DNA from: Candidatus Nealsonbacteria bacterium DGGOD1a
GTDB taxonomy: Bacteria > Patescibacteriota > Minisyncoccia > Minisyncoccales > UBA5738
Length of the DNA stretch: 64,000 bases
Reading direction: 5' to 3'
Assembly (NCBI GenBank): GCA_022530585.1
Contig: CP092821.1
Location: 70,222 to 134,221 of the forward strand
Positions within the stretch are counted from its first letter, which is position 1. Each line of letters starts with the position of its first letter. Under the pieces are notes generated by a model. That model was not told where the DNA came from. It did no database searches and saw nothing but the letters and a program-made list of their open reading frames with translations. The translations under genes and the position numbers were made by a program. Positions 1-64,000 of the stretch are shown here, one piece after another.

Positions 1-77
1 CACAAACCGCGCAAAAAATCAAAAAACTGCTGGCGGGCGAAGCAACCGGCATTTTATTTCCGCGGTTGGAAGAGTGA
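1..77 (+). CDS. C-terminal end of an unidentified CDS cut by the window edge
   Basis: Frame 3 is open from position 3 and reads QTAQKIKKLLAGEATGILFPRLEE, then TGA at 75-77. No family motif is visible. Confidence 0.25.
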   Translation, partial: QTAQKIKKLLAGEATGILFPRLEE

Positions 78-123
78 GTTTGCGTCTTCAGTTTTCTTTT
101 GGCAGATTGGGAATATAAATTCA

Positions 124-376
124 ATGGCAAAATTAACCGCGAAAGAAAAAGAAAAAATAATGAAACTGCGGTCTCAATTTCCGCGACAGCTCAATATCTC
201 CGTCCACTGTTGCGAGGAGGGGGGTTGCGGCGCGGATAAATGATTCTCCGGGTTGTATAACTGAAGGAAATACTTTTTCAGAATTGATTGAAATGGTAAA
301 CGATTGTCTTTATACTTATTTTGGAATACCGTTAAAATATCTTGGGTTTATGCCGACCTATTTGCCGCGGATATAG
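124..376 (+). pseudogene. HicB-like antitoxin (UPF0150-type), apparently split by a +1 frameshift
   Basis: ORF 124-243 ends ...VHCCEEGGCGADK*. The +1 frame from 245 continues SPGCITEGNTFSELIEMVNDCLYTYFG...PRI*. Joined, the two parts resemble the HicB N-terminal pattern eGG...PGc.TeG.T..E. Confidence 0.4.
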
Positions 377-418
377 AAATTTGCTAAAAAATGCAATCAC
401 TCACTGGGAAGTAAAATA

Positions 419-471
419 GCGAATTTGGAGGTCAATCCTCGGCTTGCGAGAGGTTTGACCTCCAAATTCGC
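419..471. repeat. Hairpin with a 17-bp perfect stem carrying a GAGGTCAA/TTGACCTC motif
   Basis: gcgaatttggaggtcaa (419-435) is the exact reverse complement of ttgacctccaaattcgc (455-471). There is an inner cctcg/cgagg stem. Related half-sites follow at about 486-535. Confidence 0.85.
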
Positions 472-849
472 GCCAGCCCTTACCGCAAATTCGTTGAGGA
501 TTGACCTCAAAATGCAAGTTCTCGAGGTCAAACCTTAACAAATTTGCTCCCCAGTGAGGGGTTACAAAAAAATATCTTGACGCCAAAGAATAAATTTTGT
601 ATATATTTAAACATAATCGAGATTATATTCAAATATAACTTTTTCAAGGTGAACAATCCGGCCGCGTTAAACAATCCAAACTTTAACTTTTTCTTTAGCC
701 CCTCTCGGAGTTCGGGAATTTTTCGTTTGCGCGGTTGATTTGAATTGTTGATAACGCTCAAAGCAAATGGCAAATTCTCGGACAACGAGATTTTTTGTTT
801 TTATAAACGCTTGTTGCCTTATAGATCGTTTAAAATTTGGAGAATCGCT

Positions 850-1248
850 ATGGAAATTGGAAAATTCCCGAACGCCATCAGGATGATGGCAGGTATAGAA
901 GAAAATGAAACCGCGATAAACCGGCTTGGGGTTTTTGTTTTGTCGAACCCCGATATCTACAAAGAAATAGCTGGTTTATTCCGCGAAAAATGTATCGGCC
1001 TTTTCCGTGAAAATTATTGCTGTGCGGAAAAGTGGACTCTTCAAGGGGTAAGTGGGTACGGCAGCTTCATTTCTTTCGGGGTGGGCGAGAGAATAAAGAG
1101 GCAAGAGAAGCTTATTGATGAAGAGCTCAATGATTTTCTATGCCAGAAGAGAAAGTCCGGCGAAAAAGATTTGGCTGTTTATTATTGCACAAACGGCAAT
1201 AAAGAACGCCATATTATTATCACGACAATAACATGCCCGCAGGTTTAA
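850..1248 (+). CDS. Hypothetical protein (~132 aa)
   Basis: Internal ATG (MEIGKFPN...) of ORF 745-1248. No motif recognised. It lies in a gene-poor, repeat-rich region. Confidence 0.3.
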   Translation: MEIGKFPNAIRMMAGIEENETAINRLGVFVLSNPDIYKEIAGLFREKCIGLFRENYCCAEKWTLQGVSGYGSFISFGVGERIKRQEKLIDEELNDFLCQKRKSGEKDLAVYYCTNGNKERHIIITTITCPQV

Positions 1249-1285
1249 TCCGCGGGCATCATTTTTAAAACTATTGGCAGCTTTT

Positions 1286-1346
1286 TCTGTTGAAGTTTCT
1301 GTTGAAGTTTCTGTTGAAATGTCTGTTGAAATCAAATTTCAACAGA
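1286..1346. repeat. Iteron-like array: four tandem 12-mers plus one inverted copy
   Basis: tctgttgaagtt occurs at 1286 and 1298, tctgttgaaatg at 1310, tctgttgaaatc at 1322, then an inverted ttcaacaga at 1338-1346. Confidence 0.85.
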
Positions 1347-2136
1347 AAATTTTTGCCATGTATGGTGATTTGGACAAGATGACCAAGGTTTACCATTCTG
1401 ATATGGATGATATCTTGCAAATAAGGGAAAAATATCTCTTGGAAGCCGTTGCTTTGCTTGGTAGATCATTTGATTGATTTCAATTTATCGGCTAATCATT
1501 GACGCGGGTTTGGTGTTTTGGTATTATTTAAATACAAATTTATGAATTGCCAAACATGGGAAACGAATATTGTGTTGATGGCGGCGGCACTTCTTTCTTT
1601 TAAGGAGGGTCTTTTGTTTGGCAGGGAATAACGGAAAATCAACGAACAAATCCAAAACTCTCCGAAAGGAGGGTTTTTTGTTTGTTGCAAAGCGGAACTT
1701 TTACAAATAAATATTGCGGAGTGATGCGCGTGGTCGACGGGAAAAAAGATGAACAAAGAGTTTTTTGGACTAAGACATCAAAAAAGGACGAAGATTATTT
1801 GGGCGGAAGTTGCAAGGCGAGACATCCTGTTCTTTCGGGCCAGGATTGCGCTTACGGCGATCCCCGAGATAAGCCGCCCGAAAAAACAGGGTGGGGACAT
1901 TGTCCGTATTCGCGGGAAAACGAAAATAAATAAAAATGGGGCAGTCGCTTGATCGCCCTTTTGTTTTGCTGTCTTGACGGGTTTGCATCGGTTTGATATA
2001 TATTAAATATAAGAATATGAAAAACCAGAATCGACAACTGAATAGCAATGGATTGTTGTTGGTCAGCCTGGTCCTTATTATTAAGGAGGGCTTTTTATTT
2101 GGCGCAAGTTAAAGAAAATAAAATTTGTTCCAAATA

Positions 2137-2164
2137 AAAAGCCCTTCCGCAAGAAGGGTTTTTA
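2137..2164 (+). terminator. Rho-independent terminator-like hairpin
   Basis: cccttc-cgcaa-gaaggg stem-loop followed by a ttttt run. Confidence 0.6.
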
Positions 2165-2373
2165 GTTGTTTAAAAATATAAGACCGAGGTTATCACCGAA
2201 TTGCGCTGAATCAATGATCCAGCATAGTTCGGTGGTAACCATAAAAATCTTTTCCAATGGATTACCCCCCCAGAGATATGGGGGGGTTAAGAAAGGCGAT
2301 GGCGATAGCTATCGTGATGGAGATAGAGATGGCGATCACAAGGATAATCCTTTTTGATCGCTTATTTTTTATG

Positions 2374-2416
2374 TTGAGGTTTGACCTCAACACAACCTCA
2401 ACACAACCTCAACAAA
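2374..2416. repeat. Perfect palindrome TTGAGGTTTGACCTCAA followed by tandem CACAACCTCAA units
   Basis: The 2374-2390 palindrome has the same GAGGT..ACCTC core as the 419-535 sites. An 11-nt unit is repeated twice directly after it. Confidence 0.8.
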
Positions 2417-2471
2417 TTGGCTTACTTTGTGTTTTATACGACAGGCGGGCGTTTTGCTTGAAAATTGGAAC

Positions 2472-2514
2472 ATTGAAAATTAATTGAAAATTGAAAATTG
2501 AAAATTGAAAATTT
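2472..2514. repeat. Tandem ATTGAAA heptamer tract upstream of the nadM-nadE fusion gene
   Basis: The sequence reads attgaaaattaattgaaaattgaaaattgaaaattgaaaattt. Related tracts occur at 5710-5730, 24647-24675 (reverse), 24754-24783 and 32620-32645. Confidence 0.85.
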
Positions 2515-2541
2515 GCGCTCATTGGATTAGAATATAACATT

Positions 2542-3825
2542 ATGGAAAATACAGATTATACCATCCCCAAAGGGAAGAAGGTGGTGTTTGTGGGGCGGTT
2601 CCAGCCGTTTCATAACGGGCATCTGGAGGCGATCAAGTGGATTTTGGGTCAGACGGGCGAGGTTAGCATTGTGATCGGCAGTATGCAGGAATACGGGCAG
2701 GCCAATAATCCGCTGGATTTCAAAGAGCGGAAAGAAATTTTGGAAGCGGCGTTAAAAGAAGCCGGGATCAAAAATTACAAGATTTTTGGGTTGCCGGATT
2801 TTCGCAATAACGCGGCCTGGTCAAAAAAGTTGTTGGAGGTCGCCGGACTTGACGCCGGCCGGGCGGTTTTAGTTTCTTTAAATGACTGGGCGCGGGAGAG
2901 CGCGCGCGAGATTGGCATCGAAATCGCGGATCATCCAATGTTTTTCGATAACTTGTCGGCCACGCAAGTGCGGCAAACCGTTGCCGCGGGTTTTGAATGG
3001 GATAAATTGGCGCCGGTCGCGGTTGCTCGCCATTTAAAAAATAACGGCGGGCTGAAAAGGATCGCCGACAGCCAAGTATTGCCCGAAGATAGAATAATCG
3101 GCTTCATTAAAGATAAAATGGCCGTGGCCGGATTGGAACGGTTGGTTTTGGGCGTTTCAGGCGGGATTGATTCGGCGGTAACCGCCGCGCTGTTGCAAAA
3201 GGCGTTCAAGAAAAAAATAACATTCGTCTGGATGCCGTTCGTGCGCAAGTGCCCGTTTGGGAAAAATGTGGCGCGTCTGGAAGAGGCGTTCAAGATCAAG
3301 GTTGAAAAAATCTATCTGGACAAGATGATCCAAACTTTCGTCAAGGCCTTGCCCAACGGCGGCAATTTGGTCTATGGCAATTTAAAGCCGCGGATTCGCA
3401 TGGCCACGCTTTATTATTTCGCCAATTTAAGAAAGGGGATGGTGGTGGGTACCACCAATCGCACGGAGCTGGAAATCGGTTATTTCACCAAGTACGGCGA
3501 CGGCGGCGTGGATATCGAGCCGATCGCCGATCTTTACAAGAGCGAGATATATGATATGGCCAAACGGTTGAAAATTCCTTCCGAGATCATCGAAGCCGCG
3601 CCCACGGCCGCGTTATGGCCGGGGCAGACCGATGAAAAAGAGCTTGGCTTGAGTTATTTTCAATTGGATACGGTGTTGAAGCTGTTGAGTCAGGGATTTC
3701 TTCCCGAAGAGGTTTGCCGCCTCACGAATACCGACGCTAAAAAGATGCGAAAGATCCTTGATCGGAAAAAGAATAACGCGCACAAGCTGGCGATGCCTCC
3801 GGTGTGCGTATTGAAAAGCGAATAA
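2542..3825 (+). CDS. nadE: Fusion protein: N-terminal NMN/NaMN adenylyltransferase (archaeal NadM-type) plus C-terminal NAD synthetase (NadE-type)
   Basis: The N-terminus has VVFVGRFQPFHNGH (cytidylyltransferase H-x-G-H motif). The C-terminal half has LGVSGGIDSAV (PP-loop SGGxDS) and TNRTELEIGYFTKYGDGG. Confidence 0.8.
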   Translation: MENTDYTIPKGKKVVFVGRFQPFHNGHLEAIKWILGQTGEVSIVIGSMQEYGQANNPLDFKERKEILEAALKEAGIKNYKIFGLPDFRNNAAWSKKLLEVAGLDAGRAVLVSLNDWARESAREIGIEIADHPMFFDNLSATQVRQTVAAGFEWDKLAPVAVARHLKNNGGLKRIADSQVLPEDRIIGFIKDKMAVAGLERLVLGVSGGIDSAVTAALLQKAFKKKITFVWMPFVRKCPFGKNVARLEEAFKIKVEKIYLDKMIQTFVKALPNGGNLVYGNLKPRIRMATLYYFANLRKGMVVGTTNRTELEIGYFTKYGDGGVDIEPIADLYKSEIYDMAKRLKIPSEIIEAAPTAALWPGQTDEKELGLSYFQLDTVLKLLSQGFLPEEVCRLTNTDAKKMRKILDRKKNNAHKLAMPPVCVLKSE

Positions 3826-3837
3826 CATTATTTTGCG

Positions 3838-3875
3838 GGGGTCTAACCCCTGCGATTACACAGGGGATAGACCCC
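3838..3875. repeat. 38-nt GC-rich nested hairpin repeat, copy 1
   Basis: ggggtctaacccctgcgattacacaggggatagacccc, with an outer ggggtct/agacccc stem and an inner cccctg/cagggg stem. It lies 14 nt upstream of the next start codon. Confidence 0.9.
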
Positions 3876-3888
3876 AAAAATAGAAATT

Positions 3889-4845
3889 ATGGATATTATC
3901 AATATTCTTTTGGTTGTCGGCGGCTTGGCGATTTTTGAGATCGTCAACAGTATCGATAACGCCATTATCAATGCCCATGTTTTGAAAACGATGAGCGTCA
4001 AATGGCGCAAGATTTTTCTGTTTTGGGGATTGATATTCGCGGTGTTTGTGATCCGCGGGGTTTTGCCGTTTTTGATCGTATGGATCACGGTGCCCGGGAT
4101 TTCGATCGTTGAAGCTTTCCAAGCGATGTTTTCCGGCGCGCCGGAAGTCGTCGAGGCGATAAACGCGGGCAAACCGCTGATTTTGATGGGGGCCGGAGTT
4201 TTTCTTTTGCTTTTATATCTTCACTGGCTGTTCCTTGAAGAAAAATTGCCGCTGTTCGTGGTCGACAAACTGATCAAGCCGCATTTTGGAATATGGTTTT
4301 TCGCGTGCGCGGCGGTTTTGCTTACCGCTTTGCTTTATTTTGCCAAAGCCAACCCTTTATTGATGCTTTCGGCGGCGATTGGCAACGCGATGTTTTTTAT
4401 TCTCTACGGGTTCCGCGAGCAAGCCGAAAAGGGAAGCGAACGATTGCTGGCCGGCGGCGGCGGGATGGGCGATCTTTCCAAATTCTTATATCTGGAAGTT
4501 TTGGACGCGTCATTTTCTTTTGACGGAGTTTTGGGAGCGTTCGCGTTCACGACATCGATTCCATTGATATTGATCGGCAACGGCGTTGGCGCGTTTGTGG
4601 TGCGGGAAATGACCATCAGAAGCATTGATAAGGTGGCCAATTACAAATTCCTGAAGAACGGCGCGATGACATCAATCGGGATATTGGGAGCGATCATAAT
4701 TTTTGAGAGTTTCTCCGAGAGTTTGAAATTGGGTTTTGACATCCCCGACGCGGCCGCGCCGTTGATAACTTTCGCGCTGGTGGGCGTGGCATTTTGGGAA
4801 TCCCATAAGTTATTAAAGAAAGAAAATCATGCCGCGGCTGGTTGA
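3889..4845 (+). CDS. TerC/DUF475-like integral membrane protein
   Basis: Multi-pass hydrophobic profile. The N-terminal EIVNSIDNAIINA resembles the TerC-family E..S.DN motif. Confidence 0.55.
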   Translation: MDIINILLVVGGLAIFEIVNSIDNAIINAHVLKTMSVKWRKIFLFWGLIFAVFVIRGVLPFLIVWITVPGISIVEAFQAMFSGAPEVVEAINAGKPLILMGAGVFLLLLYLHWLFLEEKLPLFVVDKLIKPHFGIWFFACAAVLLTALLYFAKANPLLMLSAAIGNAMFFILYGFREQAEKGSERLLAGGGGMGDLSKFLYLEVLDASFSFDGVLGAFAFTTSIPLILIGNGVGAFVVREMTIRSIDKVANYKFLKNGAMTSIGILGAIIIFESFSESLKLGFDIPDAAAPLITFALVGVAFWESHKLLKKENHAAAG

Positions 4846-5668
4846 CACTCACGCGCATTTGAATCTGGAGGTCTTTGACGGCGATCGCTGGCAGGTGATC
4901 GAAAATTCCTTGAGCGAGGGGGTTTTTATGATCAATGTCGGAGTCAACTACGCTTCGTCTTTGCGCGCGGTGGAAATCGCCGAAGATTCCGGCAAAGGGG
5001 TTTGGGCGGCGATCGGCTTGCATCCGGAAAATATCGACGACGATTTCCACCCCGATATCAAAGATTTCCGGCGGCCCGAAGACATCAAGGAACCGGCGTT
5101 TGATGCCAAACTTTATCGTAAGCTGGCGCGATCATCCCAAAAAATTGTTGCCATCGGCGAGATCGGTTTGGATTATTTGCATTTGCCCAAAGACCAAATT
5201 AAAGCGCCGCGCGTCCGCGACAAGCAGGCGGATATTTTCAAACGACAACTGGCGCTGGCCCGCGAACTTGATTTGCCCGCGATTATCCATACGCGCATCG
5301 CGCATAAGGACACGATCGGGATTTTGCGCGAATTCGCGGAATCGGAGGGAAGCGTTAAAGGCGTGATCCATTGTTTCACCGGCAACGCCAAAGAAGCGCG
5401 TCAGTATTATGATTTGGGATTGCATTTCGGATTGAACGGCATTATTTTCAAGCTCGATTTGAATGAGGTGATCGCAAAAATGCCTTTGGACCGGATTTTG
5501 CTGGAAACCGATTGTCCGTTTCTGTCCCCTTCGCGTGAAATCAAACGCAACGAACCGAAATATGTTTTGAATATCGCCGAGCGCGTGGCGCAAATTCGCA
5601 ACGATTCGGTTGAAACCATCATCGAAGCCGCTACGGTAAACGCGAAAAAACTGTTTGGTATCGGTTGA
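4829..5668 (+). CDS. TatD-family metal-dependent hydrolase/DNase
   Basis: N-terminal LVDTHAHLN, then EIGLDY, IHTR, GVIHCFTG and ETDCPFL motifs typical of TatD/YcfH. Confidence 0.85.
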   Translation: MPRLVDTHAHLNLEVFDGDRWQVIENSLSEGVFMINVGVNYASSLRAVEIAEDSGKGVWAAIGLHPENIDDDFHPDIKDFRRPEDIKEPAFDAKLYRKLARSSQKIVAIGEIGLDYLHLPKDQIKAPRVRDKQADIFKRQLALARELDLPAIIHTRIAHKDTIGILREFAESEGSVKGVIHCFTGNAKEARQYYDLGLHFGLNGIIFKLDLNEVIAKMPLDRILLETDCPFLSPSREIKRNEPKYVLNIAERVAQIRNDSVETIIEAATVNAKKLFGIG

Positions 5669-5751
5669 TTTTATTTTGATTTAAGCTATTATTGGAATTG
5701 TTCGAAAATTGATAATTGGAAATTGGAAATTCGCCGCGTTAGGCGGTTTTC

Positions 5752-5837
5752 GGAGGGATCGCATAGTGGCATTGCAAGAGGTTGCTAACCTCTGACGGTC
5801 TTAAAGCCGTCCGTGGGTTCGAATCCCGCTCCCTCCG
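5752..5837 (+). tRNA. tRNA-Ser (anticodon GCT)
   Basis: Manual fold: acceptor ggaggga/tccctcc, anticodon stem agagg/cctct with loop ttGCTaa, long variable arm gacgg...ccgtc, T-loop ggttcgaatcc. No encoded CCA. Confidence 0.9.
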
Positions 5838-6138
5838 CTTTCACCCGCCGTAGCTTTATGCGCTGGCGGGTTTTGCTTGAATCTACCGCGGGCGATAGCG
5901 GATAAGCCCGCTCATAAAAATAGAACTGCCGAGGAATAAGTGATGATGCGCAAAAAAGACTAAAGACTGGTTCTGACGGGATCGTGTTTTTGTTGGGTCT
6001 TGTTTAATCTTAATTGAGCGTAGCGAAATCAAGATTAAACAAGCACTCTTGTTGAATCTTACATAATCTTATATAGTTAAAATAGAAGATTAATTTTTTT
6101 ATTTACTTTTAATTGCGAAATCATTATTTATTCAAAAA

Positions 6139-7224
6139 ATGGAAAATAAATTTAATGTTCGTTTGGAGAATTTGCCGGCGGAGATTTGGCGGATGGTGAG
6201 CGAAATTGACGAGTACAAGGGCCGGTGGATTGCCGGGGCGCAGTTGAACCCGCAGGTGCTGGGACGCTTGAAACGGTCGGTTCTGATTACTTCCACCGGC
6301 GCTTCCACGCGGATTGAGGGCTCCAAGCTCTCCGACGAAGATATTGAAAAAATGATGCGAGGGATAGATATTCAAAAATTTGCCGATCGCGACAAGCAGG
6401 AAGCGCGAGGATATTATGAATTGTTAGAGAATGTTTTTAATTCTTGGCAATCGCTTAACTTTTCGGAAAACACCATCAAACATTTTCATAAGGAGCTTTT
6501 GAAGTATGTGGCCAAGGATGAGGGGCATCGAGGAGAATATAAAAAACAAGACAATAAAGTGATTATGGTTAACGGTGCCGGGCAGTCGGTTGGCGTTTTA
6601 TTTGATACTACTTCGGTTCATTTGACGCCCAAGGAAATGCAGGAGCTGGCGGAGTGGGCACAGGTTGCGTTTAAAGAAAAGAAATATCATCCGCTTTTAA
6701 TAATCGCGAATTTTATTGTTGAATTTTTGGCAATTCATCCATTCCAAGATGGAAATGGCCGGCTTTCCCGTGTTCTTACCAATTTATTGCTTTTGAAAAG
6801 CAATTATCAATACGCGCCCTATGTTTCTCACGAGAAACTTATTGAGGATAACAAACCGGAATATTATCTGTCGTTGCGGAAAAGCCAAAAAACATTTTTG
6901 TCTGCCAATGATTTAGCTATGGAGGATAAGACGCCAAAAGAGGATATTGCTTCTTGGTTGGAGTTTTTCTTGGGAATTATTTTGAAGCAATCGCGGATGG
7001 CGATTGATTTGCTTTCAAGGGAGAATATCGAAAAATTGCTCTCGCCCAAACAACTTAAAGTTTGGGAATATTTTCAGCAGGCAAACGAAGCGACGCCGGC
7101 TCAAATCGCCGCCGCCACCGGTATCGCTCGCCCCACGCTGAACCAATCGCTCGATAAACTTCTGCGTCTGAAAAAAATTGAACGCCTGGGCCAGGGCCGC
7201 GCCACTCGCTATCGCAAAATATAG
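6139..7224 (+). CDS. Fic-family protein (AMPylase-type) with a C-terminal winged-helix region
   Basis: Canonical Fic motif HPFQDGNGRLSR. The C-terminus has an HTH-like segment, ATPAQIAAATGIARPTLNQSLDKL. Confidence 0.85.
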   Translation: MENKFNVRLENLPAEIWRMVSEIDEYKGRWIAGAQLNPQVLGRLKRSVLITSTGASTRIEGSKLSDEDIEKMMRGIDIQKFADRDKQEARGYYELLENVFNSWQSLNFSENTIKHFHKELLKYVAKDEGHRGEYKKQDNKVIMVNGAGQSVGVLFDTTSVHLTPKEMQELAEWAQVAFKEKKYHPLLIIANFIVEFLAIHPFQDGNGRLSRVLTNLLLLKSNYQYAPYVSHEKLIEDNKPEYYLSLRKSQKTFLSANDLAMEDKTPKEDIASWLEFFLGIILKQSRMAIDLLSRENIEKLLSPKQLKVWEYFQQANEATPAQIAAATGIARPTLNQSLDKLLRLKKIERLGQGRATRYRKI

Positions 7225-7340
7225 TGAGCCGCGCAACGGGGTACAGATCATCCGGCCGGGTATTTATTAATAATCTTGGATTGCGAAACCCTTCAAAGCA
7301 TTTGGATTTAATGGTTTCGTAATTCAAAGTAATAAACATT

Positions 7341-7512
7341 TAATTTGAGAGTGTAGAAAAACTATTTTCGGAACGAAATTTTCAGATTTCGAGCGAGAAA
7401 AATGAGGAAGGAGAAGGCATACTTGACTTAAAGTCTGCCGCCGACTGACGAATTTTTCGTAGCCGAAAGATGGAAATTGCAGTTGAAATATAGTTTTTCT
7501 ACACTCTCAATT
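7341..7512. repeat. ~170-bp imperfect palindrome (MITE-like or long hairpin RNA)
   Basis: 21-bp perfect terminal inverted repeat: ttgagagtgtagaaaaactat (7344-7364) versus atagtttttctacactctcaa (7489-7509). The interior arms are also partly complementary. Confidence 0.8.
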
Positions 7513-7857
7513 TAACTTTGGCTCGTTCATCTGCTTTGATAAAGTATCGTCCAAAACCATGATGGCTTTAATCCATTTCCTTGAAACTTAAACGCATTGA
7601 GGATAATATCCAAAACCTTGCGAACCCTATTTCTATTTTCAAGTGAAAGATTGTCAAATTTAGCCATATTTTTTCATTACTTTTTTATACCCGACTGGTT
7701 GAGGCAATCTTAATGGTTCCGTCGATTTATTTCAAGATTAAAGCAAATCAACCTTGACAATGACCAATAATTTGGTTAGGCTTTGGTCAGAAAAATTTTT
7801 GGAGGTATATTAGTGCCTTTTGTAGAAAATTCACAACAAGCAACCAAGGAAAGGGTT

Positions 7858-8139
7858 ATGGAAGGAAGTATCAGCGATACCGCGATGGAGCTTATGAACA
7901 GACTTCACCTGCTTGGAAATGGAAGCACAGAAGAAGAACTTTCTTGGCTTTGCACCGCAATCAATAGTAAATACAATGAAGGTGACATAGAGAGTATTTA
8001 CGGATTGCCGGATATTCTGCTCGCAAAAGTCATAGAGCATAATGATGGTAAACTTCTATCGTGCGCGGCAATTATTGCCAAGGCACTCCATTTGCCAGTC
8101 TTCGAAGCAAAAAAGGCTATTGAAGCATTAGAGGAATAA
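7858..8139 (+). CDS. Hypothetical protein
   Basis: ORF only (MEGSISDTAMELMNRLHLLG...). No motif recognised. Confidence 0.3.
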   Translation: MEGSISDTAMELMNRLHLLGNGSTEEELSWLCTAINSKYNEGDIESIYGLPDILLAKVIEHNDGKLLSCAAIIAKALHLPVFEAKKAIEALEE

Positions 8140-8353
8140 ATTTATTTTAATTTATTTTCTTTTTTTTATACGCTTATTGGTCTAACAATTTCTTATTCAT
8201 CAGGGACTTCCTTTTTTATCGTTTTATCTTATCGGGACGAGATTAAGTCTTTCCAGTTCTATACCGACTGTTTTCCAATCTACCGTTCTAAACTCATTCA
8301 CTAACGCCCGCCTTCACCCCGCCGCCGCTTTATGCGAAAGCGGGCTTTGTTTT

Positions 8354-8372
8354 CAGAGGGTCTAACCCTCTG
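8354..8372. repeat. Short hairpin of the GGGTCTAACCC type
   Basis: cagagggtctaaccctctg. It is related to the core of the 38-nt repeat and lies upstream of the ATPase gene. Confidence 0.7.
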
Positions 8373-8440
8373 AAACCTTCTGAATTTTAAGTGAGGCGGT
8401 TTTGCTTTCGCGAAATCGTTTTTTATTCTAAAATGGAAAA

Positions 8441-10993
8441 ATGGAAAATAATTTGAAAGATATAAAAGGGTTGTCTTCCCGGGAAGTTGAGGAAAGATTG
8501 AAAACCGATGGTTATAATGAAATACCGGCGCAGGGGAAGCGCGGATTTTTTGCGATATTCGTTGAGGTTTTGAAAGAGCCGATGCTTTTGATTTTGGTGG
8601 CCGCGGGAGCGATCTATTTCTTTTTGGGCGAGCCGCGGGACGCATTGATGCTTTCCGTTTTTGTGGTGTTTATCGTGGGGATAACTTTTTACCAGCAGCG
8701 CAAAACCGAGCGCGCTTTGGAGTCGTTGCGCGATCTTTCCAGTCCGCGCGCGCTGGTGATTCGCGACGGGGCGCCGCGCCGCATTGCCGGAAGAGAAGTG
8801 GTGGTCGGCGATATTTTGGTTTTGCGCGAAGGCGACCGGGTGGCCGCCGATAGCGCGGTTTTGGAGTCGGTAAATCTGATGGTTGACGAGTCGTTGTTGA
8901 CCGGAGAATCGCTGGCGGTGGCCAAATCAATTTGGGACGGCAAAGAAGATGCCGCGGCGCATCGCCCGGGGGGTGACAGCCAGCCGTTTATTTATTCGGG
9001 GACATTGATTACCCGCGGCCACGGCTTGGCGCGGGCGCTGGCGATCGGCGCGGCGACGGAAATGGGCAAGATCGGCAAATCGCTTCAGGGGATTAAAGAA
9101 GGGGAAACTCTTTTGAGCAAGGAAACCGGGCGTTTGGCCAGGATATTCGGGATTATCGGATTGTCATTGTGTTTTCTGGCGGTGGTATTCCGATATCTTT
9201 CCAGCAATGAACTGCTTCAAAGCATTTTGTATGGCTTGACCATCGGAATGTCGATGTTGCCCGAAGAATTTCCGGTGGTGATGCTGGTGTTTTTGGCGCT
9301 GGGCGCGTGGCGTATTTCCAAGCGCAAAGTTTTAACGCGCAACGCGTCCGCGATCGAAGCGCTGGGCGCGGCCAATATTTTGTGCGTTGATAAAACCGGC
9401 ACATTGACGCTAAACCAAATGCGGTTGCAGCAGTTATCGTCGGGCGTTGCCAACATCGATCTTGCCGAATATGAGAGCGGCGAAAAAGATTTGCCCGACC
9501 ATTTTAAAAAATTGCTGGAATACGCGATGCTGGCGAGCCAGTCGGACCCTTTTGATCCGCTGGAAAAAGAAATAAAAAGGACGGGAGATTCATTTCTGTT
9601 CTCGGTTAATCGTTTGCAAGAATCATGGAAGCTGGTTAAGGAATATCCGTTTGCCGGAAATCTTTTGGCGCTTTCCCATGTTTGGGAGCCGGGTGACGGC
9701 GATCGTTATGTGGTGGCGGCCAAGGGCGCGCCTGAATCAATTATCGATCTTTGCCATTTAAGCGCCGCCAAGAAGGCGGCGGTTGAAGAACGGATGAAGC
9801 CGCTGCTTGAAAAAGGATTGAGATTGATTGCCGTGGCGGCGGCGAGCGCGGAAAAAACAAAATTGCCGGATTGCGGCCAGCATGATTTTGATTTTGAGTT
9901 CGTGGGGTTGCTTGGATTTTGCGATCCGATCCGGCCGTCGGCGGCGCGCGCGATAAAAGAATGTTATGACGCGGGAATCCGCGTGTGTATGATCACCGGA
10001 GATTATCCGGGAACGGCGCAGCACGCGGCGCGCGCGGTCGGGCTTAAAAATCCGGATGAATATTTGACCGGCGACGATCTTGGCAGTTTCAGCCATGAAC
10101 AGTTGCATAAGCGTTTGAAAACAGTGAATATTTTCGCGCGCGTGGCACCCGAACAAAAAATGCTGATCATCAACGCGTTTAAGGAAGGCGGAGTTGTTAT
10201 CGCGATGACCGGGGACGGCGTGAACGACGCGCCGGCATTGAAATCCGCCAATGTGGGCATTGCCATGGCCGAGCGGGGAACCGATGTGGCGCGCGAAGCC
10301 GCGGATTTGGTTTTGTTAAACGATGATTTCGCGTCGATCGTGGCTGCGGTGCGGATGGGCCGGATGGTTTTCGACAACATTAAAAAAGCGATCAGCTATA
10401 TTTTCGCCGTGCACATTCCAATCGCGGGAATGTCGTTTTTGCCCGTGGCGCTGGGAATGCCGGTGGTTTTTTATCCGGCGCATATCGCGTTTTTGGAATT
10501 GGTGATTGATCCGGCGTGTTCGGTGGCGTTTGAAGCCGAACCCGAAGATGAAAATGTAATGAGCCGGCCGCCGCGAAAATTGGACGAGCCGCTGTTCGGC
10601 AGAAAAGAGATTTTGAGAAGTTTGATGCAAGGCTTGGGAGTGTTGGCCGCGGTATTTTTGGTTTTTCTTTTCGCCATCTGGTCGGGCCGGAGCGAAGGGC
10701 AAACGCGCGCGCTGGCGTTTTTAACCATCGTTATCGCCAATTTGTCATTAATCATTGCCAATCTTTCTTCCGGCAATCCGTTCAAGGTTTTTGCCAATGG
10801 CAACAAAGCGTTTCGATTCATATTCCTCGCCACTTTAATCACGCTGACTTTGGTATTGTGCGTTCCGGCGTTGCGAAGCATTTTCCATTTTGATCCGATC
10901 GCCGCTTCCGATATTATTCCGGCAATCGCCGCCGGCGTTTTGGGCGCTTTCTGGTTGGCGCCGTTGAAAATATTTTTTAAACGAAAATCTTGA
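8441..10993 (+). CDS. P-type cation-transporting ATPase (P2/Ca2+-Mg2+-type)
   Basis: Phosphorylation motif CVDKTGTLT, hinge motif TGDGVNDAPAL, TGES actuator motif, about 10 TM segments, and a Cation_ATPase_N-like start LSSREVEERLKTDGYNEIP. Confidence 0.9.
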   Translation: MENNLKDIKGLSSREVEERLKTDGYNEIPAQGKRGFFAIFVEVLKEPMLLILVAAGAIYFFLGEPRDALMLSVFVVFIVGITFYQQRKTERALESLRDLSSPRALVIRDGAPRRIAGREVVVGDILVLREGDRVAADSAVLESVNLMVDESLLTGESLAVAKSIWDGKEDAAAHRPGGDSQPFIYSGTLITRGHGLARALAIGAATEMGKIGKSLQGIKEGETLLSKETGRLARIFGIIGLSLCFLAVVFRYLSSNELLQSILYGLTIGMSMLPEEFPVVMLVFLALGAWRISKRKVLTRNASAIEALGAANILCVDKTGTLTLNQMRLQQLSSGVANIDLAEYESGEKDLPDHFKKLLEYAMLASQSDPFDPLEKEIKRTGDSFLFSVNRLQESWKLVKEYPFAGNLLALSHVWEPGDGDRYVVAAKGAPESIIDLCHLSAAKKAAVEERMKPLLEKGLRLIAVAAASAEKTKLPDCGQHDFDFEFVGLLGFCDPIRPSAARAIKECYDAGIRVCMITGDYPGTAQHAARAVGLKNPDEYLTGDDLGSFSHEQLHKRLKTVNIFARVAPEQKMLIINAFKEGGVVIAMTGDGVNDAPALKSANVGIAMAERGTDVAREAADLVLLNDDFASIVAAVRMGRMVFDNIKKAISYIFAVHIPIAGMSFLPVALGMPVVFYPAHIAFLELVIDPACSVAFEAEPEDENVMSRPPRKLDEPLFGRKEILRSLMQGLGVLAAVFLVFLFAIWSGRSEGQTRALAFLTIVIANLSLIIANLSSGNPFKVFANGNKAFRFIFLATLITLTLVLCVPALRSIFHFDPIAASDIIPAIAAGVLGAFWLAPLKIFFKRKS

Positions 10994-11060
10994 TTTTTAG
11001 CGTTTAAAATGGTTTAGTAAGGATGAAATGTTTTGTCGGCGCAAAGCCGCGGCAAGACGA

Positions 11061-11148
11061 GGAGGGTTGGCTGAGTGGCCTATAGCGCTGGTCTTGAAAA
11101 CCAGTTGGGGGCAACCCCTCGGAGGTTCGAATCCTCCACCCTCCGCCA
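11061..11148 (+). tRNA. tRNA-Ser (anticodon TGA), CCA encoded
   Basis: Acceptor ggagggt/accctcc, anticodon stem ctggt/accag with loop ctTGAaa, long variable arm, T-loop ggttcgaatcc, terminal gcca. Confidence 0.9.
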
Positions 11149-11190
11149 TGACGATGTCAGCCTGTTTGCCTACGACGGATGCCGCGATCC

Positions 11191-11245
11191 GAATATTTTA
11201 GGAAAAATCGCTCTTTGGGCGATTTCTTAGTATAATCAAATTAAA
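11191..11245 (+). promoter_or_regulatory. Repeated hairpin plus -10-like block, copy 1
   Basis: aaaaatcgctctttgggcgattt hairpin followed by tagtataat. A near-identical block lies at 13531-13586. Both precede membrane-anchored protein genes. Confidence 0.5.
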
Positions 11246-11250
11246 TATTT

Positions 11251-11601
11251 ATGGGTAATGTATTAAAAAACAACCCAAAAGCATACTTGCAGATAATAAC
11301 ATTCGCAATCTTGCTTTTTGTTTTTTATAAACTGGGCTTCCCATCGTATTTTATTGTTGGGATGGGGATTTTTATTTTACTGCTCATTTTGTTAAAGGGA
11401 AAACTTTTTAATAAGATTGATTCTTTTTTGACCGCCAGATTGCCTTTTCTTTCCAAGCAAAGCCCGCGCGTTAAAAAGCTGATTATCGCGATTGCTTTTG
11501 TTATCGCGTATATTTTTTTGAAACAAATCGCCTTTTTTGTTTTGTCGCGGTTCGGGGTTGATGTTCAAAAAATAATAATGGATGGCGTTAATAATAATTG
11601 A
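11251..11601 (+). CDS. Small integral membrane protein (hypothetical)
   Basis: Three or four hydrophobic helices. No motif recognised. Confidence 0.5.
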   Translation: MGNVLKNNPKAYLQIITFAILLFVFYKLGFPSYFIVGMGIFILLLILLKGKLFNKIDSFLTARLPFLSKQSPRVKKLIIAIAFVIAYIFLKQIAFFVLSRFGVDVQKIIMDGVNNN

Positions 11602-11695
11602 AAAAGGTAATTGGAAAAATACCATGGCGGATTTTATTAAAACAATTTAGAATACCATCGTAATAAAATATTTATTCACGGCTAGCTTTGATTTT

Positions 11696-12532
11696 ATGAA
11701 TAAAGAGATTATAACAACAAAAATAGCGATTTTCCGAAAAAAAGAGATACGCAAAATCATTCATAATAACGAGTGGTATTTTTCAGTTTCTGATGTAATC
11801 GAGGCATTAACCGATACTGTCGATGTCAGAGATTACATAAAAAAAATGAGAAAGCGTGATGTTAAGTTGGATGATTACTGGGGGACAAATTGTCCCCTGC
11901 TTGGAATGATTGCGAAAGATGGCAGAAAAAGGAAAATTACCAGTGCGAATACAGAAGGAATTTTTCGTATTATCCAGTCAATCCCGTCTCCAAAAGCCGA
12001 ACCATTCAAGCGTTGGCTGGCAAAAGTGGGATATGAAAGAGTGCGGGAAATTGAAGATCCGGAATTGGCAACCAAGAGAACGAGGGCGCTTTATAAACTC
12101 AAAGGGTATTCTGAAAGTTGGATAGAAAAACGAATGCGCGGAATTGCCATTCGCGAAGAATTGACGGATGAATGGCAAAAATGCGGCGTAAAAGAGCAAA
12201 AAGAATATGAGATTTTGACCGCCGAGATTTCCAAAGCCACTTTCGGCATGACTCCGAGTGAATATAAAAAGCTGAAGGGGCTAAAAAGACAGAATTTACG
12301 CGACCACATGAATGATCTGGAATTGATTTTTAATATGCTTGGTGAGCGGGTGACAACAGAAATATCGCAACAAGAAAATCCGGATACTTTTGTAAAAAAT
12401 AAAAAAGTGGCAAAAAGAGGCGGTGGTATTGCCGGAAATGCCCGCAAACAAACAGAAAGAGAATTGGGCAGGCCGATTATATCAAAAGAAAACTATTTGC
12501 AAAAACCAGAAGAAAAGAAAAGGTTGAAATAA
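11696..12532 (+). CDS. BRO-N domain protein (DinD/antirepressor-like)
   Basis: N-terminal FRKKEIRKIIHNNEWYFSVSDVIEALT and the later PKAEPFKRWLAKVGYERV are typical of Bro-N-containing proteins, often phage-derived. Confidence 0.6.
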   Translation: MNKEIITTKIAIFRKKEIRKIIHNNEWYFSVSDVIEALTDTVDVRDYIKKMRKRDVKLDDYWGTNCPLLGMIAKDGRKRKITSANTEGIFRIIQSIPSPKAEPFKRWLAKVGYERVREIEDPELATKRTRALYKLKGYSESWIEKRMRGIAIREELTDEWQKCGVKEQKEYEILTAEISKATFGMTPSEYKKLKGLKRQNLRDHMNDLELIFNMLGERVTTEISQQENPDTFVKNKKVAKRGGGIAGNARKQTERELGRPIISKENYLQKPEEKKRLK

Positions 12533-12812
12533 GAATCGATGCTTTGCCGAATTTAAATGGTCGCCAATAAATAATGATTTTTGTAAAAAATTAGTTTGCG
12601 AACAAGGGAAAATTTAGGTGGCAGGTATCGATTCCAATAAATTTCATTTATAATTCACTTAATAATAAACTTATAAAAAAAGTTGGTTCCGCGAATTGCG
12701 AACCCGTTACCGGCAAATCATTGACCTGGCAAATCACCGGAGCGGTGTTTTTATTATTGGCGTATTGTTAATTTACAAAAATATTAAAAAGCAAAAAATA
12801 TGAACAAACAAT

Positions 12813-13160
12813 ATGGATGAAAAAGTAAAACAATACATAGATAAACAAAAATCTCCGCAAAAAGAGATTATTATGGCTGTCCGAAGAATATTTTTTAAAA
12901 CCTTGAAAAATTGCGGGGAAAAATTTGGTTGGGGTGTAATTGTCCTATGCGGGGGCAAGTTTTATATTGCGGCCATGGAAAGCAGGGTGCATGTCGGTTT
13001 TTCCATCCTTGGCTTAGACAAGGAAGAAATTAAATTTTTGGAAGGAGGGGGCAAAACAATGAGACATATTAAAATTCCGGATTTAGCCAGCATTGACGAA
13101 GAAAAATTAAAAAAATTAATTAAATTGGTCGATAAAAATGCCAAGTGTGTTGAGTGTTGA
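12813..13160 (+). CDS. DUF1801 (YdhG-like) domain protein
   Basis: The start VKQYIDKQKSPQKEIIMAVRRIF and overall size match the DUF1801 pattern as remembered. Confidence 0.5.
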   Translation: MDEKVKQYIDKQKSPQKEIIMAVRRIFFKTLKNCGEKFGWGVIVLCGGKFYIAAMESRVHVGFSILGLDKEEIKFLEGGGKTMRHIKIPDLASIDEEKLKKLIKLVDKNAKCVEC

Positions 13161-13184
13161 AATTATTATTAATATAATTAAACT

Positions 13185-13496
13185 ATGAATAAATTTTGTG
13201 GAAGCTGCGGAATGCCATTAACTAAAAAAGAAGATTTTGCGCAAGGAGACGAAAATTCAAATTTTTGCCTGTATTGCGCCAATGCGGACGGTAGCGTTAA
13301 AACTTGCAAAGAGATTTTTGAAGGCGGTGTTCAATTTTTTCTGAGTCAAATCGGCGGCGACCGAAAAATGGCGGAAAAAATTACCCGTAAAAATATAAGC
13401 GGATTGCCGTATTGGCAGAACAAAGATTGCCCGATTCTTCAGGGAGAAATGGCAACCGATGAAGAATTTGCCGAAGTAATGAAGAAATTGGGGTAA
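13185..13496 (+). CDS. Zinc-ribbon protein (paralog of 19596-19865)
   Basis: CGSCGMPL...NFCLYC four-Cys ribbon. The same architecture occurs in the 19596 ORF (CQSCGMPM...YCQFC). Confidence 0.6.
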   Translation: MNKFCGSCGMPLTKKEDFAQGDENSNFCLYCANADGSVKTCKEIFEGGVQFFLSQIGGDRKMAEKITRKNISGLPYWQNKDCPILQGEMATDEEFAEVMKKLG

Positions 13497-13530
13497 ATGG
13501 AGGTTTGAATTTTAACCGCCGCGCAATTCG

Positions 13531-13586
13531 GAATGTTTTAAAGAAAAATCGCTCTTTGGGCGATTTTTTAGTACAATCAAGTTAAA
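13531..13586 (+). promoter_or_regulatory. Repeated hairpin plus -10-like block, copy 2
   Basis: gaatgttttaaagaaaaatcgctctttgggcgattttttagtacaatcaagttaaat is near-identical to 11191-11245. Confidence 0.5.
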
Positions 13587-13659
13587 TGCGAATATATCCT
13601 ATAAAAGATAAAGCATTTAACCAATCTAAATGGCGGATTTGATAAATTATAAAAACATT

Positions 13660-14169
13660 ATGAGAAAAATCATTTTGGGAGCGGGGGTTCTGCTGGTTAT
13701 CGGCGGGGCGGTTTATTTTGCCGGCAATTTGCCAAAATCGGAAAAAGAGCCGGACGCGGCGGCGGATTCGCGGTGCGTTCAAATATGCGATGAGGCAAAA
13801 TCAATCTGCCCTTCTTTGACGCAATCCGCCGATTGCGCGGCCGAATGCGCCGGTTGGAGCGAGGAAGTGAAAAATAAAGTTGCCGCGGCCGGAACTTGCC
13901 AGGATTTATCCGGCATTCCCGAGCTGGTGTCGGTGTTAATTCCGGAAATGAACGCTCCCGAGCCGATAAATCCGAGCAATGATTGCGAGGCGGCGTGCGG
14001 CAGTTATGTTTCAAAATGTTTGAGCTTGGTGCCCAATGCCACCCCGGCATTGTTTGAAGAGGGGCAGTCGTCTTGCATGGACGAATGCGCCGGCTGGAAC
14101 GCGGCAAAAGTGGAATGTATGATTTCCGCTTTTGATTGCGAGGCAATGACTGATGTTTGCGGGTTATAA
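13660..14169 (+). CDS. Membrane-anchored Cys-rich extracytoplasmic protein
   Basis: N-terminal TM segment (IILGAGVLLVIGGAVYFAG), then 14+ Cys in a repeated C-x-x-E-C-A-G-W pattern. Confidence 0.55.
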   Translation: MRKIILGAGVLLVIGGAVYFAGNLPKSEKEPDAAADSRCVQICDEAKSICPSLTQSADCAAECAGWSEEVKNKVAAAGTCQDLSGIPELVSVLIPEMNAPEPINPSNDCEAACGSYVSKCLSLVPNATPALFEEGQSSCMDECAGWNAAKVECMISAFDCEAMTDVCGL

Positions 14170-14177
14170 CCAAACTT

Positions 14178-15125
14178 ATGGATAAAAAACTTTTAATCGG
14201 TTTGGGAGGGATTGCCGCGGCCGGGCTTATCGGCGGCGGAGTATATTTGGCGAGCAATGAATTTGATTTTCTCAAACAATCGGACGCGGAAGTGGAAGAA
14301 GAGCGCCGCCAAACCGCCCAAAAAATCGACAATCTCTATTTTGAAGAATTGAAAAACACGGAGCGATATTCTTTTTGCGTCGGCAAAGAAAAAATCACCG
14401 GCACCTACAAAAGCACGATTATGGGCGGCGAGCGAGGCGAGGTGAACTATTCTTCGGATGACATCAGCTTGTTTGACAAAGAGCAGAACAGGATTTATGT
14501 CTTGGGGCGGACGATTGATTATCAATATAACGGAGAGGCGCGATATGATGTTGCCCCCGGGGTTGGCACGGTCAAGATCAAAGAAAGCGGGCAAACAACC
14601 GAATATTACCAAAAAAACACCGCGCCTCTCCGCTTGGATTATTCGGCCAACACGCTTTTTCCCGCGCCCGAACGCAAACAAAAAGATTGGGTGGCGATTA
14701 ATACTGATATGTTTGGCGCGGTGATGAGCGCGTCGGGAGAAAGAAATGAGAACGACCGGGGAGACGCCAAAACATTTTGTTTGCCGGTGAATTTGAATTC
14801 CCGATTTTTAGCCAGCGGTTTTTCGGCGGATTCCGCCAGGGTCATTTATAACGGCGATTGCGACACTCCGGCAGTCAACGACGGGGTGAGTTTTTCCGGC
14901 CGCTATAACTACACTTGCGATTTTATTGATTACGGGCAAGCGTTTGTTTTGATGGAAGATTATCGCGCCAAAGAATCCGCGTCCGCGCGCGCCCAAGACG
15001 CGTCTTTGGCGGAACAATTGGAAATGCAAGCCGAAGACGAGGAAAGCCGCCCCTCCGATGAGGAAATGCGCCAACGGCTTGAAGAATTGAAGCGCGAGAT
15101 GCAAGCCGATGTGTCGGCGCAATAG
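14178..15125 (+). CDS. Membrane-anchored hypothetical protein with an acidic C-terminal tail
   Basis: N-terminal TM segment (LLIGLGGIAAAGLIGGGVYLA). No motif recognised. Confidence 0.5.
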   Translation: MDKKLLIGLGGIAAAGLIGGGVYLASNEFDFLKQSDAEVEEERRQTAQKIDNLYFEELKNTERYSFCVGKEKITGTYKSTIMGGERGEVNYSSDDISLFDKEQNRIYVLGRTIDYQYNGEARYDVAPGVGTVKIKESGQTTEYYQKNTAPLRLDYSANTLFPAPERKQKDWVAINTDMFGAVMSASGERNENDRGDAKTFCLPVNLNSRFLASGFSADSARVIYNGDCDTPAVNDGVSFSGRYNYTCDFIDYGQAFVLMEDYRAKESASARAQDASLAEQLEMQAEDEESRPSDEEMRQRLEELKREMQADVSAQ

Positions 15126-15305
15126 AAACAAAACAGTAATCATTGGAACCCGTTTATTGAGTTTTGTATTTTAAGGGTCTATCCCCTGCGACTTCTCTTG
15201 AGGCTTTTGCGAATGGCGATGTTTATTTTGGATTCATTAGCAATCACAGCCAACTCTGTAAAAAATAAGATTATGTAATGAAACTATATAAAAATTGCGG
15301 ATTTC

Positions 15306-15327
15306 GACAAACTATATATAGTTTGTC
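15306..15327. promoter_or_regulatory. 22-bp perfect palindrome (candidate operator) upstream of the cupin gene
   Basis: gacaaactatatatagtttgtc. Confidence 0.5.
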
Positions 15328-15406
15328 ATTGGACAATTATAACGGGACGGGTTAGCCTTAAATAAAGGTCATAATTTAAAAATAATTAAAATTTAAAAAC
15401 AAAAAT

Positions 15407-15802
15407 ATGAAAGGTTTTTCAATCAATATAGAAGACGCGGCAAAAGAAAATGAAAATTTTCGCAAGGTGCTTTATACCGGCAAATTCAGCCAGCTGGTGG
15501 TGATGAACCTAAAACCCGGCGAAGAAATCGGCGCGGAGGTTCACGAAACGCATGATCAATTTTTTCGCTTTGAAAAAGGGGAAGGCAAGGTAATAATTGA
15601 TGATAACGAATACGCGGTGGAAGATGATTTTGCCGTGATCGTGCCCGCGGGCGCCAATCACAATGTGGTCAACACCGGCGGTGAGGATTTGAAACTCTAC
15701 ACGATTTATTCTCCCGCCGAACATCGCGAAGGAGTGGTTCATGCCACCAAAGAAGAAGCGGTGGCCGACGATGAACACTTTGATGGCGTCACTACCGAAT
15801 AA
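15407..15802 (+). CDS. Cupin-domain protein
   Basis: Two cupin motifs: GEEIGAEVHETHDQFFRFEKGEG and VIVPAGANHNVVNTG. Confidence 0.75.
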   Translation: MKGFSINIEDAAKENENFRKVLYTGKFSQLVVMNLKPGEEIGAEVHETHDQFFRFEKGEGKVIIDDNEYAVEDDFAVIVPAGANHNVVNTGGEDLKLYTIYSPAEHREGVVHATKEEAVADDEHFDGVTTE

Positions 15803-16580
15803 TTTCATTGTTCCATATCGCGATATTGGCGATTTGCCGGATTTTTTGGCGCAGGGCGTCCAAAATATCTTCGGTGGCGATTTGACCGGTTTTTATCTCA
15901 CCGGTTCTTTGTCTTACGGCGATTTTGAACCGGGGCGCAGCGACATTGATTTGGCCGCGGTTTTGGAAAAACCGGCGCAACCCGATCAAATCGACAAAAT
16001 CAGAAAATTGCATCAGGCGGCCGAACAAAAATTTAATCAATGGGCGGGAAGAATCGAATGTTCTTATGTTCCGCGATCGATGCTGGCCGAGGTTTTGCCG
16101 CCGAAAGAGCCGCGGCCATACTTTGGCGCCGGTATTTTTTATCCCGCCGCGCCTTACGGCAACGAATGGCTTATCAACCGGCATTTTCTTTACCAAAACG
16201 GGATCGCGCTTTTGGGGCCGGATTTTAGAACGCTGGCGGCGCCGGTGGCAACGGCGGATTTAAGAGAGGCGTGCGTTCGGGATTTGCGCGAAGAGTGGGC
16301 GCCCAAAATCAACGACGAGAATTTCTTGAATAACAGCCATTGCCAATCGTATGTTGTTTTGAATTTATGCCGGATTCTTTATGCCGTTGCCAACGGCGAA
16401 GCGGTTTCCAAAAAAGCCGCGGCCGAATGGGCAAAATCCGAATATCCGCAATGGAAAGATTTGGTAGAAACCGCCGAAAGCTGGGGTTATGGAATAGAAA
16501 TGGAACGCCAAAATGAAACAATCGGGTTTATAAAATTTGCCGTCGCCAAAGCGAATCCGTTGAATAGCGGCAGTTCTTGA
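15783..16580 (+). CDS. Nucleotidyltransferase with an AadA/ANT(3'')-like C-terminal (DUF4111-type) domain
   Basis: NTase motif GSLSYGDFEPGRSDIDL. The C-terminal part ...AVANGEAVSKKAAAEWAKSEYPQW resembles the aminoglycoside adenylyltransferase helical domain. Start chosen at MASLPNN. Confidence 0.6.
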   Translation: MASLPNNFIVPYRDIGDLPDFLAQGVQNIFGGDLTGFYLTGSLSYGDFEPGRSDIDLAAVLEKPAQPDQIDKIRKLHQAAEQKFNQWAGRIECSYVPRSMLAEVLPPKEPRPYFGAGIFYPAAPYGNEWLINRHFLYQNGIALLGPDFRTLAAPVATADLREACVRDLREEWAPKINDENFLNNSHCQSYVVLNLCRILYAVANGEAVSKKAAAEWAKSEYPQWKDLVETAESWGYGIEMERQNETIGFIKFAVAKANPLNSGSS

Positions 16581-16596
16581 CAATATTGAGTGGTGA

Positions 16597-16620
16597 TATA
16601 CAATGTAATTATATTGTATA
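16597..16620. promoter_or_regulatory. Palindrome TATACAAT-N8-ATTGTATA upstream of the DinJ-like gene (candidate operator)
   Basis: tatacaatgtaattatattgtata lies 20 nt upstream of the ATG at 16640. Confidence 0.5.
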
Positions 16621-16639
16621 TATTATAATCAAAACCAAT

Positions 16640-17110
16640 ATGAGCGAGGTAATTAATTTTCGAGTTGATAAAAAAGTGAAAAGCGAAGCGCAAGCGATTG
16701 CCAAAAAAATGGGGCTTAATTTGAGCGATGTAATGAATCTTTTATTGCGCCAGATAGTTCGCGATAAAACGATTGAAATTAGACCAAGAGAATTGACTAA
16801 AAAAGTGAAATTGGCGGTGCATGTGCCGGTGGCGCACGCCGATGTTGTGCGCCGGGCGCTGGGGGTGGCGGGCGCGGGGAGGATCGGGAATTATGGTTTT
16901 TGCTCGTTTTCATGCCGGGGAACGGGGCGGTTTTGGGGAAACGAAAAATCCCATCCGGCCATCGGCAAGGCAGGCAAGCTGGAAACCGCCCAAGAAGAAC
17001 GGATCGAAGTCACGGTGCCGCGCGCGATTTTGCAAGAAGTGATCGCGAAGATGAAATCCGTCCACCCTTACGAAGAACCCACATTCGATATTTACCCGAT
17101 TGAAAACTGA
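16640..17110 (+). CDS. Fusion: RelB/DinJ-type RHH antitoxin-like N-terminus plus a NIF3/YqfO insert-type (PII-like) domain
   Basis: The N-terminus INFRVDKKVKSEAQAIAKKMGLNLSDVMNLLLRQIV matches the DinJ pattern. The C-terminus has VHVPVAHADVVRRALGVAGAGRIGNYGFCSFSCRGTGRF...HPYEEPTFDIYPI, typical of the NIF3 insertion domain. Confidence 0.6.
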   Translation: MSEVINFRVDKKVKSEAQAIAKKMGLNLSDVMNLLLRQIVRDKTIEIRPRELTKKVKLAVHVPVAHADVVRRALGVAGAGRIGNYGFCSFSCRGTGRFWGNEKSHPAIGKAGKLETAQEERIEVTVPRAILQEVIAKMKSVHPYEEPTFDIYPIEN

Positions 17111-17143
17111 TTATGAACGGAATTAATCAACCAAATCAAAAAA

Positions 17144-17674
17144 TTGATAAAAAAGGAATGTTTTGCGAATGGGAGCGAATGGTTTTACAGTATTCATTTG
17201 TTGGCGGTGGAAAAATTTGCCAAGGAGCTTTTGGGAAAATTGCCCAAGGCGGATAAAGAATTGGTGATGCTGGGGGTTTGGTTGCACGATTTGCAACGGG
17301 TGCGTGGAATAAAAGGTGATCATGTGAAAATTGGCGCGACAGAAGCGGGCAAGACCATGGAACAAATTGGATATGGGCAAGAAGCGATTGAGCGCGTTAA
17401 GGAAACAATTTTGGCGCATAGCTACGATGGCAAAGTCCGGCCCAAAACATTGGAAGGCAAGATTTTGGCGACCGCGGACGCGATGTCGCACTTTACCAAT
17501 GATTTTTATTTGGAAATTGCGGTTATGGGTCGGCGTGATGTAAAAGGTTTCAAAAAATGGGCTTTGGAAAAAATAGAACGCGATTATCACAAAAAAATAT
17601 TTTTCCCTTTTGCCAAAAAAATTGTCGCCAAACACTATCGTGCTTTGAAAGAATTTCTAACGATGGGAGGATGA
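17144..17674 (+). CDS. HD-domain phosphohydrolase
   Basis: H...HD...H...D pattern (IHLL..., VWLHDLQR, AHSYDG, TADAMSHF). Confidence 0.65.
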   Translation: MIKKECFANGSEWFYSIHLLAVEKFAKELLGKLPKADKELVMLGVWLHDLQRVRGIKGDHVKIGATEAGKTMEQIGYGQEAIERVKETILAHSYDGKVRPKTLEGKILATADAMSHFTNDFYLEIAVMGRRDVKGFKKWALEKIERDYHKKIFFPFAKKIVAKHYRALKEFLTMGG

Positions 17675-17750
17675 GGTTTGTTTTCCGCTTTGTGATGAAA
17701 ATATAGGATAACTTTTAATTACGAAACCGTTGAATTCAAATACTTTTAAA

Positions 17751-17788
17751 GGGGTCTAACCCCTGCGATTACACAGGGGATAGACCCC
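17751..17788. repeat. 38-nt GC-rich nested hairpin repeat, copy 2
   Basis: Identical to copy 1: ggggtctaacccctgcgattacacaggggatagacccc. Confidence 0.9.
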
Positions 17789-17829
17789 AAAATACAAAGC
17801 GTTTCGTAATTTAAGGAAATAAATTGGAT

Positions 17830-18408
17830 ATGGCGCAACAAACAAAAATCAAGGCGATACTTTTTGATTTTCACGGGGTGCTGGTTTTTCGGAAAAAAGA
17901 TTACCGGCCGGATTCTGTGGCTGACGGGATTGATTCGATGATCGGCGATTGCGTTAATGACGCGGAATTCAAGGCGCGGGCGATGGGAAAATATGGATTG
18001 AACGAAAAAGAATTCCAATCGGTTTTGGATCGGATTGTCGACAAATATGAAAAATTTGCGGAATTATGGGAATTGTTGCCTCAATTGAGGAAAAAATACA
18101 AATTGGCGATAATCAACAACGGGACTTTTTTGACAGTGCCAAAATTTGACGCCAAATTTTCGATTTACGGCAGTTTTGATCTTTTCGTGTCGTCGGCGCT
18201 GGAAGGCGTGAAAAAACCGGATGCCAGAATTTTTTTGCCGACCGCGCAAAAATTGGGCGTTGTTCCCGAAGAGTGTTTGTTTATGGATGACACGAAAATA
18301 AATATCAAAGGCGCGGCGGCGGTTGGTATGGAAACGATATGGTGGGAGAACAAGGAAACCGGTTTCGAGAAATTTTTGGAAACCATAGGGGTTGACAAAT
18401 TATTGTAA
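17830..18408 (+). CDS. HAD-superfamily hydrolase
   Basis: Motif I ILFDFHGVL. The later FMDDTKINIKGA matches the motif IV region. Confidence 0.75.
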   Translation: MAQQTKIKAILFDFHGVLVFRKKDYRPDSVADGIDSMIGDCVNDAEFKARAMGKYGLNEKEFQSVLDRIVDKYEKFAELWELLPQLRKKYKLAIINNGTFLTVPKFDAKFSIYGSFDLFVSSALEGVKKPDARIFLPTAQKLGVVPEECLFMDDTKINIKGAAAVGMETIWWENKETGFEKFLETIGVDKLL

Positions 18409-18441
18409 TAAATTACAATGATTATTGTATATAATTACAAT
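18402..18441. promoter_or_regulatory. Two ATTGTA-N6-TACAAT palindromes (candidate operators) upstream of the MNT-like gene
   Basis: attgtaataaattacaat (18402-18419) and attgtatataattacaat (18424-18441). The same hexamers occur in the 16597-16620 palindrome. Confidence 0.5.
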
Positions 18442-18453
18442 AATACCGATCCT

Positions 18454-19005
18454 ATGATTTCTTTCAAATCGCAGATCGCGGTTAAAGTGTTGGGATATTT
18501 CTTTTTAAACCCCGAAAGCCGCCGTTATATCAACGAATTGGCGGATTTGCTGGCAGTTGATCCGGGGAATTTGTCGCGTAAATTAATTGAATTGGAAAAA
18601 GAAAAAATTATGGCCAGCGACCGGCGGGGAAACCAAAGATACTATTTTTTAAACAAGGATTATCCTTTGCTGCGGGAAGTAAAAAAAATGTTTGATGTCG
18701 ATTTTGGATTGCCGCGCATCATTGAAAAAAAACTTGGGAAATTAAAAGGATTGGATCATGCTTATATTTACGGTTCTTGGGCCAAAAACGCGATGGATAA
18801 GGAAAGCGATATTGATCTTTTGCTGGTTGGCTCCCATTCTTCGTTGGAAGCCAAGAGGCGTTTGTTGCCTTTGCAAAAAGAAATTGGACGGGAAATCAGC
18901 GTGGTTGATATGGGCCAAAAGGAATTTAAACAAGCGATGGTCGAAGGCGATCCGTTTATTAAAAACATATTTTCGGATAAAATAATTGAATTGGCGACAA
19001 AGTAA
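18454..19005 (+). CDS. wHTH plus minimal nucleotidyltransferase (MNT/MntA-like antitoxin)
   Basis: N-terminal ArsR-like wHTH (INELADLLAVDPGNLSRKLIELE). NTase motif GSWAKNAMDKESDIDLLLVG. Confidence 0.65.
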   Translation: MISFKSQIAVKVLGYFFLNPESRRYINELADLLAVDPGNLSRKLIELEKEKIMASDRRGNQRYYFLNKDYPLLREVKKMFDVDFGLPRIIEKKLGKLKGLDHAYIYGSWAKNAMDKESDIDLLLVGSHSSLEAKRRLLPLQKEIGREISVVDMGQKEFKQAMVEGDPFIKNIFSDKIIELATK

Positions 19006-19413
19006 ATGTTTGAGCGTTTTAAATTCACCGCCGTACAGATCGCGAATTACCGCCGGTCGGCCGAACGCGATTTGGCAATCGCCCGCAAATCGGATATCTC
19101 CGAGGTTGCTTTCCGGTTTTCTTATGACGCGTTGTTGAAACTGGCCACTGCGATTTGCGCGTACAAATCTTTACGGGTGAAGGCGCGGCAGGGCCATCAT
19201 ATCGAGTTAATCAAGAAATTGGCGGAAATCATCGGCGATTCGGAAATCGAAGTTTTGGGAAACCAAATGCGGGCCAAACGGAATTGGGATTTGTATGGCG
19301 GCGGCGCGCTGATCTCAAAAAAAGAGGCCAAAGAATATTCCGATTGGATTGCCTTAATATTCGTCAAAGCCCAAGAATATTTTGATGGCAAAAACCAAAG
19401 GTTGGGATTATAA
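19006..19413 (+). CDS. HEPN-like protein, putative partner of the MNT gene
   Basis: Its start abuts the stop of the MNT gene. All-helical, with MRAKRNWDLY resembling the HEPN R-x-x-R-N...Y/H region. The assignment is tentative. Confidence 0.45.
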   Translation: MFERFKFTAVQIANYRRSAERDLAIARKSDISEVAFRFSYDALLKLATAICAYKSLRVKARQGHHIELIKKLAEIIGDSEIEVLGNQMRAKRNWDLYGGGALISKKEAKEYSDWIALIFVKAQEYFDGKNQRLGL

Positions 19414-19595
19414 GATACGGTCGTTGTTGAAAGCGGGATTTTTTTGATATACTATTGATTAACTTGAATATCACTCAACCCTAAAATAAAGCTAAATTTA
19501 AGGGTTCGGCTATTCAACTTAATTAGAGAGGGTCAATAATAAAAAACATGAGTTTTTTGTTGTTCAAATAAACACAAACAAATAACTAAAAACAA

Positions 19596-19865
19596 ATGGA
19601 TATTGAACAAGTTAAAATTTGCCAGAGTTGCGGCATGCCGATGGAATCCGCGGAAGATTTCGGTCTCAATGCCGATGGAAGTAAAAACAAGGAGTACTGC
19701 CAATTTTGCTGGCAGGACGGTGAGTTTACCGCGAAAGTTGAATTGCCGGAATTTATTGACGCGCAAGTCAAGATCGCGGTGGAAAAAATGGGAATGGATG
19801 AATCCGAGGCCCGCGCCGTGGCCGAGACGACTTTGCCCGAGCTTGATCGCTGGCGCGCCATTTAG
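19596..19865 (+). CDS. Zinc-ribbon protein (paralog of 13185-13496)
   Basis: CQSCGMPM...EYCQFCWQDGEF. Confidence 0.6.
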   Translation: MDIEQVKICQSCGMPMESAEDFGLNADGSKNKEYCQFCWQDGEFTAKVELPEFIDAQVKIAVEKMGMDESEARAVAETTLPELDRWRAI

Positions 19866-19888
19866 AATTTTTTTTAAAAAATAAATAT

Positions 19889-20671
19889 ATGAAGACAATA
19901 TTTAAGGTTTTGGTTTTTGTTTTGGCGGTAATGTTGTTGGGGGCGTTGGCGATATTTTTCGCGCCCGGGAAAAACGCGCCGGTGGTTGAAGCGCCCGAAC
20001 AAACGGGAAACGGCGGCGGCGATGCGGCCGCCGATGAAATTTATTGCAATCAATATGATCCCCAAGATTGCCCGCAAAAATGCGTTATTTGCCCGCCATG
20101 CGAGGTTTGCAGTTCAATCCAATGCCGCGCCAAAGCGTCTTGCGCGGCAATGGGTTTTGACGAAAATTGGTACAAGGAAAATGTAGCACCCGTTGAAAAA
20201 CCGGCGCCGGATGGCGGCGGGCAAGCGCCGAATGCCGGCATGGCCAATCCGGCGTCGGTTTATTGTATCGATCAAGGCGGCAAACTGGAAATTCGCGAAG
20301 GCGGCGGCGGGCAATACGGCGTTTGCGTGATGCCCGATGCCACCGAATGCGACGAATGGGAATTTTTCCGCACGCAAAAATGCGGCGGAAGCGCCGGCGG
20401 CGATAATGGTTCGGCCGGCCAAACTTGCGGTCGGGAAAATTGCCACGGTTTGGAAATTGTTTGCGGGTCCAATCCGGCCGAAATTTGCACCATGGAATAT
20501 CGATTGGGCGACAAATGTCTGCGTTATGTGAATTGCGGCATTGTTGACGGCGTTTGCCAAGAAATTAAGAACGCGGCGTTTGACGCGTGCAAAGTCTGCG
20601 TCCAAAAATGCGAAACCGATTTTGCCAACGACCCGCAAAAATCTTTTGATTGCGAAAGCAACTGCGAATAG
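19889..20671 (+). CDS. Membrane-anchored Cys-rich protein with a DUF333-like domain
   Basis: N-terminal TM segment. ANPASVYCIDQGGKLEIREGGGGQYGVCVMPDATECDEWEFFR matches the DUF333 pattern. There are more than 25 Cys. Confidence 0.6.
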   Translation: MKTIFKVLVFVLAVMLLGALAIFFAPGKNAPVVEAPEQTGNGGGDAAADEIYCNQYDPQDCPQKCVICPPCEVCSSIQCRAKASCAAMGFDENWYKENVAPVEKPAPDGGGQAPNAGMANPASVYCIDQGGKLEIREGGGGQYGVCVMPDATECDEWEFFRTQKCGGSAGGDNGSAGQTCGRENCHGLEIVCGSNPAEICTMEYRLGDKCLRYVNCGIVDGVCQEIKNAAFDACKVCVQKCETDFANDPQKSFDCESNCE

Positions 20672-20677
20672 AAAAAT

Positions 20678-21655
20678 ATGGAATATATCGACAGAATATA
20701 TGGAAAAACGGAGATTAACGATCCGGCGGTATTGGAATTGGTCGGCTGCCCGACAATCCAGCGGTTGAAAAAGATCGACCAGGCCGGATACTTCACGCCT
20801 TTCTACCCGGGAACCGAACAAAGCCGGTTTGAACATTCGGTGGGGGTTTATTTGTTGTTGAAAAATTACGGTGCGCCAATCGAAGAACAGATTGCCGGAC
20901 TGATCCACGACGCGTCGCATTCGGCGTTTTCGCATTGCGTGGATTATGTTTTGGCTGCGGGATCGGAATCCGAGCAAAGCCATCAGGATAATGTTTTCGA
21001 TGAGTTCGTGCGGCGGTCGGAAATTCTGTCGATACTGAAAAAATATTCAATCGATCCGGAATATATTCTTGACCAAACCAATTTCCCGCTTGAAGAAACC
21101 GATTTGCCCGATCTTTGCGCGGACCGCATCGATTATTCCTTGCGCACCGCGCGGGTTTTCGGTGAAATCGAAAGCGCGGATTATTTTTTGGAGAATCTGG
21201 AAGCGGAAAAGCAAAAATGGGTTTTTAAAGACTTTGAAAGCGCCAAAGGTTTCGCGAAGATGTTTTTTAAAATGAACGCGAGGTATTATTCCGGTCTGTT
21301 TTCCGCGGTAATGTTCCGCGCGGTGGGCGATTATCTGCGTTACGCGCTGGAAAAGGGATATATCAACGAGGCCGATTTGTATTCCACGGATGAGGAAGCG
21401 CTGGCCAAGATCGCGCGGTTCCACGACAAGGACGGGGAATTGTCAAAATTGTTCGACCGGATGAACAATAAAATCGGATTCAGAAACGATCCCGCCGACT
21501 ATGATGTCTTAGTCGCTTGCAAGTCGCGCGCGGTCGATCCGCTGTTTCGCGCGGATGGCATAATCAAAAGAGTTTCGGAAGCCGATGGCGAATGGAAAAA
21601 GATATTGGAAGCCGAATCCAAGCCCAAAATATATTTCATCAAATTCGACAAATGA
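20678..21655 (+). CDS. HD-domain metal-dependent phosphohydrolase
   Basis: RFEHSVGVY...LIHDASHSAFSH...DRIDY pattern. Confidence 0.7.
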   Translation: MEYIDRIYGKTEINDPAVLELVGCPTIQRLKKIDQAGYFTPFYPGTEQSRFEHSVGVYLLLKNYGAPIEEQIAGLIHDASHSAFSHCVDYVLAAGSESEQSHQDNVFDEFVRRSEILSILKKYSIDPEYILDQTNFPLEETDLPDLCADRIDYSLRTARVFGEIESADYFLENLEAEKQKWVFKDFESAKGFAKMFFKMNARYYSGLFSAVMFRAVGDYLRYALEKGYINEADLYSTDEEALAKIARFHDKDGELSKLFDRMNNKIGFRNDPADYDVLVACKSRAVDPLFRADGIIKRVSEADGEWKKILEAESKPKIYFIKFDK

Positions 21656-21665
21656 AATGTTCTGA

Positions 21666-21694
21666 TTGACATAAACTTTGGCATGGGGTAAATT
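21666..21694 (+). promoter_or_regulatory. Sigma70-like promoter for the Phd/RelE operon
   Basis: TTGACA (21666-21671), a 17-nt spacer, then TAAATT (21689-21694). The direct repeat ataaacttt flanks it. Confidence 0.45.
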
Positions 21695-21718
21695 AAAGTT
21701 AATCTTAAGATAAACTTT

Positions 21719-21946
21719 ATGGAAACAAAAAATCAAATAATCGGCCTTAAAGAATTGCGCGAAAATACGGATTTTTATATTAACGCCGTTAAAAATGGCG
21801 GGTCTTTCGTCGTGGTCAGGAAGTCAAAGCCAGTTTTCAGAATATCCTCCGCGGATGAAGACGAGGGTTTATGGGAAACGGCGATTGATTTTACCAAAAT
21901 CAAAAAGGGTGGTGTTCATATTGATGAAATTTTATCTCGCTTATAA
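21719..21946 (+). CDS. Phd/YefM-type antitoxin
   Basis: IGLKELRENTDFYINAVKNGGSFVVVRKSKPVFRI matches the Phd/YefM N-terminal pattern. It sits 2 nt upstream of the toxin gene. Confidence 0.7.
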   Translation: METKNQIIGLKELRENTDFYINAVKNGGSFVVVRKSKPVFRISSADEDEGLWETAIDFTKIKKGGVHIDEILSRL

Positions 21947-21948
21947 AT

Positions 21949-22194
21949 ATGGTGGATAAAATTCGGAAAGCTTTGGATAAATTATCGTCCAAAGAAAGAA
22001 AAGCCATTGATGGGTTGCTGGTTAAGATGAAGAATGGGCAATTTGACGGTTTGGATTGGAAAAAATTGAAAGGACGGGATGGCATTTACAGGGTTCGGAA
22101 AGGCGAAATTCGAATAATTTACCGATTGGATGCAAGCGGCGGTATTGTTGTATTGGAAATTGGCAGAAGAAATAACAAGACCTATAATTTTTAA
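21949..22194 (+). CDS. RelE/ParE-family toxin
   Basis: YRVRKGEIRIIYRLDASGGIVVLEIGRRNNKTY is a typical RelE/ParE C-terminal core. Confidence 0.7.
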   Translation: MVDKIRKALDKLSSKERKAIDGLLVKMKNGQFDGLDWKKLKGRDGIYRVRKGEIRIIYRLDASGGIVVLEIGRRNNKTYNF

Positions 22195-22238
22195 TTAAAA
22201 AACATTTACGATTGGAATCTGTTTGTAAATTGAAATTT

Positions 22239-22511
22239 ATGCAAGATATTCTGATTCAAGCGCTTACGCTGGCGTATGGAAGCACCGGGATTGTCGGGGT
22301 GGCGGCTTATTGGCCGACGATAAAAGACCTTTGGCGCGGGAAACCGAGCGCCAATGTGTCGTCTTATTTTATCTGGGTGGCGACAAACGGCATTACTTGG
22401 TTGTACGGATTGTTGATCTTGAAAGATGCTCCGTTCATTTTTGTTTCAAGTTTATATTTGTTTGCCAACGGACTCACATTATTTATGCGGTTAAGATTAA
22501 GAAAAAAGTAA
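22239..22511 (+). CDS. SemiSWEET/PQ-loop-like 3-TM membrane protein
   Basis: About 90 aa with three helices. AAYWPTIKDLWRGKPSANVS...WLYGLLILKDAP parallels the SemiSWEET PQ-loop pattern, with PT in place of PQ. Confidence 0.45.
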   Translation: MQDILIQALTLAYGSTGIVGVAAYWPTIKDLWRGKPSANVSSYFIWVATNGITWLYGLLILKDAPFIFVSSLYLFANGLTLFMRLRLRKK

Positions 22512-22517
22512 TTTATT

Positions 22518-23117
22518 ATGGCCAAGAAGAAATTTTACGCGTATAAAGCGGGGGACGAAAAAGGCGTCACGGACAATTGGAACGAGTGCGCCGAGATTGT
22601 GGGCGGGCAATCGGGAGCGAGATACAAGTCGTTTGAAAGCGAAGGCGAGGCGCGGCGATGGCTGGACGCGGGCGCGGATTACGCGATCAAGCACATTGCT
22701 CTTGAGCCGGGGATTTATTTTGACGCGGGCACGGGCGGCGGCAACGGCGTGGAAATCAGCGTTACCGACAGCCGGGGGCACGGCTTGCTTCATCGGGTTT
22801 TGCCCGAAGACGAATTGAGCGCGCGCGGCCATTATCTGCTTGAACGCGGCCGGACGAACAATTTCGGCGAGCTTTTGGCGTGCAAATACGCGTTGCAAAT
22901 CGCGCTGGAAACCGGGATGGAAAAAATTTTTGGCGACAGCAAATTGGTGCTGGATTTTTGGTCCAAGGGACATATTAAAAAAGAAATGGACGGCGAGACA
23001 ATCGCGCTGGCTAACGAAGTCGCCAAATTGCGGCGGAAATTTGAACGGCTCGGCGGCCAAATCGGGCGAATTTCGGGCGGCGCCAACCCCGCGGATCTGG
23101 GATTTCATAGGGGGTAA
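22518..23117 (+). CDS. rnhA: RNase H1-type ribonuclease with an N-terminal hybrid-binding (viroplasmin-like) domain
   Basis: The N-terminus KKFYAYKAGDEKGVTDNWNECAEIVGGQSGARYKSFESEGEARRWL is an RNase H1 N-domain. The C-terminal NNFGELLACKYAL...GDSKLV is the RNase H fold region. Confidence 0.7.
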   Translation: MAKKKFYAYKAGDEKGVTDNWNECAEIVGGQSGARYKSFESEGEARRWLDAGADYAIKHIALEPGIYFDAGTGGGNGVEISVTDSRGHGLLHRVLPEDELSARGHYLLERGRTNNFGELLACKYALQIALETGMEKIFGDSKLVLDFWSKGHIKKEMDGETIALANEVAKLRRKFERLGGQIGRISGGANPADLGFHRG

Positions 23118-23262
23118 TTGGCAAAGGTTAAAAATTAACCGGAAATGATCGGATTTTGACCGAAGCGCGGCGGGTACGGGTCTAAAATTTGACTTTGATC
23201 GCAAGAAGCGGTAAATTTATATCATACCCGATTCGGCGGGTGTTTTTTTGAGGGTAAATAAA

Positions 23263-23281
23263 ACAAGGGTTAGACCCTTGT
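23263..23281. repeat. Short hairpin of the GGGTTAGACCC type upstream of atpB
   Basis: acaagggttagacccttgt, 7 nt before the atpB start. Confidence 0.7.
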
Positions 23282-23288
23282 TAAAAAG

Positions 23289-24002
23289 ATGGAAGAAATA
23301 TCCGTGGCGGCGCCGGTGTTGTTCGAGATTGCCGGCATTGCCGTTACCAATACGGCGTTTTGGATCGTTTTGATTGCTATCGGGCTGGCGGTTTTTTTCG
23401 CGTCGGTGTTCGGTAAAGCCAAGATCGTGCCGGGCAAGGTTCAGAACTTTTTGGAATTCATTCTGGAAACTTTTCTTGATTTTTGCGATTCGATCACCAA
23501 TTCCCGGTCGAAAACTTTGCAGATATTCCCGTTCGCGATGACTTTATTTTTATTGATTTGGGCTTCAAATCTGCTGGAATTGGCGCCGGGATTGGGAGTT
23601 TTTCCGATTTTGCGTTCGCCCAGCTCCGATCTTAATTTTACATTCGGATTGGCGGCGTTGTCGATGTTCTATGTTAATTATCTGGCGTTGAGAAATTTGG
23701 GGCTTGTACCTTATTTGGGCAAGTTTTTTAATTTTAAGAGTCCGGTGTCGCTGTTTGTGGGATTGTTGGAATTGATGGGCGAATTTACCCGCATTATTTC
23801 ATTATCAATGCGGCTTTTTGGCAATTTGTTCGCCGGAGAGGTGCTGTTGATGGTGGTTTCCAGCGGAATCCATTGGGCATTGGCTTATTTCGTTCCGCTG
23901 CCGTTTTTGGGGTTGGAAGTGTTGGTGGGATTTTTGCAGGCATTCATCTTTTCTTCGTTGATTGTGGTATTTTATTCCACGGCCACGGAAGCGCATGCCT
24001 GA
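23289..24002 (+). CDS. atpB: F0F1 ATP synthase subunit a
   Basis: Multi-TM protein with SLSMRLFGNLFAGE (conserved Arg motif). First gene of the atp operon. Confidence 0.9.
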   Translation: MEEISVAAPVLFEIAGIAVTNTAFWIVLIAIGLAVFFASVFGKAKIVPGKVQNFLEFILETFLDFCDSITNSRSKTLQIFPFAMTLFLLIWASNLLELAPGLGVFPILRSPSSDLNFTFGLAALSMFYVNYLALRNLGLVPYLGKFFNFKSPVSLFVGLLELMGEFTRIISLSMRLFGNLFAGEVLLMVVSSGIHWALAYFVPLPFLGLEVLVGFLQAFIFSSLIVVFYSTATEAHA

Positions 24003-24007
24003 CAAAT

Positions 24008-24086
24008 TAAAGTTTAAAATTAAAAATATAAAGACATTTTAAATTTTACATTGTAATTTTGATTTTTGATTTTTACATTTTAAATT
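24008..24086. repeat. AT-rich palindromic intergenic repeat (atpB/atpZ spacer)
   Basis: Contains attttacattgtaattttgatttttgatttttacatttt, the reverse-arm consensus of the family. Confidence 0.75.
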
Positions 24087-24087
24087 T

Positions 24088-24318
24088 ATGAATATGTTGG
24101 CGCGGGCGATGGCGGTGGGATTGGAGCTGGGATTCGCAATTGCGATTCCTTTGGTGGGGTTTTTGCTTTTCGGATTGTGGCTGGACCGCAGAATTGGCAC
24201 AACGCCGCTATTTATGATAGTATTCTTGCTGGCGGGGCTGGCGGTGGTTGTTATCGAAGTGAAGCAGTTAATTTTGCCGTTTCTTGAAAAAAGGTCAAAA
24301 AAGAATGATAAATTATAA
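24088..24318 (+). CDS. AtpZ/AtpI-family small membrane protein
   Basis: 76 aa with two TM helices, a typical AtpZ/AtpI layout. It sits between atpB and atpE. Confidence 0.6.
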   Translation: MNMLARAMAVGLELGFAIAIPLVGFLLFGLWLDRRIGTTPLFMIVFLLAGLAVVVIEVKQLILPFLEKRSKKNDKL

Positions 24319-24341
24319 ATTATCATTGATAAATTAAATAA

Positions 24342-24575
<234 letters not shown>

Positions 24576-24646
24576 TTGTTTTGGCGGAGTTTTATGCTCC
24601 GCGGTTTGCCGGTTAATTGGCGGGCAAACCATAGAGCGTAAGAATA

Positions 24647-24783
24647 ATTTTCAATTTTCAATTTTCAATTTTCAATAAAATTACAATGTTCCAATGTCAC
24701 AAACAAAATGCGAATCCGGTATTTTGTTTGGATATTGAATTATCGGAACATTCATTGAAAATTGGAGTTTGAAAATTGAAATT
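24647..24783. repeat. ~137-nt AT-rich imperfect palindrome between atpE and atpF
   Basis: (TTTTCAA)n 24647-24675 pairs with (TTGAAAA)n 24754-24783. Inner pairs are aatgttcc/ggaacatt and caaacaaaat/attttgtttg. Confidence 0.8.
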
Positions 24784-24792
24784 TGCAAGGTT

Positions 24793-25275
24793 ATGGAAGG
24801 TTTAGGTATTGATCCAAAAATTTTGATCGGAGATATCGCCACATTCGTTGTTTTGGCGGTGATTCTTAAAAAATACGCTTATAAGCCGTTTTTGGCGGTT
24901 TTGGAGGCGCGCCGGAAAAAAATTGAAGAAGGCGTGGCCAAATCCGAAGAAGCTGAAAAATCGCTGGCCAAGATCCGCGGTTTGTCCGAGGAAGTGAAGG
25001 CCGCCGGGGAGAAAAAAGCCAAAGAAATGATTCTTGCCGCGGAAGCCAAAGCGCAAGAAAAAGCCAAAGCGATTTTGGCGGCCGCCGAAGAAGAAAAAAA
25101 GAATGTGATCGCCAATGCCAAGATTGTCATGGAAAAGGAGCGGACGCGGGCCGAAGAGAATCGCCAAAAAGAAGCGATGGATCTCGCTTTCGCGGTTTCG
25201 GAAAAGTTTTTGGCCGAGAAGATCACCAAAGAGCAGGACAAAAAGATTATCGAGCGGCTGGCCGCGGGATTGTAG
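24793..25275 (+). CDS. atpF: F0F1 ATP synthase subunit b
   Basis: N-terminal TM segment then a long charged helix (EEGVAKSEEAEKSLAK...). Start chosen at MEGLGIDPK. Confidence 0.85.
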   Translation: MEGLGIDPKILIGDIATFVVLAVILKKYAYKPFLAVLEARRKKIEEGVAKSEEAEKSLAKIRGLSEEVKAAGEKKAKEMILAAEAKAQEKAKAILAAAEEEKKNVIANAKIVMEKERTRAEENRQKEAMDLAFAVSEKFLAEKITKEQDKKIIERLAAGL

Positions 25276-25329
25276 AATTTAAGCAGCGATTGCGATAGTT
25301 AAAGGATAATAATCGGGCTCGTGTTGCAA

Positions 25330-25365
25330 GGGTCTAACCCTCGCGATTACACGAGGGATAAACCC
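25330..25365. repeat. GC-rich nested hairpin repeat, copy 3 (variant with compensatory changes)
   Basis: gggtctaaccctcgcgattacacgagggataaaccc. The inner stem ccctcg/cgaggg replaces cccctg/cagggg. It ends 3 nt before the atpH ATG. Confidence 0.85.
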
Positions 25366-25367
25366 TT

Positions 25368-25766
25368 ATGAACAGCAAAAAGACAATTAAAATCTGGACT
25401 ATGGTGCTGATCAAAGAGTGCGCGGGAAAAACCGCGGTTGAACAGAAAAAGATCATTTTGCGCCTGAAAGAAATTTTAAAGAGCAAGAAGCGGGGATATT
25501 TGCTGCGAAGGATCGTGCGCGACGCTTTGAACGCGATGAAAAAACAGGCCAGATTTGAAATCACCATGGCACATCCGCAATCGGCGGAAGCGGTTGGCAA
25601 ACTGAAGGATAAACTGGCAAGCCGATTTGGCGGCGATGAGGACGCGGATGTGGATATTAATCCGGCGATCATCGGCGGATTCGTCGCCCGAACCGATCGG
25701 TATCTTATTGATGCCTCGGTCAGGGGATTTTTGGAACAATTGAAAAAAACTTATCAACAAGATTAA
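25368..25766 (+). CDS. atpH: F0F1 ATP synthase subunit delta (short, 132 aa)
   Basis: The C-terminal IIGGFVARTDRYLIDASVRGFLEQL matches the delta/OSCP C-terminal motif. Operon position supports the call. Confidence 0.8.
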   Translation: MNSKKTIKIWTMVLIKECAGKTAVEQKKIILRLKEILKSKKRGYLLRRIVRDALNAMKKQARFEITMAHPQSAEAVGKLKDKLASRFGGDEDADVDINPAIIGGFVARTDRYLIDASVRGFLEQLKKTYQQD

Positions 25767-25775
25767 AAATCGGAG

Positions 25776-25852
25776 AATCAAAATGAAAAATGTCGGTATC
25801 TTAAAATTTTAACATTTCACACGGTCATTTTTCATTTCGGTTTTTACATTTT
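25776..25852. repeat. AT-rich palindromic intergenic repeat (atpH/atpA spacer)
   Basis: aatcaaaatgaaaaatgtcgg...ccgaaatgaaaaatgacc-type arms, seen on the + strand as ggtcatttttcatttcgg. Confidence 0.75.
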
Positions 25853-25867
25853 GAACTAAATATTATT

Positions 25868-27376
25868 ATGGATAAAATTGAACAATTCAAACGCCAGCTC
25901 GAAGAGACGGAATTGTCGCCCAAGCTTGACGAGATCGGCGAAGTGGTTGAGGTGGGCGACGGCGTGGTTAAGGCGTCGGGTTTGCGAAATGTGGAGAATT
26001 TCGAATTGGTCGAATTCGAGCGCGCGAAGGTTTTTGGTTTGGCGATGAACCTTGAGGAATACGAAACCGGCATTATTGTTTTAGGCGACGATTCGGGCAT
26101 CAAGGAAGGCGATATCGTGAAGCGCACAAAGAAGACGATTTCCGTGCCGGTGGGCAAAGAATTGGTTGGCCGCGTAGTCGATCCTCTCGGCCGCCCGATC
26201 GACGGCAAAGGACCGATCAACGCCAAAGAAGAATATTTGGTTGAAAGGCCCGCGCCGGGCGTCATTGATCGCCAGCCGGTGAAAACGCCGTTGCACACGG
26301 GGATTTTGGCCATCGACAGCTTGGTTCCGATCGGCCGCGGCCAGCGCGAACTGATTTTAGGCGATCGCGGCTTGGGCAAGACCGCCATCGCGGTCGATAT
26401 GATTTTAAACCAGAAGAACGACAAGAATCGGCCGGTTTGTATTTATGTCGCCTGCGGCCAGAAGAAATCCAAGGTTAAGCGGATGGTGAAGATATTGGAA
26501 GATGCGGGCGCGATGGAATACACGATTGTGGTCGCGGCATTTGCCGACGATCCGGCGGCGTTGTTGTATTTGGCGCCTTACGCCGGTTGCGCGATGGGCG
26601 AGTGGTTTCGCGACAACGGCCAGGACGCGATAGCGGTTTATGATGATTTGACCAAGCAGGCTTGGGCGTGGCGCGAAATATCTTTGGTGTTGCGCCGGCC
26701 GCCGGGAAGGGAGGCGTATCCGGGAGATATTTTTTATTTGCATTCGCGCTTGCTTGAGCGCGCGGCGCGGATGTCCGCGGCGAAAGGCGGCGGTTCGCTG
26801 ACCGCGTTGCCGATCGTGGAAACGCAGGCCGGCGATATTTCCGGGTATATTCCCACCAATGTCATTTCGATTACCGACGGCCAGATATTTTTGAGTCCGG
26901 CGCTGTTCTACAAGGGTCAGCGGCCGGCGATCGATGTGGGTACTTCGGTTTCCCGCGTGGGATCCAGCGCCCAGTTGCCGGCAACCAAGAAAGTGGCCGG
27001 GACTCTGAAGCTTGATTTGGCGCAATTTCAGGAATTGGAAAGGTTTTCCGAATTTACCGAAGAACTTGATCCGCAAACCCGCCAAATGCTGGAACGCGGC
27101 AAGCGCATGCGCGAACTTCTAAAACAGGCCGATCTGCAGCCGTTGCCGTTTGAAAAGGAAACGGCGATCATTTTTGCGGGAGTAAAAGGTTTTTTGGATG
27201 ATATGCCTCTTGAGCGGTTGGCGCAATTTAAGATTGATTTGATCGCTCGCATCGAGGACGATTCCCCTGAAATTTTGAAAACTATCCGCGAAACCGAAAA
27301 ACTTGAATCCGCCATCGAAGCCAAGCTTGAGGAAGTGATCAAGAATGTCAAGAAGACAAAATCGGAAAGTAAATAA
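25868..27376 (+). CDS. atpA: F0F1 ATP synthase subunit alpha
   Basis: Walker A GDRGLGKT. 502 aa. High similarity to the alpha-subunit pattern throughout. Confidence 0.95.
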
Positions 27377-27381
27377 TTATT

Positions 27382-28254
27382 ATGGAATTAAAGGAGATCC
27401 GCCTAAAAATCCAATCGGTTTCCAACATCTGGAAGCTGACCAGCGCTCTTGAAACTTTGTCGGCGCTGAAAATGAAAAAATCCCAGAAATTCGCTTTGCT
27501 GTCGCGGCCGTTTGCCCAAAAGGTGGGGCGGCTGGTGCGCCGGCTGGAACCGATGTTGAGAGACAGTGTTTCGCTGCGCAAAAGAAAATTGCGGACGGCG
27601 CTGGCGGTGGTGATCGCCAGCGACCGGGGTTTTTGCGGATCGTTTAACCAGAATATTTTAAAGACTGCCCAAATTGAAATTGAAAAACTTGAAAAGAAAT
27701 CGGATGTCGCGGTTTTTCCGATCGGAAAGAAGGCGGTGGCTTTTTTCAAAAAGCGCGGCCGGAATTTCGATCAAAGTATGACCGGTATCGGGGATTACGG
27801 ATCGCTGGAGGAAATAAAACCGGTTTCCGATTTCATAATCAGATCCTACATCGAAAACAAGTACCAGCGGGTTTACCTTGTATGGACCGACTTTATTTCC
27901 ACATTCAACCAGAAGCCGCGGTCAATGCAGCTTTTGCCCCTGGAATGGAACGAACTTAAGGAATTCGCGCAGGAAAGCGACAAGGAAGCGATGGACACCG
28001 AAACCTTGATCGAGCCGTCGCCGCAAACGCTGGTGAAAGAAATTATTCCCCAACTGGTGGAATATTTGATTTACCAGTGCATTTTGGAAAGCAACGCTTC
28101 GGAACATTCGGCGAGGATGACGGCGATGCGCAACGCTTCGGATAATGCCCATGAGCGGGTCGGCGAATTGACTTTGGATTATAACAAGGCGCGCCAGGAA
28201 CAGATTACCAATGAGGTCTGCGAAATTTCTTCGGCGAAAGAAGTGTTGGGTTAA
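27382..28254 (+). CDS. atpG: F0F1 ATP synthase subunit gamma
   Basis: N-terminal IRLKIQSVSNIWKLTSALE and C-terminal ARQEQITNEVCEISSA are gamma hallmarks. Confidence 0.9.
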   Translation: MELKEIRLKIQSVSNIWKLTSALETLSALKMKKSQKFALLSRPFAQKVGRLVRRLEPMLRDSVSLRKRKLRTALAVVIASDRGFCGSFNQNILKTAQIEIEKLEKKSDVAVFPIGKKAVAFFKKRGRNFDQSMTGIGDYGSLEEIKPVSDFIIRSYIENKYQRVYLVWTDFISTFNQKPRSMQLLPLEWNELKEFAQESDKEAMDTETLIEPSPQTLVKEIIPQLVEYLIYQCILESNASEHSARMTAMRNASDNAHERVGELTLDYNKARQEQITNEVCEISSAKEVLG

Positions 28255-29736
<1,482 letters not shown>

Positions 29737-29840
29737 AAATTGAAAAATCAAAATGAAAAACGACAATGTAAAATTTAAAATGCATTTCATAATTTTACAT
29801 TTTGAATTGTCGTTTTGATCTTTGATATTTATATTTTCAA
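29737..29840. repeat. AT-rich palindromic intergenic repeat (atpD/atpC spacer)
   Basis: aaaattgaaaaatcaaaatgaaaaacgacaatgtaaaattt ... aattttacattttgaattgtcgttttgatctttgat. Confidence 0.8.
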
Positions 29841-29849
29841 TCAATCAAA

Positions 29850-30089
29850 ATGAAAGTCGAAATATTAACTCCGAAAGGAATGGAATTTTCCGGCGAGGCG
29901 AAAGAACTGATTTTGCCGACGCGCGAAGGGCAGATCGCGGTGTTGCCGCGCCATGTGCCGTTGATTTCGGTTTTAAAACCCGGCAAGATGAAAATCATTA
30001 CCGCCGAAAAACGGATTGACAGGGAAATTGAAGGCGGTATTTTGGAAGTGGGCAAAAACAAGGCGGTGATATTATTGAAGAAATTCTAA
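29850..30089 (+). CDS. atpC: F0F1 ATP synthase subunit epsilon (79 aa, beta-sandwich only)
   Basis: MKVEILTPKGMEFSGEAKELILPTREGQIAVLPRHVPL matches the epsilon N-domain. The C-terminal helical hairpin is absent. Confidence 0.8.
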   Translation: MKVEILTPKGMEFSGEAKELILPTREGQIAVLPRHVPLISVLKPGKMKIITAEKRIDREIEGGILEVGKNKAVILLKKF

Positions 30090-30196
30090 GAAAACTTTTA
30101 TATGGGAGAAATCGCGGCTAAATTATTGTTGCAAACTTTAATGGCTAAAATAAACAAAATTAGCGCAATTGGCGTTTATCAACCTAATTATTGAAT

Positions 30197-30220
30197 CGGC
30201 CCCGCAAGGGCTGGTTTTTT
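30197..30220 (+). terminator. Rho-independent terminator after the atp operon
   Basis: cggccc-cgcaa-gggctg stem followed by gtttttt. Confidence 0.6.
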
Positions 30221-30228
30221 GGAAGATT

Positions 30229-30870
30229 ATGTTTAATTTATTTCCCAAGGACGGCGTTTTTTATCAGCTTTTTGAAAAACAAACCGAAAAAATAGATGAG
30301 GCGGCGAAACTTTTGAGAAAGCTTTTGGAAGAACCGGAGAAGTTGAATGAAATTTCTTTACGGCTGAAAGAATTGGAAATTGAGGCGGACAATGTGGGCC
30401 ACGAGGTAATGGATCATTTGAGGAAAAATTTCATTACTCCCATGGAAGGGGAAGACATTGATCTCTTGCGGCAAAACCTCGACGATATAATGGATTTTAT
30501 CGAAAGATCGGTTAATCGCATCGGTCTTTACCGCATCCGGCCGCCGTTTCCGAAAGAGATTGCCGAATATGTCGGCGTCATCAGCGGGGCGGTGGCCGAG
30601 ATTAGCGAAGGAATGAAGGAACTCAAGAACATCAAGAAATTCGGTCCGTCGCTGCAAAAGCGCTGCGAGCGCCTCAACGAATTGGAAAATGTGGGCGACG
30701 ATATCAATCGCAAGGCTTTGGGCGGATTGATGGGCATACAAAGCGTTTCTTGCGACAAATTGATGGAAGTTATCAAGCTCAAGGAAATATATGAAACGCT
30801 GGAAAATGCCATTGATTGTTGCGAAAATGTGGGCAATATGTTCGAATCGATCCTGATAAAAAATCAGTAA
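30229..30870 (+). CDS. DUF47 / PhoU-like phosphate transport regulator
   Basis: The start MFNLFPKDGVFYQLFEKQ and its position immediately upstream of a PiT transporter are typical of the DUF47 family. Confidence 0.7.
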   Translation: MFNLFPKDGVFYQLFEKQTEKIDEAAKLLRKLLEEPEKLNEISLRLKELEIEADNVGHEVMDHLRKNFITPMEGEDIDLLRQNLDDIMDFIERSVNRIGLYRIRPPFPKEIAEYVGVISGAVAEISEGMKELKNIKKFGPSLQKRCERLNELENVGDDINRKALGGLMGIQSVSCDKLMEVIKLKEIYETLENAIDCCENVGNMFESILIKNQ

Positions 30871-30892
30871 GACATAAGACCGTTTAAACATA

Positions 30893-31885
30893 ATGGTGCT
30901 GGAAACCGCGTTCATTGTTTTTATCATTTTTACGGCATTGGCGTTTGATTTTACCAATGGCATGCACGATGCCGCCAATTCGATTTCGACGATTGTGTCA
31001 ACGAGGGTATTGCCGCCCAAACTGGCCGTTTTCTGGGCGGCGCTTTTCAATTTTATCGCGTTCGCGATTTTTGGCACGGCCGTGGCGAAAACGATCGGTT
31101 CGGGAATGATCGATATTAAAACCGTGACCCCGCAGGTGATCTTTTGCGGTTTGCTCGGCGCGATCGGATGGAATATTTTCACATGGTTGAAGGGTCTTCC
31201 CACCAGTTCGTCGCACGCTTTGATCGGCGCCTACGCGGGCGCGGCGGTGGCTAACGCCGGGATGGAAGCGATTATTCCGGGCGGCTGGACAAAGACTTTG
31301 TTGTTCATAATTATGGCGCCGGCCATCGGTTTGGCGCTGGGTTATTTTTTCAAAGTGCTTTCGTCGTGGATCGCGTATAATCATTCGCCGGCCGGCGTGA
31401 GCAAATGGTCCCGGATATTGCAGTTGTTTTCCGCCGCGCTTTACAGTTTGGGCCATGGCGGCAACGACGCCCAGAAAACTATGGGAATTATCACCGGTTT
31501 GCTTTTCGTGGGAGGTTTTGTGCCGAGTTTGGATATTCCTTTATGGGTGGTTTTGAGCGCGCATGCCGCGATCGCTTTGGGGACATTGAGCGGCGGTTGG
31601 CGTATTGTGCGAACCATGGGAACCAAAATTACCAAGTTAAAACCGATTGACGGCGTGTGCGCCGAAGGCGCCAGCGCCATCAGTATTTTTTGGGCTACGC
31701 ATCTGGGCGTGCCGGTGAGCACCACTCATGTGATCACCGGAGCGATTTCGGGCGTGGGCGCCGCCCACCGTATCACCGCGGTGCGCTGGAATGTGGCGTT
31801 TAACATTGTCTGGGCATGGCTGTTTACCATTCCCGGCGCGGCTTTGATCGGCGCGATCGCGTTTTTATTATTGAAGAATTTCTGA
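30893..31885 (+). CDS. pitA: PiT-family inorganic phosphate transporter
   Basis: Duplicated signature GMHDAANSI and GGNDAQKTMG. Multi-TM protein. Confidence 0.9.
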   Translation: MVLETAFIVFIIFTALAFDFTNGMHDAANSISTIVSTRVLPPKLAVFWAALFNFIAFAIFGTAVAKTIGSGMIDIKTVTPQVIFCGLLGAIGWNIFTWLKGLPTSSSHALIGAYAGAAVANAGMEAIIPGGWTKTLLFIIMAPAIGLALGYFFKVLSSWIAYNHSPAGVSKWSRILQLFSAALYSLGHGGNDAQKTMGIITGLLFVGGFVPSLDIPLWVVLSAHAAIALGTLSGGWRIVRTMGTKITKLKPIDGVCAEGASAISIFWATHLGVPVSTTHVITGAISGVGAAHRITAVRWNVAFNIVWAWLFTIPGAALIGAIAFLLLKNF

Positions 31886-31956
31886 AGGTGTCTGAAAGGA
31901 CAGCTTGCTTTGAAACTTGTTTTTTGGTATCGTGGTGATGTGCTAAAGTGGAACTA

Positions 31957-32586
31957 ATGATAAAGCTTGTTATTTTTGATTTTTTCGGCACTTTGGGTTA
32001 TTATGATTCCGCCGAGCATCGGCGGGTGTTTGAAAAGCTGAAAGAATTCAATTTGCCGGTTGACGAAGAAAAAGTTGTCGCGAAGCTGTCCGAAGTTTTG
32101 CCGGATTATTTTTCGCGCGCCGAAAGCTGGCAGGGAGTCGCCGACAAGATCATTCAGAAGCTGGGCATTGTTTTGGAACTTGACCGGCGCGAAACACTGG
32201 CCGCGTTTCTGGAAAGAAAATTGGCCTGCAAGCTGTTTTGCGATGCCAAAGAGGTGTTGAATCTTCCGCAGGATAAAGCGATTTTGACTTTAAGCGCTAA
32301 ATTTCTGATCGACAGCATTTCCGCATTGCGCCATTTCGCGGTGTTTACGCCGAAAACCGCGGGCGCGGCTAAACCCGAACTTAAGGCTTTTTTGGCGGTA
32401 CTGGCAAAAATGAAGGTCGATCCCGAAGAAGCGGTGATGGTGGGCGACAGTTTGGAAAATGACATTCTGCCCGCGTTGGCGCTGGGCATCAAACCGATAT
32501 TGATCGATAGAAAAGGAGAGATTGAAATTGATAATCCGGCAATCACCAAAATTTCTTCGCTGAAAGAACTGAAAAAGTGTCTTTAG
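31957..32586 (+). CDS. HAD-superfamily hydrolase
   Basis: Motif I VIFDFFGTLG, plus a late MVGDSLENDI motif. Confidence 0.75.
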   Translation: MIKLVIFDFFGTLGYYDSAEHRRVFEKLKEFNLPVDEEKVVAKLSEVLPDYFSRAESWQGVADKIIQKLGIVLELDRRETLAAFLERKLACKLFCDAKEVLNLPQDKAILTLSAKFLIDSISALRHFAVFTPKTAGAAKPELKAFLAVLAKMKVDPEEAVMVGDSLENDILPALALGIKPILIDRKGEIEIDNPAITKISSLKELKKCL

Positions 32587-34243
32587 TTCGTATTTCGTTT
32601 TTAATTTTGATATTTGATATTTGAAAATTGGTTATTGAAAATTGCGCGTAATCGCGCCTTGGGCCCGTAGTACAGTGGTACCACGCGGCATTCGCATTGC
32701 CGAGACGCGAGTCCGATTCTCGCCGGGTCCACATTTCTGTTTCGGAGGGTAAATTTTCGCCCGCCCCGCCTTCGGCGGGGTTTTGTTTTGCCAATTTTTC
32801 GAGGGAAATCCACGGCATTTTCAATTCCACGGCGAGGGTTTGGTTTTGAATTCGGCGGTTCGATCCGATCTTTTCAAGAAATGCGCGCATTTCTTGAAAA
32901 TCATTACCCAGAGCTAATTTTTCCGCTTGGTTTGCCTCTAAAACCCACTTTCGCGCGAGTTCGAGCCAACGATTGCCTTTTCGCTCAAAATCGGACAATT
33001 TTTCTTCAAAATCTTTTCTTTCGGCCATCAATTTGTTCTTTCGCTCCTGATATTCGGACAATCCCAAGCCGCCGTCCAGATAAGCGTCAGTCAGGCGGTT
33101 GATTTTTGCTTTTAAGGCCAAAAGCTGGCTTTGGAGATTTTGAGCGAAAAGTTCCGATGGTTGCTGGTTTTCGTTTTCCCATTGGTTCAATCTCTCCAGA
33201 TATTTTTCGCGCCATTCATCGGGCAAAGAAATTTTTTGAACACAGCTCTTAACCTGTTCGGCCAATTCTTCCTCCCGCAAAAAGCGGTGCTGTCCGCAAG
33301 TTATCGTTTTGCTTTTGTGAGTGCAACGATAATAAATATATATCTTGCCGCTCTTTTTGGTTTTTCTTTCTGCGGTGATTGAATAGCCGCAATCTCCGCA
33401 AGCGGCAAAATTAAGGAAATAAAAGCCTTTGTTTCCGCGCTTTTTGCGGGGTTTGCCGTTATCAGCCAAAGCCTGCTGGATTTGATCAAAAAGTTTTTTT
33501 GAAATCATCGGCTTGTGCGATCCTTGATGTATTTCTCCGCGATAGCGGAAGTATCCGTAATAAAAGGGATTTTCAAGAATATGGCGGACGGAAGCTATAT
33601 GCAAACGATTCCCGTTATGGCTGGTTAAACCAGCGGAAAACATTTTTTTCTGCATTGCCGTCAATGTATATTTTCCGGTAGCAAAAGCCTCCAAGCATTC
33701 TTTAACCTTTTTAAAAGTTTTTATATCAGGTTCAATGGTTCTTAACTTGGGTTCATTAAAATATCCCAAAGGGGCTTTTGCCGACAGTTCACCGCGCCGT
33801 ATTTTTTGCCTTATGCCGCGCAAAATATTTTCTCGAAGATTATCTGTATAATATTTAGCCTGCCCAAAAGCCACGGAAAGCATAAATTTTCCTTGCGGCG
33901 TTGGCTCAAACCAAAAAGTAGGGAAGCGCAAAGCAACGATCTTGCCAATATCCACAAGATAAATGATCCGCCCGCCGTCAATGGAATTGCGGGCTAAACG
34001 GTCGGGGTGCCAAGCCAAAATGCCAACGCCGTTCGTTTTCTCGATCTTTGCGATCATCTCCCCGAACTTCTCGCGACCCGGAATCTTCGCGCTTTTGGCT
34101 TCGGTGATTTCTTCGACAATCTCAAAACCTTCTTTTCGAGCATATTCCCGTAGCTCGCAAAGCTGTGCCTCAATACTCATTATTTGATGATCTTCGTCTT
34201 CGGTAGATTTTCGGGCGTAGAGGTAAAATTTAAGATTGGACAT
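32543..34243 (-). CDS. Large serine recombinase (resolvase N-domain, recombinase domain, zinc ribbon, coiled coil)
   Basis: N-terminal FYLYARKSTEDE (catalytic Ser), HPDRLARN, and Zn ribbon CGDCGYS...YYRCTHK...CGQ. The last 61 codons read through the CCAC core and the antisense of tRNA-Ala, so the functional stop is uncertain. Confidence 0.85.
   Translation of the reverse strand: MSNLKFYLYARKSTEDEDHQIMSIEAQLCELREYARKEGFEIVEEITEAKSAKIPGREKFGEMIAKIEKTNGVGILAWHPDRLARNSIDGGRIIYLVDIGKIVALRFPTFWFEPTPQGKFMLSVAFGQAKYYTDNLRENILRGIRQKIRRGELSAKAPLGYFNEPKLRTIEPDIKTFKKVKECLEAFATGKYTLTAMQKKMFSAGLTSHNGNRLHIASVRHILENPFYYGYFRYRGEIHQGSHKPMISKKLFDQIQQALADNGKPRKKRGNKGFYFLNFAACGDCGYSITAERKTKKSGKIYIYYRCTHKSKTITCGQHRFLREEELAEQVKSCVQKISLPDEWREKYLERLNQWENENQQPSELFAQNLQSQLLALKAKINRLTDAYLDGGLGLSEYQERKNKLMAERKDFEEKLSDFERKGNRWLELARKWVLEANQAEKLALGNDFQEMRAFLEKIGSNRRIQNQTLAVELKMPWISLEKLAKQNPAEGGAGENLPSETEMWTRRESDSRLGNANAAWYHCTTGPRRDYAQFSITNFQISNIKIKNEIRTKDTFSVLSAKKFW
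32590..32645. repeat. AT-rich repeat / ATTGAAA tract upstream of tRNA-Ala
   Basis: tttttaattttgatatttgatatttgaaaattggttattgaaaattg. Confidence 0.7.
32661..32731 (+). tRNA. tRNA-Ala (anticodon CGC) with non-canonical features
   Basis: Acceptor gggcccg/cgggtcc with the G3:U70 Ala identity pair. Anticodon stem cggca/tgccg with loop ttCGCat. The D-stem (gtac/ccac) has two mismatches. The T-loop reads tccgatt (C at position 55). 71 nt. Confidence 0.65.
32729..32852. repeat. IR-A left copy (124 bp)
   Basis: Reverse complement of 36411-36534 with 4 mismatches by eye. It contains the 3' coding end of the recombinase and a ccccgccttcggcgggg hairpin. Confidence 0.9.
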
Positions 34244-34261
34244 AGGTTTTTAATGTGATAA

Positions 34262-34880
34262 ACTGTATTTTAATAATGTTTTCACCCTGTCGGTCTTGCC
34301 GCAGGGAACAACTTAAGGGGGTGGTTTGGTAGGGGGATATCCCCCTACCATCACGCGCGAAAGCGCGTCCGTGTTACAATAAGCCAATATGGAGCAAGAA
34401 AAGCGGGATATCTGGCGTTGGTACCACAATGTTTCCGAATGTTATTACCACATCCAGATTACGGTCAAATATCGCAAAGCATTACTGAACGAAAAGGTGA
34501 TTGCCGCAATTGTCGAGAGCCTGAAAGGATTTATGGAACGGTACGCCATTGAGATCAGCCATGTGGGATTCGACCAAGACCACGCCCATATTCTGGCAAG
34601 ATTCCTGCCGAAGTATTCCGGCGGCCAGGTTATCAAAATAATAAAAAGCATTACCGCGCGCGAGGTGTTCCGGCAAGTTCCCGAAATTAAAAAAGAACTC
34701 TGGGGTGGAGAGTTCTGGACAGACGGCTATTATATCGCTACGATCAGCGCACGCGGTAATAGGAAAGTTATTGAGCGATACATTCAAAACCAAGGCAGAC
34801 CAAAAGATGTGAGCCAGTTACGATTGTTTGAATTGTAGCTGCGAACGCCCTGCGGTCTTGCCGCAGGGTCATTTACAGCA
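34262..34880 (+). mobile_element. IS200-like insertion sequence (TnpA only); boundaries approximate
   Basis: A Y1 transposase gene is flanked by near-identical subterminal hairpins: ccctgtcggtcttgccgcaggg (34285-34306) and ccctgcggtcttgccgcaggg (34848-34868). Confidence 0.65.
34389..34838 (+). CDS. tnpA: IS200/IS605-family Y1 (HUH) transposase TnpA
   Basis: HUH motif DHAHILARF. Catalytic Tyr region WTDGYYIATIS. About 149 aa. Confidence 0.85.
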   Translation: MEQEKRDIWRWYHNVSECYYHIQITVKYRKALLNEKVIAAIVESLKGFMERYAIEISHVGFDQDHAHILARFLPKYSGGQVIKIIKSITAREVFRQVPEIKKELWGGEFWTDGYYIATISARGNRKVIERYIQNQGRPKDVSQLRLFEL

Positions 34881-34931
34881 GAAATAAAGTTGTCTATTAT
34901 CAATTAAAATTCTACTACTTTAACTTAGTAT

Positions 34932-35129
34932 ATGTCAAACCTTGCCGAAAATTTAAGGCGGCTTAGAAAAGCCAAAGACTTAACCCAAGAAAAGCTGGCG
35001 CGGCTTGCCGATCTTACCAATAACACAATAATTAAAATTGAAGCTGGTAAAAACCAAAATCCAACGCTCGACACTCTCAAAAATATCGCCAAAGTTCTTG
35101 AGGTTAGCGTTGATGAATTAATAAAATAA
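34932..35129 (+). CDS. XRE-family HTH transcriptional regulator
   Basis: LRRLRKAKDLTQEKLARLADLTNNTIIKIEAGKNQNPTLDTL is a typical Cro/C1 HTH. Confidence 0.8.
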   Translation: MSNLAENLRRLRKAKDLTQEKLARLADLTNNTIIKIEAGKNQNPTLDTLKNIAKVLEVSVDELIK

Positions 35130-35138
35130 TTAAAAACT

Positions 35139-35675
35139 ATGGACAATTTAATGCAAAATTTCGGCGATAGAGGCGAAAAAATATTGAAAGAAAATATTGT
35201 CAATAACGAGGAAAAAATATTTGTAAAACTACAAGGTTCATTCGGGGAAGGATTAGTAATCACAGACAAAAGACTTTATGTTTTAAAATGGGGATTTATG
35301 ACAGGGAATCTTATAGGCGGAAGATGTAATGTTTTTGAGTTTGGCAATATTACAGGCATAGAGATTAAAAAAGGTTGGACTGGCACTTTTGAAGTATTAA
35401 CGCCAGCGACTCAAAACACTCAAAAAAGTTATTGGGGCAAGGACAATAATAGTGCGATTAAAAGTGATAATATTGTTACTTTCCAACAGGATAAATTTAA
35501 TCTTTTCCAAGAAGCTACAAAAATTGGCAGAGAAATGATAAGCAATTTTCATTCAAAAGGAAGTGTTAAAACCACTGATTATTCGGAATTAGAAAAATTA
35601 GCAGAGCTTAAAGAAAAAGGTATAATTACGCAAGAAGAATTTAATGCCAAGAAAAAATCTATTCTTGGGTTATAA
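35139..35675 (+). CDS. PH-like (bPH/YokE-type) domain protein with a C-terminal SHOCT domain
   Basis: GLVITDKRLYVLKWG... resembles a bacterial PH domain. The C-terminal ELEKLAELKEKGIITQEEFNAKKKSIL is the SHOCT motif. Confidence 0.55.
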   Translation: MDNLMQNFGDRGEKILKENIVNNEEKIFVKLQGSFGEGLVITDKRLYVLKWGFMTGNLIGGRCNVFEFGNITGIEIKKGWTGTFEVLTPATQNTQKSYWGKDNNSAIKSDNIVTFQQDKFNLFQEATKIGREMISNFHSKGSVKTTDYSELEKLAELKEKGIITQEEFNAKKKSILGL

Positions 35676-35691
35676 ATTAAAATAAAAAAAT

Positions 35692-36393
35692 ATGATGGAC
35701 TCTTTATTTCGGATTTTATTTTATGTTTCATTTGTTTGTCTAATAATCGGCCTAATTAAACCAACCATTTTTTCGCGCTTCATAAAAGGAGGATCAACGA
35801 GAAAAAAAGTTCTGATAATTTTCGGAATTATGGCACTCGTTTTTGCTTTTTTGTTTGGGGTAACGACTGATACATCGAAAAATAATCAAGCGACGGAAAA
35901 TACACAAAATACTTCCCAAACCGAAGTCAAAGAATCAAATATTGATGGATTGTCGCCAAAATTAGAGAAAATTGAAAATATAGAAGAAAGAACGGCGGCT
36001 ATAAAAAAAGTAAAAACATCGGCAGATCAAGAGATGCTGGCAAGAATGGGATCGCTTATATCATTCATAGATGTTTATAAAAATCCTAAGGGCGAAGGAG
36101 CAATAGTTTGGATGGGGAGCATAGCGCGTCCTAATAGTGGCTTTATATATTTAATTTCGGATAGTTCTGTTTATGCAGTCAATGGAGATGCTTCTGTTTT
36201 GTCGCCTGATATACCATCATCTAAAAATCTCGCGTTTGAAGATTTAAAGGAAATAGGAGAAATGAGATCTTTGGATTATAAAATGCTCTTAGAGGCGTGT
36301 TTAAAAGACGTAGAAACATTAAAAGAAAACGGATTGGTTGAAAAAACAATCAAAGAGGCAGAAGATAAGTGTTATTTAAAATACGAAAAATAA
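35692..36393 (+). CDS. Membrane-anchored hypothetical protein
   Basis: Two N-terminal TM helices. No motif recognised. AT-rich. Confidence 0.45.
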   Translation: MMDSLFRILFYVSFVCLIIGLIKPTIFSRFIKGGSTRKKVLIIFGIMALVFAFLFGVTTDTSKNNQATENTQNTSQTEVKESNIDGLSPKLEKIENIEERTAAIKKVKTSADQEMLARMGSLISFIDVYKNPKGEGAIVWMGSIARPNSGFIYLISDSSVYAVNGDASVLSPDIPSSKNLAFEDLKEIGEMRSLDYKMLLEACLKDVETLKENGLVEKTIKEAEDKCYLKYEK

Positions 36394-36410
36394 CCTTATA
36401 AAATCAGTAA

Positions 36411-36534
36411 AATTCAAAACCAAACCCTCGCCGTCGCATTGAAAGAGCCGTGGATTTCCCTCGAAAAATTGGCAAAACAAAACCCCGCCGAAGGCGGGGC
36501 GGGCGAAAATTTACCCTCCGAAACAGAAATGTGG
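36411..36534. repeat. IR-A right copy (124 bp), inverted
   Basis: Read on the + strand it encodes IQNQTLAVALKEPWISLEKLAKQNPAEGGAGENLPSETEMW. It continues into IR-B as SLLKEVCTFYQQNPE, with a stop at 36580-36582. Confidence 0.9.
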
Positions 36535-36749
36535 TCTTTACTGAAAGAAGTTTGCACTTTCTACCAGCAAAATCCTGAATAGTTTGAGAATACCAAAACC
36601 CAGTCCAAAATGCCAGCTTCTGACCCCCGACTAAGCTCACTTCACCCTGTTTTGGAGTACCAACCCAGGGCTTCGCTCGCAAACCGGCAGCCGGCTTGGG
36701 AATCGGGCTTGGCACAACGCATTTTAGCCGAAAAGATGGGGGGTGAAGG
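36531..36749. repeat. IR-B left copy (219 bp)
   Basis: Reverse complement of 38360-38578 with 2 mismatches by eye. It overlaps IR-A by the 4-bp gtgg/ccac core. Confidence 0.9.
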
Positions 36750-36794
36750 GAAAAGAATTTTAAAATTATTTATTAAAATTTTAGCATTAAAATT

Positions 36795-37301
36795 ATGGAC
36801 ACTGTATTAGCTTTTTTCTTAATTTTTCTTTCACTCGTTATTGGATTTGTCGTGCGCCATCTACTACCTTCATATTTTTCAGAGAAAGGGAAAAATTTAG
36901 CTACAAAAGAAGATATATCTGAAATCACTAAAAAGATAGAGGAAGTAAAAATGGAATTTTCCAGCAAATCTCATACCTTAATAAAGAAAAGAGAGAGCTA
37001 TGAAAAAATATGCAATGGTATGCAGGTATTTGTCGTCGGTCAACCGCAAGATCAAGCCAAAAAGAATGAAATGCTGGAGGCATATTCTACGGCTTGGTTA
37101 TGGGCAAATGATGATGTTCTGAAAAAATTAAATGAACATATTAATTTCCAATTGAAAAATAGCAGTTGCCCGGGATCGGTAGATCAAGCAGGCCTTAAAG
37201 AAAGTTATATAAAATGTATTTTGGAAATGAGAAAAGATTCAGGCTACAGTAATACAAATCAAAAATTATCTGATTTCCAATTCATTTCTTTTAAACCATA
37301 A
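36795..37301 (+). CDS. Hypothetical protein with an N-terminal TM helix
   Basis: ORF only. AT-rich. Located inside the IR-B-flanked segment. Confidence 0.45.
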   Translation: MDTVLAFFLIFLSLVIGFVVRHLLPSYFSEKGKNLATKEDISEITKKIEEVKMEFSSKSHTLIKKRESYEKICNGMQVFVVGQPQDQAKKNEMLEAYSTAWLWANDDVLKKLNEHINFQLKNSSCPGSVDQAGLKESYIKCILEMRKDSGYSNTNQKLSDFQFISFKP

Positions 37302-37372
37302 GTCGAACGCTTTACTTTTTGTTAGAATTTGATAGTCTGGCAATTAGCAATTTAAGTATGAGGTGAGATTAT

Positions 37373-37915
37373 ATGACGGAAGAGAGGAGCGGCCTTAGAA
37401 ACACATACCAAGAAGTTAAAGACGAAGATCGTCTTGAGCGTGGCTTAGAAAAAATAATTGACGGCCATTTGCTTATACAGCGGGAATTTCCCAATCCCGA
37501 CCATCCAGAATCATCCTGCAAAGAGGTAGTTGTAATCTTTGAAACAAACCGCGGAATCCCTGTTGCGGTACAGGTAAAACTGGTAGAAAAATACCAAAAA
37601 GCGGGATGGCAACTAAAATTTGGCAAAGACTGGAGATCGGGCGGCCCTTGGGTAATCTGCAACTACTTGGAAAGCGATAATCGAAGGATGGCCAATACAA
37701 AGAAAATAATGGAAGGTGTTGGCCATAGAATGTCGCCGTGGGAAAAAGAGCAAGGAGGGCACAAATGTAAATGTACGGAGCTAGGTTGTGAGCTTGAGAT
37801 ATTTTTTAGAAAAGATCAGAGACCTGACCAATGGATATACTGGTGTGGCAGTTCTCCGGTGCAACGGCTTTTGAAGTGTCCCTGTACCGAAGAGGATACC
37901 ATCGCCAACTTATAA
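37373..37915 (+). CDS. Hypothetical protein with a Cys-rich C-terminal part
   Basis: ORF only. KCKCTELGCE...CGSSP...CPC suggests metal binding. Confidence 0.45.
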   Translation: MTEERSGLRNTYQEVKDEDRLERGLEKIIDGHLLIQREFPNPDHPESSCKEVVVIFETNRGIPVAVQVKLVEKYQKAGWQLKFGKDWRSGGPWVICNYLESDNRRMANTKKIMEGVGHRMSPWEKEQGGHKCKCTELGCELEIFFRKDQRPDQWIYWCGSSPVQRLLKCPCTEEDTIANL

Positions 37916-38099
37916 GGAGAGGATTAAATTATAGACCTTTAGTCCTTTTTTATTTACCAAAAAACTCGTCATTCTAGAATGACGACTAAATGTCGAGTTA
38001 ATGCCAACTTTTTGGCTCGAATTTTGCCTATTTTTTGGCGATATTTCAGCTACCCAAACTCTGCATTCCTTAGAATGCAGAGTGAATGCAGACTTTTTG

Positions 38100-38465
38100 C
38101 CCCTGTTTTGGAATGAATCCGGCCGTTCGGATTGGCAGCCGGCAGACCTGCCCAAAGGCACAGGCTATGATTTAACAACAGCAAGGCGTTGTTTTGCCAA
38201 GGTATGACCACAAACCAGTGTATTACCGCCAAAACAACGCCGTAGAAAAGGGCTCAAGCCTTGGCCTTACCGCTTGGGAATCGGGCTTAAAAACTTGTCA
38301 TTTATAGAATGCCAACTCAATGCCAACCAAATGACAAGTTTTTAACTGCACAACGCACACCTTCACCCCCCATCTTTTCGGCTAAAATGCGTTGTGCCAA
38401 GCCCGATTCCCAAGCCGGCTGCCGGTTTGCGAGCGAAGCCCTGGGTTGGTACTCCAAAACAGGGC
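38100..38465. ncRNA. Candidate structured RNA or extended palindromic DNA site (strand unknown)
   Basis: Perfectly nested complementarities. Outer pairs: 38101-38112/38453-38464 and 38134-38143/38414-38423. A hairpin forms at 38185-38196/38230-38241. A 17-bp stem at 38272-38288/38399-38415 encloses hairpins 38289-38303/38329-38343 and 38348-38357/38388-38397. Confidence 0.35.
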
Positions 38466-38578
38466 GAAGTGAGCTTAGTCGGGGGTCAGAAGCTGGCATT
38501 TTGGACTGGGTTTTGGTATTCTTAAACTATTCAGGATTTTGCTGGTAGAAAGTGCAAACTTCTTTCAGTAAAGACCAC
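38360..38578. repeat. IR-B right copy (219 bp)
   Basis: See 36531-36749. It ends in the CCAC core at 38575-38578. Confidence 0.9.
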
Positions 38579-38628
38579 CCATAAGATAATTTGAAGATTG
38601 CACAGGTTAAACCTGTGCGATTGCGTAT

Positions 38629-39870
38629 ATGGCCGAGTTTAAATTTGAAATAATAAAACAGGATAAAAATTCGCGCGCGCGCGCCGGGGTGATCCATACG
38701 CGCCGGGGAGATATTGAAACGCCTTATTTTGTGCCGGTGGGGACTTTGGCGTCGGTGCGCGGTTTGGATTCATCCGACCTTGGAATGTTGGGCGCGCAAT
38801 GCGCGCTGATCAACACTTACCATTTGCATTTAAAGCCGGGCGACGAAACGATCAAGAAATTGGGCGGAACTCATAAATTTATGAATTTTGATTTGCCCTT
38901 GTTTTCGGATTCGGGCGGCTTTCAGGCGTTCTCGCTGGGATTGGCGCGCGAGCACAACATCGGCAAGATCGGCGTTTTCCCGGAAGAAACCGCGAACAGT
39001 GAACTTCTCGGAAATTTTAAAAGGGTCCGACCCTTTTTAAAAGGGTCCGACCCTTTTAAAAAAAATCTGGTACGAATCACCGGCGGGGGTATTGAATTCC
39101 GATCAATCTATGACGGATCGCGGCATTTTTTCGATGCCAAGAAATCGATGGAAATACAATCAAATTTGGACAGCGATATCATTATGGCGTTTGACGAATG
39201 CACCTCGCCGCTTTCGGATTATGATTATACCAAGATCGCGATGGCGCGGACTCACGATTGGGCCGAGCAATCGCTGGAATACCACAATAAAGACCAGGCA
39301 ATCTACGGCATAATCCAAGGCGGTTATTTCAAGGATTTGCGCGATATTAGCGCGAAATTTATCAATGATCTGCCTTTTGACGGGATTGCCATCGGCGGGT
39401 CGCTGGGAAAAACAAAAGCGGATATGCACGAAATTATTGATTGGGTGATTCCGCAATTGGATGTCCGGCCGCGCCATCTTTTGGGAATTGGAGAGATTGA
39501 TGATATTTTTAAATCCGTGGAACAAGGAATCGACACTTTTGATTGCGTGGCGGCCACGCGCAACGCGCGGCGCGGCTGTTTGTTTGTATTGCCCGAATCG
39601 GGCGGAAGTTTGGCCAACAAATTCCGCCTCAACATTTCCGGCGCGAAATATAAAAACGACAGCGATCCGATTGACGCAAACTGCCATTGCCCGGTATGCG
39701 AAAATTACTCCCGCGCCTATTTGCGTCATTTGCACAACGCGCGCGAATTAAGTTATTTTCGCCTGGCGACGATCCATAATTTGTGGTTTATGCTTCGCCT
39801 GATGGAAAAAATCCGGGAAAGCATAGAAAACGGCAGATTCGCGGAACTGAAAAAAGAATGGTTGGGATAA
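38629..39870 (+). CDS. tgt: Queuine tRNA-ribosyltransferase
   Basis: FSDSGGFQAF (catalytic Asp region), GIAIGG, and zinc site CHCPVCENYSRAYLRHLH. It carries an internal insertion of a palindromic repeat. Confidence 0.9.
   Translation: MAEFKFEIIKQDKNSRARAGVIHTRRGDIETPYFVPVGTLASVRGLDSSDLGMLGAQCALINTYHLHLKPGDETIKKLGGTHKFMNFDLPLFSDSGGFQAFSLGLAREHNIGKIGVFPEETANSELLGNFKRVRPFLKGSDPFKKNLVRITGGGIEFRSIYDGSRHFFDAKKSMEIQSNLDSDIIMAFDECTSPLSDYDYTKIAMARTHDWAEQSLEYHNKDQAIYGIIQGGYFKDLRDISAKFINDLPFDGIAIGGSLGKTKADMHEIIDWVIPQLDVRPRHLLGIGEIDDIFKSVEQGIDTFDCVAATRNARRGCLFVLPESGGSLANKFRLNISGAKYKNDSDPIDANCHCPVCENYSRAYLRHLHNARELSYFRLATIHNLWFMLRLMEKIRESIENGRFAELKKEWLG
39015..39065. repeat. Tandem palindromic repeat inserted in-frame in tgt
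   Basis: ttttaaaagggtccgaccc (39015-39033), tttttaaaagggtccgaccc (39034-39053), then ttttaaaaaaaa. Each unit is a hairpin aaaagggtc-c-gaccctttt. It is translated as FKRVRPFLKGSDPFKKN. Confidence 0.85.
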
Positions 39871-39971
39871 TGGACAAAATCAATAATTTTTGGTATGAAT
39901 AATTTGTTTGAGGTGCGGTCGGGTTGATTTTTATCAGAAATTCATTAACCTATCGCTTATCGCTATTTGTC

Positions 39972-40047
39972 GCCGAGTTAGCCAAGTCGGTCACGGCGGA
40001 TGACTGAAAATCATCAAATCTCGGTTCGATTCCGGGACTCGGCACCA
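39972..40047 (+). tRNA. tRNA-Phe (anticodon GAA), CCA encoded
   Basis: Acceptor gccgagt/actcggc, anticodon stem gatga/tcatc with loop ctGAAaa, T-arm ctcgg-ttcgatt-ccggg, terminal acca. Confidence 0.8.
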
Positions 40048-40230
40048 CGATTTCACTTTCCGGCACTTTGCCGGGCATGGAACTATTCTTGATAAGATTT
40101 TGCTTGCTCCTCTCCGGATTACCTCCGAGGGGCGGCGTTCGCGAATGTGCCACCGGGATCGGATTTTGGTTCCGCGTTTTTGGTTTGACGAACACCTCGG
40201 AGGTGATAGAATATCAATATAGATTGATAT

Positions 40231-40533
40231 ATGGAAACTCCCAAATGCTGCAAAGGCAAAAAGAAAACAAAGGAGATCGCTGGCGTTGCGGTCATTTTAA
40301 AATTGCTGGCCGAAGAAAACCGGCTGAAAACCCTTTGCATACTCCAAAACGGCGAATATTGCGCCTGCCAGATCATAAAGCACCTTGGCCTGCCTCAAAA
40401 CCTGGTGTCGCACCATTTAAACAAGCTAAAAGAATCTGGCTTGATCCAAGGCCGCAAAGAGGGGGTCTGGATTCATTATTCGCTAACCGAGAAAGGCCAG
40501 CGCATAACCAAAGCCGTGCTTGAATTAAATTAG
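40231..40533 (+). CDS. ArsR/SmtB-family metalloregulator
   Basis: RLKTLCILQNGEYCACQIIKHLGLPQNLVSHHLNKLKESGLI (wHTH with a C-x-C metal site). Confidence 0.8.
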   Translation: METPKCCKGKKKTKEIAGVAVILKLLAEENRLKTLCILQNGEYCACQIIKHLGLPQNLVSHHLNKLKESGLIQGRKEGVWIHYSLTEKGQRITKAVLELN

Positions 40534-40536
40534 ACT

Positions 40537-41238
40537 ATGATAAAACTTTTAATCGAATGGAAGCATTTAAGCGTGAGCGGCAAAACTTGCCAGCGTTGTT
40601 CTGATACCGGCAAAAACATTATCCAGGTTTTGGAAGATTTAAAAAACGACTTGCAATTTAAAGAAATCAGTTTTGAATTTGTAGAAAAAGAGCTTTCAGC
40701 AAAAGAGATCAAACACTCCAACGAAGTGCTTTTCAACGGCCTGCCCATCGAAAGCCTTATATCCAACTCCAAGGCAGGGGAAAGCGATTGCCAATCTTGC
40801 GCCGATCTGGTGGGCCAGCCGGTAAAATGCCGCACAGTATGTTGCGAAGGGAAAACTCTGGAAGCAATTCCAAAAGAAGTAATCAAAGAGGCCATATTAA
40901 ATTGGCTTAAGCAAAGCGATAATTTAAAAATCATGGAAAACAAAATCACTAAAATCGAAGTCATCGGTTCCGGCTGTGCCAACTGCAAGAAGTTGCACGA
41001 ATTGGCGATAGCCGCGGCTAAAGAATTGAATATCAATGTTGAAATTGAATATTCCAATGATATTCAAAAAGCTCTTGCAATGGGCGTAATGCAATTTCCG
41101 GTGCTGGCGGTAAACGGCAAGGTCGTGCTTACCGGCCAGGCGGATCTGAAAAAGGTTAAGGACGCGTTAAGCAAAGAGGATAAAACCGACAACCAGTCTG
41201 GTTGCTGCCCCTGCGGCGGCGATTGCGGTTGTCTTTAA
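40537..41238 (+). CDS. DUF2703-like N-domain fused to a thioredoxin-fold (redox-active disulfide protein 2-like) domain, with a Cys-rich tail
   Basis: N-terminal KTCQRCSDTG. The central KIEVIGSGCANCKKL...FPVLAVNGKVV matches the small thioredoxin_3 pattern. The C-terminus is GCCPCGGDCGC. Confidence 0.55.
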   Translation: MIKLLIEWKHLSVSGKTCQRCSDTGKNIIQVLEDLKNDLQFKEISFEFVEKELSAKEIKHSNEVLFNGLPIESLISNSKAGESDCQSCADLVGQPVKCRTVCCEGKTLEAIPKEVIKEAILNWLKQSDNLKIMENKITKIEVIGSGCANCKKLHELAIAAAKELNINVEIEYSNDIQKALAMGVMQFPVLAVNGKVVLTGQADLKKVKDALSKEDKTDNQSGCCPCGGDCGCL

Positions 41239-41248
41239 TTAAGGCTTT

Positions 41249-42229
41249 ATGGATATTTTTTACCCCATTCAAGCGTTTGCCGACCTGGCGGTAAACAACT
41301 GGCTTGGCATAACCAATGAATATTGGGCCAAGGCTTTAAACTTTTTTATTTACGACACTATAAAGATCGGCTTGCTTTTAGTGGCCATCAATTATTTGAT
41401 GGCCATAGTGCGTTACTATTTTCCGGTAGAAAAAGTCAGGGATATTCTATCCAGCCGCAAGTGGTACGGTTTTGATTACCTGCTGGCCGCTTTGCTGGGA
41501 ACGATCACGCCGTTTTGCTCCTGTTCTTCTATCCCGCTGTTTATCGGTTTTGTAAGTGCGGGCATACCTTTGGGCGTAACTTTTGCCTTTTTGATCGCTT
41601 CGCCATTGGTAAACGAAGCTTCGCTTTTTATCTTTCCTTCAATTTTTGGGCTGAAAATGGCATTGATGTATAACGCTCTGGGCATAATTGTAAGCGTTTT
41701 GGCCGGAATGGCGATTCAGCGATTGCGCATGGACAAAAATGTAAACCCCGAATTTTTAAGATTCAAAACTCAAAAGCGGGCGATTGAAGAAAACGGCGGC
41801 CAATCGATATCGATCAAAAAAAAGCTTTTGATCTGGTGGCGGGACGGAATAGGTGTTTCAAAAAGCATTTTTCCCTATGTTTTGCTGGGTGTCGGCATCG
41901 GCGCGCTGATCCATGGTTTCATTCCGCGCGATTTTGTGGAAAACAGCTTGGCGGTTCGGCAATGGTGGGCGGTGCCTTTGGCGACGATCCTTGGTTTGCC
42001 GCTCTACGCCAACTCGGTGAGCGTGATTCCGGTGATTGAGGCTTTGACGCAAAAGGGCGTGCCGCTTGGCACTTCGCTTGCTTTCATGACCGCCACCGTT
42101 ACCTTATCCATTCCCGGCCTTTTGATACTCAAAAAAGCGATGAATTGGAAATTGTTGTCGGCTTTCGCGGTTGTTGCCACCATCGGCATTATGGCCATCG
42201 GTTATTTTTTCAACTGGATTCAGCCTTAA
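41249..42229 (+). CDS. ArsP/YraQ-type permease (PF03773-like)
   Basis: Multi-TM protein with the TPFCSCSSIPL motif characteristic of this permease family. Confidence 0.65.
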   Translation: MDIFYPIQAFADLAVNNWLGITNEYWAKALNFFIYDTIKIGLLLVAINYLMAIVRYYFPVEKVRDILSSRKWYGFDYLLAALLGTITPFCSCSSIPLFIGFVSAGIPLGVTFAFLIASPLVNEASLFIFPSIFGLKMALMYNALGIIVSVLAGMAIQRLRMDKNVNPEFLRFKTQKRAIEENGGQSISIKKKLLIWWRDGIGVSKSIFPYVLLGVGIGALIHGFIPRDFVENSLAVRQWWAVPLATILGLPLYANSVSVIPVIEALTQKGVPLGTSLAFMTATVTLSIPGLLILKKAMNWKLLSAFAVVATIGIMAIGYFFNWIQP

Positions 42230-42238
42230 AAACAAGAA

Positions 42239-42742
42239 ATGAGAAAAACAATCTATATCTTCTTAATAATTTTGGGCATTGGCGGAGTTTTGGGGTTGAT
42301 GTCGGCAATACCCAAAAAAGACGCGGCCGGCGAACAATCGGCGAATTTTGATTCTGCGTCTAACCTCCAAAAAAACACCGGCAATATGTCGATTGCGGTC
42401 GCGCCCGCCCAAAAAGTGGAAGTTTTTCTGTTCCACCGTACGCAAAGATGTGCCACCTGTATTGCCATCGGCAAGTTAAGCGGCCAAACGGTTGAAGAAG
42501 AATTTGCCCCGGAAATTTTAAAAGGCAAAGTGGTATTCCTGGAGGTTAATGTCGATGAACCGCAAAACAAAGCTTTAGCCGAGAAATTCCAAGCCCGCGG
42601 TTCATCTTTGTTTATCAATGTTGTCAGGGGAGGAAGCGATAACATCCAAGAAGATATGGAGGTATGGCGGTTGACCAATGACCCGCAAGCTTTTAAAAAT
42701 TATCTGGCAGGCAAGATCAACAGACTGCTGGGCAAACAATGA
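42239..42742 (+). CDS. Membrane-anchored thioredoxin-like protein
   Basis: N-terminal TM segment. RCATC redox-type motif. Sits between the permease and a CcdA-like gene. Confidence 0.5.
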   Translation: MRKTIYIFLIILGIGGVLGLMSAIPKKDAAGEQSANFDSASNLQKNTGNMSIAVAPAQKVEVFLFHRTQRCATCIAIGKLSGQTVEEEFAPEILKGKVVFLEVNVDEPQNKALAEKFQARGSSLFINVVRGGSDNIQEDMEVWRLTNDPQAFKNYLAGKINRLLGKQ

Positions 42743-43452
42743 TGGAATTTTTAAACGCATTTATGGATAATAGCTCGATTTCTGCCGTTACTGCCATCCT
42801 CTTGGGCGTCTTAACTTCGATCAGCCCTTGCCCGTTGGCAACCAATATCGCGGCCATTGCCTACCTTTCCAAAAATCTAAAAACTATCAGAGGCACTCTG
42901 TCCAATGGCATATACTATGCCCTGGGTCGGGCGGCTAGCTATACTTTGCTGGCCATTTTAATTTATTACGGATTATCGGCTTTTCAAGTTTCTAAATCCG
43001 TCCAGGAGTGGGGCGAAAAGCTTTTGGGCCCTTTGCTTTTGTTTATCGGCTTGGCAATGTTTGATGTGATAAAAATCAAGTTTCCCTCCGGCAACGGCCA
43101 ACTGGAAAAAATAAAGTTTTGGCTGGCGGGAAAGGGAAGCCGGGGAGCCTTCCTCTTGGGCGCGATATTTGCCCTGGCCTTTTGTCCTTACAGCGCGGTA
43201 CTCTTCTTTGGCGCGCTTATTCCACTGGTGCTAAAATCTTCCGGCGGCCTGCTTTTACCTTCTTTATTCGCCCTAGGTACCGGCTTGCCGGTTATTATTT
43301 TTGCCTTCTTAATCGCTTTTAGCGCGCAAAAGATCGGGGCAATGTTTAAAGTAATGCAAAGAATCGAAAAGATTATGCGCTATGCTGTAGCCATAACTTT
43401 TATTTCAGTCGGCATATATTATCTGCGTTTTGCGTTTCATGCCAATGGTTGA
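42739..43452 (+). CDS. CcdA/DsbD-family transmembrane thiol-disulfide (electron) transporter-like protein
   Basis: Six TM helices with SISPCPL and FCPYS Cys motifs, typical of the CcdA/DsbD core. Confidence 0.6.
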   Translation: MMEFLNAFMDNSSISAVTAILLGVLTSISPCPLATNIAAIAYLSKNLKTIRGTLSNGIYYALGRAASYTLLAILIYYGLSAFQVSKSVQEWGEKLLGPLLLFIGLAMFDVIKIKFPSGNGQLEKIKFWLAGKGSRGAFLLGAIFALAFCPYSAVLFFGALIPLVLKSSGGLLLPSLFALGTGLPVIIFAFLIAFSAQKIGAMFKVMQRIEKIMRYAVAITFISVGIYYLRFAFHANG

Positions 43453-43578
43453 CCATTAAAACTCGCGAAATATTTTTATAAAGGGTTCGACCCTTTGGAT
43501 TATGTCTCGGGAATACTTGGGACGGGCGATAAGACTAGACCTTTGAAATGAGAAAACACCCCGAATGCTTTCTTGCCA

Positions 43579-43614
43579 GGGGCTAACCCCTGCGATTACA
43601 CAGGGGATAGACCC
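43579..43614. repeat. GC-rich nested hairpin repeat, copy 4
   Basis: ggggctaacccctgcgattacacaggggatagaccc followed by ttaaaatacaaa. A truncated reverse copy lies at about 15150-15190. Confidence 0.85.
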
Positions 43615-43720
43615 TTAAAATACAAACCCCAGTGAGGGGTTACGCCGCGCGCTATTGACATTGAAAAATTTGAAGAGTATGATTAAGGCAGTCCGATGAA
43701 AATCGGACATTAGTTTTAAT

Positions 43721-43835
43721 TAAAATGTAAAAATCAAAAATCAAAATGACAATGCGAAATTTAAAATTAGATAATTTTTAAATTTGTTCAATTTTTAATT
43801 GTCATTTTTCATTTTAATTTTTAAATTTTACATTT
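43721..43835. repeat. AT-rich palindromic intergenic repeat upstream of nusA
   Basis: aaaatgtaaaaatcaaaaatcaaaatgacaatgcgaaattt ... aattgtcatttttcattttaatttttaaattttacattt. Confidence 0.8.
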
Positions 43836-43841
43836 ACTATC

Positions 43842-45257
43842 GTGGATCTAAAATCATTCGCGTCGGCGGTTAACCAGTTGGCGCAAGAAAAGGGGCTGGC
43901 GCCGGAAAAAATAATTGAAAGCATTGAAACCGCGCTGGCGGCGGCTTACAAAAAAGAATACGGCGAAAAAAGCCAGATAATCAAAGCCAAGCTTGATCCC
44001 AAAACCGGTCACGCGGATTTTTGGCAAGTGAAAACAGCAATGGATGATTCGATGATCTTTTCCGAGGAGGAATTGGAGGAGATGAAGACGGCGGCGAGCG
44101 AAGGCGGGGAAACTTATTCGAAGGAAAAAATCGGGGAAGCAAAATCCGTTCCCTTTGTCGAAGGCTCCGGCGAGCCGACGGAGAAGGTGAAGTTCAACCC
44201 GGAAAAACATATCATGATCGATGACGCAAAAAAGGACAATCCCGGAATTGCCGTCGGAGAAGAAATAATCATTCAATTGGAGGAAAAACAAGATTTTGGC
44301 CGGATCGCGGCGCAGACCGCCAAGCAGGTGATCATCCAAAAAATTCGCGAGGCGGAAAAGGAAACAATTTTCGCCGATTTCAAACTTAAGGAGGGCGAAA
44401 TAATTTCGGGCGTGGTGCAAAGAATCGAAGGCCGGTCGGCGTTTATGGATATTGGCAAGACCACGGGCGTTTTGAACCGCGAAGAGCAGGTGCCGGGCGA
44501 ATTTTACCGTCCCGGACAAAGGCTGAAGGCGTTTGTGCTCAAAGTGGAACAAACTTCCAAGGGACCGATTATCTTTTTATCGCGCGCTTATCCAAAGTTT
44601 GTTTCCAAGTTGTTTGAATTGGAAGTTCCCGAGATCGGTTCCGGACAGGTGTTGGTTAAATCGATCGCGCGGGAAGCCGGATCGCGGACAAAGATCGCGG
44701 TGGCGTCAACGATGGAAGGAATCGACCCGATCGGCGCGGCGGTGGGACAGCGCGGTACGCGCGTGACCGCGGTGATCAATGAATTGGGCGGCGAAAAAAT
44801 CGACATTATCGAATATTCGGATGATCCGCAAAGATATATTATCAACGCTTTGTCGCCGGCGAAGATTATGGAGGTGAGGGTCTTGCCCAAGAATAAAGCA
44901 TTGGCGGTGGTTCCCGACGATCAGTTGTCGCTGGCAATCGGCAAAGACGGCCAGAATGTTCGTTTGGCGGCAAAGCTGACCGGTTGGAAGATTGATGTGC
45001 GCAGTCCGGAGAATTTGAGCGAAGCATTAGCGCAGGCCGAGGAAGACGCTGAAGAAATCGTTATTGCCGACCGAACAGAAGAGAAAAACGAATCGGCTAA
45101 AACCGCGGTTTTGGAAATCGCCAAGGACGGAGAAAAAGATAAAGAAACAAAGAAAGCAAAAACCAAAAAACCCGCGCCGGAAGCTAAAAAGGAGAAAAAA
45201 GCCGCGAAGCCGGCCAAGAAAACAGCCGCGAAAGCAAAAAAAGCGAAAAAGGAATAA
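43842..45257 (+). CDS. nusA: Transcription termination/antitermination factor NusA with an internal insertion and a Lys/Ala-rich tail
   Basis: GTG start. S1 domain GVVQRIEGRSAFMDIG. KH motifs GIDPIGAAVGQRGTRV and AIGKDGQNVRLA. The C-terminus is KKAKTKKPAPEAKKEKKAAKPAKKTAAKAKKAKKE. Confidence 0.9.
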   Translation: MDLKSFASAVNQLAQEKGLAPEKIIESIETALAAAYKKEYGEKSQIIKAKLDPKTGHADFWQVKTAMDDSMIFSEEELEEMKTAASEGGETYSKEKIGEAKSVPFVEGSGEPTEKVKFNPEKHIMIDDAKKDNPGIAVGEEIIIQLEEKQDFGRIAAQTAKQVIIQKIREAEKETIFADFKLKEGEIISGVVQRIEGRSAFMDIGKTTGVLNREEQVPGEFYRPGQRLKAFVLKVEQTSKGPIIFLSRAYPKFVSKLFELEVPEIGSGQVLVKSIAREAGSRTKIAVASTMEGIDPIGAAVGQRGTRVTAVINELGGEKIDIIEYSDDPQRYIINALSPAKIMEVRVLPKNKALAVVPDDQLSLAIGKDGQNVRLAAKLTGWKIDVRSPENLSEALAQAEEDAEEIVIADRTEEKNESAKTAVLEIAKDGEKDKETKKAKTKKPAPEAKKEKKAAKPAKKTAAKAKKAKKE

Positions 45258-45287
45258 TTTGCAACAGAAACGCAATTGATCAAAAAA

Positions 45288-46223
45288 ATGAATAAAATTA
45301 TTGTTACAAAATTACCCAAATCAAAAGTTGAAATCGCGGTTGAAGTTCCCGCCGAAGAATTCGCGATATTTTTCGATAAAGCTTTGGCTGAAATCGCCAA
45401 AGAGGCGGAGATCAGCGGTTTTCGGAAGGGCGCCGCGCCCAAGGAAATGGTGAAGAACAGAACGGGGGCGGCGAAAATTATGGATCGCGCCGCGAGTTTG
45501 GCCATCGAGGCGACTTTCCCGGCGGCGATTATTGAAAACAAACTGGAACCGCTGGGTTATCCGGAGGTCAGTATCACCAAATTGGCCGAGGGCAATCCTT
45601 TGGAATACAAAGCGGTTGTCGCGGTTTATCCGCACGCCGAATTGCCCGATTACAAACAGATTGCCGCGGGATTCAAATTGGAAGAAGTCAAAGTGACCGA
45701 TGAGGACATCAAAAGGTTGAAATCGGAGAAAGAGCGGCATTTGCGCGAGCATTTGCGCGAGGATGCGCTTGAGGCGGTGGCGCAAAAAACCGCGATTGAG
45801 ATTCCCGATATTTTGATTGAACGGGAAACCGAAAAGATGATGCGCCAGCTCAAAGAAAAAACGCCCCAAGTGCTGAATATGAGTTTTGACGAATACTTGA
45901 AAAAATTGGGCAAGACCGAAGACCAGCTGCGGGAAGGTATTGCCAAAGACAATGAGCGGAAAATAAAAAATTATCTGATTTTGCAGGAAATCTCCAAGCG
46001 CGAGAATATCGCGGCCAGCGACGGGGAAGTGGAGTCCGCGGTGGTTAAGGCTCTGGCCGACGAAGCCGCTTCCGCCGAGCCGGGAACCGCGGCGCGAAAG
46101 GAAGGGAACGGCGATGAAGACGCCAAGCCGGTTGTTGACGAGCAAATCAGGGAATATTATCGCGAAAACATCAAGACCGAGAAAACTTTCCAGTTTCTTG
46201 AAAGCAATTTCAAGAAATCCTAA
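45288..46223 (+). CDS. tig: Trigger factor lacking the central PPIase domain
   Basis: N-terminal ribosome-binding domain (GFRKGAAPKEMV = GFRxGxxP motif) joined directly to the C-terminal helical arm domain. About 311 aa. Confidence 0.75.
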   Translation: MNKIIVTKLPKSKVEIAVEVPAEEFAIFFDKALAEIAKEAEISGFRKGAAPKEMVKNRTGAAKIMDRAASLAIEATFPAAIIENKLEPLGYPEVSITKLAEGNPLEYKAVVAVYPHAELPDYKQIAAGFKLEEVKVTDEDIKRLKSEKERHLREHLREDALEAVAQKTAIEIPDILIERETEKMMRQLKEKTPQVLNMSFDEYLKKLGKTEDQLREGIAKDNERKIKNYLILQEISKRENIAASDGEVESAVVKALADEAASAEPGTAARKEGNGDEDAKPVVDEQIREYYRENIKTEKTFQFLESNFKKS

Positions 46224-46224
46224 T

Positions 46225-46338
46225 TAAAAATGTAAAAATCAAAAATCAAAATGACAATGTAAAATGTTAAAATTATTTAACTTGGCATTTTACAATTTTT
46301 AATTGTCATTTTCCATTTTGATTTTTCATTTTTACATT
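46225..46338. repeat. AT-rich palindromic intergenic repeat (tig/clpP spacer)
   Basis: aaaatgtaaaaatcaaaaatcaaaatgacaatgtaaaatg ... attttacaatttttaattgtcattttccattttgatttttcatttttacatt. Confidence 0.85.
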
Positions 46339-46342
46339 AATT

Positions 46343-46927
46343 ATGAATCTCATTCCCACCGTTATTGAAAAAACCCAATATGGCGAACGGGCCTATGATA
46401 TTTACTCGCGTTTGCTCAAAGAAAGGATTGTGTTTTTGGGCGGCGCGGTTAACGATTCGGCGGCCAATTCGATTATCGCCCAATTCCTTTTTCTGGCGTC
46501 GAAAGACGAAAAAAAGGATATTCAGCTGTATATCAACAGTCCGGGCGGATCGGTGACCGCGGGGTTGGCGATTTACGACACGATGCAGTTCATCAAATGC
46601 CCGGTGGCGACGACTTGCGTGGGTATGGCCGCGTCAATGGGCGCGGTGCTGCTCGCCGCGGGCGCCAAGGGCAAGCGGTTTGCTTTGCCCAATTCCGAGA
46701 TTATGCTGCACCAGGTTGCCGGCGGCGCCGAAGGCGTGGCCGCGGATATCGAGATCAACGCCCGACAGATATTAAAAATAAAGGAAGTGCTCAACGGCAT
46801 TATCGCCCGGCACACGGGGCAAAAAATCGAAAAGATCACCAATGACACCGACCGGGATTATTATCTGACGGCCGCGGAAGCCAAGGACTACGGCATTATC
46901 GACGGAGTGATTAAAACCAAAGTATAG
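46343..46927 (+). CDS. clpP: ATP-dependent Clp protease proteolytic subunit
   Basis: [30 protein letters not shown] (catalytic Ser), IMLHQ (His), [10 protein letters not shown] (Asp). Confidence 0.95.
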
Positions 46928-46952
46928 GGCGGAAATCATTGAATTATCAAAA

Positions 46953-46985
46953 CAAAATTCGCCCAAAAGGCGAATTTTGTTTTGC
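46953..46985 (+). terminator. Rho-independent terminator after clpP
   Basis: aaattcgcc-caaaa-ggcgaattt followed by tgttttg. Confidence 0.65.
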
Positions 46986-47086
46986 GCGGTATTGTATAGT
47001 ACTTGGCTTATTGTTTATAATTAAAAATATCAAAAACATTGAGTTTGCCGTTGGTACATAAAAAGGTCGAAATAAAATAAAAACAT

Positions 47087-48094
47087 ATGAAAATGTATTT
47101 AATTGCAACAATATGCGGGCTTTTAATGTGCGCCAGTTTGGTTTTTTTTGCAACAACCAGAGTATCGGCGCAGGCAATGACAGAGTCGCAACGGCTTCAA
47201 TTGGAATCATTGGCCGGTTTAATCAGTAAAATGCAGAAACAGGCCGTTGATCTGCAAGATTTGGTGGACAAGGCAACCGTAAGAGAAACAAGTAGTGCCA
47301 ATACGACCGCGTCTTCTGCCGCCGACGCAATTTGCGGATTGGCGGGAGAAGTGTTGAAAATGGATATTGTCGGCAGGTCGGGGATAAGCATATATACTAG
47401 CATCCGTGAATGTTGCGGGGGGTTGACCAAGCTTCCGATATATACAATAGATAATTTGGGCAATTGCAAATCCGTGGGTTCTAGCGTGGGAAATGGTTCT
47501 ATGCAGACGAAAAATCCGTTAACAGGCGAATGGATTTCCGATTCAACTAATTTCTATTGGAGCAACCGTGTTTGCGCGAAAGTTGGCGATGGAGTTTGCG
47601 GGACAGGAGAAAACAAATGTAATTCTACGGATTGTAAAACTGCGACTACCGACGCGAGAGGCAATGAAACATGCTATGTTTCGAATGGCAGGAGCTATTT
47701 GAAAGGTAGCCATGCATCTTCAAGTTTTTATTATCCGTCTGGTTTTGATAGATGTTGTATCGGCAGAAGCCAGAACAATTGTACGACATTGAGTGGCGCA
47801 TCGTCATGCAACGGAATCGCTTCCGTCAGGGGGTGCGATGTTGATTGCAAACCGATATTAAAGTGCGCCAGATTTGTTGCCAATGGTTCGGCCTGCAATA
47901 TGAATTTAGATTGCAAATCCGGAAATTGCGCCGAAGGAGTGTGTTGCAACGATACGCAATGCGGGTGGGGACCTGGTTATGGGGGGGCAACTCTGGAATG
48001 CGTTAATGTCGGAGAGCAAAGATCCAGTGATTTATTTAGCGGAACTTGTATATTTTCGGATGAATATGGAACTGGAGTTTGGGTAGCCAATTAG
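47087..48094 (+). CDS. Secreted Cys-rich protein
   Basis: Signal peptide (LIATICGLLMCASLVFFATTRVSAQA). More than 30 Cys. C-terminal CCNDTQCGWGPGYGG is related to motifs in the next gene. Confidence 0.6.
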   Translation: MKMYLIATICGLLMCASLVFFATTRVSAQAMTESQRLQLESLAGLISKMQKQAVDLQDLVDKATVRETSSANTTASSAADAICGLAGEVLKMDIVGRSGISIYTSIRECCGGLTKLPIYTIDNLGNCKSVGSSVGNGSMQTKNPLTGEWISDSTNFYWSNRVCAKVGDGVCGTGENKCNSTDCKTATTDARGNETCYVSNGRSYLKGSHASSSFYYPSGFDRCCIGRSQNNCTTLSGASSCNGIASVRGCDVDCKPILKCARFVANGSACNMNLDCKSGNCAEGVCCNDTQCGWGPGYGGATLECVNVGEQRSSDLFSGTCIFSDEYGTGVWVAN

Positions 48095-48116
48095 ATAACT
48101 TGGCAGGTGCTTTGCA

Positions 48117-48145
48117 AAAGAAAGGGTACCGCCCTTTCTTTTGTT
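48117..48145 (+). terminator. Rho-independent terminator
   Basis: aaagaaaggg-taccg-ccctttcttt then tgtt. Confidence 0.6.
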
Positions 48146-48302
48146 ATGCGGAGCTCTGTCTGCGGAGCTCTTTTCAAAAAAAGCGGATGTGTTATAATTT
48201 ATTTAGGTTAGCAAAGTTTGCGTTTAAGCGTTTTTTTAGCACAAATCCATAACCGCATCGCGTCCGCTTTAATTCGCGAAAGCGCGACGTTGTCTGACTC
48301 CA

Positions 48303-51300
48303 ATGTTTAAACCAATCACAATTAAGAAAATCTTTTTAACAGCGTTTTTCTTGGCGGTTGCGATTAGCATTTGGCAAGGACAAAATGGCATTTCCGTGTT
48401 TGCCGCTGATCCGCAGAGTTGTAGCGGTTGGGGGGATTATCGGGATGCTTGTCCATCGGGAACAAGTTGCAACAACTATGTCTGTTGCCCTCCGGGGTAT
48501 TGCGGCTGGGGTAACGGGTTTGATTTTTCACGGGCTTGCGTTGCCAACGGCCAAACAATGGGGACTCATCGAAACAAAGCGATTTGCCGTAGCGGAGATT
48601 GGAAAACGCAATTGTACGGTTATGGATGCGAGCGCGAGGGTTACGAATGTGACAGCGGTACATGTCATGACGAGGGGTGGGATTTTCATTATTGCCGTGA
48701 TTTTGAAGCCGTTGATCGGGGAGTTTCACAAAGTTGCGCCGACGGCGAAACCTGTCCCTCGGGTACGAGTTGTTATTATACGCAGCCCGGTAATCCCACA
48801 ATTTGTTGTCCGCCGGGTTATGGTGCTTATGGCGGCGGGAACTTTGCCAAGACGTGCTTGGCTGCCGGCGAGATCCGGCAAAATATCTGGGCGCAGCAAA
48901 AGTTTAACGGCAGTACTTTTGTGATGCATGACACCGGAAGCTGGGGATGCCATGTACATGGCGTCTGCCCGGCGGGAACTAGTTGCCAGTTTATTAACGA
49001 TGAATATCATTGCCTAGGTTCCGTTCCGATGCCCGCATCTTATTTCGCTAACGATAATTATATTTCTGGAATATATCCGGCGGGAACCTGCAAAAGCTGC
49101 TTGGCGCAGGGAAAAAATTGCGGCATTGTTTCGGATAGATGTGGCGGTTATATTTATTGCGGCGAGTGTGCGGCGGGATCGCAGAGTTGTGTTGATAATG
49201 TATGCACTACGGCTGGCGTGTGCGCGGGCGACAACAATGTGTCCGGCTGGGCGTGGTCGGAAAATATCGGCTGGGTAAGTTTTAACTGCGCGGATATAAA
49301 CGCAAGTACGGGCGGCGGTAGTCCCAGCCCGGAGTTAGGGTTGGTTAGAATAGATTCTATATTAGGAATTACTCAACAGGTGGCGATGTCGGATAATGGC
49401 CAGTATCAAATTGTGTCAGGGGATTGGGAGTATAAGGAAGGGGAACAAAAGTGGACATTTTACACATCCAACGATTATGGTAAAACATGGATTAGGCAGG
49501 TTGATAATGCAGGTGCTTATCTGGTTTATGGCGATGCCGCGATATCGGATGACGGCCAATTCCAGATAGTGGTTGCCGGTAGTCGAGGGGTATCTTACGG
49601 TGAAATGTATATTTCCACCGATGGCGGTGAATCTTGGTCTAAAAACGCAAGTTATAGCAATATACCATGGTCATCGGTGGCGATGTCGGGAGACGGTAAT
49701 TATTTAATCGCAACCAGTTATGATGGTTTTTATGTCTCGCTTGATCAAGGATTGACATGGTCGAATTGTATGCCTATAGGCAGTTGGTCTGGAGCGGCTT
49801 TATCAAGCAACGGCAAGTATCAAATTGTTACGGACGAGCATTTTCTTGGTTATAGATATTCTTCTGATTACAGCAGCGGGACTAAAGGTGGTTGCGGATT
49901 TGTTACCGGTGATTTTATTTTGGGACCGATAGAAGATTATATAGGAGATCGATCGGTGGCGATGTCGGATAGTGGCCAATACATTACTGTCGCGATGAAT
50001 TCATCTACGAATAATTCCGATTATCTCTATGTTTCGTCAAATAACGGAGTTAGTTTCGAGAAAAAGGGGTTGGAAATAGGGTGGGATTCTGTGGCGATGG
50101 AAGATGATGGCAAACATCAAATAGCGGTTGGCGGACCAAGCGATAGGGAGTGGGGAAGTCGGGAAATATATGATTCGTTTGATTATGGCAATACTTGGAC
50201 GAAAAGATCGGATGGCGCGATACCGTCCGGAACGAGAGTTGATGTCGCCGTATCCGCAGACGGAAGTTGTGAATTATATGCGTCAGGTAGATTATACAAA
50301 GTTGGGTGTGATGGTGCGGGCGGCGGGTCTGGGGCCGAAATATCTAACATTGATTATGGGGTGGATATTGACGAAGACACGGGTTATATGTCAGGCTATG
50401 CCTGGTCGGAGAATATCGGCTGGATATCCTTTAATGAATCGGATATCGCCGGATGTCCTTCGGGTGTTTGCAAGGCAAAAATGGCGACTGTGCCTTCCGA
50501 CGGAAAATATGCGATAACCGGCTGGGCGCGGGTTTTATCGGTGAAAAACGAGCCGGCGAATAACGGCGGCTGGGAGGGATGGATAAAGCTTGACGGAACC
50601 TATATAGATTCCGTTGGCGATTTCCATGAATTCGCGTGGTCGGATATGGTTTTGGGGTGGTTGAGTTTTAACAGCGCCGATTGCGACGGCACCAGATGTA
50701 CCGCGGTTGGATCATACAAGGTTCATGTTGATCTGCCGCCGAAAGCGAAAATAAGTTGTGGCGGAGATTGTCAAGGAGGGCTTTGCGACAGCGATCCGGT
50801 TTCGGAATGGGTGATGTACCAGCCGATCGGCTGTCCGGCCTGCCAATTTAGGGTTAAAAGCACTGAATTGTCAAGCGGAAACATAGCGTGCACGAATTGG
50901 AAATTGATAAATGCGAGCACCAATGCGGTGGAGTGGCAATCCAATGTCAGCGATCTGACTTTCCCGGTGGGCGTGCCGGTCGGACATTTTAGATTGCAGC
51001 TGACGGTGAGCGATGACAACAGTAATTCCGATTGCACCGCGGGAAGTTCTTCGACCGATACCCATTTGATATGGATAAAGCGCGAAGTTCAAGCGGGTTT
51101 TATGTGTTCGTTTGAAAGTCCGTATCCGACCGAAGATGTTCCCGAACCCGATCCGAATTGGATGGATTGCAACAGCAGCGCTTTCAAGAAATTGGCAAAA
51201 AACCAAACGGTGTATGTAACCGACGATCCGGCGAAAAGCATCCATTCGACGAAATCGGAAGGCGCGGGCAACATATCTTCGCGAAAGTGGACATTTACGA

Positions 51301-51542
51301 TTGACGGGGCGGCTTCAAGCACCATCGGCACGACCGCCAGTTTCAACGCGGGAAAAACCAATAAGATCGATCTTAAAGTGACAGATGACAATCTTCCCGG
51401 GCAGGAAGGCTTCGGGCGGCAGGGCTGCATGTCGATTTCGGCCAATGCCAAATCGTTGCCCAAATGGCAGGAAGTCAGTCCGGTGGGGATGATCTGGAAT
51501 TATTTGGTTGCCAGTATCTCAAAAGTTTTCGCCACTCTGTAG
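48303..51542 (+). CDS. Large secreted surface protein: Cys-rich repeats, WSENIGW(V/I)SFN motifs and a BNR/Asp-box beta-propeller
   Basis: Signal/anchor at the N-terminus. Three CPSGTSC...CCPPGY modules. Asp-box-like repeats SNDYGKTW, STDGGESW, SLDQGLTW, SFDYGNTW. Three W-S-E/D-x-x-G-W-x-S-F-N motifs. Confidence 0.7.
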   Translation: MFKPITIKKIFLTAFFLAVAISIWQGQNGISVFAADPQSCSGWGDYRDACPSGTSCNNYVCCPPGYCGWGNGFDFSRACVANGQTMGTHRNKAICRSGDWKTQLYGYGCEREGYECDSGTCHDEGWDFHYCRDFEAVDRGVSQSCADGETCPSGTSCYYTQPGNPTICCPPGYGAYGGGNFAKTCLAAGEIRQNIWAQQKFNGSTFVMHDTGSWGCHVHGVCPAGTSCQFINDEYHCLGSVPMPASYFANDNYISGIYPAGTCKSCLAQGKNCGIVSDRCGGYIYCGECAAGSQSCVDNVCTTAGVCAGDNNVSGWAWSENIGWVSFNCADINASTGGGSPSPELGLVRIDSILGITQQVAMSDNGQYQIVSGDWEYKEGEQKWTFYTSNDYGKTWIRQVDNAGAYLVYGDAAISDDGQFQIVVAGSRGVSYGEMYISTDGGESWSKNASYSNIPWSSVAMSGDGNYLIATSYDGFYVSLDQGLTWSNCMPIGSWSGAALSSNGKYQIVTDEHFLGYRYSSDYSSGTKGGCGFVTGDFILGPIEDYIGDRSVAMSDSGQYITVAMNSSTNNSDYLYVSSNNGVSFEKKGLEIGWDSVAMEDDGKHQIAVGGPSDREWGSREIYDSFDYGNTWTKRSDGAIPSGTRVDVAVSADGSCELYASGRLYKVGCDGAGGGSGAEISNIDYGVDIDEDTGYMSGYAWSENIGWISFNESDIAGCPSGVCKAKMATVPSDGKYAITGWARVLSVKNEPANNGGWEGWIKLDGTYIDSVGDFHEFAWSDMVLGWLSFNSADCDGTRCTAVGSYKVHVDLPPKAKISCGGDCQGGLCDSDPVSEWVMYQPIGCPACQFRVKSTELSSGNIACTNWKLINASTNAVEWQSNVSDLTFPVGVPVGHFRLQLTVSDDNSNSDCTAGSSSTDTHLIWIKREVQAGFMCSFESPYPTEDVPEPDPNWMDCNSSAFKKLAKNQTVYVTDDPAKSIHSTKSEGAGNISSRKWTFTIDGAASSTIGTTASFNAGKTNKIDLKVTDDNLPGQEGFGRQGCMSISANAKSLPKWQEVSPVGMIWNYLVASISKVFATL

Positions 51543-51671
51543 GGAAGAGAAGCGGTTTTCATTGAGCTGATTATAAATACCTCGCGAACCGATACGCGAC
51601 AACGCAAAAGATTGTCCGCGGGCAGTTTTTGATTTGAAAAAGAACGGTTGTCGGTTTGCGGCGGCAAGAAT

Positions 51672-53198
51672 ATGGATGTAATTATGATAATTGAGTTTGT
51701 GTTCGTGTTGGCAACCGGCGCCACCATCGGGTATTATTCGCGCCAGGCGCTTGCCAAGAAACGCGCCGGCACCATCGAAAAAAACATTGCCGGAAAATTG
51801 GCCAAGGCTAAAATTGAAGCGCAAAAAATTGATCAGGAAGCGCAAACAAAGGCGCAAAAACTTTTGGAAGCGTCGCGTCAGGAAATAATTTTGCGCCAGC
51901 GGGAAATCGGCAAGACCGAGACATCGATTTTGAAACGGGAAAGCGTGTTGGAGCAGAAGATTGCCGAATTCGAAGTTGAAGAAAAGGAATTCCAGGAAAA
52001 AGTTAAAAAATTAAAATCGTTAAAAGAAACGCTTGACGAATTAAACAAGCAGGCGGTGGAAAATCTTGAGCGCACGGCCGGATTGACGAAAGTTGACGCC
52101 CATAATGAGCTTTTGGATACTTTGGAAAAAGAATACGCCAAAGATTTGTTGGAAAGAACCCGCAAGCTTGAAACCGAAGGTATGGAGCCGTTCAAGAAGC
52201 GCGCCCGGGAGATTCTGGTGGGCGCGATACAGAAATTCGCGCTTTCGCAGGCGCAGGAAGTGACCACTTCGGTGGTGAGTTTGCCCAACGATGACATTAA
52301 GGGCCGGATTATCGGCAAAGAGGGGCGCAATATCAGGACTCTTGAACGATTGACCGGGGTGGAAATAATTGTCGATGAAACACCCGAAACCGTGGTGATT
52401 TCGGGATTCGACCCCACGCGCCGGCAGATTGCCAAAATTGCGTTGGAGAAATTGATCCAAGATTCGCGCATCCAGCCGGCGCGGATCGAAGAAACCGTTA
52501 AAATAGCCGAAGAAGAGATTACCACGCAAATCAAAGAAGCGGGCGAACAGGCTTGTTATGATGTCAACATTCCCGATCTTAACCCGCGGCTGGTGCAATT
52601 GCTGGGAAGATTGAAATTTCGGACCAGTTACGGCCAGAATGTTTTGCTTCATTCCGTTGAAGTTTCGCATTTGGCGGCGGCGATTGCCGCGGAAGTGGGC
52701 GCCAATGTGAAAATCGCCAAGCGGGCGGGATTGTTGCACGATATCGGCAAGTCCGTCGACCAGCAGATTGAGGGGACGCATGTCGAGATCGGCGTTAAAA
52801 TTCTTGAAAAATTCAATGTTGATCCGGCCGTGATTTCGTCGGTGAGATCGCACCATGAAGATTTTCCCTATGAAAGCATCGAAGGCGTGATCGTGCAGGC
52901 CGCCGATCAAATTTCGGGAGCGCGGCCGGGGGCGAGAAAAGATACGGTGGAAAATTATTTAAAGCGTTTGGGGGAGTTGGAAGGCATTGCCACCTCGTTT
53001 GGCGGCGTGGAGAAAGCTTGGGCGCTGCAAGCCGGCCGCGAAATTAGAGTGTTTGTCCGGCCCAAGGATGTCGATGATTGGGGCGCCAAAAAAATGGCCA
53101 AGGATATCGCCAAGCGCATTGAAGAAGAATTGCGCTATCCGGGCGAAATTAAAGTCAATGTGATCCGTGAAACCCGCGTTATCGAATACGCCAAATAA
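51672..53198 (+). CDS. rny: Ribonuclease Y
   Basis: N-terminal TM segment, coiled coil, KH domain (GRIIGKEGRNIRTLE), HD domain (LLHDIGK...HH). Confidence 0.9.
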   Translation: MDVIMIIEFVFVLATGATIGYYSRQALAKKRAGTIEKNIAGKLAKAKIEAQKIDQEAQTKAQKLLEASRQEIILRQREIGKTETSILKRESVLEQKIAEFEVEEKEFQEKVKKLKSLKETLDELNKQAVENLERTAGLTKVDAHNELLDTLEKEYAKDLLERTRKLETEGMEPFKKRAREILVGAIQKFALSQAQEVTTSVVSLPNDDIKGRIIGKEGRNIRTLERLTGVEIIVDETPETVVISGFDPTRRQIAKIALEKLIQDSRIQPARIEETVKIAEEEITTQIKEAGEQACYDVNIPDLNPRLVQLLGRLKFRTSYGQNVLLHSVEVSHLAAAIAAEVGANVKIAKRAGLLHDIGKSVDQQIEGTHVEIGVKILEKFNVDPAVISSVRSHHEDFPYESIEGVIVQAADQISGARPGARKDTVENYLKRLGELEGIATSFGGVEKAWALQAGREIRVFVRPKDVDDWGAKKMAKDIAKRIEEELRYPGEIKVNVIRETRVIEYAK

Positions 53199-53216
53199 TC
53201 GAACCGAAAGATATTC

Positions 53217-53248
53217 CAAAAGGCGGCCTCGCAAGGCCGCCTTTTATT
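53217..53248 (+). terminator. Rho-independent terminator after rny
   Basis: aaaaggcggcc-tcgca-aggccgcctttt followed by att. Confidence 0.7.
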
Positions 53249-53315
53249 AACTGCGCAACTTGAATTTTTTTATTGAGGTTGATAAAATGAAATAATTTTG
53301 CCGGTAATTTGCAAT

Positions 53316-53525
53316 ATGCGCGGAAATAAAATCATAATTATAGTCATTGGCGTTGTTTTTGCGGTTATGGCGGCAATCGGGTTTTGGGAGTATGCCGGCG
53401 GTTTTCTTGGCGGGAATGATCAAAAACCGCAATTTCAACCGTTGCCAAAAACCGAATCCGTTGAAAATGAAAACAAAAACAGCGGTTCCATCGATCTCGT
53501 CCGTCCGCCCTTCCTTGATGAATGA
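53316..53525 (+). CDS. Small membrane-anchored hypothetical protein
   Basis: MRGNKIIIIVIGVVFAVMAAIGFW TM anchor. No motif recognised. Confidence 0.4.
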   Translation: MRGNKIIIIVIGVVFAVMAAIGFWEYAGGFLGGNDQKPQFQPLPKTESVENENKNSGSIDLVRPPFLDE

Positions 53526-53547
53526 TCGAGAAATTAAATTAAAAAAT

Positions 53548-54369
53548 ATGAAAATGAAAAATTTTTACCAGTTATTTGCCACGGCCGCAGTTCTTGGTTT
53601 TTTCGCCGCAATGCCGCAGGTTTCAAACGCCCAAACCGCGACCACAACCTTTCCGGTCGATCAGGCCGGCATCGCTGCCTATGTGAAACTCGGCCAATTG
53701 AGTTTGGATAATTTCGAGAACGCGAAAAATAACCTGTTTGATTATGTGGAAAATGCCGGAAGCGCTTACCTGATTGGCGTCAAAAAATATCCGGTTAGCG
53801 ATATTGAGATTACCAACAATACGATTGATGTCCGCCTTTATCTTGGCGCCAACGGCTGGCTGGTGGCCTATCTTCCGAAAGACCAGGAGCCGAGCCGGAT
53901 CGTTAATTGGCATTCGGGCCAGCCGTTGAGCAATACGATTCTGAAGGTTGCCGTTGACGACGCGGTCCAAAAAATCGGCGCGGCCGCGGCCGGGCCCGTG
54001 AACTACTATGATTTTGTCTATCCTGGTGCCAACAAAATGACTTTTGCCCGGCAAAACCTGAGCGATACGCTCGAAGGCGCCAATTCCGATTTGTCCAAAA
54101 CAATCAGCATTTTTGTTCCCGGAACTTTGTTGCAAGCAACCTATGCCATCAAGAGTTATGCCTCGGAGTGGGTGCCGAACAACGGTCCCCGCGCAGTATT
54201 GAATTTGAACAATGAACAAGTTGCCGTTTGCAACCCCGGTTCTTTTGGATACGGAACCTATCCCGGCGCTTTGTTCGCTTCGAACGCGAACAACAGCATC
54301 GAGCTGGCGCGGGGCAGCGGCATAAGGTATGTTTCGGCAGCGACCGCGCTGATCTATAAAACAAATTAA
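53548..54369 (+). CDS. Secreted hypothetical protein
   Basis: Signal peptide MKMKNFYQLFATAAVLGFFAAMPQVSNAQ. Its last ~168 bp are duplicated downstream. Confidence 0.55.
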   Translation: MKMKNFYQLFATAAVLGFFAAMPQVSNAQTATTTFPVDQAGIAAYVKLGQLSLDNFENAKNNLFDYVENAGSAYLIGVKKYPVSDIEITNNTIDVRLYLGANGWLVAYLPKDQEPSRIVNWHSGQPLSNTILKVAVDDAVQKIGAAAAGPVNYYDFVYPGANKMTFARQNLSDTLEGANSDLSKTISIFVPGTLLQATYAIKSYASEWVPNNGPRAVLNLNNEQVAVCNPGSFGYGTYPGALFASNANNSIELARGSGIRYVSAATALIYKTN

Positions 54370-54444
54370 CCAAAAATGTCAAAGAAACAAAAAATCTGGT
54401 TTGCGGTATTTCTGGCAATGTTCGCGGTGCCGGAAGTGCTGTGG
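54202..54444 (+). repeat. 243-bp direct repeat, copy 1
   Basis: Identical by eye to 54681-54923 (offset 479 bp). It spans the 3' end of the 53548-54369 gene, the spacer, and the first 69 nt of the next gene. Confidence 0.9.
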
Positions 54445-54687
54445 GGATTGGTGAATACATTTTTGTTTAAAATGTCATTGTTCCCGCCGCTTCAATCAAA
54501 TAAGTTGAATGCTTTAATAGTTAGTATCGAATTTGTTGGTATTTTATTCGCTACCATTATTTCTTTTCTGTTTTATACCCCCCCAAATATTTTCTTAAGG
54601 GCCACGATAAGAATTGTTTTTTTGATTTTGTTGTTGTTAACTTTTTATCTTTTATTGTTTTCTTTTAATTTTAATCCGCAAATTTGA
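54376..54687 (+). CDS. Small multi-TM membrane protein (variant 1)
   Basis: The N-terminus MSKKQKIWFAVFLAMFAVPEVLW is shared with 54855-55211. The remainder differs. Confidence 0.55.
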   Translation: MSKKQKIWFAVFLAMFAVPEVLWGLVNTFLFKMSLFPPLQSNKLNALIVSIEFVGILFATIISFLFYTPPNIFLRATIRIVFLILLLLTFYLLLFSFNFNPQI

Positions 54688-54923
54688 ACAATGAACAAGT
54701 TGCCGTTTGCAACCCCGGTTCTTTTGGATACGGAACCTATCCCGGCGCTTTGTTCGCTTCGAACGCGAACAACAGCATCGAGCTGGCGCGGGGCAGCGGC
54801 ATAAGGTATGTTTCGGCAGCGACCGCGCTGATCTATAAAACAAATTAACCAAAAATGTCAAAGAAACAAAAAATCTGGTTTGCGGTATTTCTGGCAATGT
54901 TCGCGGTGCCGGAAGTGCTGTGG
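54681..54923 (+). repeat. 243-bp direct repeat, copy 2
   Basis: See 54202-54444. Confidence 0.9.
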
Positions 54924-55211
54924 AGTCCGATAGCGAATTTTTATTATGGTGTTATCCGGGACAGCAATCCTGGCAGTTATTACCACGAATTTCGTGATAA
55001 TTTTTTGACAAATGGAGATAATACAGGAAGTCTAAAACTTGTCATAGTAACTCAATTTTTAGCTTTAATGGTTGTTTTTGTTATTTTAATAAAGTCTAAA
55101 TTTAGCAATAGTGTTGCTAAAATAATTGCAATCCTATTATTAAGTCTTTTAATTTTTTGCGTTGGGTTTGTCACTTTGTTTATGATGAGTTTTAATCTCC
55201 AAATAGGTTGA
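54855..55211 (+). CDS. Small multi-TM membrane protein (variant 2)
   Basis: Same first 23 aa as 54376-54687, then a divergent sequence. Confidence 0.55.
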   Translation: MSKKQKIWFAVFLAMFAVPEVLWSPIANFYYGVIRDSNPGSYYHEFRDNFLTNGDNTGSLKLVIVTQFLALMVVFVILIKSKFSNSVAKIIAILLLSLLIFCVGFVTLFMMSFNLQIG

Positions 55212-58066
55212 TTATACCCATGGAATTTAATCAGAGAATCTTTTTGTTTTTGGTATCGATTTGTTTGGTTTGCCAACCAATTTTTGCGTTTGATCAGGGA
55301 AGGATTAGCGATGCGGACGAAGAATGGTCAACGGATAGCGGTCGAATAGATCAATCTATCATCGATTCTTCAGGCGCAAATTTCAATTTATTCAATGAAG
55401 CGGTGATTTGCCACGCTGATGAGGTTTGGAGCTATGAGTTTGGAACAGTACCTAATGGCATGATCGATTCTTCAGACGCAAATTTTACTTTGCCCAACGA
55501 AGCGGTGATTTGTCATGCGGATGAAATCTGGAATAATGAATTGGCTGGTGTCCAGTTAAACGACGGTTCCGCGATTCAACAGGAAATAATTACCGGCGAG
55601 CAGGAGTGGGCGGAGAGCAGGTCAATTGACAAACAAGTTGTCATCAACGCCGGCGCGCGGCTGACGATCAAGAAGGGCGTGAAAATAACTTTTCAAAACA
55701 ATGGCTCGATTCTGGTCAACGGCGATTTGCTGGCCAAGGGAACCGTGAAGAATCCCATAGTTTTCAATGGTATGAACGGATACGCCGGAAGAATAATCAC
55801 CGTGGGAGAATCGGGCAAGGCCGATTTCAGAAACGCGGAGATTTCCACGAGCGCGATTGACGGCGGATTGCCGCCGCGGCAAACCGCGGTTTCGGTTTCC
55901 GGCGCGGGAATCTTGGAGATGCAGGCCTGTAACATCAACGGCAACGCGGCGGGAATCGAATTAAACCGCGTGAACGGCGGCAATATAAAAATCAATCGTT
56001 CGAAGTTTTTCAACAATATCGTTGATGTTGCCAATAATGATCCCGCCGCCGCAGTCTTGCCGGATTTCAAATGGAATTGGTGGGGAGATTCCGACGGACC
56101 CAATCAATCGCGCGTTACGGGAGTTGTCGATTCCGCCAACTGGGTCGCGGAAGAAAGCTTCCGCGACCCGGTAGTGGTGGTGCCGGGAATCCTTGGTTCG
56201 TGGATGAAGGATGGCAAATATGAAATTGATCCAGTGTTGCATTCTTTCGACGACTTGATCGCGCAACTGAAAGCCGCCGGTTATGTTGATGGCGTTGATT
56301 TATTTGAATTTCCCTATGAATGGCGTCAAAGCAATATCGACAGCGCGCGATTGTTGCGCGATAAGATCAATGAAATAAAAATCGAAAATAATAATTATCC
56401 CAAGATAGATATTGTTGCTCATTCCATGGGTGGACTGGTGGCGCGGCAATATATTGAATCCGCTGATTATCAAAACGATATTGATCAATTGATTACTATA
56501 GCAACGCCAAACAATGGATCGCCCGAAGTTTATTTAATACGGGAAGCGGGAGATTTAAAGCCGGGATTATTTGAATTTTTCGAAAAAAATGTTTTTATTC
56601 ACGAAGCCAAAGAAAATGGATTTCCCGATGTTTTCCCTTATGTGCGCGCTCGCATATCTTCGGTTTCGCAGATATTGCCGATTTATGATTATTTATACGA
56701 ATCCGATACGGGCGCGTTGCGTCAATATCCGGTTGGCTATCCTCGAAATGATTTTTTGGAGAATTTAAACCAAGTTGAAAAAATTAAAAAAATCAACGCG
56801 ATAGAATATGATAAAATTATTGCCAATCTTAACGAGAGCAATAGCACAATTACTGGATTTTTCATTGAGCCGACCCAGCAATATCCCAAATGGGAGCATG
56901 GCTATCCGGTAAATTACGATATTTTGGCTGGTTCAAGAGGTATGATTAAAGGAGCTGGCGACGGCACCGTGCCAATTGAATCAAGCCAGAGCGCCAATGT
57001 TCCTCAAGACGAAATTCTTGTTGAGAATTCGGAGCACATGCACGCTATCAGCAATAGCCGCCAAGATATAATTGAATTTTTGCTTGGTTATCGTATGCCC
57101 GCGGTTGGCGTTGAATGGAAAATGCCGAATTTAATGCTGGTACAGGTTTTTTCACCAGTGGACATTCAGGTGGTTGCGGCTGATGGCAAATGGGTTGGCA
57201 AAAACATTTCCAATTTACCGGTAACCGATAGAATTGCCGAGGCGTATTATACCGGTTATGATGCGCAAGCGGAATTTATTGCCATTCCCAATCCGAGCGG
57301 CGAATATAAAATTATTACACAAGGCACAAACACCGGCGATTATTCCGTGGAAGCAACGGTGATTTCGCAAAATAACGGAAATGGCCAAGCCCAAGAAGCA
57401 ACGACCACGATTCAAGGAATGGCGGTCTTGGGGAAAGTTGATCAAATGGAAATTGAAGTGAGCGATGGAAAAGTTATCGTTAATAGCGATATTTTAGCGC
57501 CGGTGATTAAAATAAACTTGCCGGAGAATGGTAAATCATATCTTAATAACCAAATTTTGCCGATAAATTATCAGGTAAGCGACAATAAAACCGCTACGGA
57601 TACAATTGAAGTCGGTATTTTTTTGGACAATGCCACAACAACCGGCAATGTTATTGATCTTGCTTTCCAAAAAACAGGCGATCACGCGTTGAAAATTGAA
57701 GCAAAAGATGAGGCGGGCAATGCAACTTCGACCGTAGCCACATTTGAAGTGTCGGCTTCAATTGATTCGATCATCGCCAATATCAATCGTTACGCGGCTA
57801 TGGGTTTGGTTAACAAGGCTGAAAAATCCATTTTGAATGTTCAAACGCAATTATTGAAAACGCAATTCCGCCTTTTGGAGCGAACCAAGAACAACCCCAG
57901 ACTTTCAGTCAAGGCCAAGGCTCTTGCGGTTTCTATTATTAGATCAACAATCAATTCGCATATTGACATAATGATCAAAGGAATCAAGAAAACAACCGCT
58001 AAGATAATTGATGCGAATGCCGCATTTTTGCTTATTGATAACTTGAGGTATATTAAGATAAAATAA
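55208..58066 (+). CDS. Large secreted protein: tandem N-terminal repeats, beta-helix-like region, alpha/beta-hydrolase (lipase/LCAT-like) domain, Ig-like region and a C-terminal helical module
   Basis: Signal peptide. Two IDSSxANFxLxNEAVICHADExW repeats. PVVVVPGILGSW and the VAHSMGGLVARQY nucleophile elbow. The C-terminal ~60 aa are homologous to ORFs 58369-58548 and 58866-59051. Confidence 0.65.
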   Translation: MIIPMEFNQRIFLFLVSICLVCQPIFAFDQGRISDADEEWSTDSGRIDQSIIDSSGANFNLFNEAVICHADEVWSYEFGTVPNGMIDSSDANFTLPNEAVICHADEIWNNELAGVQLNDGSAIQQEIITGEQEWAESRSIDKQVVINAGARLTIKKGVKITFQNNGSILVNGDLLAKGTVKNPIVFNGMNGYAGRIITVGESGKADFRNAEISTSAIDGGLPPRQTAVSVSGAGILEMQACNINGNAAGIELNRVNGGNIKINRSKFFNNIVDVANNDPAAAVLPDFKWNWWGDSDGPNQSRVTGVVDSANWVAEESFRDPVVVVPGILGSWMKDGKYEIDPVLHSFDDLIAQLKAAGYVDGVDLFEFPYEWRQSNIDSARLLRDKINEIKIENNNYPKIDIVAHSMGGLVARQYIESADYQNDIDQLITIATPNNGSPEVYLIREAGDLKPGLFEFFEKNVFIHEAKENGFPDVFPYVRARISSVSQILPIYDYLYESDTGALRQYPVGYPRNDFLENLNQVEKIKKINAIEYDKIIANLNESNSTITGFFIEPTQQYPKWEHGYPVNYDILAGSRGMIKGAGDGTVPIESSQSANVPQDEILVENSEHMHAISNSRQDIIEFLLGYRMPAVGVEWKMPNLMLVQVFSPVDIQVVAADGKWVGKNISNLPVTDRIAEAYYTGYDAQAEFIAIPNPSGEYKIITQGTNTGDYSVEATVISQNNGNGQAQEATTTIQGMAVLGKVDQMEIEVSDGKVIVNSDILAPVIKINLPENGKSYLNNQILPINYQVSDNKTATDTIEVGIFLDNATTTGNVIDLAFQKTGDHALKIEAKDEAGNATSTVATFEVSASIDSIIANINRYAAMGLVNKAEKSILNVQTQLLKTQFRLLERTKNNPRLSVKAKALAVSIIRSTINSHIDIMIKGIKKTTAKIIDANAAFLLIDNLRYIKIK

Positions 58067-58076
58067 TTATAAAAAA

Positions 58077-58367
58077 ATGATGGATGATATTGGTTTGGGC
58101 AGGGCATTGGCGAATGCGGCTTATTTGTTTCTTTTTTCTACAGCGCTTATCGGAGTATTGATTTTTTTAAAATTTGGAAAGAGGTTGTTTGCTTTTTGGT
58201 GGGTGTCGGCGATGGCCAATATTTTTGCATTTTTATATCTTTTGGGCGGGTATGGCGATTTTGTCTATATGATGCAGATAGTTGCGATGATTGCGTGGCC
58301 GATAATCAATATTGCTTGGCTATTGGATTTGATTAGAGATTATTTAAAGAACAAAAAACACAAATAA
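58077..58367 (+). CDS. Small 3-TM membrane protein with a WPIINI motif (cassette a)
   Basis: The C-terminal 55 aa are identical to 58571-58864. Confidence 0.55.
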   Translation: MMDDIGLGRALANAAYLFLFSTALIGVLIFLKFGKRLFAFWWVSAMANIFAFLYLLGGYGDFVYMMQIVAMIAWPIINIAWLLDLIRDYLKNKKHK

Positions 58368-58368
58368 A

Positions 58369-58548
58369 TTGAAACAAAATAATTCTCTGCCAACAAAAAC
58401 CAGATTGGCTTTGATAAAAACCGCTCGAATCGCGATCAACAAGCAAATTGATTTGCTGGTAAAAGAAATAAAAATGAGCGATAAGGGAATTGACGCGAAA
58501 ATTATAAAACTGCTTATTGATTCGCTGGAGAATGTTAAAATAAAATAA
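58369..58548 (+). CDS. 59-aa helical protein homologous to the C-terminus of the 952-aa protein (TTG start)
   Basis: LKQNNSLPTKTRLALIKTARIAINKQIDLLVKEI...LLIDSLENVKIK parallels ...LAVSIIRSTINSHIDIMIKGI...LLIDNLRYIKIK. Below the 60-aa ORF-track cutoff. Confidence 0.45.
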   Translation: MKQNNSLPTKTRLALIKTARIAINKQIDLLVKEIKMSDKGIDAKIIKLLIDSLENVKIK

Positions 58549-58570
58549 AATTAACAATAATAAATAAAGT

Positions 58571-58864
58571 ATGCTGGGAATATATGAAGGTATCGGCCGC
58601 ATTTTAGGTATAGCGACTTATATTTTAATCTCTCTCTTTGCTTTAATCGGCGGTTTAATTTTTTGGTATAAGAAAAAAATTTCATGGGCTTTTTGGTGGC
58701 TATCGGCGATGGCCAATATTTTTGCATTTTTATATCTTTTGGGCGGGTATGGCGATTTTGTCTATATGATGCAGATAGTTGCGATGATTGCGTGGCCGAT
58801 AATCAATATTGCTTGGCTATTGGATTTGATTAGAGATTATTTAAAGAACAAAAAACACAAATAA
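58571..58864 (+). CDS. Small 3-TM membrane protein with a WPIINI motif (cassette b)
   Basis: The N-terminal half is divergent and the C-terminal half identical to 58077-58367. Confidence 0.55.
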   Translation: MLGIYEGIGRILGIATYILISLFALIGGLIFWYKKKISWAFWWLSAMANIFAFLYLLGGYGDFVYMMQIVAMIAWPIINIAWLLDLIRDYLKNKKHK

Positions 58865-58865
58865 A

Positions 58866-59051
58866 TTGAAACAAAATAATTCTCTGCCAACAAAAACCAG
58901 ATTGGCTTTGATAAAAACCGCTCGAATCGCGATCAACAAGCAAATTGATTCGCTGGTAAAAGAGATTCAAAAATCGGCGGGCAAGGGGATCAAAATCGAT
59001 ATCGTAAATTTGTTGGTGGATTCGTTGAAATACATTAAAATAAAACCATAG
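58866..59051 (+). CDS. 61-aa helical protein homologous to the C-terminus of the 952-aa protein
   Basis: MKQNNSLPTKTRLALIKTARIAINKQIDSLVKEI...LLVDSLKYIKIKP. Confidence 0.45.
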   Translation: MKQNNSLPTKTRLALIKTARIAINKQIDSLVKEIQKSAGKGIKIDIVNLLVDSLKYIKIKP

Positions 59052-59064
59052 CAATTTAAAATAT

Positions 59065-59502
59065 ATGAATTTATTGGGTTTTTATCCCGACAAGGAGTCT
59101 GATTTTAAATTTACGGTTTTTCTTTTTGCGATCGCGGCAATGGTTTCGATTTTTGTTCTTATAAAAACTAAGGATAGAATAAAGGCCGGCAAAACTTTTT
59201 CGGTTTTGGGCAATCTTGCGTTGTTGCCTGCCGGTTGCGCGGGAACATTATCGATTTTCGGCATGTGGTGGCTTGGACTTTTTGCGGTTTACATCTGGCC
59301 GATAATCAACATTATGCTTTTCGTAAAAAGAAAAATTCTGGCATTATTCCTATGTTCAACGGCACTGAATGTGTTTTTTGCATATGTTTTCTTCGATAAT
59401 CCTCCTTATAGGCTTGGATTGTTCAGCGGTATTCTTTGGCCCGCAACCAATATCTTGCTACTGGCTTACATTCTAATCAAAAGGAAACGGAAAGGCGGAT
59501 GA
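59065..59502 (+). CDS. Multi-TM membrane protein with two WP(I/A)xNI motifs (cassette c)
   Basis: IWPIINIMLFV and ILWPATNILLLA. It looks like a duplicated version of the 96-aa proteins. Confidence 0.5.
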   Translation: MNLLGFYPDKESDFKFTVFLFAIAAMVSIFVLIKTKDRIKAGKTFSVLGNLALLPAGCAGTLSIFGMWWLGLFAVYIWPIINIMLFVKRKILALFLCSTALNVFFAYVFFDNPPYRLGLFSGILWPATNILLLAYILIKRKRKGG

Positions 59503-59545
59503 GGCAGTCTCGCGCGCATTAAAACAAGTTAAGATTGGAAACCAA

Positions 59546-60061
59546 ATGAACAAAAAAATCAAAACCACTGTAATAGCCGCGGCCATTCTGGGATTGCTGG
59601 CGTTGATATGGTTTTTCGCCGCGGACTATCTGTTCGCGTTCATTCTTTCAAAGATTTTCCCGCCCGGCCCGCCGGCGCCGACAACGCAACTGCTTCCCTG
59701 CGACGGCAATCCGGCCAGCCAAGTGGAGTTGGGGTATCCTCATATTGGCGGTTTGACCGCGGAATTTACCACTTCGGGCGGCGAAATTTATGTTGTTGCG
59801 CGAAGGTATGAACACGGAATTTTGCTCCCGAACAGAGGGGGAACCGGTATTTATGTTGGGGTTTCTACTGAATTGCCGGTTTGGGATAAGCAAAGAAGCA
59901 CGATAAGTAATGTTTACCAAGAGGTAACTGCTTTGGAAAAAGGCTACGCCGCATTAACTTTGCCCGCCGGCCGTTATTGGCTTTGGTCAAGCGCGGGCGG
60001 CGATATCGTGGTCTACAGTTGCGATCCCAATGGCGTGAGCGATCCCAAGCCGGTGCGGTAG
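59546..60061 (+). CDS. Membrane-anchored hypothetical protein
   Basis: N-terminal TM segment (VIAAAILGLLALIWFFAADYLFAFIL). No motif recognised. Confidence 0.45.
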   Translation: MNKKIKTTVIAAAILGLLALIWFFAADYLFAFILSKIFPPGPPAPTTQLLPCDGNPASQVELGYPHIGGLTAEFTTSGGEIYVVARRYEHGILLPNRGGTGIYVGVSTELPVWDKQRSTISNVYQEVTALEKGYAALTLPAGRYWLWSSAGGDIVVYSCDPNGVSDPKPVR

Positions 60062-60164
60062 GAAATAAATTTGTTTTGGTCGGAGTTGTTGGTTTTTATT
60101 CCGAAAACAAAAAAGTAAATGATGTTTTAAGTTTTTTACAAAGAGAGGGGGTGAACCCGCTTTT

Positions 60165-60344
60165 AGGCGGCTTTCCAAAATAACTTCCATACCATGCCCG
60201 CATCTTTGTTCCAGATTTAAAATTTCCTCGGTCGCAATATTTTCAATGTAGCGATCGCCACACCTCAAATATTGCTCGGTCGGAAATTTGAAATCTGGGA
60301 CAAATCTGCGGGTAATATATGGAAGTTATTTTGGAAAGCCGCCT
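60165..60344. repeat. 180-bp palindromic element: 27-bp perfect inverted repeats flanking 126 bp, upstream of the pilin gene
   Basis: aggcggctttccaaaataacttccata (60165-60191) is the exact reverse complement of tatggaagttattttggaaagccgcct (60318-60344). The interior is an imperfect palindrome centred on gcgatcgc. Confidence 0.9.
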
Positions 60345-60384
60345 TAGGCTGTTGCGGCTCTTTTTTTTGGTGTATAATCGAATA

Positions 60385-60978
60385 ATGACGGGTATTATAA
60401 AAAAAATTAAAAATCGCGCGGAAAATTTTTCATTGCCGGCCGCCCGCGGTTTCACGCTGGTGGAGATGCTGGTGGCGATCACGATATTTTCCATGTCTAT
60501 GGGCGTGGTGATGGAATTATTTCTTCATTCAATGCGTATCCAGAGAACTTTGGTGGCGCACGCCCAGCTGATCAACGAGATGTCTTACAACTTGGAACAT
60601 ATCAGCCGCGGCTTGAGAATGGCGAAAAAAAGCGCGGATTCGGCTTGTTTGTCGGCGCCGGGAAAAAATTTTGAAATAACCGCTTCCGGCGTCAAATTTC
60701 TGAATCCCAAATTGAACGGCGGGACTGAATGCGTGGAATATTATTTGAGCGGCCAAACTTTATTTGAAAGGCGCGATGCCGGGGTATGGTCTTTTAATTT
60801 GCCGCTGACTTCGCCGGATGTCAAGGTGTTGTCTTTTTCCGCGGCGGGATCGGGCTGGTCCCAGGAAGATTTTTTGCAGCCGCGGGTTACGGTGTATATC
60901 AAGGCGCAGAGCAAGGAAAACGAGATTTTGGAAAATCAAATCACGGTGTCGCAGCGCGATATTGATATCAATGAATAA
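60385..60978 (+). CDS. Type IV pilin / pseudopilin-like protein
   Basis: Prepilin N-terminal cleavage/methylation motif ARGFTLVEMLVAITIFS. An extended -10 (tgtataat, 60371-60378) lies 6 nt before the ATG. Confidence 0.75.
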   Translation: MTGIIKKIKNRAENFSLPAARGFTLVEMLVAITIFSMSMGVVMELFLHSMRIQRTLVAHAQLINEMSYNLEHISRGLRMAKKSADSACLSAPGKNFEITASGVKFLNPKLNGGTECVEYYLSGQTLFERRDAGVWSFNLPLTSPDVKVLSFSAAGSGWSQEDFLQPRVTVYIKAQSKENEILENQITVSQRDIDINE

Positions 60979-61052
60979 ATTCGCGACAATTCGCCGGGGC
61001 GGCCTCGGTTTGTTTACCGGCGGCGGATTATATAAATTTACCGATCCAAATT

Positions 61053-61496
61053 ATGTTAAATTTTGGCAAAAAAATTAATTTATTTTTGGAATTCAACCGC
61101 CGCAACGGCAGAAGAGGAATCGCGATTTATCTGGCCGCGGTGGTTCTGACGATAATCCTGGCGGTTGCTTTGGGGGTGAGCTTGCTGTCGGTTTACCAGT
61201 TAAAAAGTTTGAACGAGGCCGGAGCTTCGGTAGTGGCTTTTGCCGCGGCGGAAACCGGAGTTGAATGGTCCCTTACTTCGTGGATATCGGGTAGTTATCT
61301 GGACACGACGAATTACCAGTCGGCTTGTCCTTGGGACGCTGCAACATCAAAATATATTTGCGCCCGGAACATCGCGTTGGGCGACGCCAGTTATACCGTC
61401 GACGCGTCATTATGCGGTCCGGCCAACGAGTATTTGTGCGTCAGATCGCTGGGAAGCTATCGCAATACCCAGCGGGCGATCAGAGTCCAGATGTAA
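61053..61496 (+). CDS. PilX-N-like minor pilin / pilus assembly protein
   Basis: RRGIAIYLAAVVLTIILAVALGVSLL resembles the PilX N-terminal hydrophobic segment. Adjacent to the pilin gene. Confidence 0.5.
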   Translation: MLNFGKKINLFLEFNRRNGRRGIAIYLAAVVLTIILAVALGVSLLSVYQLKSLNEAGASVVAFAAAETGVEWSLTSWISGSYLDTTNYQSACPWDAATSKYICARNIALGDASYTVDASLCGPANEYLCVRSLGSYRNTQRAIRVQM

Positions 61497-61573
61497 ATTT
61501 TGATTCTTTTGGTTGATGGCGGGGTTAATACCCCGATCGCGGACTCGAATGGAAAATATAAAATTTATTTTGC

Positions 61574-63634
61574 ATGTCTAAACAAGAAGCTAAAGAACGG
61601 ATCGCGAAATTGGCCAGACTTATCAATCATTACCGCTACGCGTATCATATACTTGACAAGCCGGAAATTTCGGATGAGGCGCTTGATTCCTTGAAAAAGG
61701 AACTTTTTGATTTGGAGGCGCTTTGGCCCGATCTTGTTTCGCCGGATTCGCCGACGCAGCGCGTGGCCGGACGGCCTCTGGCGAAGTTTACCAAATACAG
61801 CCATAAATCGCCGATGATTTCATTTAACGACGCGTTTTCCGCGCAGGATATAAACGATTGGCTTGATCGCGCCAAGCGATTGTTATCGGACGCCGAAATC
61901 AAAAAAATCGATTTTTTTTGCGAGCCGAAACTCGACGGATTGGCGATAGAGCTGATTTATGAGAATGGCAGTTTGAAAGTCGGCGCCACCCGCGGCGATG
62001 GCCGTATCGGCGAGAATGTCACTCAAAATTTGAAAACGATCGAAGCCATACCCTTGCGTTTGCGTTCCGCCGATGAGATTGTCGCCGGATTGCGCGCGAG
62101 CGGATTGAAAAAAATGGCCGCCGCCGCGGGCAACGGATTGAAAGAAGTGATTGTGCGCGGCGAGGTGGTTATCACCGCGCGCGAGTTCGACCGGATCAAT
62201 AAAAAACAAATGGAGAATGGTTTGCCGCAATTTGCCAATCCCCGCAATCTGGCCGCCGGATCGATTCGCCAGCTTGATCCGAAGATTACCGCTTCCCGCC
62301 ATCTGGATTCGAATTGTTACGCGCTGGTTAGCGATTACGGACAGATTACCCACGAGGAAGAGCATAAATTTTTGGAGATTGCCGGTTTTAAAACAAACAA
62401 TAAATTCAGCAAGTATTGCCCGGCGTTGGCCGATGTTTTCGCTTTCCATGAATATTGGTATAAAAATCGCAAAAATCTGCCCTATGAGATTGACGGTATC
62501 GTGGTGGCGATTAACGATAATGCCATTTTTAAAAAACTGGGCGTGGCGGGCAAGGCGCCGCGGGGCGCGATCGCGTATAAATTTCCGTTGAAACAAACAA
62601 CAACGATCGTGGAAGATATTTTGGTGCAGGTGGGCCGGACCGGCGCGCTGACGCCGGTGGCGGTTTTGAGTCCGGTGGCCGTGGGCGGAGTGATGATTTC
62701 CCGGGCGACTTTGCACAACGAGGATGAAATCCGCCGGCTCGGGTTGAAGATCGGCGACACGGTGGTGGTGGGCCGCGCCGGCGATGTGATTCCGGATATT
62801 TTAAAAGTTTTGCCCGAATTGCGGACCGGCCGGGAGCGCGAATTTAGAATGCCCGAAACCTGTCCGATTTGCGGCGGACGCGTCGCGAAAAAAGAAAGCG
62901 AGGCGGTTTGGCGGTGCGCCAATCTTGAATGTTTCGCCGTTCAGAAAAGAAATTTGGATCATTTTGTTTCCCGGGCGGCTTTCAATATCGACGGCATGGG
63001 TCCCAAGATTATCGAACATTTGATTGACGAGGGCTTGATTCGCGACGCGGCCGATATTTTTAATCTTAAAGAAGGCGATCTTGTTCCTTTGGAACGGTTC
63101 GCGGAAAAATCCGCTAAAAATCTGGTGGAAGCGATAAACCAAAAAAAGCGGATAACTTTGCCGCGTTTTGTTTACGCTTTGGGGATTCGCAACGCGGGCG
63201 AGCAGACCAGCCGCGCTTTAAGCGACAGCTTTGGCAGTTTTGAAAAAATTAGAACCGCTTCTTTGGAGGATTTGCGGGCAGTGGCGGACATCGGTCCGGT
63301 GGTGGCGGAATCAATTCGCGAGTGGTTTGCCAAGCCTGAAAATTTGAGATTGATCGATAAGTTTTTTGATGTCGGGATTAAAATCGAGCCGTACAAAAAG
63401 GCGGATGGCAGATTGCGAGGCTTGAGCTTTGTGATTACCGGCACGCTTGAATCAATGAGCCGCCAGAACGCCAAGGACATTGTGCGCGAATTGGGTGGCG
63501 CGGCGGCGGAGACGGTGTCAAAAAACACCGATTATCTGGTCGCGGGCGAGAATCCCGGATCAAAATTCGCCAAAGCGCGAAAATTGGGAGTGAAGATTAT
63601 CGACGAAAAAGAATTTAAAAAAATAACAAGTTGA
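61574..63634 (+). CDS. ligA: NAD-dependent DNA ligase
   Basis: Adenylation motif CEPKLDGLA, OB fold, Zn finger CPICGGRV...CANLEC, HhH region, BRCT C-terminus. Confidence 0.95.
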   Translation: MSKQEAKERIAKLARLINHYRYAYHILDKPEISDEALDSLKKELFDLEALWPDLVSPDSPTQRVAGRPLAKFTKYSHKSPMISFNDAFSAQDINDWLDRAKRLLSDAEIKKIDFFCEPKLDGLAIELIYENGSLKVGATRGDGRIGENVTQNLKTIEAIPLRLRSADEIVAGLRASGLKKMAAAAGNGLKEVIVRGEVVITAREFDRINKKQMENGLPQFANPRNLAAGSIRQLDPKITASRHLDSNCYALVSDYGQITHEEEHKFLEIAGFKTNNKFSKYCPALADVFAFHEYWYKNRKNLPYEIDGIVVAINDNAIFKKLGVAGKAPRGAIAYKFPLKQTTTIVEDILVQVGRTGALTPVAVLSPVAVGGVMISRATLHNEDEIRRLGLKIGDTVVVGRAGDVIPDILKVLPELRTGREREFRMPETCPICGGRVAKKESEAVWRCANLECFAVQKRNLDHFVSRAAFNIDGMGPKIIEHLIDEGLIRDAADIFNLKEGDLVPLERFAEKSAKNLVEAINQKKRITLPRFVYALGIRNAGEQTSRALSDSFGSFEKIRTASLEDLRAVADIGPVVAESIREWFAKPENLRLIDKFFDVGIKIEPYKKADGRLRGLSFVITGTLESMSRQNAKDIVRELGGAAAETVSKNTDYLVAGENPGSKFAKARKLGVKIIDEKEFKKITS

Positions 63635-63694
63635 CCGTTGCCGGACTTTTGCGGCCGTATTGCCATAATTTGTTTCAAATTCGTTTTTTCAATG

Positions 63695-63765
63695 AGCGGG
63701 CAGCGGGATTTGCACCCGCGCCGAAACCTTGGAAGGGTTTCGTGCTGCTGCTACACTATGCCCGC
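63695..63765 (-). tRNA. tRNA-Gly (anticodon TCC)
   Basis: Reverse complement: acceptor gcgggca/tgcccgc, anticodon stem gaaacc/ggtttc with loop ctTCCaa, T-loop ggtgcaaatcc. Confidence 0.85.
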
Positions 63766-63849
63766 CTTCGGTTTGCCGAAGCGAACCTTTGGCGAGGCGA
63801 AGCCCGCCGATAGGTTCGCGAAGGCGACCTTCGCGATTGTATTTTTTTG

Positions 63850-63920
63850 TCGGGGCGCCCGGATTCGAACCGGGACCAAATCCTCCCAAAGGACTCATGC
63901 TGCCGTTGCACTACGCCCCG
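63850..63920 (-). tRNA. tRNA-Pro (anticodon TGG)
   Basis: Reverse complement: acceptor cggggcg/cgccccg, anticodon stem agtcc/ggatt with loop ttTGGga (G37), T-arm cccgg-ttcgaat-ccggg. Confidence 0.85.
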
Positions 63921-64000
63921 CCTTCGCTGAAGCTACGGCGGACAAGCCCGTTTCATCCTTTGGGCGATATTTCTTCTTTCTCCATTATCCTATATCGTAA

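What the first reader, a model, noticed from the sequence alone, without database searches (positions are those of the whole stretch)
3838..3875. 38-nt GC-rich nested-hairpin repeat recurring just upstream of genes, with a compensatory variant
GGGGTCTAACCCCTGCGATTACACAGGGGATAGACCCC occurs identically at 3838-3875 and 17751-17788. A 1-nt shorter version lies at 43579-43614. A variant at 25330-25365 has the inner stem changed on both sides (CCCTCG...CGAGGG instead of CCCCTG...CAGGGG), which preserves pairing. A truncated reverse copy lies near 15150-15190, and mini-versions (GGGTCTAACCC / GGGTTAGACCC hairpins) lie at 8354-8372 and 23263-23281.

Copies end 3-80 nt before start codons (DUF475, HAD, atpH, ATPase, atpB). 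The length and partial palindromy resemble a CRISPR repeat, but the copies are solitary. The compensatory change argues for selection on structure, as an RNA or a protein-binding cruciform.
Basis: seen in the sequence. Interest (0 to 1): 0.55.

Follow-up and report, generated by a model that had tools for sequence, protein, structure and literature searches.

The report
REP-like hairpin repeats, Patescibacteria genome
The 38-base hairpin is one form of a family of small palindromic repeats scattered between genes in tiny-genome Patescibacteria (CPR bacteria); it looks like the REP/REPIN elements of E. coli and Pseudomonas, because the same genomes carry a single-copy, RAYT-like enzyme gene bracketed by hairpins of this family.

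Summary
The 38-mer is exact at 3838-3875 and 17751-17788. Variants lie at 43578-43615 and 25330-25365 (inner stem changed on both sides). There is also a truncated reverse copy and several mini hairpins.

It folds as one long hairpin made of two inverted GGGTCTA(A/T)CCC modules. I found 66 distinct copies in Patescibacteria assemblies. Pairing is kept in 98% of cells, and five stem pairs change on both sides.

The elements lie almost only between genes. They show no bias for 5' or 3' gene ends, transcription direction or GC skew. They are present or absent between related genomes. They form no CRISPR-like arrays, match no Rfam family and have no terminator T-tract.

The key result concerns a ~250-aa HUH/tyrosine enzyme. 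In 8 of 8 genomes examined, including the window's own genome 32 kb upstream of the window, its single-copy gene is bracketed by species-specific short hairpins. In the window's genome these are CGAAGG-TCTAA-CCTTCG. The best structural match of the enzyme is the E. coli REP-associated transposase bound to a REP hairpin.

The best reading is a REP/REPIN-RAYT-like system, apparently undescribed in CPR bacteria. It departs from the classic kind: no GTAG/CGTC tag, and the enzyme fails the curated RAYT model. That this enzyme mobilises the 38-mer is inferred, not shown.

The parts
3838..3875 (+). Full 38-nt doublet hairpin, standing alone in the 63-nt spacer between the NAD synthase gene and the DUF475 gene
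   Evidence: Exact match. Fold. Flanking genes. An orthologous copy is present in the related MAG at L001:2652-2690.
17712..17816 (+). Composite 'class A' element of about 105 nt. It has 16-nt terminal inverted repeats (CTTTTAATTACGAAAC / GTTTCGTAATTTAAGG) around the exact 38-mer at 17751-17788
   Evidence: The same composite is present in L060 but absent from the orthologous spacer of L024, L063 and L044.
25330..25365 (+). Variant doublet with a compensatory inner stem (CCCTCG/CGAGGG) and one C.A mismatch. It lies between atpF and atpH and ends 2 nt before the atpH ATG
   Evidence: The same stem variant occurs in other assemblies (L005, L018).
43578..43615 (+). Variant doublet with 3 substitutions, inside a mosaic that also holds the mini hairpin at 43480-43496 and the conserved 3' piece CCCCAGTGAGGGGTTAC. 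It lies upstream of nusA
   Evidence: (class C alignment).
15163..15195 (-). Truncated copy: the 3' half of the doublet plus the conserved AAAATACAAA flank
8351..8375 (+). Mini hairpin TTTCAGAGGG-TCTAA-CCCTCTGAAA (single module)
   Evidence: The same unit brackets the RAYT-like gene in L021.
23262..23282 (-). Mini hairpin AACAAGGG-TTAGA-CCCTTGTT (single module, opposite orientation), 7 nt before atpB
43480..43496 (.). Mini hairpin AAAGGG-TTCGA-CCCTTT
7289..7333 (-). Fragment of the class A left arm, ending at the first bases of the hairpin
   Evidence: (inverted repeat I25, 82% complementary to 17708-17752).
39019..39062 (.). Tandem pair of mini hairpins AAAAGGG-TCCGA-CCCTTTT. They lie in frame inside the tgt ORF, in a loop that varies between species. 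Family membership is less certain
   Evidence: The same unit occurs in spacers of the window's genome (L087 at 8646, 15867, 16652, 18152).
2372..2392 (.). Mini hairpin TGTTGAGG-TTTGA-CCTCAACA. It has the same design as the hairpins that bracket the RAYT-like gene in L096. Family membership is less certain
1322..1346 (.). Mini hairpin TCTGTTGAAA-TCAAA-TTTCAACAGA. It has the same design as the hairpins that bracket the RAYT-like gene in L094. Family membership is less certain

Best explanation
The 38-mer is a REPIN-like doublet. Two copies of a short REP-like module (GGGG-TCTAA-CCCC and its near-complement GGGG-ATAGA-CCCC) sit in inverted orientation around a 12-nt spacer and fold into one long hairpin.

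It belongs to a modular family found in Patescibacteria. The family includes single mini hairpins, double minis, doublets with several loop types, and larger mosaics.

These elements behave as non-autonomous, selfish or semi-domesticated DNA. They are gained and lost in intergenic DNA and survive only where they do not break genes. Sub-families keep their pairing because the hairpin itself is what gets recognised.

The likely partner is a single-copy, RAYT-like HUH/Y1 endonuclease of about 250 aa. Its gene lies in the same genomes and is always bracketed by hairpins of this design. By analogy with E. coli TnpA-REP and IS200/IS605 TnpA, it would bind the hairpin in single-stranded DNA and cut and rejoin next to it.

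Shown here: repetition, fold, covariation, intergenic restriction, lack of polarity, presence/absence polymorphism, the enzyme-hairpin association, and the enzyme fold.

Inferred: that this enzyme mobilises the 38-mer, that recognition happens on ssDNA, and any effect on the mRNAs that carry the hairpin.
For: 1. Family and fold. The pattern scan gave 85 hits to the core pattern, 66 of them distinct, in 76 loci. All named sources are Patescibacteria MAGs. The fold is one long hairpin. The 11-mer module is enriched 11 versus 0.31.

2. Pairing is maintained. 98.4% of cells pair, 5 pairs change on both sides, and 0 of 500 shuffles reach this. Many alternative stems occur: CCCTG, CCCCG, CCTCG, CCTTG, CCTCTG and others.

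3. Modularity. Singles, inverted dimers and mosaics all occur, as described for REP families (PMC3733652).

4. Location. About 86-88 of 90 element clusters are intergenic in DNA that is 79% coding.

5. Gain and loss. L060 carries a 125-nt element where three related genomes have a 22-nt spacer. L004, L043 and L021 carry different module combinations at one site.

6. The enzyme.
- L021:3077-3835 hits Pfam Y1_Tnp (24.6 bits, cut-off 23). Its best NCBIfam hit is the RAYT model.
- There are 155 homologues, and nearly all named ones are Patescibacteria.
- The HUH motif (NHxH) and a tyrosine in Y(I/V)(Q/H)xxN are invariant.
- The AlphaFold model has pLDDT 85.7. Its top PDB match is 4er8_A, 'REP associated tyrosine transposase bound to a REP hairpin' (E 5.5e-5, probability 1.0), ahead of the IS200/IS605 transposases.

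7. The association. In 8 of 8 genomes the gene is bracketed on both sides, within 130 nt or less, by hairpins of one design. In 7 of the 8 the two flanking hairpins share the same stem; in L090 they differ. This holds even in loci with no other copy.

8. The gene sits at one locus per genome. The true IS200 in the window sits in at least 6 distinct sequence contexts.

9. The window's own genome has the gene. P0017 lies on JARDUI010000019.1 at 167278-168036, about 32 kb upstream of the window. It is bracketed by CGAAGG-TCTAA-CCTTCG and CGAAGG-TTAGA-CCTTCG. In the close relative L021 the bracketing hairpin contains the exact 11-mer of the 38-mer.
Against: - The link between the 38-mer and the enzyme rests on a shared module (GG-TCTAA-CC) and co-occurrence. 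No 38-mer was seen directly bracketing a RAYT-like gene.
- In DAOSDI01, a genome rich in 38-mers, the RAYT-like gene I examined is bracketed by an unrelated hairpin, TAGCGATA-TCAAA-TATCGCTA.
- As ssDNA the 38-mer prefers the long hairpin, not two mini hairpins. How a mini-hairpin binder would read it is unclear.
- There is no GTAG or CGTC tag.
- The enzyme scores far below the curated RAYT cut-off (22.4 versus 80 bits). A sequence profile finds solved Y1 transposases only at E 0.4.
- Classic REPs favour the 3' ends of genes and avoid divergent spacers. These do not.
- The copies were collected with an exact core pattern, so conservation of the core and loop is partly an ascertainment effect.
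- Gene calls were heuristic.
- No target-site duplication or exact insertion boundary could be defined.
Confidence: 0.68

Rival explanations
1. A host cis-acting RNA hairpin. Transcribed within operons, it would stabilise upstream mRNA against 3' exonucleases, direct processing, or mask translation starts. Selection would then act on RNA structure.
For: The RNA hairpin is very stable, -28 to -32 kcal/mol. Copies sit inside operons, for example atpF-atpH, ending 2 nt before the ATG. At one site different genomes carry different hairpins in the same position (case 4). Classic REPs are known to have such secondary effects (PMC3733652).
Against: Orientation relative to the flanking genes is mixed, about 11 same versus 7 opposite. 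Copies occur in convergent and divergent spacers in proportion to the available space. No T-tract follows the hairpin, and none is flagged by the terminator scan, which does find ordinary terminators nearby. There is no Rfam match. The outer arms of class A drift by one-sided transitions, G.T 24 versus A.C 29 with no compensation, so they are not constrained as RNA. Related genomes lack the element at the same spacer.
Confidence: 0.14
2. A derivative of the IS200/IS605 element in the window (a PATE-like element), moved in trans by that element's TnpA (34389-34838) rather than by the RAYT-like protein.
For: The window encodes a genuine IS200 TnpA (Pfam 9.6e-31; NCBIfam IS200 110.9 bits). Identical IS copies in at least 6 distinct sequence contexts suggest it is active. 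Its end hairpins CCCTG(T)CGGTCTTGCCGCAGGG share CCCTGCG...CAGGG and GGTCT with the 38-mer.
Against: The shared stretch is short and was noticed after the fact. The IS-specific ends (ATAATGTTTTCA... / ...TCATTTAC) never accompany the 38-mer. No TnpA homologue and no IS-end hairpin occurs in the other 76 loci, about 517 kb. The related genome L037/L020 has 38-mers but lacks the island that carries the IS at this site.
Confidence: 0.06
3. A double-stranded or cruciform DNA site for a host protein (nucleoid protein, gyrase, recombinase), or a DNA-uptake signal used by the competence machinery.
For: Palindromy, a conserved mismatch and loop, and lack of polarity would all suit a symmetric DNA site. 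RAYT-like genes sit beside comEC (L090) and dprA (L092) in two genomes.
Against: Stem sequences change freely as long as pairing is kept. That argues for intrastrand pairing rather than reading of a fixed duplex sequence by a dimer. Uptake sequences in Neisseria and Haemophilus are also common inside genes (established knowledge), whereas all 11 module occurrences in the window avoid ORFs. The elements are gained and lost between relatives.
Confidence: 0.07
4. Orphan CRISPR repeats, or remnants of an array.
For: The 36-38 nt length and partial palindromy resemble a CRISPR repeat.
Against: There are 0 hits for repeat, 15-45 nt, repeat in the metagenome collection, and 0 hits in viral contigs. 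Copies are solitary or in inverted pairs, and they have conserved non-repeat flanks and composite forms.
Confidence: 0.01

Closest known systems
REP / REPIN elements with their RAYT (TnpA-REP) gene, as in E. coli and Pseudomonas fluorescens
   Same: Short imperfect palindromes at many intergenic sites. Singles, inverted dimers that fold into longer hairpins, and mosaics. Sub-families with alternative complementary stem residues. A single-copy HUH/Y1 gene bracketed by the repeats. The enzyme fold is closest to 4er8 (RAYT bound to a REP hairpin).
   Different: No GTAG or CGTC tag. No preference for 3' ends of genes or avoidance of divergent spacers. The basic unit is a 6-12 bp stem with a T-NNN-A loop. 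The enzyme is about 250 aa (165 in E. coli) with an extra N-terminal region and C-terminal helices, and it fails the curated RAYT model (22 versus 80 bits). The hosts are roughly 1-Mb CPR genomes. A copy of the hairpin often lies inside the enzyme's own ORF.
BIMEs (bacterial interspersed mosaic elements) of enterobacteria
   Same: Mosaics of oppositely oriented palindromic units joined by conserved linkers. Class B here is two hairpins in opposite orientation within 13-nt inverted ends.
   Different: The sequences are unrelated. Binding of IHF, gyrase or Pol I is unknown here.
IS200/IS605 insertion sequences and their non-autonomous PATE derivatives
   Same: Subterminal hairpins read as ssDNA by a Y1 HUH transposase. 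One such IS sits in the window (34269-34877).
   Different: IS ends are two direct-orientation hairpins around a multi-copy transposase gene. The 38-mers are solitary, lack the IS ends, and occur in genomes and loci without this TnpA.
TIR-type MITEs such as Neisseria Correia elements
   Same: The class A composite is about 105 nt with 16-nt terminal inverted repeats, is intergenic, and is present or absent between relatives.
   Different: Many copies consist of the bare 38-mer with no inverted ends. No target-site duplication was identified. The inverted ends drift while the core module recurs in other architectures.
CRISPR repeats
   Same: Length and partial palindromy only.
   Different: No arrays, no spacers, inverted dimers, conserved flanks.

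Membership tests
REP (repetitive extragenic palindrome) elements | Short (20-40 bp) imperfect palindrome able to form a stem-loop | tested here: met
   38 nt with 8 + 6 bp and one mismatch. z is -5 to -7 as RNA or DNA.
REP (repetitive extragenic palindrome) elements | Many dispersed copies per genome | tested here: inconclusive
   The 64-kb window has 11 modules in about 9 elements. The same genome has about 15 more elements in 20.7 kb (L087). No whole genome could be counted. Extrapolation gives on the order of 100 or more per genome.
REP (repetitive extragenic palindrome) elements | Extragenic location | tested here: met
   About 86-88 of 90 clusters lie outside ORFs in DNA that is 79% coding. 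One in-frame intragenic pair lies in tgt.
REP (repetitive extragenic palindrome) elements | Unpaired GTAG or CGTC tag at one end (the two super-families of PMC3733652) | tested here: not met
   The flanks are TTGC / TTGAA on the 5' side and AAAATACAA on the 3' side. On the other strand the 5' flank reads TTTGTATTTT.
REP (repetitive extragenic palindrome) elements | Sub-families with alternative complementary stem residues; singles, head-head or tail-tail dimers, and clusters | tested here: met
REP (repetitive extragenic palindrome) elements | Mostly between unidirectional and convergent ORFs, downstream of genes | tested here: not met
   Tandem/divergent/convergent counts are 40/11/10, against a background spacer length split of 70/15/15%.
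RAYT (REP-associated tyrosine transposase) | HUH motif and catalytic tyrosine on a Y1 transposase fold | tested here: met
   NHxH and Y166 are invariant. Foldseek's top hit is 4er8_A at E 5.5e-5, followed by the ISDra2 and IS608 TnpA structures.
RAYT (REP-associated tyrosine transposase) | Passes the curated family model (NCBIfam NF047646) | tested here: not met
   22.4 bits against a cut-off of 80. Pfam Y1_Tnp scores 24.6 against 23.
RAYT (REP-associated tyrosine transposase) | Single-copy gene bracketed by copies of the genome's own REP | tested here: met
   8 of 8 genomes, with one locus each.
RAYT (REP-associated tyrosine transposase) | Binds and cleaves its REP as single-stranded DNA | not testable with these tools
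   This needs purified protein and oligonucleotides.
CRISPR array | Direct repeats at regular spacing, separated by unique spacers | tested here: not met
   0 hits for repeat, 15-45 nt, repeat in the metagenome collection. Copies in the window lie 8-18 kb apart.
Intrinsic terminator | GC-rich hairpin followed by a T-run on the transcribed strand | tested here: not met
   The T-run precedes the hairpin and an A-run follows it, on both strands. None of the copies in 1-20000 is flagged.
IS200/IS605 end or PATE | Carries the left-end or right-end hairpins and cleavage sites of a cognate IS | tested here: not met
   The IS ends (ATAATGTTTTCA..., CCCTGCGGTCTTGCCGCAGGG...TCATTTAC) occur only at the IS itself.
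TIR-type MITE | Terminal inverted repeats plus a target-site duplication | tested here: inconclusive
   Class A has 16-nt inverted ends. The filled-versus-empty comparison was too diverged to show a duplication. Bare 38-mers have no inverted ends.
Rfam RNA families | Score at or above a family's gathering threshold | tested here: not met
   Only tRNAs pass. The permissive scan gives generic long-hairpin models well below threshold.

The most novel reading that the evidence does not exclude
Patescibacteria carry a previously undescribed, divergent clade of RAYT-like HUH enzymes. It would be inherited vertically at one locus and co-evolve with its own short-hairpin repeats. It would have been kept in roughly 1-Mb streamlined genomes because the pair does something for the host. 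One candidate role is handling single-stranded DNA during uptake or replication, since neighbours include ComEC, DprA, PriA and DnaA/DnaN. Another is setting genome-wide hairpin punctuation of operons. The hairpin copy inside the enzyme's own ORF could serve as a self-regulating site.
Probability: 0.15. Interest if true: 0.7.

Novelty: new variant of a known kind. Interest (0 to 1): 0.45.

Why it matters
REP/REPIN-RAYT systems have been studied mainly in Proteobacteria, and in the phyla covered by the REP survey I read (PMC3733652). Whether they are parasites or domesticated partners of the host is still debated.

Finding the same logic in CPR bacteria would be informative. These genomes are among the smallest and most streamlined known, so persistent repeats and a conserved single-copy HUH enzyme are hard to explain as neutral baggage. 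The system has a divergent enzyme, a different hairpin design, and repeats at a density of roughly one per 5-10 kb.

There are practical consequences too. These hairpins fill operon junctions such as the atp operon, so they will affect gene calling, operon prediction and assembly in CPR metagenomes. The enzyme family is currently annotated only as 'transposase' or 'hypothetical'.

Tried and rejected
- CRISPR origin. The scan for repeat-spacer-repeat in metagenomes found nothing. The viral-contig scan found nothing.
- Known RNA family. The Rfam gathering scan of the window and permissive scans of two copies gave only tRNAs and sub-threshold generic hairpins.
- Terminator. No T-tract follows the hairpins, and none is flagged.
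- Polarity. I tested orientation against the flanking genes, spacer type and GC skew. All were random.
- Strand-specific RNA selection. A few early cases suggested G.U pairs on the minus strand. On 16 class A elements the counts are symmetric, G.T 24 versus A.C 29, so I dropped the idea. One thing remains: the loop-closing C.A on the + strand is T.G on the other strand in both main loop families.
- Integron attC, suggested by GTCTAAC fitting RYYYAAC. I rejected it because the element is far shorter than the attC sizes I recall (about 57 bp or more), the 3' core is GATAGAC rather than GTTRRRY, the copies are not in cassette arrays, and none of the window proteins I scanned against Pfam is an integron integrase.
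- IS200 TnpA of the window as the mobiliser. No co-occurrence in the other loci.
- Sequence-profile search of solved structures with the RAYT-like family. Only insignificant hits, ISDra2 TnpA at E 0.42. The fold comparison was needed.
- Literature. Six searches found no description of REP, RAYT or MITE elements in Patescibacteria/CPR.
- Target-site duplication. It could not be resolved from the available filled-versus-empty comparisons.
Full report

Yes. The 38-mer GGGGTCTAACCCCTGCGATTACACAGGGGATAGACCCC is exact at 3838-3875 and 17751-17788. A third copy at 43578-43615 differs by three substitutions. None is expected by chance. The repeat finder adds the fourth copy at 25330-25365 and shows that similarity extends a few bases into both flanks: TTGC on the 5' side and AAAATACAAA on the 3' side (family D7).

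The copy at 25330 has CCCTCG/CGAGGG where the others have CCCCTG/CAGGGG. It also has one uncompensated change. The 'truncated reverse copy' is 15163-15195, which is the 3' half plus the conserved flank. The mini hairpins at 8351-8375 and 23262-23282 are real. The 11-mer GGGTCTAACCC, allowing one mismatch, occurs 11 times against 0.31 expected.

Two details need correcting. The copy near 43579 is a substitution variant, not a deletion. The preferred fold is one long hairpin (8 bp, an A.A mismatch, 6 bp, loop CGATTACA) rather than nested hairpins. Free energy is -28 kcal/mol as RNA and -15 as DNA, z about -5 to -7.

**2. Where the window comes from**

The window is 100% identical over 6.45 kb to Ga0310376_1000051 and 99.95% identical to JARDUI010000019.1. 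A protein encoded on JARDUI010000019.1 is named by NCBI as from Candidatus Nealsonbacteria bacterium DGGOD1a. GC content is 41-49%, and GC skew is positive across the whole window. My heuristic gene calls put 66 genes on the + strand and 13 on the - strand.

**3. The element elsewhere**

I scanned with a pattern that leaves two inner-stem positions free on each arm. It found 26 places in 9 Patescibacteria assemblies in the species-representative genome set and 50 more in metagenome contigs. It found none in viral contigs. Together with the window this gives 85 copies, 66 of them distinct.

On 53 distinct 55-nt copies, 98.4% of stem cells pair. Five pairs change on both sides:
- outermost pair: G-C 29, A-U 19
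- U-A 31, C-G 19, G-C 1
- C-G 43, U-A 10
- U-A 48, C-G 2
- G-C 52, A-U 1

No shuffle out of 500 reaches these values.

One caveat applies. The pattern fixed the loop and part of both arms, so conservation of those positions is an ascertainment effect.

A looser structural search of the fetched DNA shows a wider family with 97 distinct doublets. Loops include CGATTACA, CAGTAA, CGGTAA and CATTAA. Stems include CCCTG, CCCCG, CCTCG, CCTTG and CCTCTG. The mismatch is A.A, T.T or absent.

**4. Anatomy: a modular family**

The constant piece is the module GG(G)TCTA(A/T)CC(C). It appears in several arrangements:
- Alone, as a mini hairpin (CAGAGGG-TCTAA-CCCTCTG, CGAAGG-TCTAA-CCTTCG).
- As two minis back to back.
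- As the 38-mer type doublet.
- Inside larger composites.

Class A is about 105 nt, with 16-nt inverted ends CTTTGAATTACGAAAC around the 38-mer. The window's copy is 17712-17816. Class B has two doublets in opposite orientation within 13-nt inverted ends. A fragment of a class A arm lies at 7289-7333.

In 16 distinct class A elements the outer arms drift by one-sided transitions: G.T 24, A.C 29, with no double changes. The arms are therefore not constrained as RNA helices, and there is no strand asymmetry.

**5. Position and polarity**

In 60 non-redundant loci (461 kb, 79% coding by a greedy ORF call) there are 90 element clusters. Only 4 fall 'inside' ORFs. Two of those are ORF over-extensions, where the true start follows the hairpin. 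One is a chance 9-mer.

Of the clusters with both flanking genes called, 40 lie in tandem spacers, 11 in divergent spacers and 10 in convergent spacers. The background share of spacer length is 70/15/15%, so there is no preference.

For core copies in tandem spacers, about 11 point with the genes and 7 against. This is my count. Relative to local GC skew the split is 16 versus 13. The window's four-out-of-four + orientation is therefore not significant.

The hairpins have a T-run before and an A-run after on both strands. They are not flagged by the terminator scan, which does find ordinary terminators nearby. Rfam has nothing. No repeat-spacer-repeat arrangement exists in the metagenome collection.

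**6. Gain and loss**

In L060 a 125-nt class A element fills the spacer between two genes. The spacer is 22 nt in three related genomes: L024, L063 and L044.

At another site three relatives with 92-95% identical flanks carry different content:
- a double mini only (L021)
- a double mini plus part of class A plus a further hairpin (L004)
- a full class A plus that further hairpin (L043)

The window's copy at 3838 is shared with the relative L001 at the orthologous spacer. So some copies are old and others are polymorphic.

**7. The partner enzyme**

While annotating hairpin-dense loci I found that L021:3077-3835 (252 aa) hits Pfam Y1_Tnp just above its cut-off. L021 comes from the same MAG as L001, the window's closest relative. 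The best NCBIfam hit is the REP-associated tyrosine transposase model, far below its cut-off at 22.4 versus 80 bits.

The gene is bracketed by CAGAGGG-TCTAA-CCCTCTG hairpins. It has 155 homologues. Sources name them transposase or hypothetical protein from Nealsonbacteria, Pacebacteria, Parcubacteria, Staskawiczbacteria and 'Patescibacteria group'. NHxH (the HUH motif), GRxFQG and a tyrosine in Y(I/V)(Q/H)xxN are invariant.

An AlphaFold model built from 23 sequences has pLDDT 85.7. Its best match among solved structures is 4er8_A, the E. coli REP-associated tyrosine transposase bound to a REP hairpin (E 5.5e-5, probability 1.0, TM 0.53 on the target). The ISDra2 and IS608 transposases follow. 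A sequence profile alone reaches these only at E 0.4.

I then looked at the gene's surroundings in eight genomes. In all eight it is bracketed on both sides, within 130 nt, by short hairpins of one design. In seven the two sides share the same stem; in L090 they differ.

| Locus | Bracketing hairpin |
|---|---|
| L087 (window's genome) | CGAAGG-TCTAA/TTAGA-CCTTCG |
| L021 | CAGAGGG-TCTAA-CCCTCTG |
| L092 | GGAGAGG-TTCGA/TCGAA-CCTCTCC |
| L094 | TTGTTGAAG-TCAGA-CTTCAACAA |
| L096 | (GG/AT)TTGAGG-TTTGA/TCAAA-CCTCAA(CC/TC) |
| L097 | TCGAGG-TTGCA-CCTCGA |
| L010/L039 | TAGCGATA-TCAAA-TATCGCTA |
| L090 | two different stems, with loops TCCGA and TTAGA |

In several of these loci the only copies present are the ones at the gene, so chance flanking is excluded. 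Each gene sits at one locus across samples. P0089 is the clearest case: 23 contigs read, and the two places shown have the same gene neighbourhood.

In the window's genome the gene (P0017) lies on JARDUI010000019.1 at 167278-168036. That is about 32 kb upstream of window position 1.

This arrangement is the signature of REP-RAYT systems: a single-copy HUH/Y1 gene bracketed by the genome's own dispersed hairpin.

**8. Contrast with the IS200 in the window**

The window also holds a genuine IS200/IS605 element at about 34269-34877, with tnpA at 34389-34838. Pfam gives 9.6e-31 and NCBIfam IS200 gives 110.9 bits. Its own direct-orientation end hairpins are at 34286-34306 and 34848-34868.

Identical copies sit in at least 6 distinct sequence contexts in related assemblies. 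It behaves as a multi-copy IS, unlike the RAYT-like gene. Its ends share only CCCTGCG/CAGGG and GGTCT with the 38-mer. Neither the TnpA nor its end hairpins occur in the other 76 loci. I treat it as a weak rival mobiliser.

**9. Best explanation and its limits**

The 38-mer is a REPIN-like doublet of a REP-like module. It belongs to a family tied to a RAYT-like enzyme. Pairing is kept because the hairpin is what is recognised and copied. Copies persist only between genes.

The following points remain inferred:
- That this enzyme moves the 38-mer. The link is the shared module and co-occurrence, and in DAOSDI01 the examined RAYT-like gene is bracketed by a different hairpin.
- That recognition is on ssDNA.
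- Any effect on mRNA.

Departures from the classic kind:
- no GTAG/CGTC tag (PMC3733652)
- no 3'-end preference
- a larger enzyme that fails the curated RAYT model
- a hairpin copy inside the enzyme's ORF in 4 of 8 genomes

**10. Novelty**

Full-text searches found no description of REP, RAYT or MITE elements in Patescibacteria/CPR. I classify this as a new variant of a known kind. It is of moderate interest. The repeat itself is ordinary in type. Its occurrence, with a conserved partner enzyme, in streamlined CPR genomes is not obvious and can be tested.

Noticed in passing
window 34269-34877: A complete IS200/IS605-type insertion sequence. tnpA is at 34389-34838, and direct-orientation end hairpins CCCTG(T)CGGTCTTGCCGCAGGG lie at 34286-34306 and 34848-34868. 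Identical copies sit in at least 6 distinct sequence contexts in related assemblies. The ends are ATAATGTTTTCA... and ...TCATTTAC, and it inserts after TAA/TTA-like sequences.
   Followed up: yes
window 32733-38596: An island next to tRNA-Ala (32661-32732). It carries a large serine recombinase (32543-34243, minus strand), the IS200, and HTH and SHOCT genes. It has 124-nt and 219-nt inverted repeats (32729-32852/36411-36534 and 36531-36749/38360-38578). In the related genome L037/L020 the flanking regions are separated by only about 100 nt, so this interval has no counterpart there.
   Followed up: partly
window 5844-8352: A second tRNA-adjacent insertion, after tRNA-Ser (5752-5838). It is bounded by 35-nt direct repeats at 5844-5878 and 8318-8352 and carries a Fic/DOC plus HTH gene (6139-7224). 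The relative L001 has different DNA here. A mini hairpin sits immediately after the second repeat.
   Followed up: partly
window 24005-24089, 25776-25860, 28246-28371, 29724-29845, 43710-43837, 46194-46341: A separate family of AT-rich, roughly 85-125 nt long palindromic repeats (AAAATGTAAAAATCAAAATGA...). In the window most of them end just before start codons, at most atp operon junctions and before nusA. Together with the GC-rich hairpins they fill nearly every atp junction.
   Followed up: no
window 39019-39062: Two tandem mini hairpins (AAAAGGG-TCCGA-CCCTTTT) lie in frame inside the tgt gene. They encode part of a loop that differs between species (FKRVRPFLKGSDPFKK versus an unrelated stretch in L037).
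   Followed up: partly
L087:10206, L092:7473, L094:2659, L096:2684: In 4 of 8 genomes the RAYT-like gene carries a copy of its own bracketing hairpin inside the ORF, 160-205 nt from the start. In the AlphaFold model of P0017 (the L087 gene) this falls in the low-confidence region, residues 55-80. It may be self-regulation or a tolerated self-insertion.
   Followed up: partly
L090, L092/L093, L096, L098: Neighbours of the RAYT-like gene include ComEC (L090), DprA (L092/L093), DnaA-DnaN (L096) and PriA (L098). All of these handle DNA replication or uptake. This could be chance.
   Followed up: no
L021:1-4377 and L087:1-6536: The RAYT-like gene of the window's lineage lies in or beside a locus that looks like a diversity-generating retroelement: a giant FGE-sulfatase-domain protein, bAvd, and a reverse transcriptase. 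Double mini hairpins flank the bAvd gene.
   Followed up: no
window 54202-54444/54681-54923 and 58191-58474/58688-58971: Two pairs of 243-nt and 284-nt direct repeats, 98-100% identical and about 480-500 nt apart. They overlap small ORFs next to a 952-aa ORF (55208-58066).
   Followed up: no
window 63816-63836: Hairpin TCGCGAAGG-CGA-CCTTCGCGA between tRNA-Gly and tRNA-Pro. It has the same stem as the hairpins that bracket the RAYT-like gene in this genome, but a shorter loop.
   Followed up: no

What the first reader, a model, noticed from the sequence alone, without database searches (positions are those of the whole stretch)
37920..38628. Densely structured ~650-bp non-coding region at the right end of the element, with perfectly nested long-range complementarity
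No convincing ORF lies between the 37373-37915 gene and tgt. The sequence is packed with hairpins: cgtcattctagaatgacg at 37967-37984 and ctctgcattc/gaatgcagag at 38059-38082.

From 38100 to 38465 it forms a consistent nested set with no conflicts:
- 12 bp: 38101-38112 with 38453-38464.
- 10 bp: 38134-38143 with 38414-38423.
- 12-bp hairpin: 38185-38196 with 38230-38241.
- 17-bp perfect stem: 38272-38288 with 38399-38415, closing a two-hairpin junction.
- The two enclosed hairpins: 15 bp (38289-38303 with 38329-38343) and 10 bp (38348-38357 with 38388-38397).

The motif AATGCCAAC occurs three times (about 37999, 38308 and 38318). Half of these pairing partners lie inside IR-B, so they are also present inverted at 36.6 kb without their partners.

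This is either a sizeable structured RNA linked to the recombinase element or an elaborate accessory-site/cruciform DNA architecture. I looked for hallmarks of tmRNA, RNase P, SRP and the common riboswitches and saw none.
Basis: seen in the sequence. Interest (0 to 1): 0.7.

Follow-up and report, generated by a model that had tools for sequence, protein, structure and literature searches.

The report
Conserved folded end-module of recombinase island
The hairpin-packed stretch is real: it is a conserved non-coding module at the right end of a small mobile island that carries variable, often anti-phage, cargo genes in ultra-small (Patescibacteria) bacteria; several stems are kept by matching changes on both sides, but whether it acts as RNA or as DNA is not settled.

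Summary
The fold is far more stable than shuffles (z -11.3 on +, -7.0 on -). The region is not coding and matches no Rfam family.

It is the right-end module of a 5.85-kb large-serine-recombinase (LSR) island (32733-38578) inserted at the 3' end of tRNA-Ala. Related modules occur in about 25 loci among 61 from metagenomes and Patescibacteria MAGs. They always lie between a variable cargo, which includes known anti-phage defence genes in several loci, and a conserved ~130-nt 'core' (38360-38490).

A second, inverted core copy (36619-36749) sits upstream of the cargo, inside an internal inverted copy of the whole attP region.

The long-range stems arise because 38101-38357 is a fragmented inverted copy of the core, interrupted by hairpin insertions. 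Stems H3-H6 are kept by fully compensated changes (three to four variants each). H2 is conserved but does not covary. H1 is lineage-specific.

These stems are almost purely Watson-Crick with no wobble bias, which looks DNA-like or two-strand-like. A hairpin inside the core shows a clear G·U excess on the + strand, which looks RNA-like.

Best guess (0.38): an RNA-level terminator, insulator and fold at the end of the cargo operon. A DNA-level site is the main rival.

The parts
32661..32732 (+). tRNA-Ala(CGC), the integration target. The crossover core CCAC lies at its 3' end (32729-32732).
32543..34243 (-). Large serine recombinase (566 aa: Resolvase + Recombinase + Zn_ribbon_recom). The ORF runs through IR-A and attL and is antisense to the tRNA.
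32729..32852 (.). IR-A (arm 'a'): the P' side of attP, holding the recombinase 3' coding end and a GC hairpin plus T-run downstream of the tRNA.
36411..36749 (.). Y: a contiguous internal inverted copy of the whole attP region. It consists of IR-A' (36411-36534) plus IR-B (36531-36749). Its reverse complement equals the B' end joined to the A start.
   Evidence: The same layout is seen in L019, L011, L013 and L043.
36619..36749 (-). 'Plain' copy of the conserved core, lying directly upstream of the cargo genes.
36795..37915 (+). Cargo slot of this island: two genes of unknown function (168 aa, 36795-37301; 180 aa, 37373-37915). In relatives this slot holds other genes, several of them known defence genes.
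37959..38014 (.). Cluster 1: A-run, palindrome CGTCATTC-TA-GAATGACG, two further direct copies of the arm at 10-11-nt spacing, then a T-run. On the - strand it scores as a terminator-like site.
   Evidence: (D5)
38056..38098 (.). Cluster 2: palindrome CTCTGCATTC/GAATGCAGAG, one extra direct arm, then a T-run.
38101..38143 (+). Anti-core fragments 1 and 2. These are the 5' arms of the 12-bp stem (38101-38112, H1) and the 10-bp stem (38134-38143, H2), and are direct copies of IR-B 36646-36657 and 36685-36694.
38185..38241 (.). Hairpin H3 (12-bp stem, 33-nt interior). It is kept in diverged homologues by compensated changes.
38272..38288 (+). Anti-core fragment 3: the 5' arm of the 17-bp stem H4, which pairs with 38399-38415. 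Four fully complementary variants occur in the family.
38287..38345 (.). Cluster 3 / H5: a 15-17-bp stem (AAAAACTTGTCATTT / AAATGACAAGTTTTT) whose loop holds two AATGCCAAC copies.
   Evidence: (I19)
38348..38397 (.). H6: a 10-bp stem (GCACAACGCA / TGCGTTGTGC) that closes the inner end of the core as a 30-nt loop. It is the one feature present even in minimal modules.
38360..38490 (+). Core copy next to attR. It is 80-97% identical across islands whose recombinases are only 27-45% identical.
38438..38465 (+). Core-internal hairpin s5: outer stem, purine-purine (G·A-type) mismatches in the middle, inner stem and tetraloop. It shows an excess of G·U on this strand.
38491..38578 (+). Class-specific outer part of IR-B' (the P arm of attP), ending in the crossover core CCAC at 38575-38578. 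This is the right end of the island.
38579..38628 (+). Host flank upstream of tgt, with its own hairpin (about 38600-38618). It is not part of the island.

Best explanation
The stretch 37920-38578 is the conserved non-coding right-end module of an LSR-mobilised island, 32733-38578, inserted in tRNA-Ala.

The island is laid out as: tRNA | a - recombinase module - a' | b(core) - cargo genes - structured module - core - b' | host.

The module has two kinds of part:
1. Three palindromes, each flanked by an A-run and a T-run and carrying tandem copies of one arm, plus hairpin H3.
2. A fragmented inverted copy ('anti-core') of the adjacent ~130-nt core.

Proposed mechanism, all inferred rather than shown: the module works on transcripts. 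The palindromes act as terminators or insulators between the cargo operon, which always points at them, and the core and host genes beyond. In transcripts that do read through, the anti-core pairs with the core (H6, H4, less surely H2 and H1). This locks the core into a long interrupted hairpin. The core itself acts as RNA in the + orientation here.

Shown: the anatomy, family-wide conservation, compensated stems, fixed orientation relative to the cargo, and the strand-specific G·U signal in the core hairpin.

Inferred: that the region is transcribed at all, that the palindromes terminate transcription, and what the core RNA does.
For: - Stems are perfect and the fold is much more stable than shuffles.
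- About 25 homologous modules were found among 61 loci.
- H3, H4, H5 and H6 are each kept by three to four fully complementary sequence variants, including in the diverged L054, L058 and L064.
- The formal count gives 90.5% of cells paired against 36-45% when slid, 17 doubly changed pairs, and 0 of 500 shuffles reaching the observed values.
- The module is kept while the neighbouring genes are completely exchanged. Cargo includes a CBASS cyclase, AbiL, Mrr, DpnI, PIN and SocA.
- Cargo genes run toward the module in all 13 fully resolved loci.
- The A-run/stem/T-run design is invariant. A terminator-like hit lies on the - strand at cluster 1.
- The core hairpin s5 shows 25 G·U against 4 A·C in the + orientation, in both copy types. 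This argues that this strand acts as a single strand.
- Multi-branch helices of 10-17 bp lying 30-340 nt apart cannot extrude from duplex DNA. They need a single-stranded molecule.
- The small ORFs are not conserved.
Against: - H3, H4 and H6 have about 665 Watson-Crick cells, 7 G·U and 9 A·C. An RNA read from one strand should tolerate G·U, as s5 does.
- Within a cluster, the direct and inverted arm copies change together (AATGACGAC to AACGACGAC, and so on). That looks like concerted evolution of DNA repeats or of protein-binding sites.
- No promoter could be placed with confidence, and there are no expression data.
- On the + strand, clusters 1 and 2 are poor terminators because the T-run follows the distal arm copy. 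The tight hairpin plus T-run is on the - strand.
- H2 does not covary and has uncompensated mismatches (L003, L021, L049). H1 is lost in lineages with the other core-hairpin variant.
- Two loci (L010, L042) carry mismatched H4 and H5 arms and still persist.
Confidence: 0.38

Rival explanations
1. DNA-level cis element. The palindromes and the core/anti-core inverted repeat act as DNA, either as single-stranded or cruciform folds or as arrays of protein-binding sites. Possible roles are marking the functional attP arm against its internal copy Y, controlling recombination or inversion, or serving as a replication or mobilisation origin for the excised circle.
For: - Stems are almost purely Watson-Crick with symmetric G·U and A·C counts.
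- Variants fall into discrete classes rather than a graded series with wobble intermediates.
- Arm motifs of 10-11 nt are phased, repeated directly and inverted, and vary in copy number (2-5) between loci.
- The module lies within 90-200 nt of the recombination crossover.
- The arms of IR-B exchange sequence: two of the three differences between the window and GCA_029216075.1 are the two B/B' mismatch positions.
- LSR-less islands bounded only by the two core-bearing arms exist (L066, L036).
Against: - LSRs are not known to need accessory sites (established knowledge).
- Stem variants A and B occur with several att and recombinase classes, so they do not co-evolve with the recombinase.
- The cluster motif is absent from the recombinase-HTH intergenic regions.
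- No replication, relaxase or family-wide HUH gene was seen. The IS200-type gene is specific to the window.
- Branched long-range helices do not form in duplex DNA.
- The s5 hairpin evolves in an RNA-like way.
Confidence: 0.3
2. A free-standing large structured non-coding RNA (about 400-550 nt, either strand) with its own promoter and a trans-acting role. One example would be an antisense or sponge partner of the plain core copy that forms the cargo leader. This would be a new 'ornate' RNA class of mobile elements.
For: - Size, multi-helix nesting, compensatory changes and location in a mobile element next to a tRNA gene.
- Tight hairpins followed by T-runs on the - strand at clusters 1 and 2 could end a - strand RNA that starts near the core.
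- The core and the plain copy are exact complements of each other's transcripts.
Against: - The module varies greatly in size. Minimal versions keep only H6 and one cluster (L052, L013, L040).
- No conserved promoter was found.
- The helices lack wobble pairs.
- There is no Rfam relative.
- Loops and junctions are not especially conserved.
Confidence: 0.17
3. A functionless remnant: an old inverted duplication of the IR-B core that was broken up by insertions. It looks structured only because it is a repeat.
For: All four long-range 5' arms are collinear pieces of the core in mirror order, interrupted by inserted hairpins. H1 and H2 show no selection for pairing.
Against: - The module is retained at 76-93% identity while the adjacent cargo is replaced.
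- The 10-17-nt arms are too short and too isolated to be homogenised by ordinary gene conversion. Yet they match their partner in four (H4) or three (H6) variants.
- In L014, L057, L010 and L042 the H6 arm matches the adjacent core copy and not the plain copy.
Confidence: 0.08
4. Assembly artefact: a chimeric fold-back around an inverted repeat.
For: Short contigs L004 and L005 end exactly k-1 bases inside IR-B on both sides, which shows that the repeat breaks assemblies.
Against: The same 13-20 kb sequence occurs in independent assemblies from JGI and NCBI (L001 and L002, 99.985-100% identical). The architecture recurs in dozens of different islands.
Confidence: 0.01

Closest known systems
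Large-serine-recombinase integrative islands that carry defence cargo (SCCmec-type Ccr elements with defence genes, PMC11470126; PLE satellites, PMC9410903)
   Same: - An LSR with Resolvase, Recombinase and Zn-ribbon domains.
- Site-specific insertion with a very short identity core.
- A small island with exchangeable anti-phage cargo.
   Different: - The host is Patescibacteria and the target is the 3' end of a tRNA.
- The island contains an internal inverted copy of its whole attP region.
- The cargo slot is bracketed by two inverted copies of a ~130-nt conserved core.
- A 400-nt folded module sits at one end. None of these features is described for those elements, to my knowledge or in the library searched.
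Rho-independent (bidirectional) terminators and REP/BIME-type palindromes at operon ends
   Same: - Palindromes flanked by A- and T-runs directly after the last cargo gene.
- They fold on both strands, which would explain a Watson-Crick-only constraint.
   Different: - Stems are AT-rich, and one arm is reiterated in tandem 2-5 times.
- The palindromes are not dispersed in the genome. They are unique to this locus within the 64 kb.
- They are embedded in a larger set of long-range pairings with the core.
Large 'ornate' RNAs of mobile elements (GOLLD, ROOL, HEARO/omega RNA) in Rfam
   Same: Several hundred nucleotides long, with many helices, compensatory changes and a mobile-element context next to tRNA genes.
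   Different: - No match to any Rfam model, even at E <= 10.
- Helices lack G·U pairs.
- Half of the pairing partners are an inverted-repeat arm that is also present alone elsewhere.
- Size varies from about 100 to 560 nt.
Integron attC sites and gene cassettes
   Same: Variable, promoter-distal cargo followed by an imperfect palindrome that is conserved in structure more than in sequence. The palindrome is thought to act as a folded single strand.
   Different: - There is no IntI tyrosine recombinase and no R/L box pattern.
- The module is five to ten times longer.
- The recombinase here is a serine enzyme that acts on duplex DNA.
2-micron-plasmid-type architecture: a circle split into two unique segments by inverted repeats that carry the recombinase target
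   Same: - The excised island would carry two inverted ~340-bp copies of the attP region, separating a recombinase segment from a cargo segment.
- Both orientations of the recombinase segment occur in the family (window type against L028).
   Different: - The enzyme is an LSR, not the Flp tyrosine recombinase.
- No replication function was seen.
- The cargo segment was found in one orientation only (8 of 8).
- Flipping by the LSR is not shown.

Membership tests
LSR integrative element (the whole island) | Recombinase with an N-terminal resolvase catalytic domain, a recombinase domain and a zinc beta-ribbon | tested here: met
   PF00239 (E 2.6e-22), PF07508 (7.9e-11) and PF13408 (2.1e-8) in the 566-aa ORF.
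LSR integrative element (the whole island) | attL and attR are hybrids of one attP and one attB, sharing only a short central core | tested here: met
   The reverse complement of 36411-36749 equals the B' end joined to the A start. tRNA|A and B'|flank share only CCAC. In L022 the same B' end is joined to a different host flank at CCACATTTCT.
LSR integrative element (the whole island) | An excised circular form or an empty attB site has been observed | tested here: inconclusive
   No empty site was recovered. L028 shows a core/b' arm joined to an 'a' arm, but this is best read as a tandem junction.
Any described RNA family (Rfam 15) | A covariance-model match at or near the gathering score | tested here: not met
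   Only tRNAs reach the gathering score in the 64 kb. Nothing relevant appears at E <= 10 in 36350-38700.
Structured RNA in general | Helices supported by compensatory changes among homologues | tested here: met
   H3, H4, H5 and H6 have three to four complementary variants each. There are 17 doubly changed pairs, and 0 of 500 shuffles reach the observed values.
Structured RNA in general | Strand-specific tolerance of G·U pairs | tested here: inconclusive
Met for the core hairpin s5 on the + strand (25 against 4).
Structured RNA in general | Transcription of the region | not testable with these tools
   No expression data are available. Consensus promoter scans are uninformative.
Intrinsic terminator | A stable stem-loop directly followed by a U-run on the transcribed strand | tested here: inconclusive
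   The - strand site 37985-37966 passes the scan. Clusters 2 and 3 have A5 and T5 flanks in all homologues, but their stems are GC-poor. On the + strand the T-run follows the distal arm copy.
Integron attC | An IntI integrase and R''-L''/L'-R' boxes in a 57-141-bp imperfect palindrome | tested here: not met
   No tyrosine recombinase is present in the island. The module is 400-560 nt with a different layout.
REP/REPIN-type dispersed palindromes with a RAYT (Y1) transposase | Many dispersed copies in the genome and a conserved Y1 transposase partner | tested here: not met
   The motif clusters occur only at 37959-38345 within the 64 kb. The Y1_Tnp gene is present in the window but, apart from one weak 28%-identity match in L017, not in related islands.

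The most novel reading that the evidence does not exclude
The core plus its anti-core define a new class of mobile-element RNA or folded-DNA switch. The island would be built from two separable modules, a recombinase module and a cargo module. Each module is bounded by inverted repeats that carry half of the recombinase site. The ~130-nt core, free upstream of the cargo but locked by the anti-core at the island end, would be a transcribed regulator that couples cargo (defence) expression, or module exchange, to the integrated or excised state.
Probability: 0.2. Interest if true: 0.8.

Novelty: new variant of a known kind. Interest (0 to 1): 0.6.

Why it matters
Patescibacteria (CPR) are uncultured in the main, and their mobile elements and defence islands are barely described. 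This locus defines a recurrent small LSR island with three notable properties:
- It has a plug-in slot for anti-phage genes.
- That slot is framed by one of the most conserved non-coding sequences of the element: 80-97% DNA identity where the recombinases share only 27-45% protein identity.
- It has an unusual internal inverted copy of its own attachment region.

If the folded module is an RNA, it is a new sizeable structured RNA tied to defence cargo. If it is a DNA site, it would be a rare case of accessory architecture next to a serine-integrase attP. Either way, the conserved core is a handy sequence tag for finding such islands, and new defence genes, in metagenomes.

Tried and rejected
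- Known RNA families: Rfam at gathering threshold and at E <= 10 gave nothing relevant.
- Coding potential: the small ORFs are broken in homologues.
- Viral origin: two conserved core patterns gave 0 hits in IMG/VR.
- Dispersed REP or MITE-like elements: the motif clusters are unique to this locus within the 64 kb.
- Operators of the island's HTH regulator: the recombinase-HTH intergenic regions of five islands lack the motif.
- Recombinase accessory sites that co-evolve with the LSR: stem variants A and B are shared across att classes.
- Core as a fragment of a host RNA gene (tmRNA, RNase P, SRP): no Rfam signal was found, and by eye I saw no resemblance. Not pursued further.
- Sigma-70 or sigma-54 promoters inside or beside the core: only weak, non-conserved matches (and reading). 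An invariant TAAAAT inside the core is a possible outward -10 box, but no consistent -35 was found.
- A global low-gap-penalty alignment of the region to IR-B was uninformative. The collinear fragments were identified by eye and by exact matches instead.
- Frequent inversion of the cargo segment: the module is on the attR side in 8 of 8 loci with context, so there is no sign of flipping.
- Literature: four searches found no description of this island type or module.

Full report

Yes. AATGCCAAC occurs at 38000, 38308 and 38319, with one unrelated copy at 34019.

As RNA, 37920-38628 folds at -270.7 kcal/mol on the + strand against -191.8 +/- 7.0 for dinucleotide shuffles (z -11.3). The - strand gives z -7.0.

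No Rfam family matches at gathering score anywhere in the region. Nothing relevant appears at E <= 10.

The small ORFs that gene callers place here (68, 79 and 60 aa) are interrupted by frameshifts or early stops in most of 17 homologues. The region is therefore non-coding.

The claim of 'no conflicts' needs two corrections:
- Bases 38414-38415 are used by both the 10-bp and the 17-bp stems.
- The 3' arm of the 12-bp stem is also half of a local hairpin (38438-38465) that is conserved in all copies of the repeat.

**2. What surrounds it**

The 566-aa ORF at 32543-34243 (-) is a large serine recombinase, or LSR. tRNA-Ala ends at 32732. There are two inverted-repeat pairs:
- A (32729-32852) with A' (36411-36534): 124 nt, 4 mismatches.
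- B (36531-36749) with B' (38360-38578): 219 nt, 2 mismatches.

A' and B are contiguous. The reverse complement of 36411-36749 therefore equals the end of B' joined to the start of A. The junctions tRNA|A and B'|tgt-flank share only CCAC with it.

This is the signature of an LSR island (32733-38578) integrated by attP x attB at the tRNA 3' end. Unusually, a complete inverted copy of the attP region ('Y') lies inside the island. In contig L022 the same B' end is joined to a different host flank at CCACATTTCT, which confirms the right boundary.

The window is 100% identical to a JGI contig and 99.985% identical to GCA_029216075.1 over 13-20 kb, so it is not an assembly artefact. Of the three differences from the NCBI genome, two are exactly the two positions where B and B' differ. 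This suggests sequence exchange between the arms.

**3. Why the long-range stems exist**

The 5' arms of the four long-range stems are:
- 38101-38112
- 38134-38143
- 38272-38288
- 38348-38357

They are collinear pieces of the inner part of B in direct orientation, so they are inverted relative to the adjacent B'. Between them lie two inserted local hairpins: H3 (38185-38241) and cluster 3/H5 (38287-38345).

The 'perfectly nested' set is thus a fragmented third copy of the repeat, an 'anti-core', facing the neighbouring copy.

**4. Relatives**

A 19-mer from the repeat found 44 metagenome loci. A second pattern found 17 loci in Patescibacteria MAGs: Paceibacterota, Minisyncoccales and Moranbacteria. 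Neither pattern occurs in IMG/VR.

All these loci share a ~130-nt 'core' (window 38360-38490, the reverse complement of 36619-36749). There are 90 nhmmer hits and 60 distinct full-length sequences.

The core is 80-97% identical in DNA. The associated recombinases are only about 27-45% identical in protein to the window's, and they insert at different tRNAs: Ala, Leu and Gly. Outside the core, the att-proximal arm is specific to each class.

The full architecture recurs in L019, L011, L013 and L043:
tRNA | a - LSR - HTH ... a'|b(core) - cargo - module - core - b' | host.

Between the two inverted cores lies a variable cargo. It includes:
- a CBASS-type cyclase (PADLOC E 8e-187)
- AbiL
- Mrr and DpnI nucleases
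- a PIN protein
- a SocA/Panacea antitoxin
- SDH- and trypsin-like proteases

The window's own two cargo proteins have no family match.

In all 13 resolved loci the cargo genes run from the 'plain' core toward the structured module. In L007/L043 one of the two large ORFs is on the other strand. In 8 of 8 loci with context, the module lies on the attR side.

The recombinase segment occurs in both orientations across the family (window against L028). LSR-less islands bounded only by the two core-bearing arms exist next to tRNA-Gly (L066, L036).

**5. Is the fold conserved?**

The module (window about 37958-38359 plus the core) is recognisable in about 25 loci. It is 76-93% identical where the flanking genes are unrelated.

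|---|---|---|
| Cells paired | 90.5% | 36-45% |
| Pairs changed on both sides | 17 | 1-7 |
| Shuffles reaching observed values | 0 of 500 | n/a |

Helix by helix:

| Helix | Finding |
|---|---|
| H4 (17 bp) | Four fully complementary variants: GCTTGGGAATCGGGCTT, GCCGGAATTGGGCTT, GGCTCGAATTGGGCTC, TCGGATTGGGCCG |
| H6 | Three variants |
| H3 | Three variants |
| H5 and the other two clusters | Several variants, all perfect |
| H2 | Conserved on both sides, no covariation, uncompensated mismatches |
| H1 | Intact only in lineages that have the matching variant of the core hairpin |

L010 and L042 have mismatched H4 and H5 arms. The pattern fits a recombination breakpoint in the cluster-3 loop. 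Minimal modules (L052, L013, L040) keep only H6 and sometimes one cluster.

The region is therefore not a drifting remnant.

**6. RNA or DNA?**

Two signals disagree.

In H3, H4 and H6 there are about 665 Watson-Crick cells, 7 G·U and 9 A·C. The arm motifs of each cluster change together in direct and inverted copies. Their copy number varies from 2 to 5. This is what DNA repeats do, or sites that must fold on both strands, such as bidirectional terminators.

Second, the hairpin inside the core (s5, 38438-38465) behaves like RNA. There are 46 distinct variants. Purine-purine (G·A-type) mismatches recur in the middle, and the inner stem is swapped between variants. In the + orientation there are 25 G·U against 4 A·C, in both the module-adjacent copies (9:1) and the plain copies (16:3).

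Branched helices that lie 30-340 nt apart cannot form in duplex DNA, so some single-stranded state is implied. No gene for single-strand DNA metabolism is shared by the family. The IS200-type Y1 gene is a window-specific insertion.

**7. Most likely mechanism (inferred)**

The three clusters have the design A-run, stem, tandem arm copies, T-run. They lie directly after the last cargo gene. On the - strand the tight hairpin is followed at once by the T-run.

I read them, with H3, as terminators or insulators. They would separate the cargo operon from the core and the host genes beyond it.

I read the anti-core as pairing with the core in any read-through transcript (H6 and H4, perhaps H2 and H1). 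That would lock the core into a long interrupted hairpin. The plain core copy upstream of the cargo has no such partner.

Confidence is 0.38.

The main rival (0.30) is a DNA-level cis element that is protein-bound or folded. It might distinguish the working attP arm from the internal copy, or control recombination. Against it:
- Stem variants do not track recombinase class.
- The island's HTH control regions lack the motif.

A free-standing large ncRNA (0.17) and a neutral remnant (0.08) are less likely.

**8. Comparison with known systems and novelty**

The island as a whole meets the defining features of an LSR integrative element. It resembles Ccr/SCCmec-type and PLE-type defence carriers in principle (PMC11470126, PMC9410903).

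The following were not found in Rfam or in four literature searches:
- the internal inverted attP copy
- the core-bracketed cargo slot
- the folded end module

I rate the finding as a new variant of a known kind, with interest 0.6.

Noticed in passing
window 36411-36749 (also L019 9958-10290, L011 3157-3491, L013 5133-5445): The island carries a complete internal inverted copy of its own attP region: the recombinase 3' end, the crossover and the core-bearing arm. Once excised, the circle would have two inverted ~340-bp copies that split it into a recombinase segment and a cargo segment, rather like a 2-micron plasmid.
   Followed up: partly
window 36586 and 36644, against L001 (GCA_029216075.1): Of only three differences in 20.5 kb between the window and the NCBI genome, two are the two positions where IR-B and IR-B' differ. 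In the NCBI genome the arms are identical. This suggests gene conversion between the arms or a mixed population.
   Followed up: yes
window 34285-34868: An IS200-type Y1 transposase gene (34389-34838) lies between two direct copies of a 21-22-nt palindromic sequence, CCCTG(T)CGGTCTTGCCGCAGGG, at 34285 and 34848. A perfect 12-bp hairpin lies at 34327-34350. The insertion splits the recombinase-HTH intergenic region and is absent from related islands.
   Followed up: partly
window 39015-39061 (inside tgt, 38629-39870): A 23-nt near-perfect palindromic unit, TTTTAAAAGGGTCCGACCCTTTT, occurs twice back to back within the tgt reading frame. It is translated in frame as ...FKRVRPFLKGSDPFKK... and splits the Pfam TGT match into two stretches.
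   Followed up: no
window 32543-32852: The recombinase ORF continues across attL, antisense through the whole tRNA-Ala gene, and into the end of the neighbouring HAD-hydrolase gene. Its C-terminus is therefore about 46 residues longer in the integrated state (566 aa) than predicted across attP or Y (stop at 36580-36582).
   Followed up: partly
L028 1-7476; L041: In another recombinase class the LSR gene lies next to the internal copy Y instead of next to the island end, so the recombinase segment is inverted relative to the window. The left arm of L028 is joined to the core-bearing arm of a different island, which points to tandem insertion.
   Followed up: partly
L066 4122-4479, L036 2713-3070 (compare L065 5054-7049): Islands exist in which the plain core lies about 155 nt from tRNA-Gly with no recombinase gene between. 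A close relative (L065) has a full LSR there. The cargo module, bounded by the two inverted core-bearing arms, can therefore exist without its recombinase.
   Followed up: partly
L003 about 1390 (window about 38141): L003 is identical to the window, apart from 454-type homopolymer errors, up to about 38141. It is only about 80-85% identical from there on, with a different att-proximal arm. This is a sharp mosaic breakpoint inside the module, at the 10-bp stem.
   Followed up: partly
L051, L054, L058 (all from JAKLGH010000002.1, 184 kb): One Patescibacteria MAG contig holds at least four core copies of different variants at separate places. Several islands of this family can therefore coexist in one genome.
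   Followed up: no
window 38438-38465 and all core copies: The core hairpin keeps one or two purine-purine mismatches (G on the 5' side, A on the 3' side) in its middle, even where the inner stem sequence is completely replaced. This may be a protein-recognition or K-turn-like feature. It was not analysed further.
   Followed up: no

Follow-up and report, generated by a model that had tools for sequence, protein, structure and literature searches.

The tgt gene in the window (the whole 64,000-nt stretch of Candidatus Nealsonbacteria DNA analysed here) carries two identical palindromic hairpin units, in tandem and in frame. With a probability of roughly 70%, the pair is a REP-like doublet of a dispersed hairpin family, probably moved by a RAYT-like enzyme and tolerated in a disordered loop of the protein. 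The units belong to a family that is scattered through the genome and has in-frame copies in other genes, and family hairpins flank a transposase gene whose modeled fold is nearest to that of a RAYT.

The hairpin pair within tgt

On sequence grounds, the product of the host ORF is bacterial Tgt (queuine/preQ1 tRNA-ribosyltransferase). The Pfam TGT profile was matched with E = 9e-126 (420 bits), and a PDB search retrieved E. coli Tgt at E = 7e-92. Residues D94, D189 and D305 (catalytic Asp) and the zinc site C352/C354/C357/H383 are invariant in an alignment of 37 homologs (A1), while the core of the AlphaFold model has pLDDT values above 90. Downstream (3') of the hairpin pair, Tgt stays conserved with no break.

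As read, positions 39015-39065 consist of TTTT AAAAGGGTCCGACCCTTTT T AAAAGGGTCCGACCCTTTT AAAAAAAA. A repeat search detected two 20-nt units of 100% identity (39015-39034 and 39035-39054) and an inverted repeat of 23+23 nt that is 96% complementary (39015-39037 and 39039-39061). The first four bases of the A8 run that follows unit 2 pair with the TTTT at 39015-39018, and for the 47-nt palindrome the predicted fold is one 21-bp hairpin, perfect except for a C-C mismatch, in the manner of a REPIN-like doublet. The calculated folding energies are -35.1 kcal/mol (z -5.0) as RNA and -20.6 kcal/mol (z -4.4) as DNA.

The initial annotation described two tandem palindromic units that are translated without breaking the frame. 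Both points were borne out, as the units are identical and the 413-aa ORF runs across them (Table 1). The translation across the repeat is ...GNFKRVRPFLKGSDPFKKNLVRI..., in which residues F130-K145 (peptide FKRVRPFLKGSDPFKK) are the 16 codons derived from the palindrome. No stop codon is present in any of the six frames of the 19-nt unit; for the 51-nt block as a whole, only the frame in use and one on the opposite strand are free of stops. A reading of GGGTTCGACCC as a mimic of the T-arm or anticodon loop of the Tgt substrate was rejected, given the 3-nt loop, the lack of UGU and the occurrence of the hairpin in unrelated genes.

Table 1. Positions of the tgt gene, its hairpins, related hairpins and the transposase gene (window coordinates unless another sequence is named)
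Feature	Position	Strand	Description
tgt CDS (tRNA-guanine transglycosylase)	38629..39870	+	intact, 413 aa; contains the hairpin pair
Lineage-specific insert	38950..39072	+	41 residues (108-148), missing from ordinary bacterial Tgt
Tgt peptide spanning the insert (example)			IGVFPEETANSELLGNFK
Near-perfect palindrome	39015..39061	no strand	47 nt; both tgt units with TTTT/AAAA flanks
Hairpin unit 1	39019..39037	no strand	AAAAGGGT-CCG-ACCCTTTT; 8-bp stem, 3-nt loop; codes KRVRPF(L)
Hairpin unit 2	39039..39057	no strand	same as unit 1; one frame further on, codes KGSDPF
A8 run 3' of unit 2	39058..39065	+	codes K144-K145 and the start of N146
Hairpin TGTTGAGGT-TTG-ACCTCAACA	2372..2392	no strand	intergenic family member
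Hairpin TTTCAGAGGGT-CTA-ACCCTCTGAAA	8351..8375	no strand	intergenic; subfamily of the inverted doublets in L139
Hairpin AACAAGGGT-TAG-ACCCTTGTT	23262..23282	no strand	intergenic family member
Hairpin GCACAGGT-TAA-ACCTGTGC	38600..38618	no strand	intergenic family member, 10 nt upstream of the tgt ATG
Hairpin AAAGGGT-TCG-ACCCTTT (AAAGGGTTCGACCCTTT)	43480..43496	no strand	intergenic; 27 nt past the stop of ORF 42739..43452
P0129, Y1/HUH transposase gene	167278-168036 of the tgt-carrying contig (GCA_029216075.1) = L139 10001-10759		252 aa; assigned by homology and model

The lineage-specific loop

The hairpin pair lies within an insert that is missing from ordinary bacterial Tgt. In the alignment to E. 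coli Tgt the query is skipped from residue 107 to 149, with chain residues 111 and 112 adjacent. The span from DSGGFQ to FDEC measures 98 aa here versus 57 aa in about 60 ordinary Tgt sequences, a baseline drawn from metagenome loci that are mostly distant Tgt (about 40% identity) and include few close relatives. All 113 parsed close homologs have an enlarged loop at this site (82-158 residues), and hairpin-type peptides occur in only 10 of them. Conserved flanks (GLAREHNIGKIG.FP.E ... K.NL) enclose a hypervariable middle. In the AlphaFold model the insert has pLDDT values below 50 and no secondary structure, and is thus modeled as a disordered, flexible loop.

By this comparison, the insert is older than the hairpin pair, and the palindrome accounts for part of it only (16 codons). 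The initial annotation had put the segment without counterpart in bacterial Tgt at about 35 codons. This holds for residues 108-148, although the segment starts earlier than supposed and includes GLAREHNIGKIG; NLVRIT does not belong to it, as ordinary Tgt has the counterpart LRKIT. Equating the extra codons with the element was not sustained either, given the enlarged loop in 113/113 homologs and the hairpin-type peptides in 10/113.

Perfect 8-13 bp hairpins of different subfamilies are found in this loop in seven of eight close tgt orthologs. More distant orthologs with the same loop (L012, L060-L068) have no hairpin. Among metagenome loci related to tgt, which include few close relatives, no empty-site or copy-number variants were found.

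Comparison of tgt orthologs

Relatives whose Tgt is 94% and 87% identical have the orthologous doublet, and judged from these alignments it is therefore old. In the ortholog P0001 both units have a TCG loop, so that C has changed to T in both loops together. By their loops the doublets of the window (CCG, CCG) and of P0001 (TCG, TCG) are direct, whereas those of P0002, P0009 and L139 are perfectly inverted with stems of 21-22 bp. Direct and inverted forms differ in one central loop base, and the direct tgt doublet also folds as one long hairpin.

Between the window and L009, 32/32 stem bases are identical, with 89% identity over the palindrome and 74% at third codon positions. L009 also shows a compensatory change in the flanks (TTTT/AAAA to TTCT/AGAA), and the two loops are complementary to each other in L009 (CCG/CGG) and L010 (TAG/CTA). 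The conservation of the small-hairpin stems above neutral sites could mean a selected local function and not passive persistence.

In P0003 (L008), the core of the tgt hairpin is the exact reverse complement of the 19-nt core of the intergenic hairpin at 2372..2392 of the window. Relative to P0003, the sequence between CCSGAAGAR and AATCT is not a clean insertion but a replacement, which leaves the insertion in tgt without clear boundaries.

A dispersed hairpin family

Family members are perfect hairpins with stems of 7-13 bp, 3-nt loops, a common top GGT-N3-ACC and lower stems specific to each subfamily. They were collected by a search for perfect hairpins, which makes a formal covariation test on the family circular. 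The window contains 55 perfect 8-bp hairpins versus 10 +/- 3 in Markov simulations. Perfect hairpins with the GGT-N3-ACC top number nine, versus 0.13 expected and a maximum of two in 100 simulations. Allowing up to three mismatches, a 17-mer was matched seven times versus 0.21 expected from shuffles. The subfamilies include CGAAGGT, CAGAGGGT and AAAAGGGT.

Window copies with a stem of at least 7 bp are all intergenic except the tgt pair. The similar non-coding palindrome that had been noted near 43481 is real, and its TCG loop (hairpin 43480..43496) is that of both tgt units in P0001. A further 16 family hairpins are present in L139, a 20.7-kb segment of the tgt-carrying contig of the same strain (GCA_029216075.1). 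The exact tgt unit recurs there at 8639-8661 and 16648-16664, and inverted doublets of 48 nt lie at 4519-4566 and 5385-5432. Over the 85 kb of this genome examined, 22 of 25 family hairpins are outside long ORFs, the exceptions being the tgt pair and a doubtful 6-bp hairpin at 33620. An Rfam search gave no family above the gathering threshold; with permissive settings the only matches were AU-hairpin look-alikes below threshold, at 39013-39065.

The 19-mer in other Patescibacteria

Several Patescibacteria MAGs have the exact 19-mer AAAAGGGTYCGACCCTTTT in multiple copies (13, 11, 10, 7, 5 and 5), the 13 copies being those of UBA6102. Most copies form doublets 20-25 nt apart. In unrelated phyla the 19-mer gave single matches only. 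It had no match in the viral contigs scanned, and there is accordingly no sign of a phage vector.

In-frame copies are not confined to tgt but occur in unrelated genes of related Patescibacteria genomes. Doublets are found in TsaD and YchF, in a Mur ligase between the M and C domains, in the inter-domain linker of a GT4 glycosyltransferase, in large secreted proteins and at one orthologous site of an FAD oxidoreductase in three MAGs. When the peptide encoded by the hairpin was strung into a 57-aa synthetic concatenate, a protein search found no other host proteins. Among other MAG loci, 35 of 102 family hairpins (34%) lie deep inside open frames of at least 200 aa, versus 66% of bases. Family hairpins are depleted in coding sequence but not excluded from it.

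The transposase P0129

In the same-strain assembly, a gene for a Y1/HUH transposase lies 71 kb from tgt. It is outside the window, and a tblastn search of the 64-kb window with the transposase gave no match. Hairpins surround the gene at L139 positions 9945-61, 9965-81, 10775-91, 10815-31 and 10907-23. Upstream, CGAAGGT-CTA-ACCTTCG is present twice; on the downstream side it recurs in inverted form, with a TAG loop, along with additional copies. The flanking hairpins are of the CGAAGGT subfamily and not of the AAAAGGGT subfamily found in tgt. Homologs of P0129 in L044, L021, L141 and L142 likewise lie between their own GGT/GT-N3-AC(C) hairpins.

Residues H106, H108, Y162, Y166 and Q168 are invariant in the P0129 family. 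Three family members exceed the Pfam Y1_Tnp cut-off of 23 bits (37.9, 28.1 and 24.5), whereas P0129 alone scores 17.9 bits. Sequence searches with P0129 gave no match in PDB or NCBIfam, so that the link to RAYT needed a structure model; with the family profile, ISDra2 TnpA was found at no better than E = 0.3. The AlphaFold model of P0129 (pLDDT 84.7) was compared with the PDB by Foldseek. Its best match is 4er8_A (E = 3.3e-5, TM 0.62 on target), the structure of E. coli RAYT in complex with a REP hairpin. ISDra2 and ISHp608 TnpA come next, ranks 2-15 being Y1/HUH transposases.

Origin of the tgt doublet

By analogy with REP/REPIN-RAYT systems, a Y1/HUH transposase would recognize a single-stranded hairpin or hairpin pair, cut it and re-insert it elsewhere. 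P0129 probably moves the hairpins of this family, and the tgt copy would have arrived by transposition, landing in the hypervariable, disordered middle of the older lineage-specific loop. The inserted block keeps the tgt frame. A disordered-loop site, a stop-free unit and a preserved frame together leave Tgt intact with 16 extra residues, and the copy is probably neutral for the enzyme.

Assemblers can collapse or expand short perfect repeats, and the tandem unit might be an assembly or sequencing artefact. This reading is effectively refuted. Four independent assemblies, made from different data sets with different assemblers (NCBI GCA_029216075.1, JGI 3300019861, JGI 3300001389 and Logan SRR21915714), agree at every nucleotide of the tgt CDS including the repeat, the reading frame is kept, and the doublet is orthologous in the two relatives described above. 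For the sister variant P0001, three more assemblies likewise agree. Assemblies of this strain all have exactly two units in tgt; no copy-number variant, empty-site allele or transposition event of the doublet was seen among them. The units might also be of local origin: replication slippage and template switching in an unconstrained loop would have corrected a quasi-palindrome, which was then duplicated in tandem with no mobile element. Their adjacency and 100% identity, the joint C to T change in both P0001 loops (as local copying predicts) and a loop that tolerates any sequence fit this scenario, which is nonetheless improbable. A 20-nt duplication alone would break the frame, and the P0003 hairpin core is the reverse complement of a window hairpin 36 kb away. 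The 19-mer and its subfamily relatives recur in this and other genomes, including beside the transposase gene, and many identical copies at unlinked loci argue strongly against a purely local origin. Very improbable is an explanation of the hairpins as ordinary intrinsic terminators, with the tgt copy as an internal attenuator or a fossil gene boundary. The layout of A-tract, GC-core and T-tract resembles that of a bidirectional terminator, a stop codon lies 27 nt before the copy at 43480, and REPs are often located just past gene 3' ends (PMC3733652). A terminator scan nevertheless did not call the tgt units, in which the T run is within the stem and is followed by A8, with no U tract. For several intergenic members (2373, 23263 and 38600) neither strand has a T tract, or the position is upstream of a gene, and one identical 19-mer at more than 10 sites per genome is not expected of unrelated terminators.

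Selection on the structure itself was weighed in two forms. The doublet may be a tgt-specific, selected cis-acting structure, either a 21-bp mRNA hairpin serving as an RNase III site, translation pause or stability element, or a DNA cruciform, and its resemblance to the dispersed hairpins would then be secondary. The strong predicted RNA fold, the fully conserved stems beside 74% identity at third codon positions, the compensatory flank change in L009, the complementary loops in L009 and L010, and hairpins of the same architecture in the same loop of 7/8 close orthologs are all consistent with such a role. It is considered unlikely, as the identical 19-mer is found at many unrelated sites, both intergenic and within unrelated genes, while the distant orthologs with the same loop have no hairpin and the peptide signature is limited to 10/113 homologs. 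In addition, intra-strand repair or conversion from other copies can keep palindromes perfect without selection, and the sample is small (47 nt, three sequences). A tentative and rather doubtful extension of the transposition model is that REP-type doublets are a general source of lineage-specific loops in Patescibacteria and that some copies, including the one in tgt, are kept by selection. These genomes have little intergenic space, so elements would survive mainly in frame within linkers. The evidence for selection would be the full conservation of the stems while neutral sites diverged by 26%, and selection might favor the tuning of expression by a 21-bp mRNA hairpin, or else a peptide module. 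A REP-like doublet, mobilized by a RAYT-like enzyme and tolerated in the loop, is the preferred reading.

Comparison with known systems

REP/REPIN elements with RAYT ("REPtrons") are known from Proteobacteria, namely E. coli, Pseudomonas and Stenotrophomonas (PMC3733652, PMC5581495, PDB 4er8). The family described here is similar in its short, dispersed and mostly extragenic palindromic hairpins, in frequent doublets able to fold as one long hairpin, in several subfamilies per genome and in some copies that lie within genes or overlap stop codons. A Y1/HUH transposase gene with repeats on both sides, its fold nearest to E. coli RAYT, is a further likeness. REP superfamilies have a terminal GTAG tetranucleotide by the stem, or CGTC in a superfamily without RAYT (PMC3733652). 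The present family differs in having neither tag: within 8 nt outside the stem, GTAG and GACG (CGTC) were each found in one of 127 hairpins. What is conserved instead is the top of the hairpin, GGT-N3-ACC, where the loop is reduced to a minimum of 3 nt. Because each element is almost a perfect palindrome, only one base distinguishes a direct from an inverted doublet, and direct ones are common. At 250 aa versus 165 aa, the transposase is longer and barely detectable by Pfam, in some genomes about one copy in three is intragenic, and the host phylum, Patescibacteria, is absent from the cited REP/RAYT papers. Beyond the missing tag, the hairpins may be recognized in a different way, to judge from their conserved top and the divergence of the 250-aa transposase.

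IS200/IS605 elements (IS608, ISDra2) share the Y1/HUH fold, and their transposases recognize sub-terminal DNA hairpins on single strands. There the transposase lies between the hairpins and whole units are multicopy, whereas the hairpins here are dispersed alone.

The initial annotation likened the in-frame palindrome to the Rickettsia palindromic elements (RPEs), which were reportedly described by Ogata et al. in 2000 and are about 100-150 bp long. The core of that reading, a dispersed palindrome inserted in frame, holds, but the closest system is REP/REPIN with RAYT. RPEs end in CGTC, have no dedicated transposase and include a copy in a tRNA-modification gene, TruB of R. conorii (PMC3733652). 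As with RPEs, palindromic selfish DNA lies in frame in conserved genes and adds a surface peptide without destroying the protein, and tgt is intact with its in-frame copy, as are TsaD, Mur ligase, YchF and GT4 glycosyltransferase genes of related genomes with theirs. The differences are the 19-nt units and 47-nt doublet, the absence of a CGTC tag and of any sequence relationship, and the other phylum.

REP units wholly within the ORFs of known proteins, in frame, were described by Di Nocera et al. (2013), who argued that intragenic REPs are neutral because they are placed in linkers or loops and who reported different REPs at approximately the same site in orthologous Xanthomonas recB genes (PMC3733652). 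The Tgt loop resembles that case in having different repeats at one orthologous site. It differs in that the published units belong to GTAG- or CGTC-tagged superfamilies of other phyla, whereas here the loop of one gene is filled in many orthologs by different subfamilies. The in-frame event in an essential-type enzyme, which had been singled out as notable, is real but less exceptional, since in-frame REPs in housekeeping genes are published (PMC3733652). Full-text literature searches for palindromic, REP, REPIN or RAYT elements in Patescibacteria found no description, and the genome paper of this organism does not mention palindromic or REP-like elements.

As an event the tgt doublet is of a known kind, but the bacterial group, the ultra-small Patescibacteria (CPR), is new for it. 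Up to one third of copies are in frame within housekeeping genes of reduced genomes, and the hairpin elements provide a concrete and testable origin for some of the protein insertions specific to CPR. The peptides KGSDPF, KRVRPF and KGPTLF in CPR proteins are element markers and not functional motifs, and assemblies are likely to break at the perfect repeats. In-frame colonization of the kind known from RPEs is here linked to an identifiable enzyme.

Tandem palindrome in tgt

By direct reading, the repeat block within tgt is TTTT-AAAAGGGTCCGACCCTTTT-T-AAAAGGGTCCGACCCTTTT-AAAAAAAA. A repeat search showed 100% identity between its two 20-nt units, and 47 nt of the block form a 23+23-nt inverted repeat that is 96% complementary (fold z = -5). 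A single unit has a 3-nt loop on an 8-bp stem. The initial annotation described the repeat as in frame, and this was borne out: the open reading frame is continuous across it, and counting codons assigns F130-K145, FKRVRPFLKGSDPFKK, to the block. The product is a genuine Tgt (Pfam TGT, E 9e-126; E. coli Tgt structures, E 7e-92). The 19-mer unit is stop-free in all six frames; one strand encodes KRVRPF, KGSDPF or KGPTL and the opposite strand KRVGPF, KGSDPF or KGRTL. In the full 51-nt block, only the frame used and one antisense frame are open. Four independent assemblies carry a tgt coding sequence identical at the nucleotide level, with 0-2 base differences from the window in the surrounding 4.3-7.2 kb. 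This rules out the tandem as an assembly artefact, an error for which a check had been proposed.

Coordinates of tgt, family hairpins and neighboring elements
Sequence	Position	Feature	Remark
Window	38629..39870 (+)	tgt	413 aa
Window	38950-39072	Extra Tgt segment	Residues 108-148
Window	39015-39065	Repeat block	
Window	39015-39034, 39035-39054	20-nt units	
Window	39015-39061	47-nt palindrome	
Window	2372, 8351, 17750, 23262	Family hairpins	Intergenic
Window	38600-38618	Family hairpin GCACAGGT-TAA-ACCTGTGC	Intergenic; ends 10 nt 5' of tgt ATG
Window	43480	Family hairpin	Intergenic; 27 nt past stop codon
Window	33620	Doubtful family hairpin	6 bp
Window	38255-38425	Nested hairpin	Perfect 17-nt arms 38272-88/38399-415 and 38287-303/38329-45
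Window	54202-54444, 54681-54923	Perfect 243-nt direct repeat	479 nt start to start; first copy overlaps 3' end of ORF 53347..54369; palindrome TTGTTCGCTTCGAACGCGAACAA in each copy
L139	1-6540	Retroelement-like cassette	JARDUI010000019.1, 157278-163800
L139	4519-4566, 5385-5432	Identical 48-nt inverted doublets TTTTCAGAGGGTCTAACCCTCT-GATC-AGAGGGTTAGACCCTCTGAAAA	Flank avd
L139	6515-6537	CAGAGGGT hairpin	Contains end of reverse transcriptase gene (5925-6536)
L139	8639-8661	Family hairpin at gene 3' end	TAA stop of AAA_14 gene (7389-8642) inside TTAAAAGGGT...
JARDUI010000019.1	167278-168036	P0129 gene	
JARDUI010000019.1	239048-240289	tgt	
L142	10219-10243	Family hairpin CCTGCAGGGGT-CCG-ACCCCTGCAGG	Within RAYT-like transposase CDS itself; also on both sides of the gene
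L021	2714-2752	Hairpin doublet	
L032	121-160	Hairpin doublet	

A dispersed hairpin family

Allowing up to three mismatches, the window contains seven matches to the 17-mer core, where 0.21 would be expected. It also has 55 perfect 8-bp hairpins (loops of 3-7 nt), compared with 10 ± 3 in Markov simulations. Among hairpins with a 3-nt loop and a stem of at least 6 bp, nine have a GGT-N3-ACC top (0.13 expected; maximum of 2 in 100 simulations). These include the non-coding palindrome that had been claimed near 43481-43500, which is indeed present. The 20.7-kb stretch L139 of the same strain (GCA_029216075.1) contains two exact copies of the tgt unit and one variant with a TCG loop; the CAGAGGGT subfamily is represented there by two identical inverted doublets of 48 nt.

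A scan for AAAAGGGTYCGACCCTTTT, taking one genome per species, returned 45 loci. Several copies of the 19-mer are present in each of a handful of Patescibacteria MAGs (13, 11, 10, 7, 5 and 5), usually arranged as doublets, direct or inverted, with a spacing of 20-25 nt. Matches in unrelated phyla were single and isolated. Many doublets lie in frame within real genes, encoding TsaD, YchF, a Mur ligase (between the M and C domains), a GT4 glycosyltransferase (inter-domain linker), an FAD oxidoreductase (one shared site across three MAGs) and large secreted proteins. Further in-frame copies are thus found in several genes of related genomes. In the window, all GGT-N3-ACC copies are intergenic except the tgt pair and one doubtful case. 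Of the 102 family hairpins at the retrieved loci, 35 are located 20 codons or more inside an open frame of at least 200 aa, as are 66% of bases. Selection acts against coding copies, yet these are far from rare.

Several observations concern the surroundings of these repeats. The hairpin just ahead of tgt occupies the expected position of its ribosome-binding site and could affect translation initiation. Also upstream of tgt, ~170 nt of non-coding 37916-38628 fold into a long nested hairpin that is nearly perfect (-73.9 kcal/mol, z -7.4). It matches no Rfam family and could represent a MITE-like element or a structured RNA that lacks annotation. The L139 cassette resembles a diversity-generating retroelement: a giant protein (>4200 aa), in which inteins and a C-terminal FGE-sulfatase-type domain are present, is accompanied by a bAvd gene and by an RVT_1 reverse transcriptase; the doublets around avd may be part of VR/TR-flanking repeats. 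Doublets at L021 and L032 lie immediately 5' of a reverse-transcriptase-like ORF (motif ...RVIRAAPFADRVVHHA...), of which a tested 136-aa fragment had no Pfam match. Contigs of the 'Candidatus Pacearchaeota archaeon AMR_MDS_1835' MAG share genes and hairpin sites with the Patescibacteria MAGs UBA6102 and Minisyncoccales MFD12107 (L014 versus L018; L037 versus L040/L051), and several Tgt homologues bear the source names Methanothrix or Woesearchaeota. These archaeal labels probably reflect epibiont CPR DNA mis-binned with archaeal hosts.

The Tgt loop and its occupants

Aligned to E. coli Tgt, the query breaks off at residue 107 and resumes at 149, positions that correspond to the adjacent residues 111 and 112 of the chain. 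The DSGGFQ-to-FDEC distance is 98 residues, compared with 57 in ~60 ordinary bacterial Tgt from metagenomes, which delimits the extra segment. In 36 close homologues (Paceibacteria/Minisyncoccales, going by source names), conserved flanks, GLAREHNIGKIG.FFP.E and K.NL(T/V)(K/R)IT, enclose a hypervariable middle of ~6 to 100 residues. The enlarged loop (82-158 residues) was found in all 113 parsed homologues and hairpin-type peptides in only 10, so the loop predates the palindrome, which fills only the variable middle. The initial annotation had noted ~35 surrounding codons without a Tgt counterpart; such a segment exists, but with different bounds, and is mostly unrelated to the element. In the AlphaFold2 model the core has pLDDT >90, residues 96-164 fall below 50 and the insert lacks secondary structure. 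The proposed surface loop is thus consistent with the model, which fits a flexible loop but does not prove it. Catalytic aspartates and zinc-site residues are invariant.

The orthologous doublet is present in the Tgt orthologues P0001 (94% identity) and P0002 (87%). In P0001 both loops are TCG, as in the intergenic copy at 43480, while unit 2 of P0002 has a CGG loop and TTCT/AGAA flanks, which yields an inverted repeat of 22 bp without mismatch. Comparison of P0002 with the window shows identity at 32/32 stem bases in the two small hairpins, at 89% of the 47-nt palindrome and at 74% of third codon positions in the rest of tgt. The pair in P0009 (79%), AAAAGGGT-TAG-ACCCTTTT / AAAAGGGT-CTA-ACCCTTTT, is inverted and differs in its flanks; hairpins of the ACCGGGGT-CCA-ACCCCGGT type occur in P0005 and L059. 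P0003 (92%) has one hairpin only, CTGTTGAGGT-CAA-ACCTCAACAG, with a 19-nt core that in reverse complement matches the window intergenic hairpin 2373-2391 exactly. Hairpins of this kind are lacking in more distant Tgt that share the loop (L012, L060-L068). These differences indicate that the loop was repeatedly occupied by different members of one family. Since the doublet is shared by lineages with ~15% tgt nucleotide difference, it is older than their split, an old resident rather than a recent arrival.

A RAYT-like transposase

At two of the 19-mer loci, hairpins lie either side of a 250-aa protein matching Pfam Y1_Tnp (IS200-like), homologues of which are widespread in Patescibacteria. The 252-aa P0129 has Candidatus Nealsonbacteria bacterium DGGOD1a as its source name; its gene shares a contig with this tgt, and the coordinates place it ~71 kb from tgt and ~33 kb beyond the window. 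On the upstream side, at 20-56 nt, are two CGAAGGT-CTA-ACCTTCG hairpins in tandem; on the downstream side the inverted form (TAG loop) follows at 16 nt, then further copies. Homologous genes at L044, L021, L141 and L142 are likewise flanked by their own hairpins, with the GGT/GT-N3-AC(C) top kept and genome-specific lower stems. H106, H108, Y162, Y166 and Q168 are invariant in the family. Y1_Tnp scores were 37.9, 28.1, 24.5 and 17.9 bits (cut-off 23), the last, below cut-off, being that of P0129. The top PDB match of its AlphaFold2 model (pLDDT 84.7) was 4er8_A (E 3.3e-5, TM 0.62 on target), the E. coli REP-associated tyrosine transposase in complex with a REP hairpin (PDB 4er8), followed by ISDra2 and ISHp608 TnpA. 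We infer mobilization of the hairpins by a P0129-type enzyme, and likewise the subfamilies it serves.

Origin of the palindrome

The palindrome in tgt is best seen as a REP/REPIN-like doublet from the Patescibacteria hairpin family. Most likely, it was moved as single-stranded DNA by a RAYT-like Y1 transposase. Its insertion into tgt, presumably neutral for Tgt, would have been a stop-free, frame-preserving fall into a disordered hypervariable loop, which would explain its persistence. A tgt-specific selected RNA or DNA structure would fit the conserved stems, the compensatory changes and the fold z, but not the occurrence of the identical sequence at many unrelated sites or the lack of it in most orthologues. 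A purely local origin through slippage or template switching fails to explain why unlinked loci carry identical copies. If the hairpins were terminators, a trailing U tract would be expected; the tgt units have none, the terminator scan did not call them and several intergenic members lie away from gene 3' ends.

Comparison with known systems

Full-text searches turned up no description of palindromic elements, RAYT or REPIN in Patescibacteria/CPR. The only paper with both 'REP-associated tyrosine' and 'Patescibacteria' uses the former as a KEGG annotation of an archaeal gene, and the DGGOD1a genome paper mentions transposases but not these repeats. The finding should interest specialists in mobile elements and CPR genome evolution.

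Proteobacteria, along with a few other phyla, are established hosts of REPs, REPINs and RAYT 'REPtrons'. Like REPs, the Patescibacteria family consists of dispersed hairpins, mostly extragenic, and comes with a RAYT-like gene flanked by them. Unlike REPs, it has no GTAG/CGTC tag (1/127 hairpins for each), and because the units are almost perfect palindromes, their orientation is set by one loop base. REPs wholly inside ORFs of known proteins have been reported, and intragenic REPs are argued to occupy linkers or loops (Di Nocera et al. 2013, PMC3733652), so the tgt case is no surprise in principle. In-frame colonization by a palindromic element, for which Rickettsia RPEs had been proposed as the analogue, is supported. 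RPEs end in CGTC (PMC3733652), and the Patescibacteria family differs from them in size, tag, sequence and host; REP/RAYT, not RPE, is the fitting analogue.
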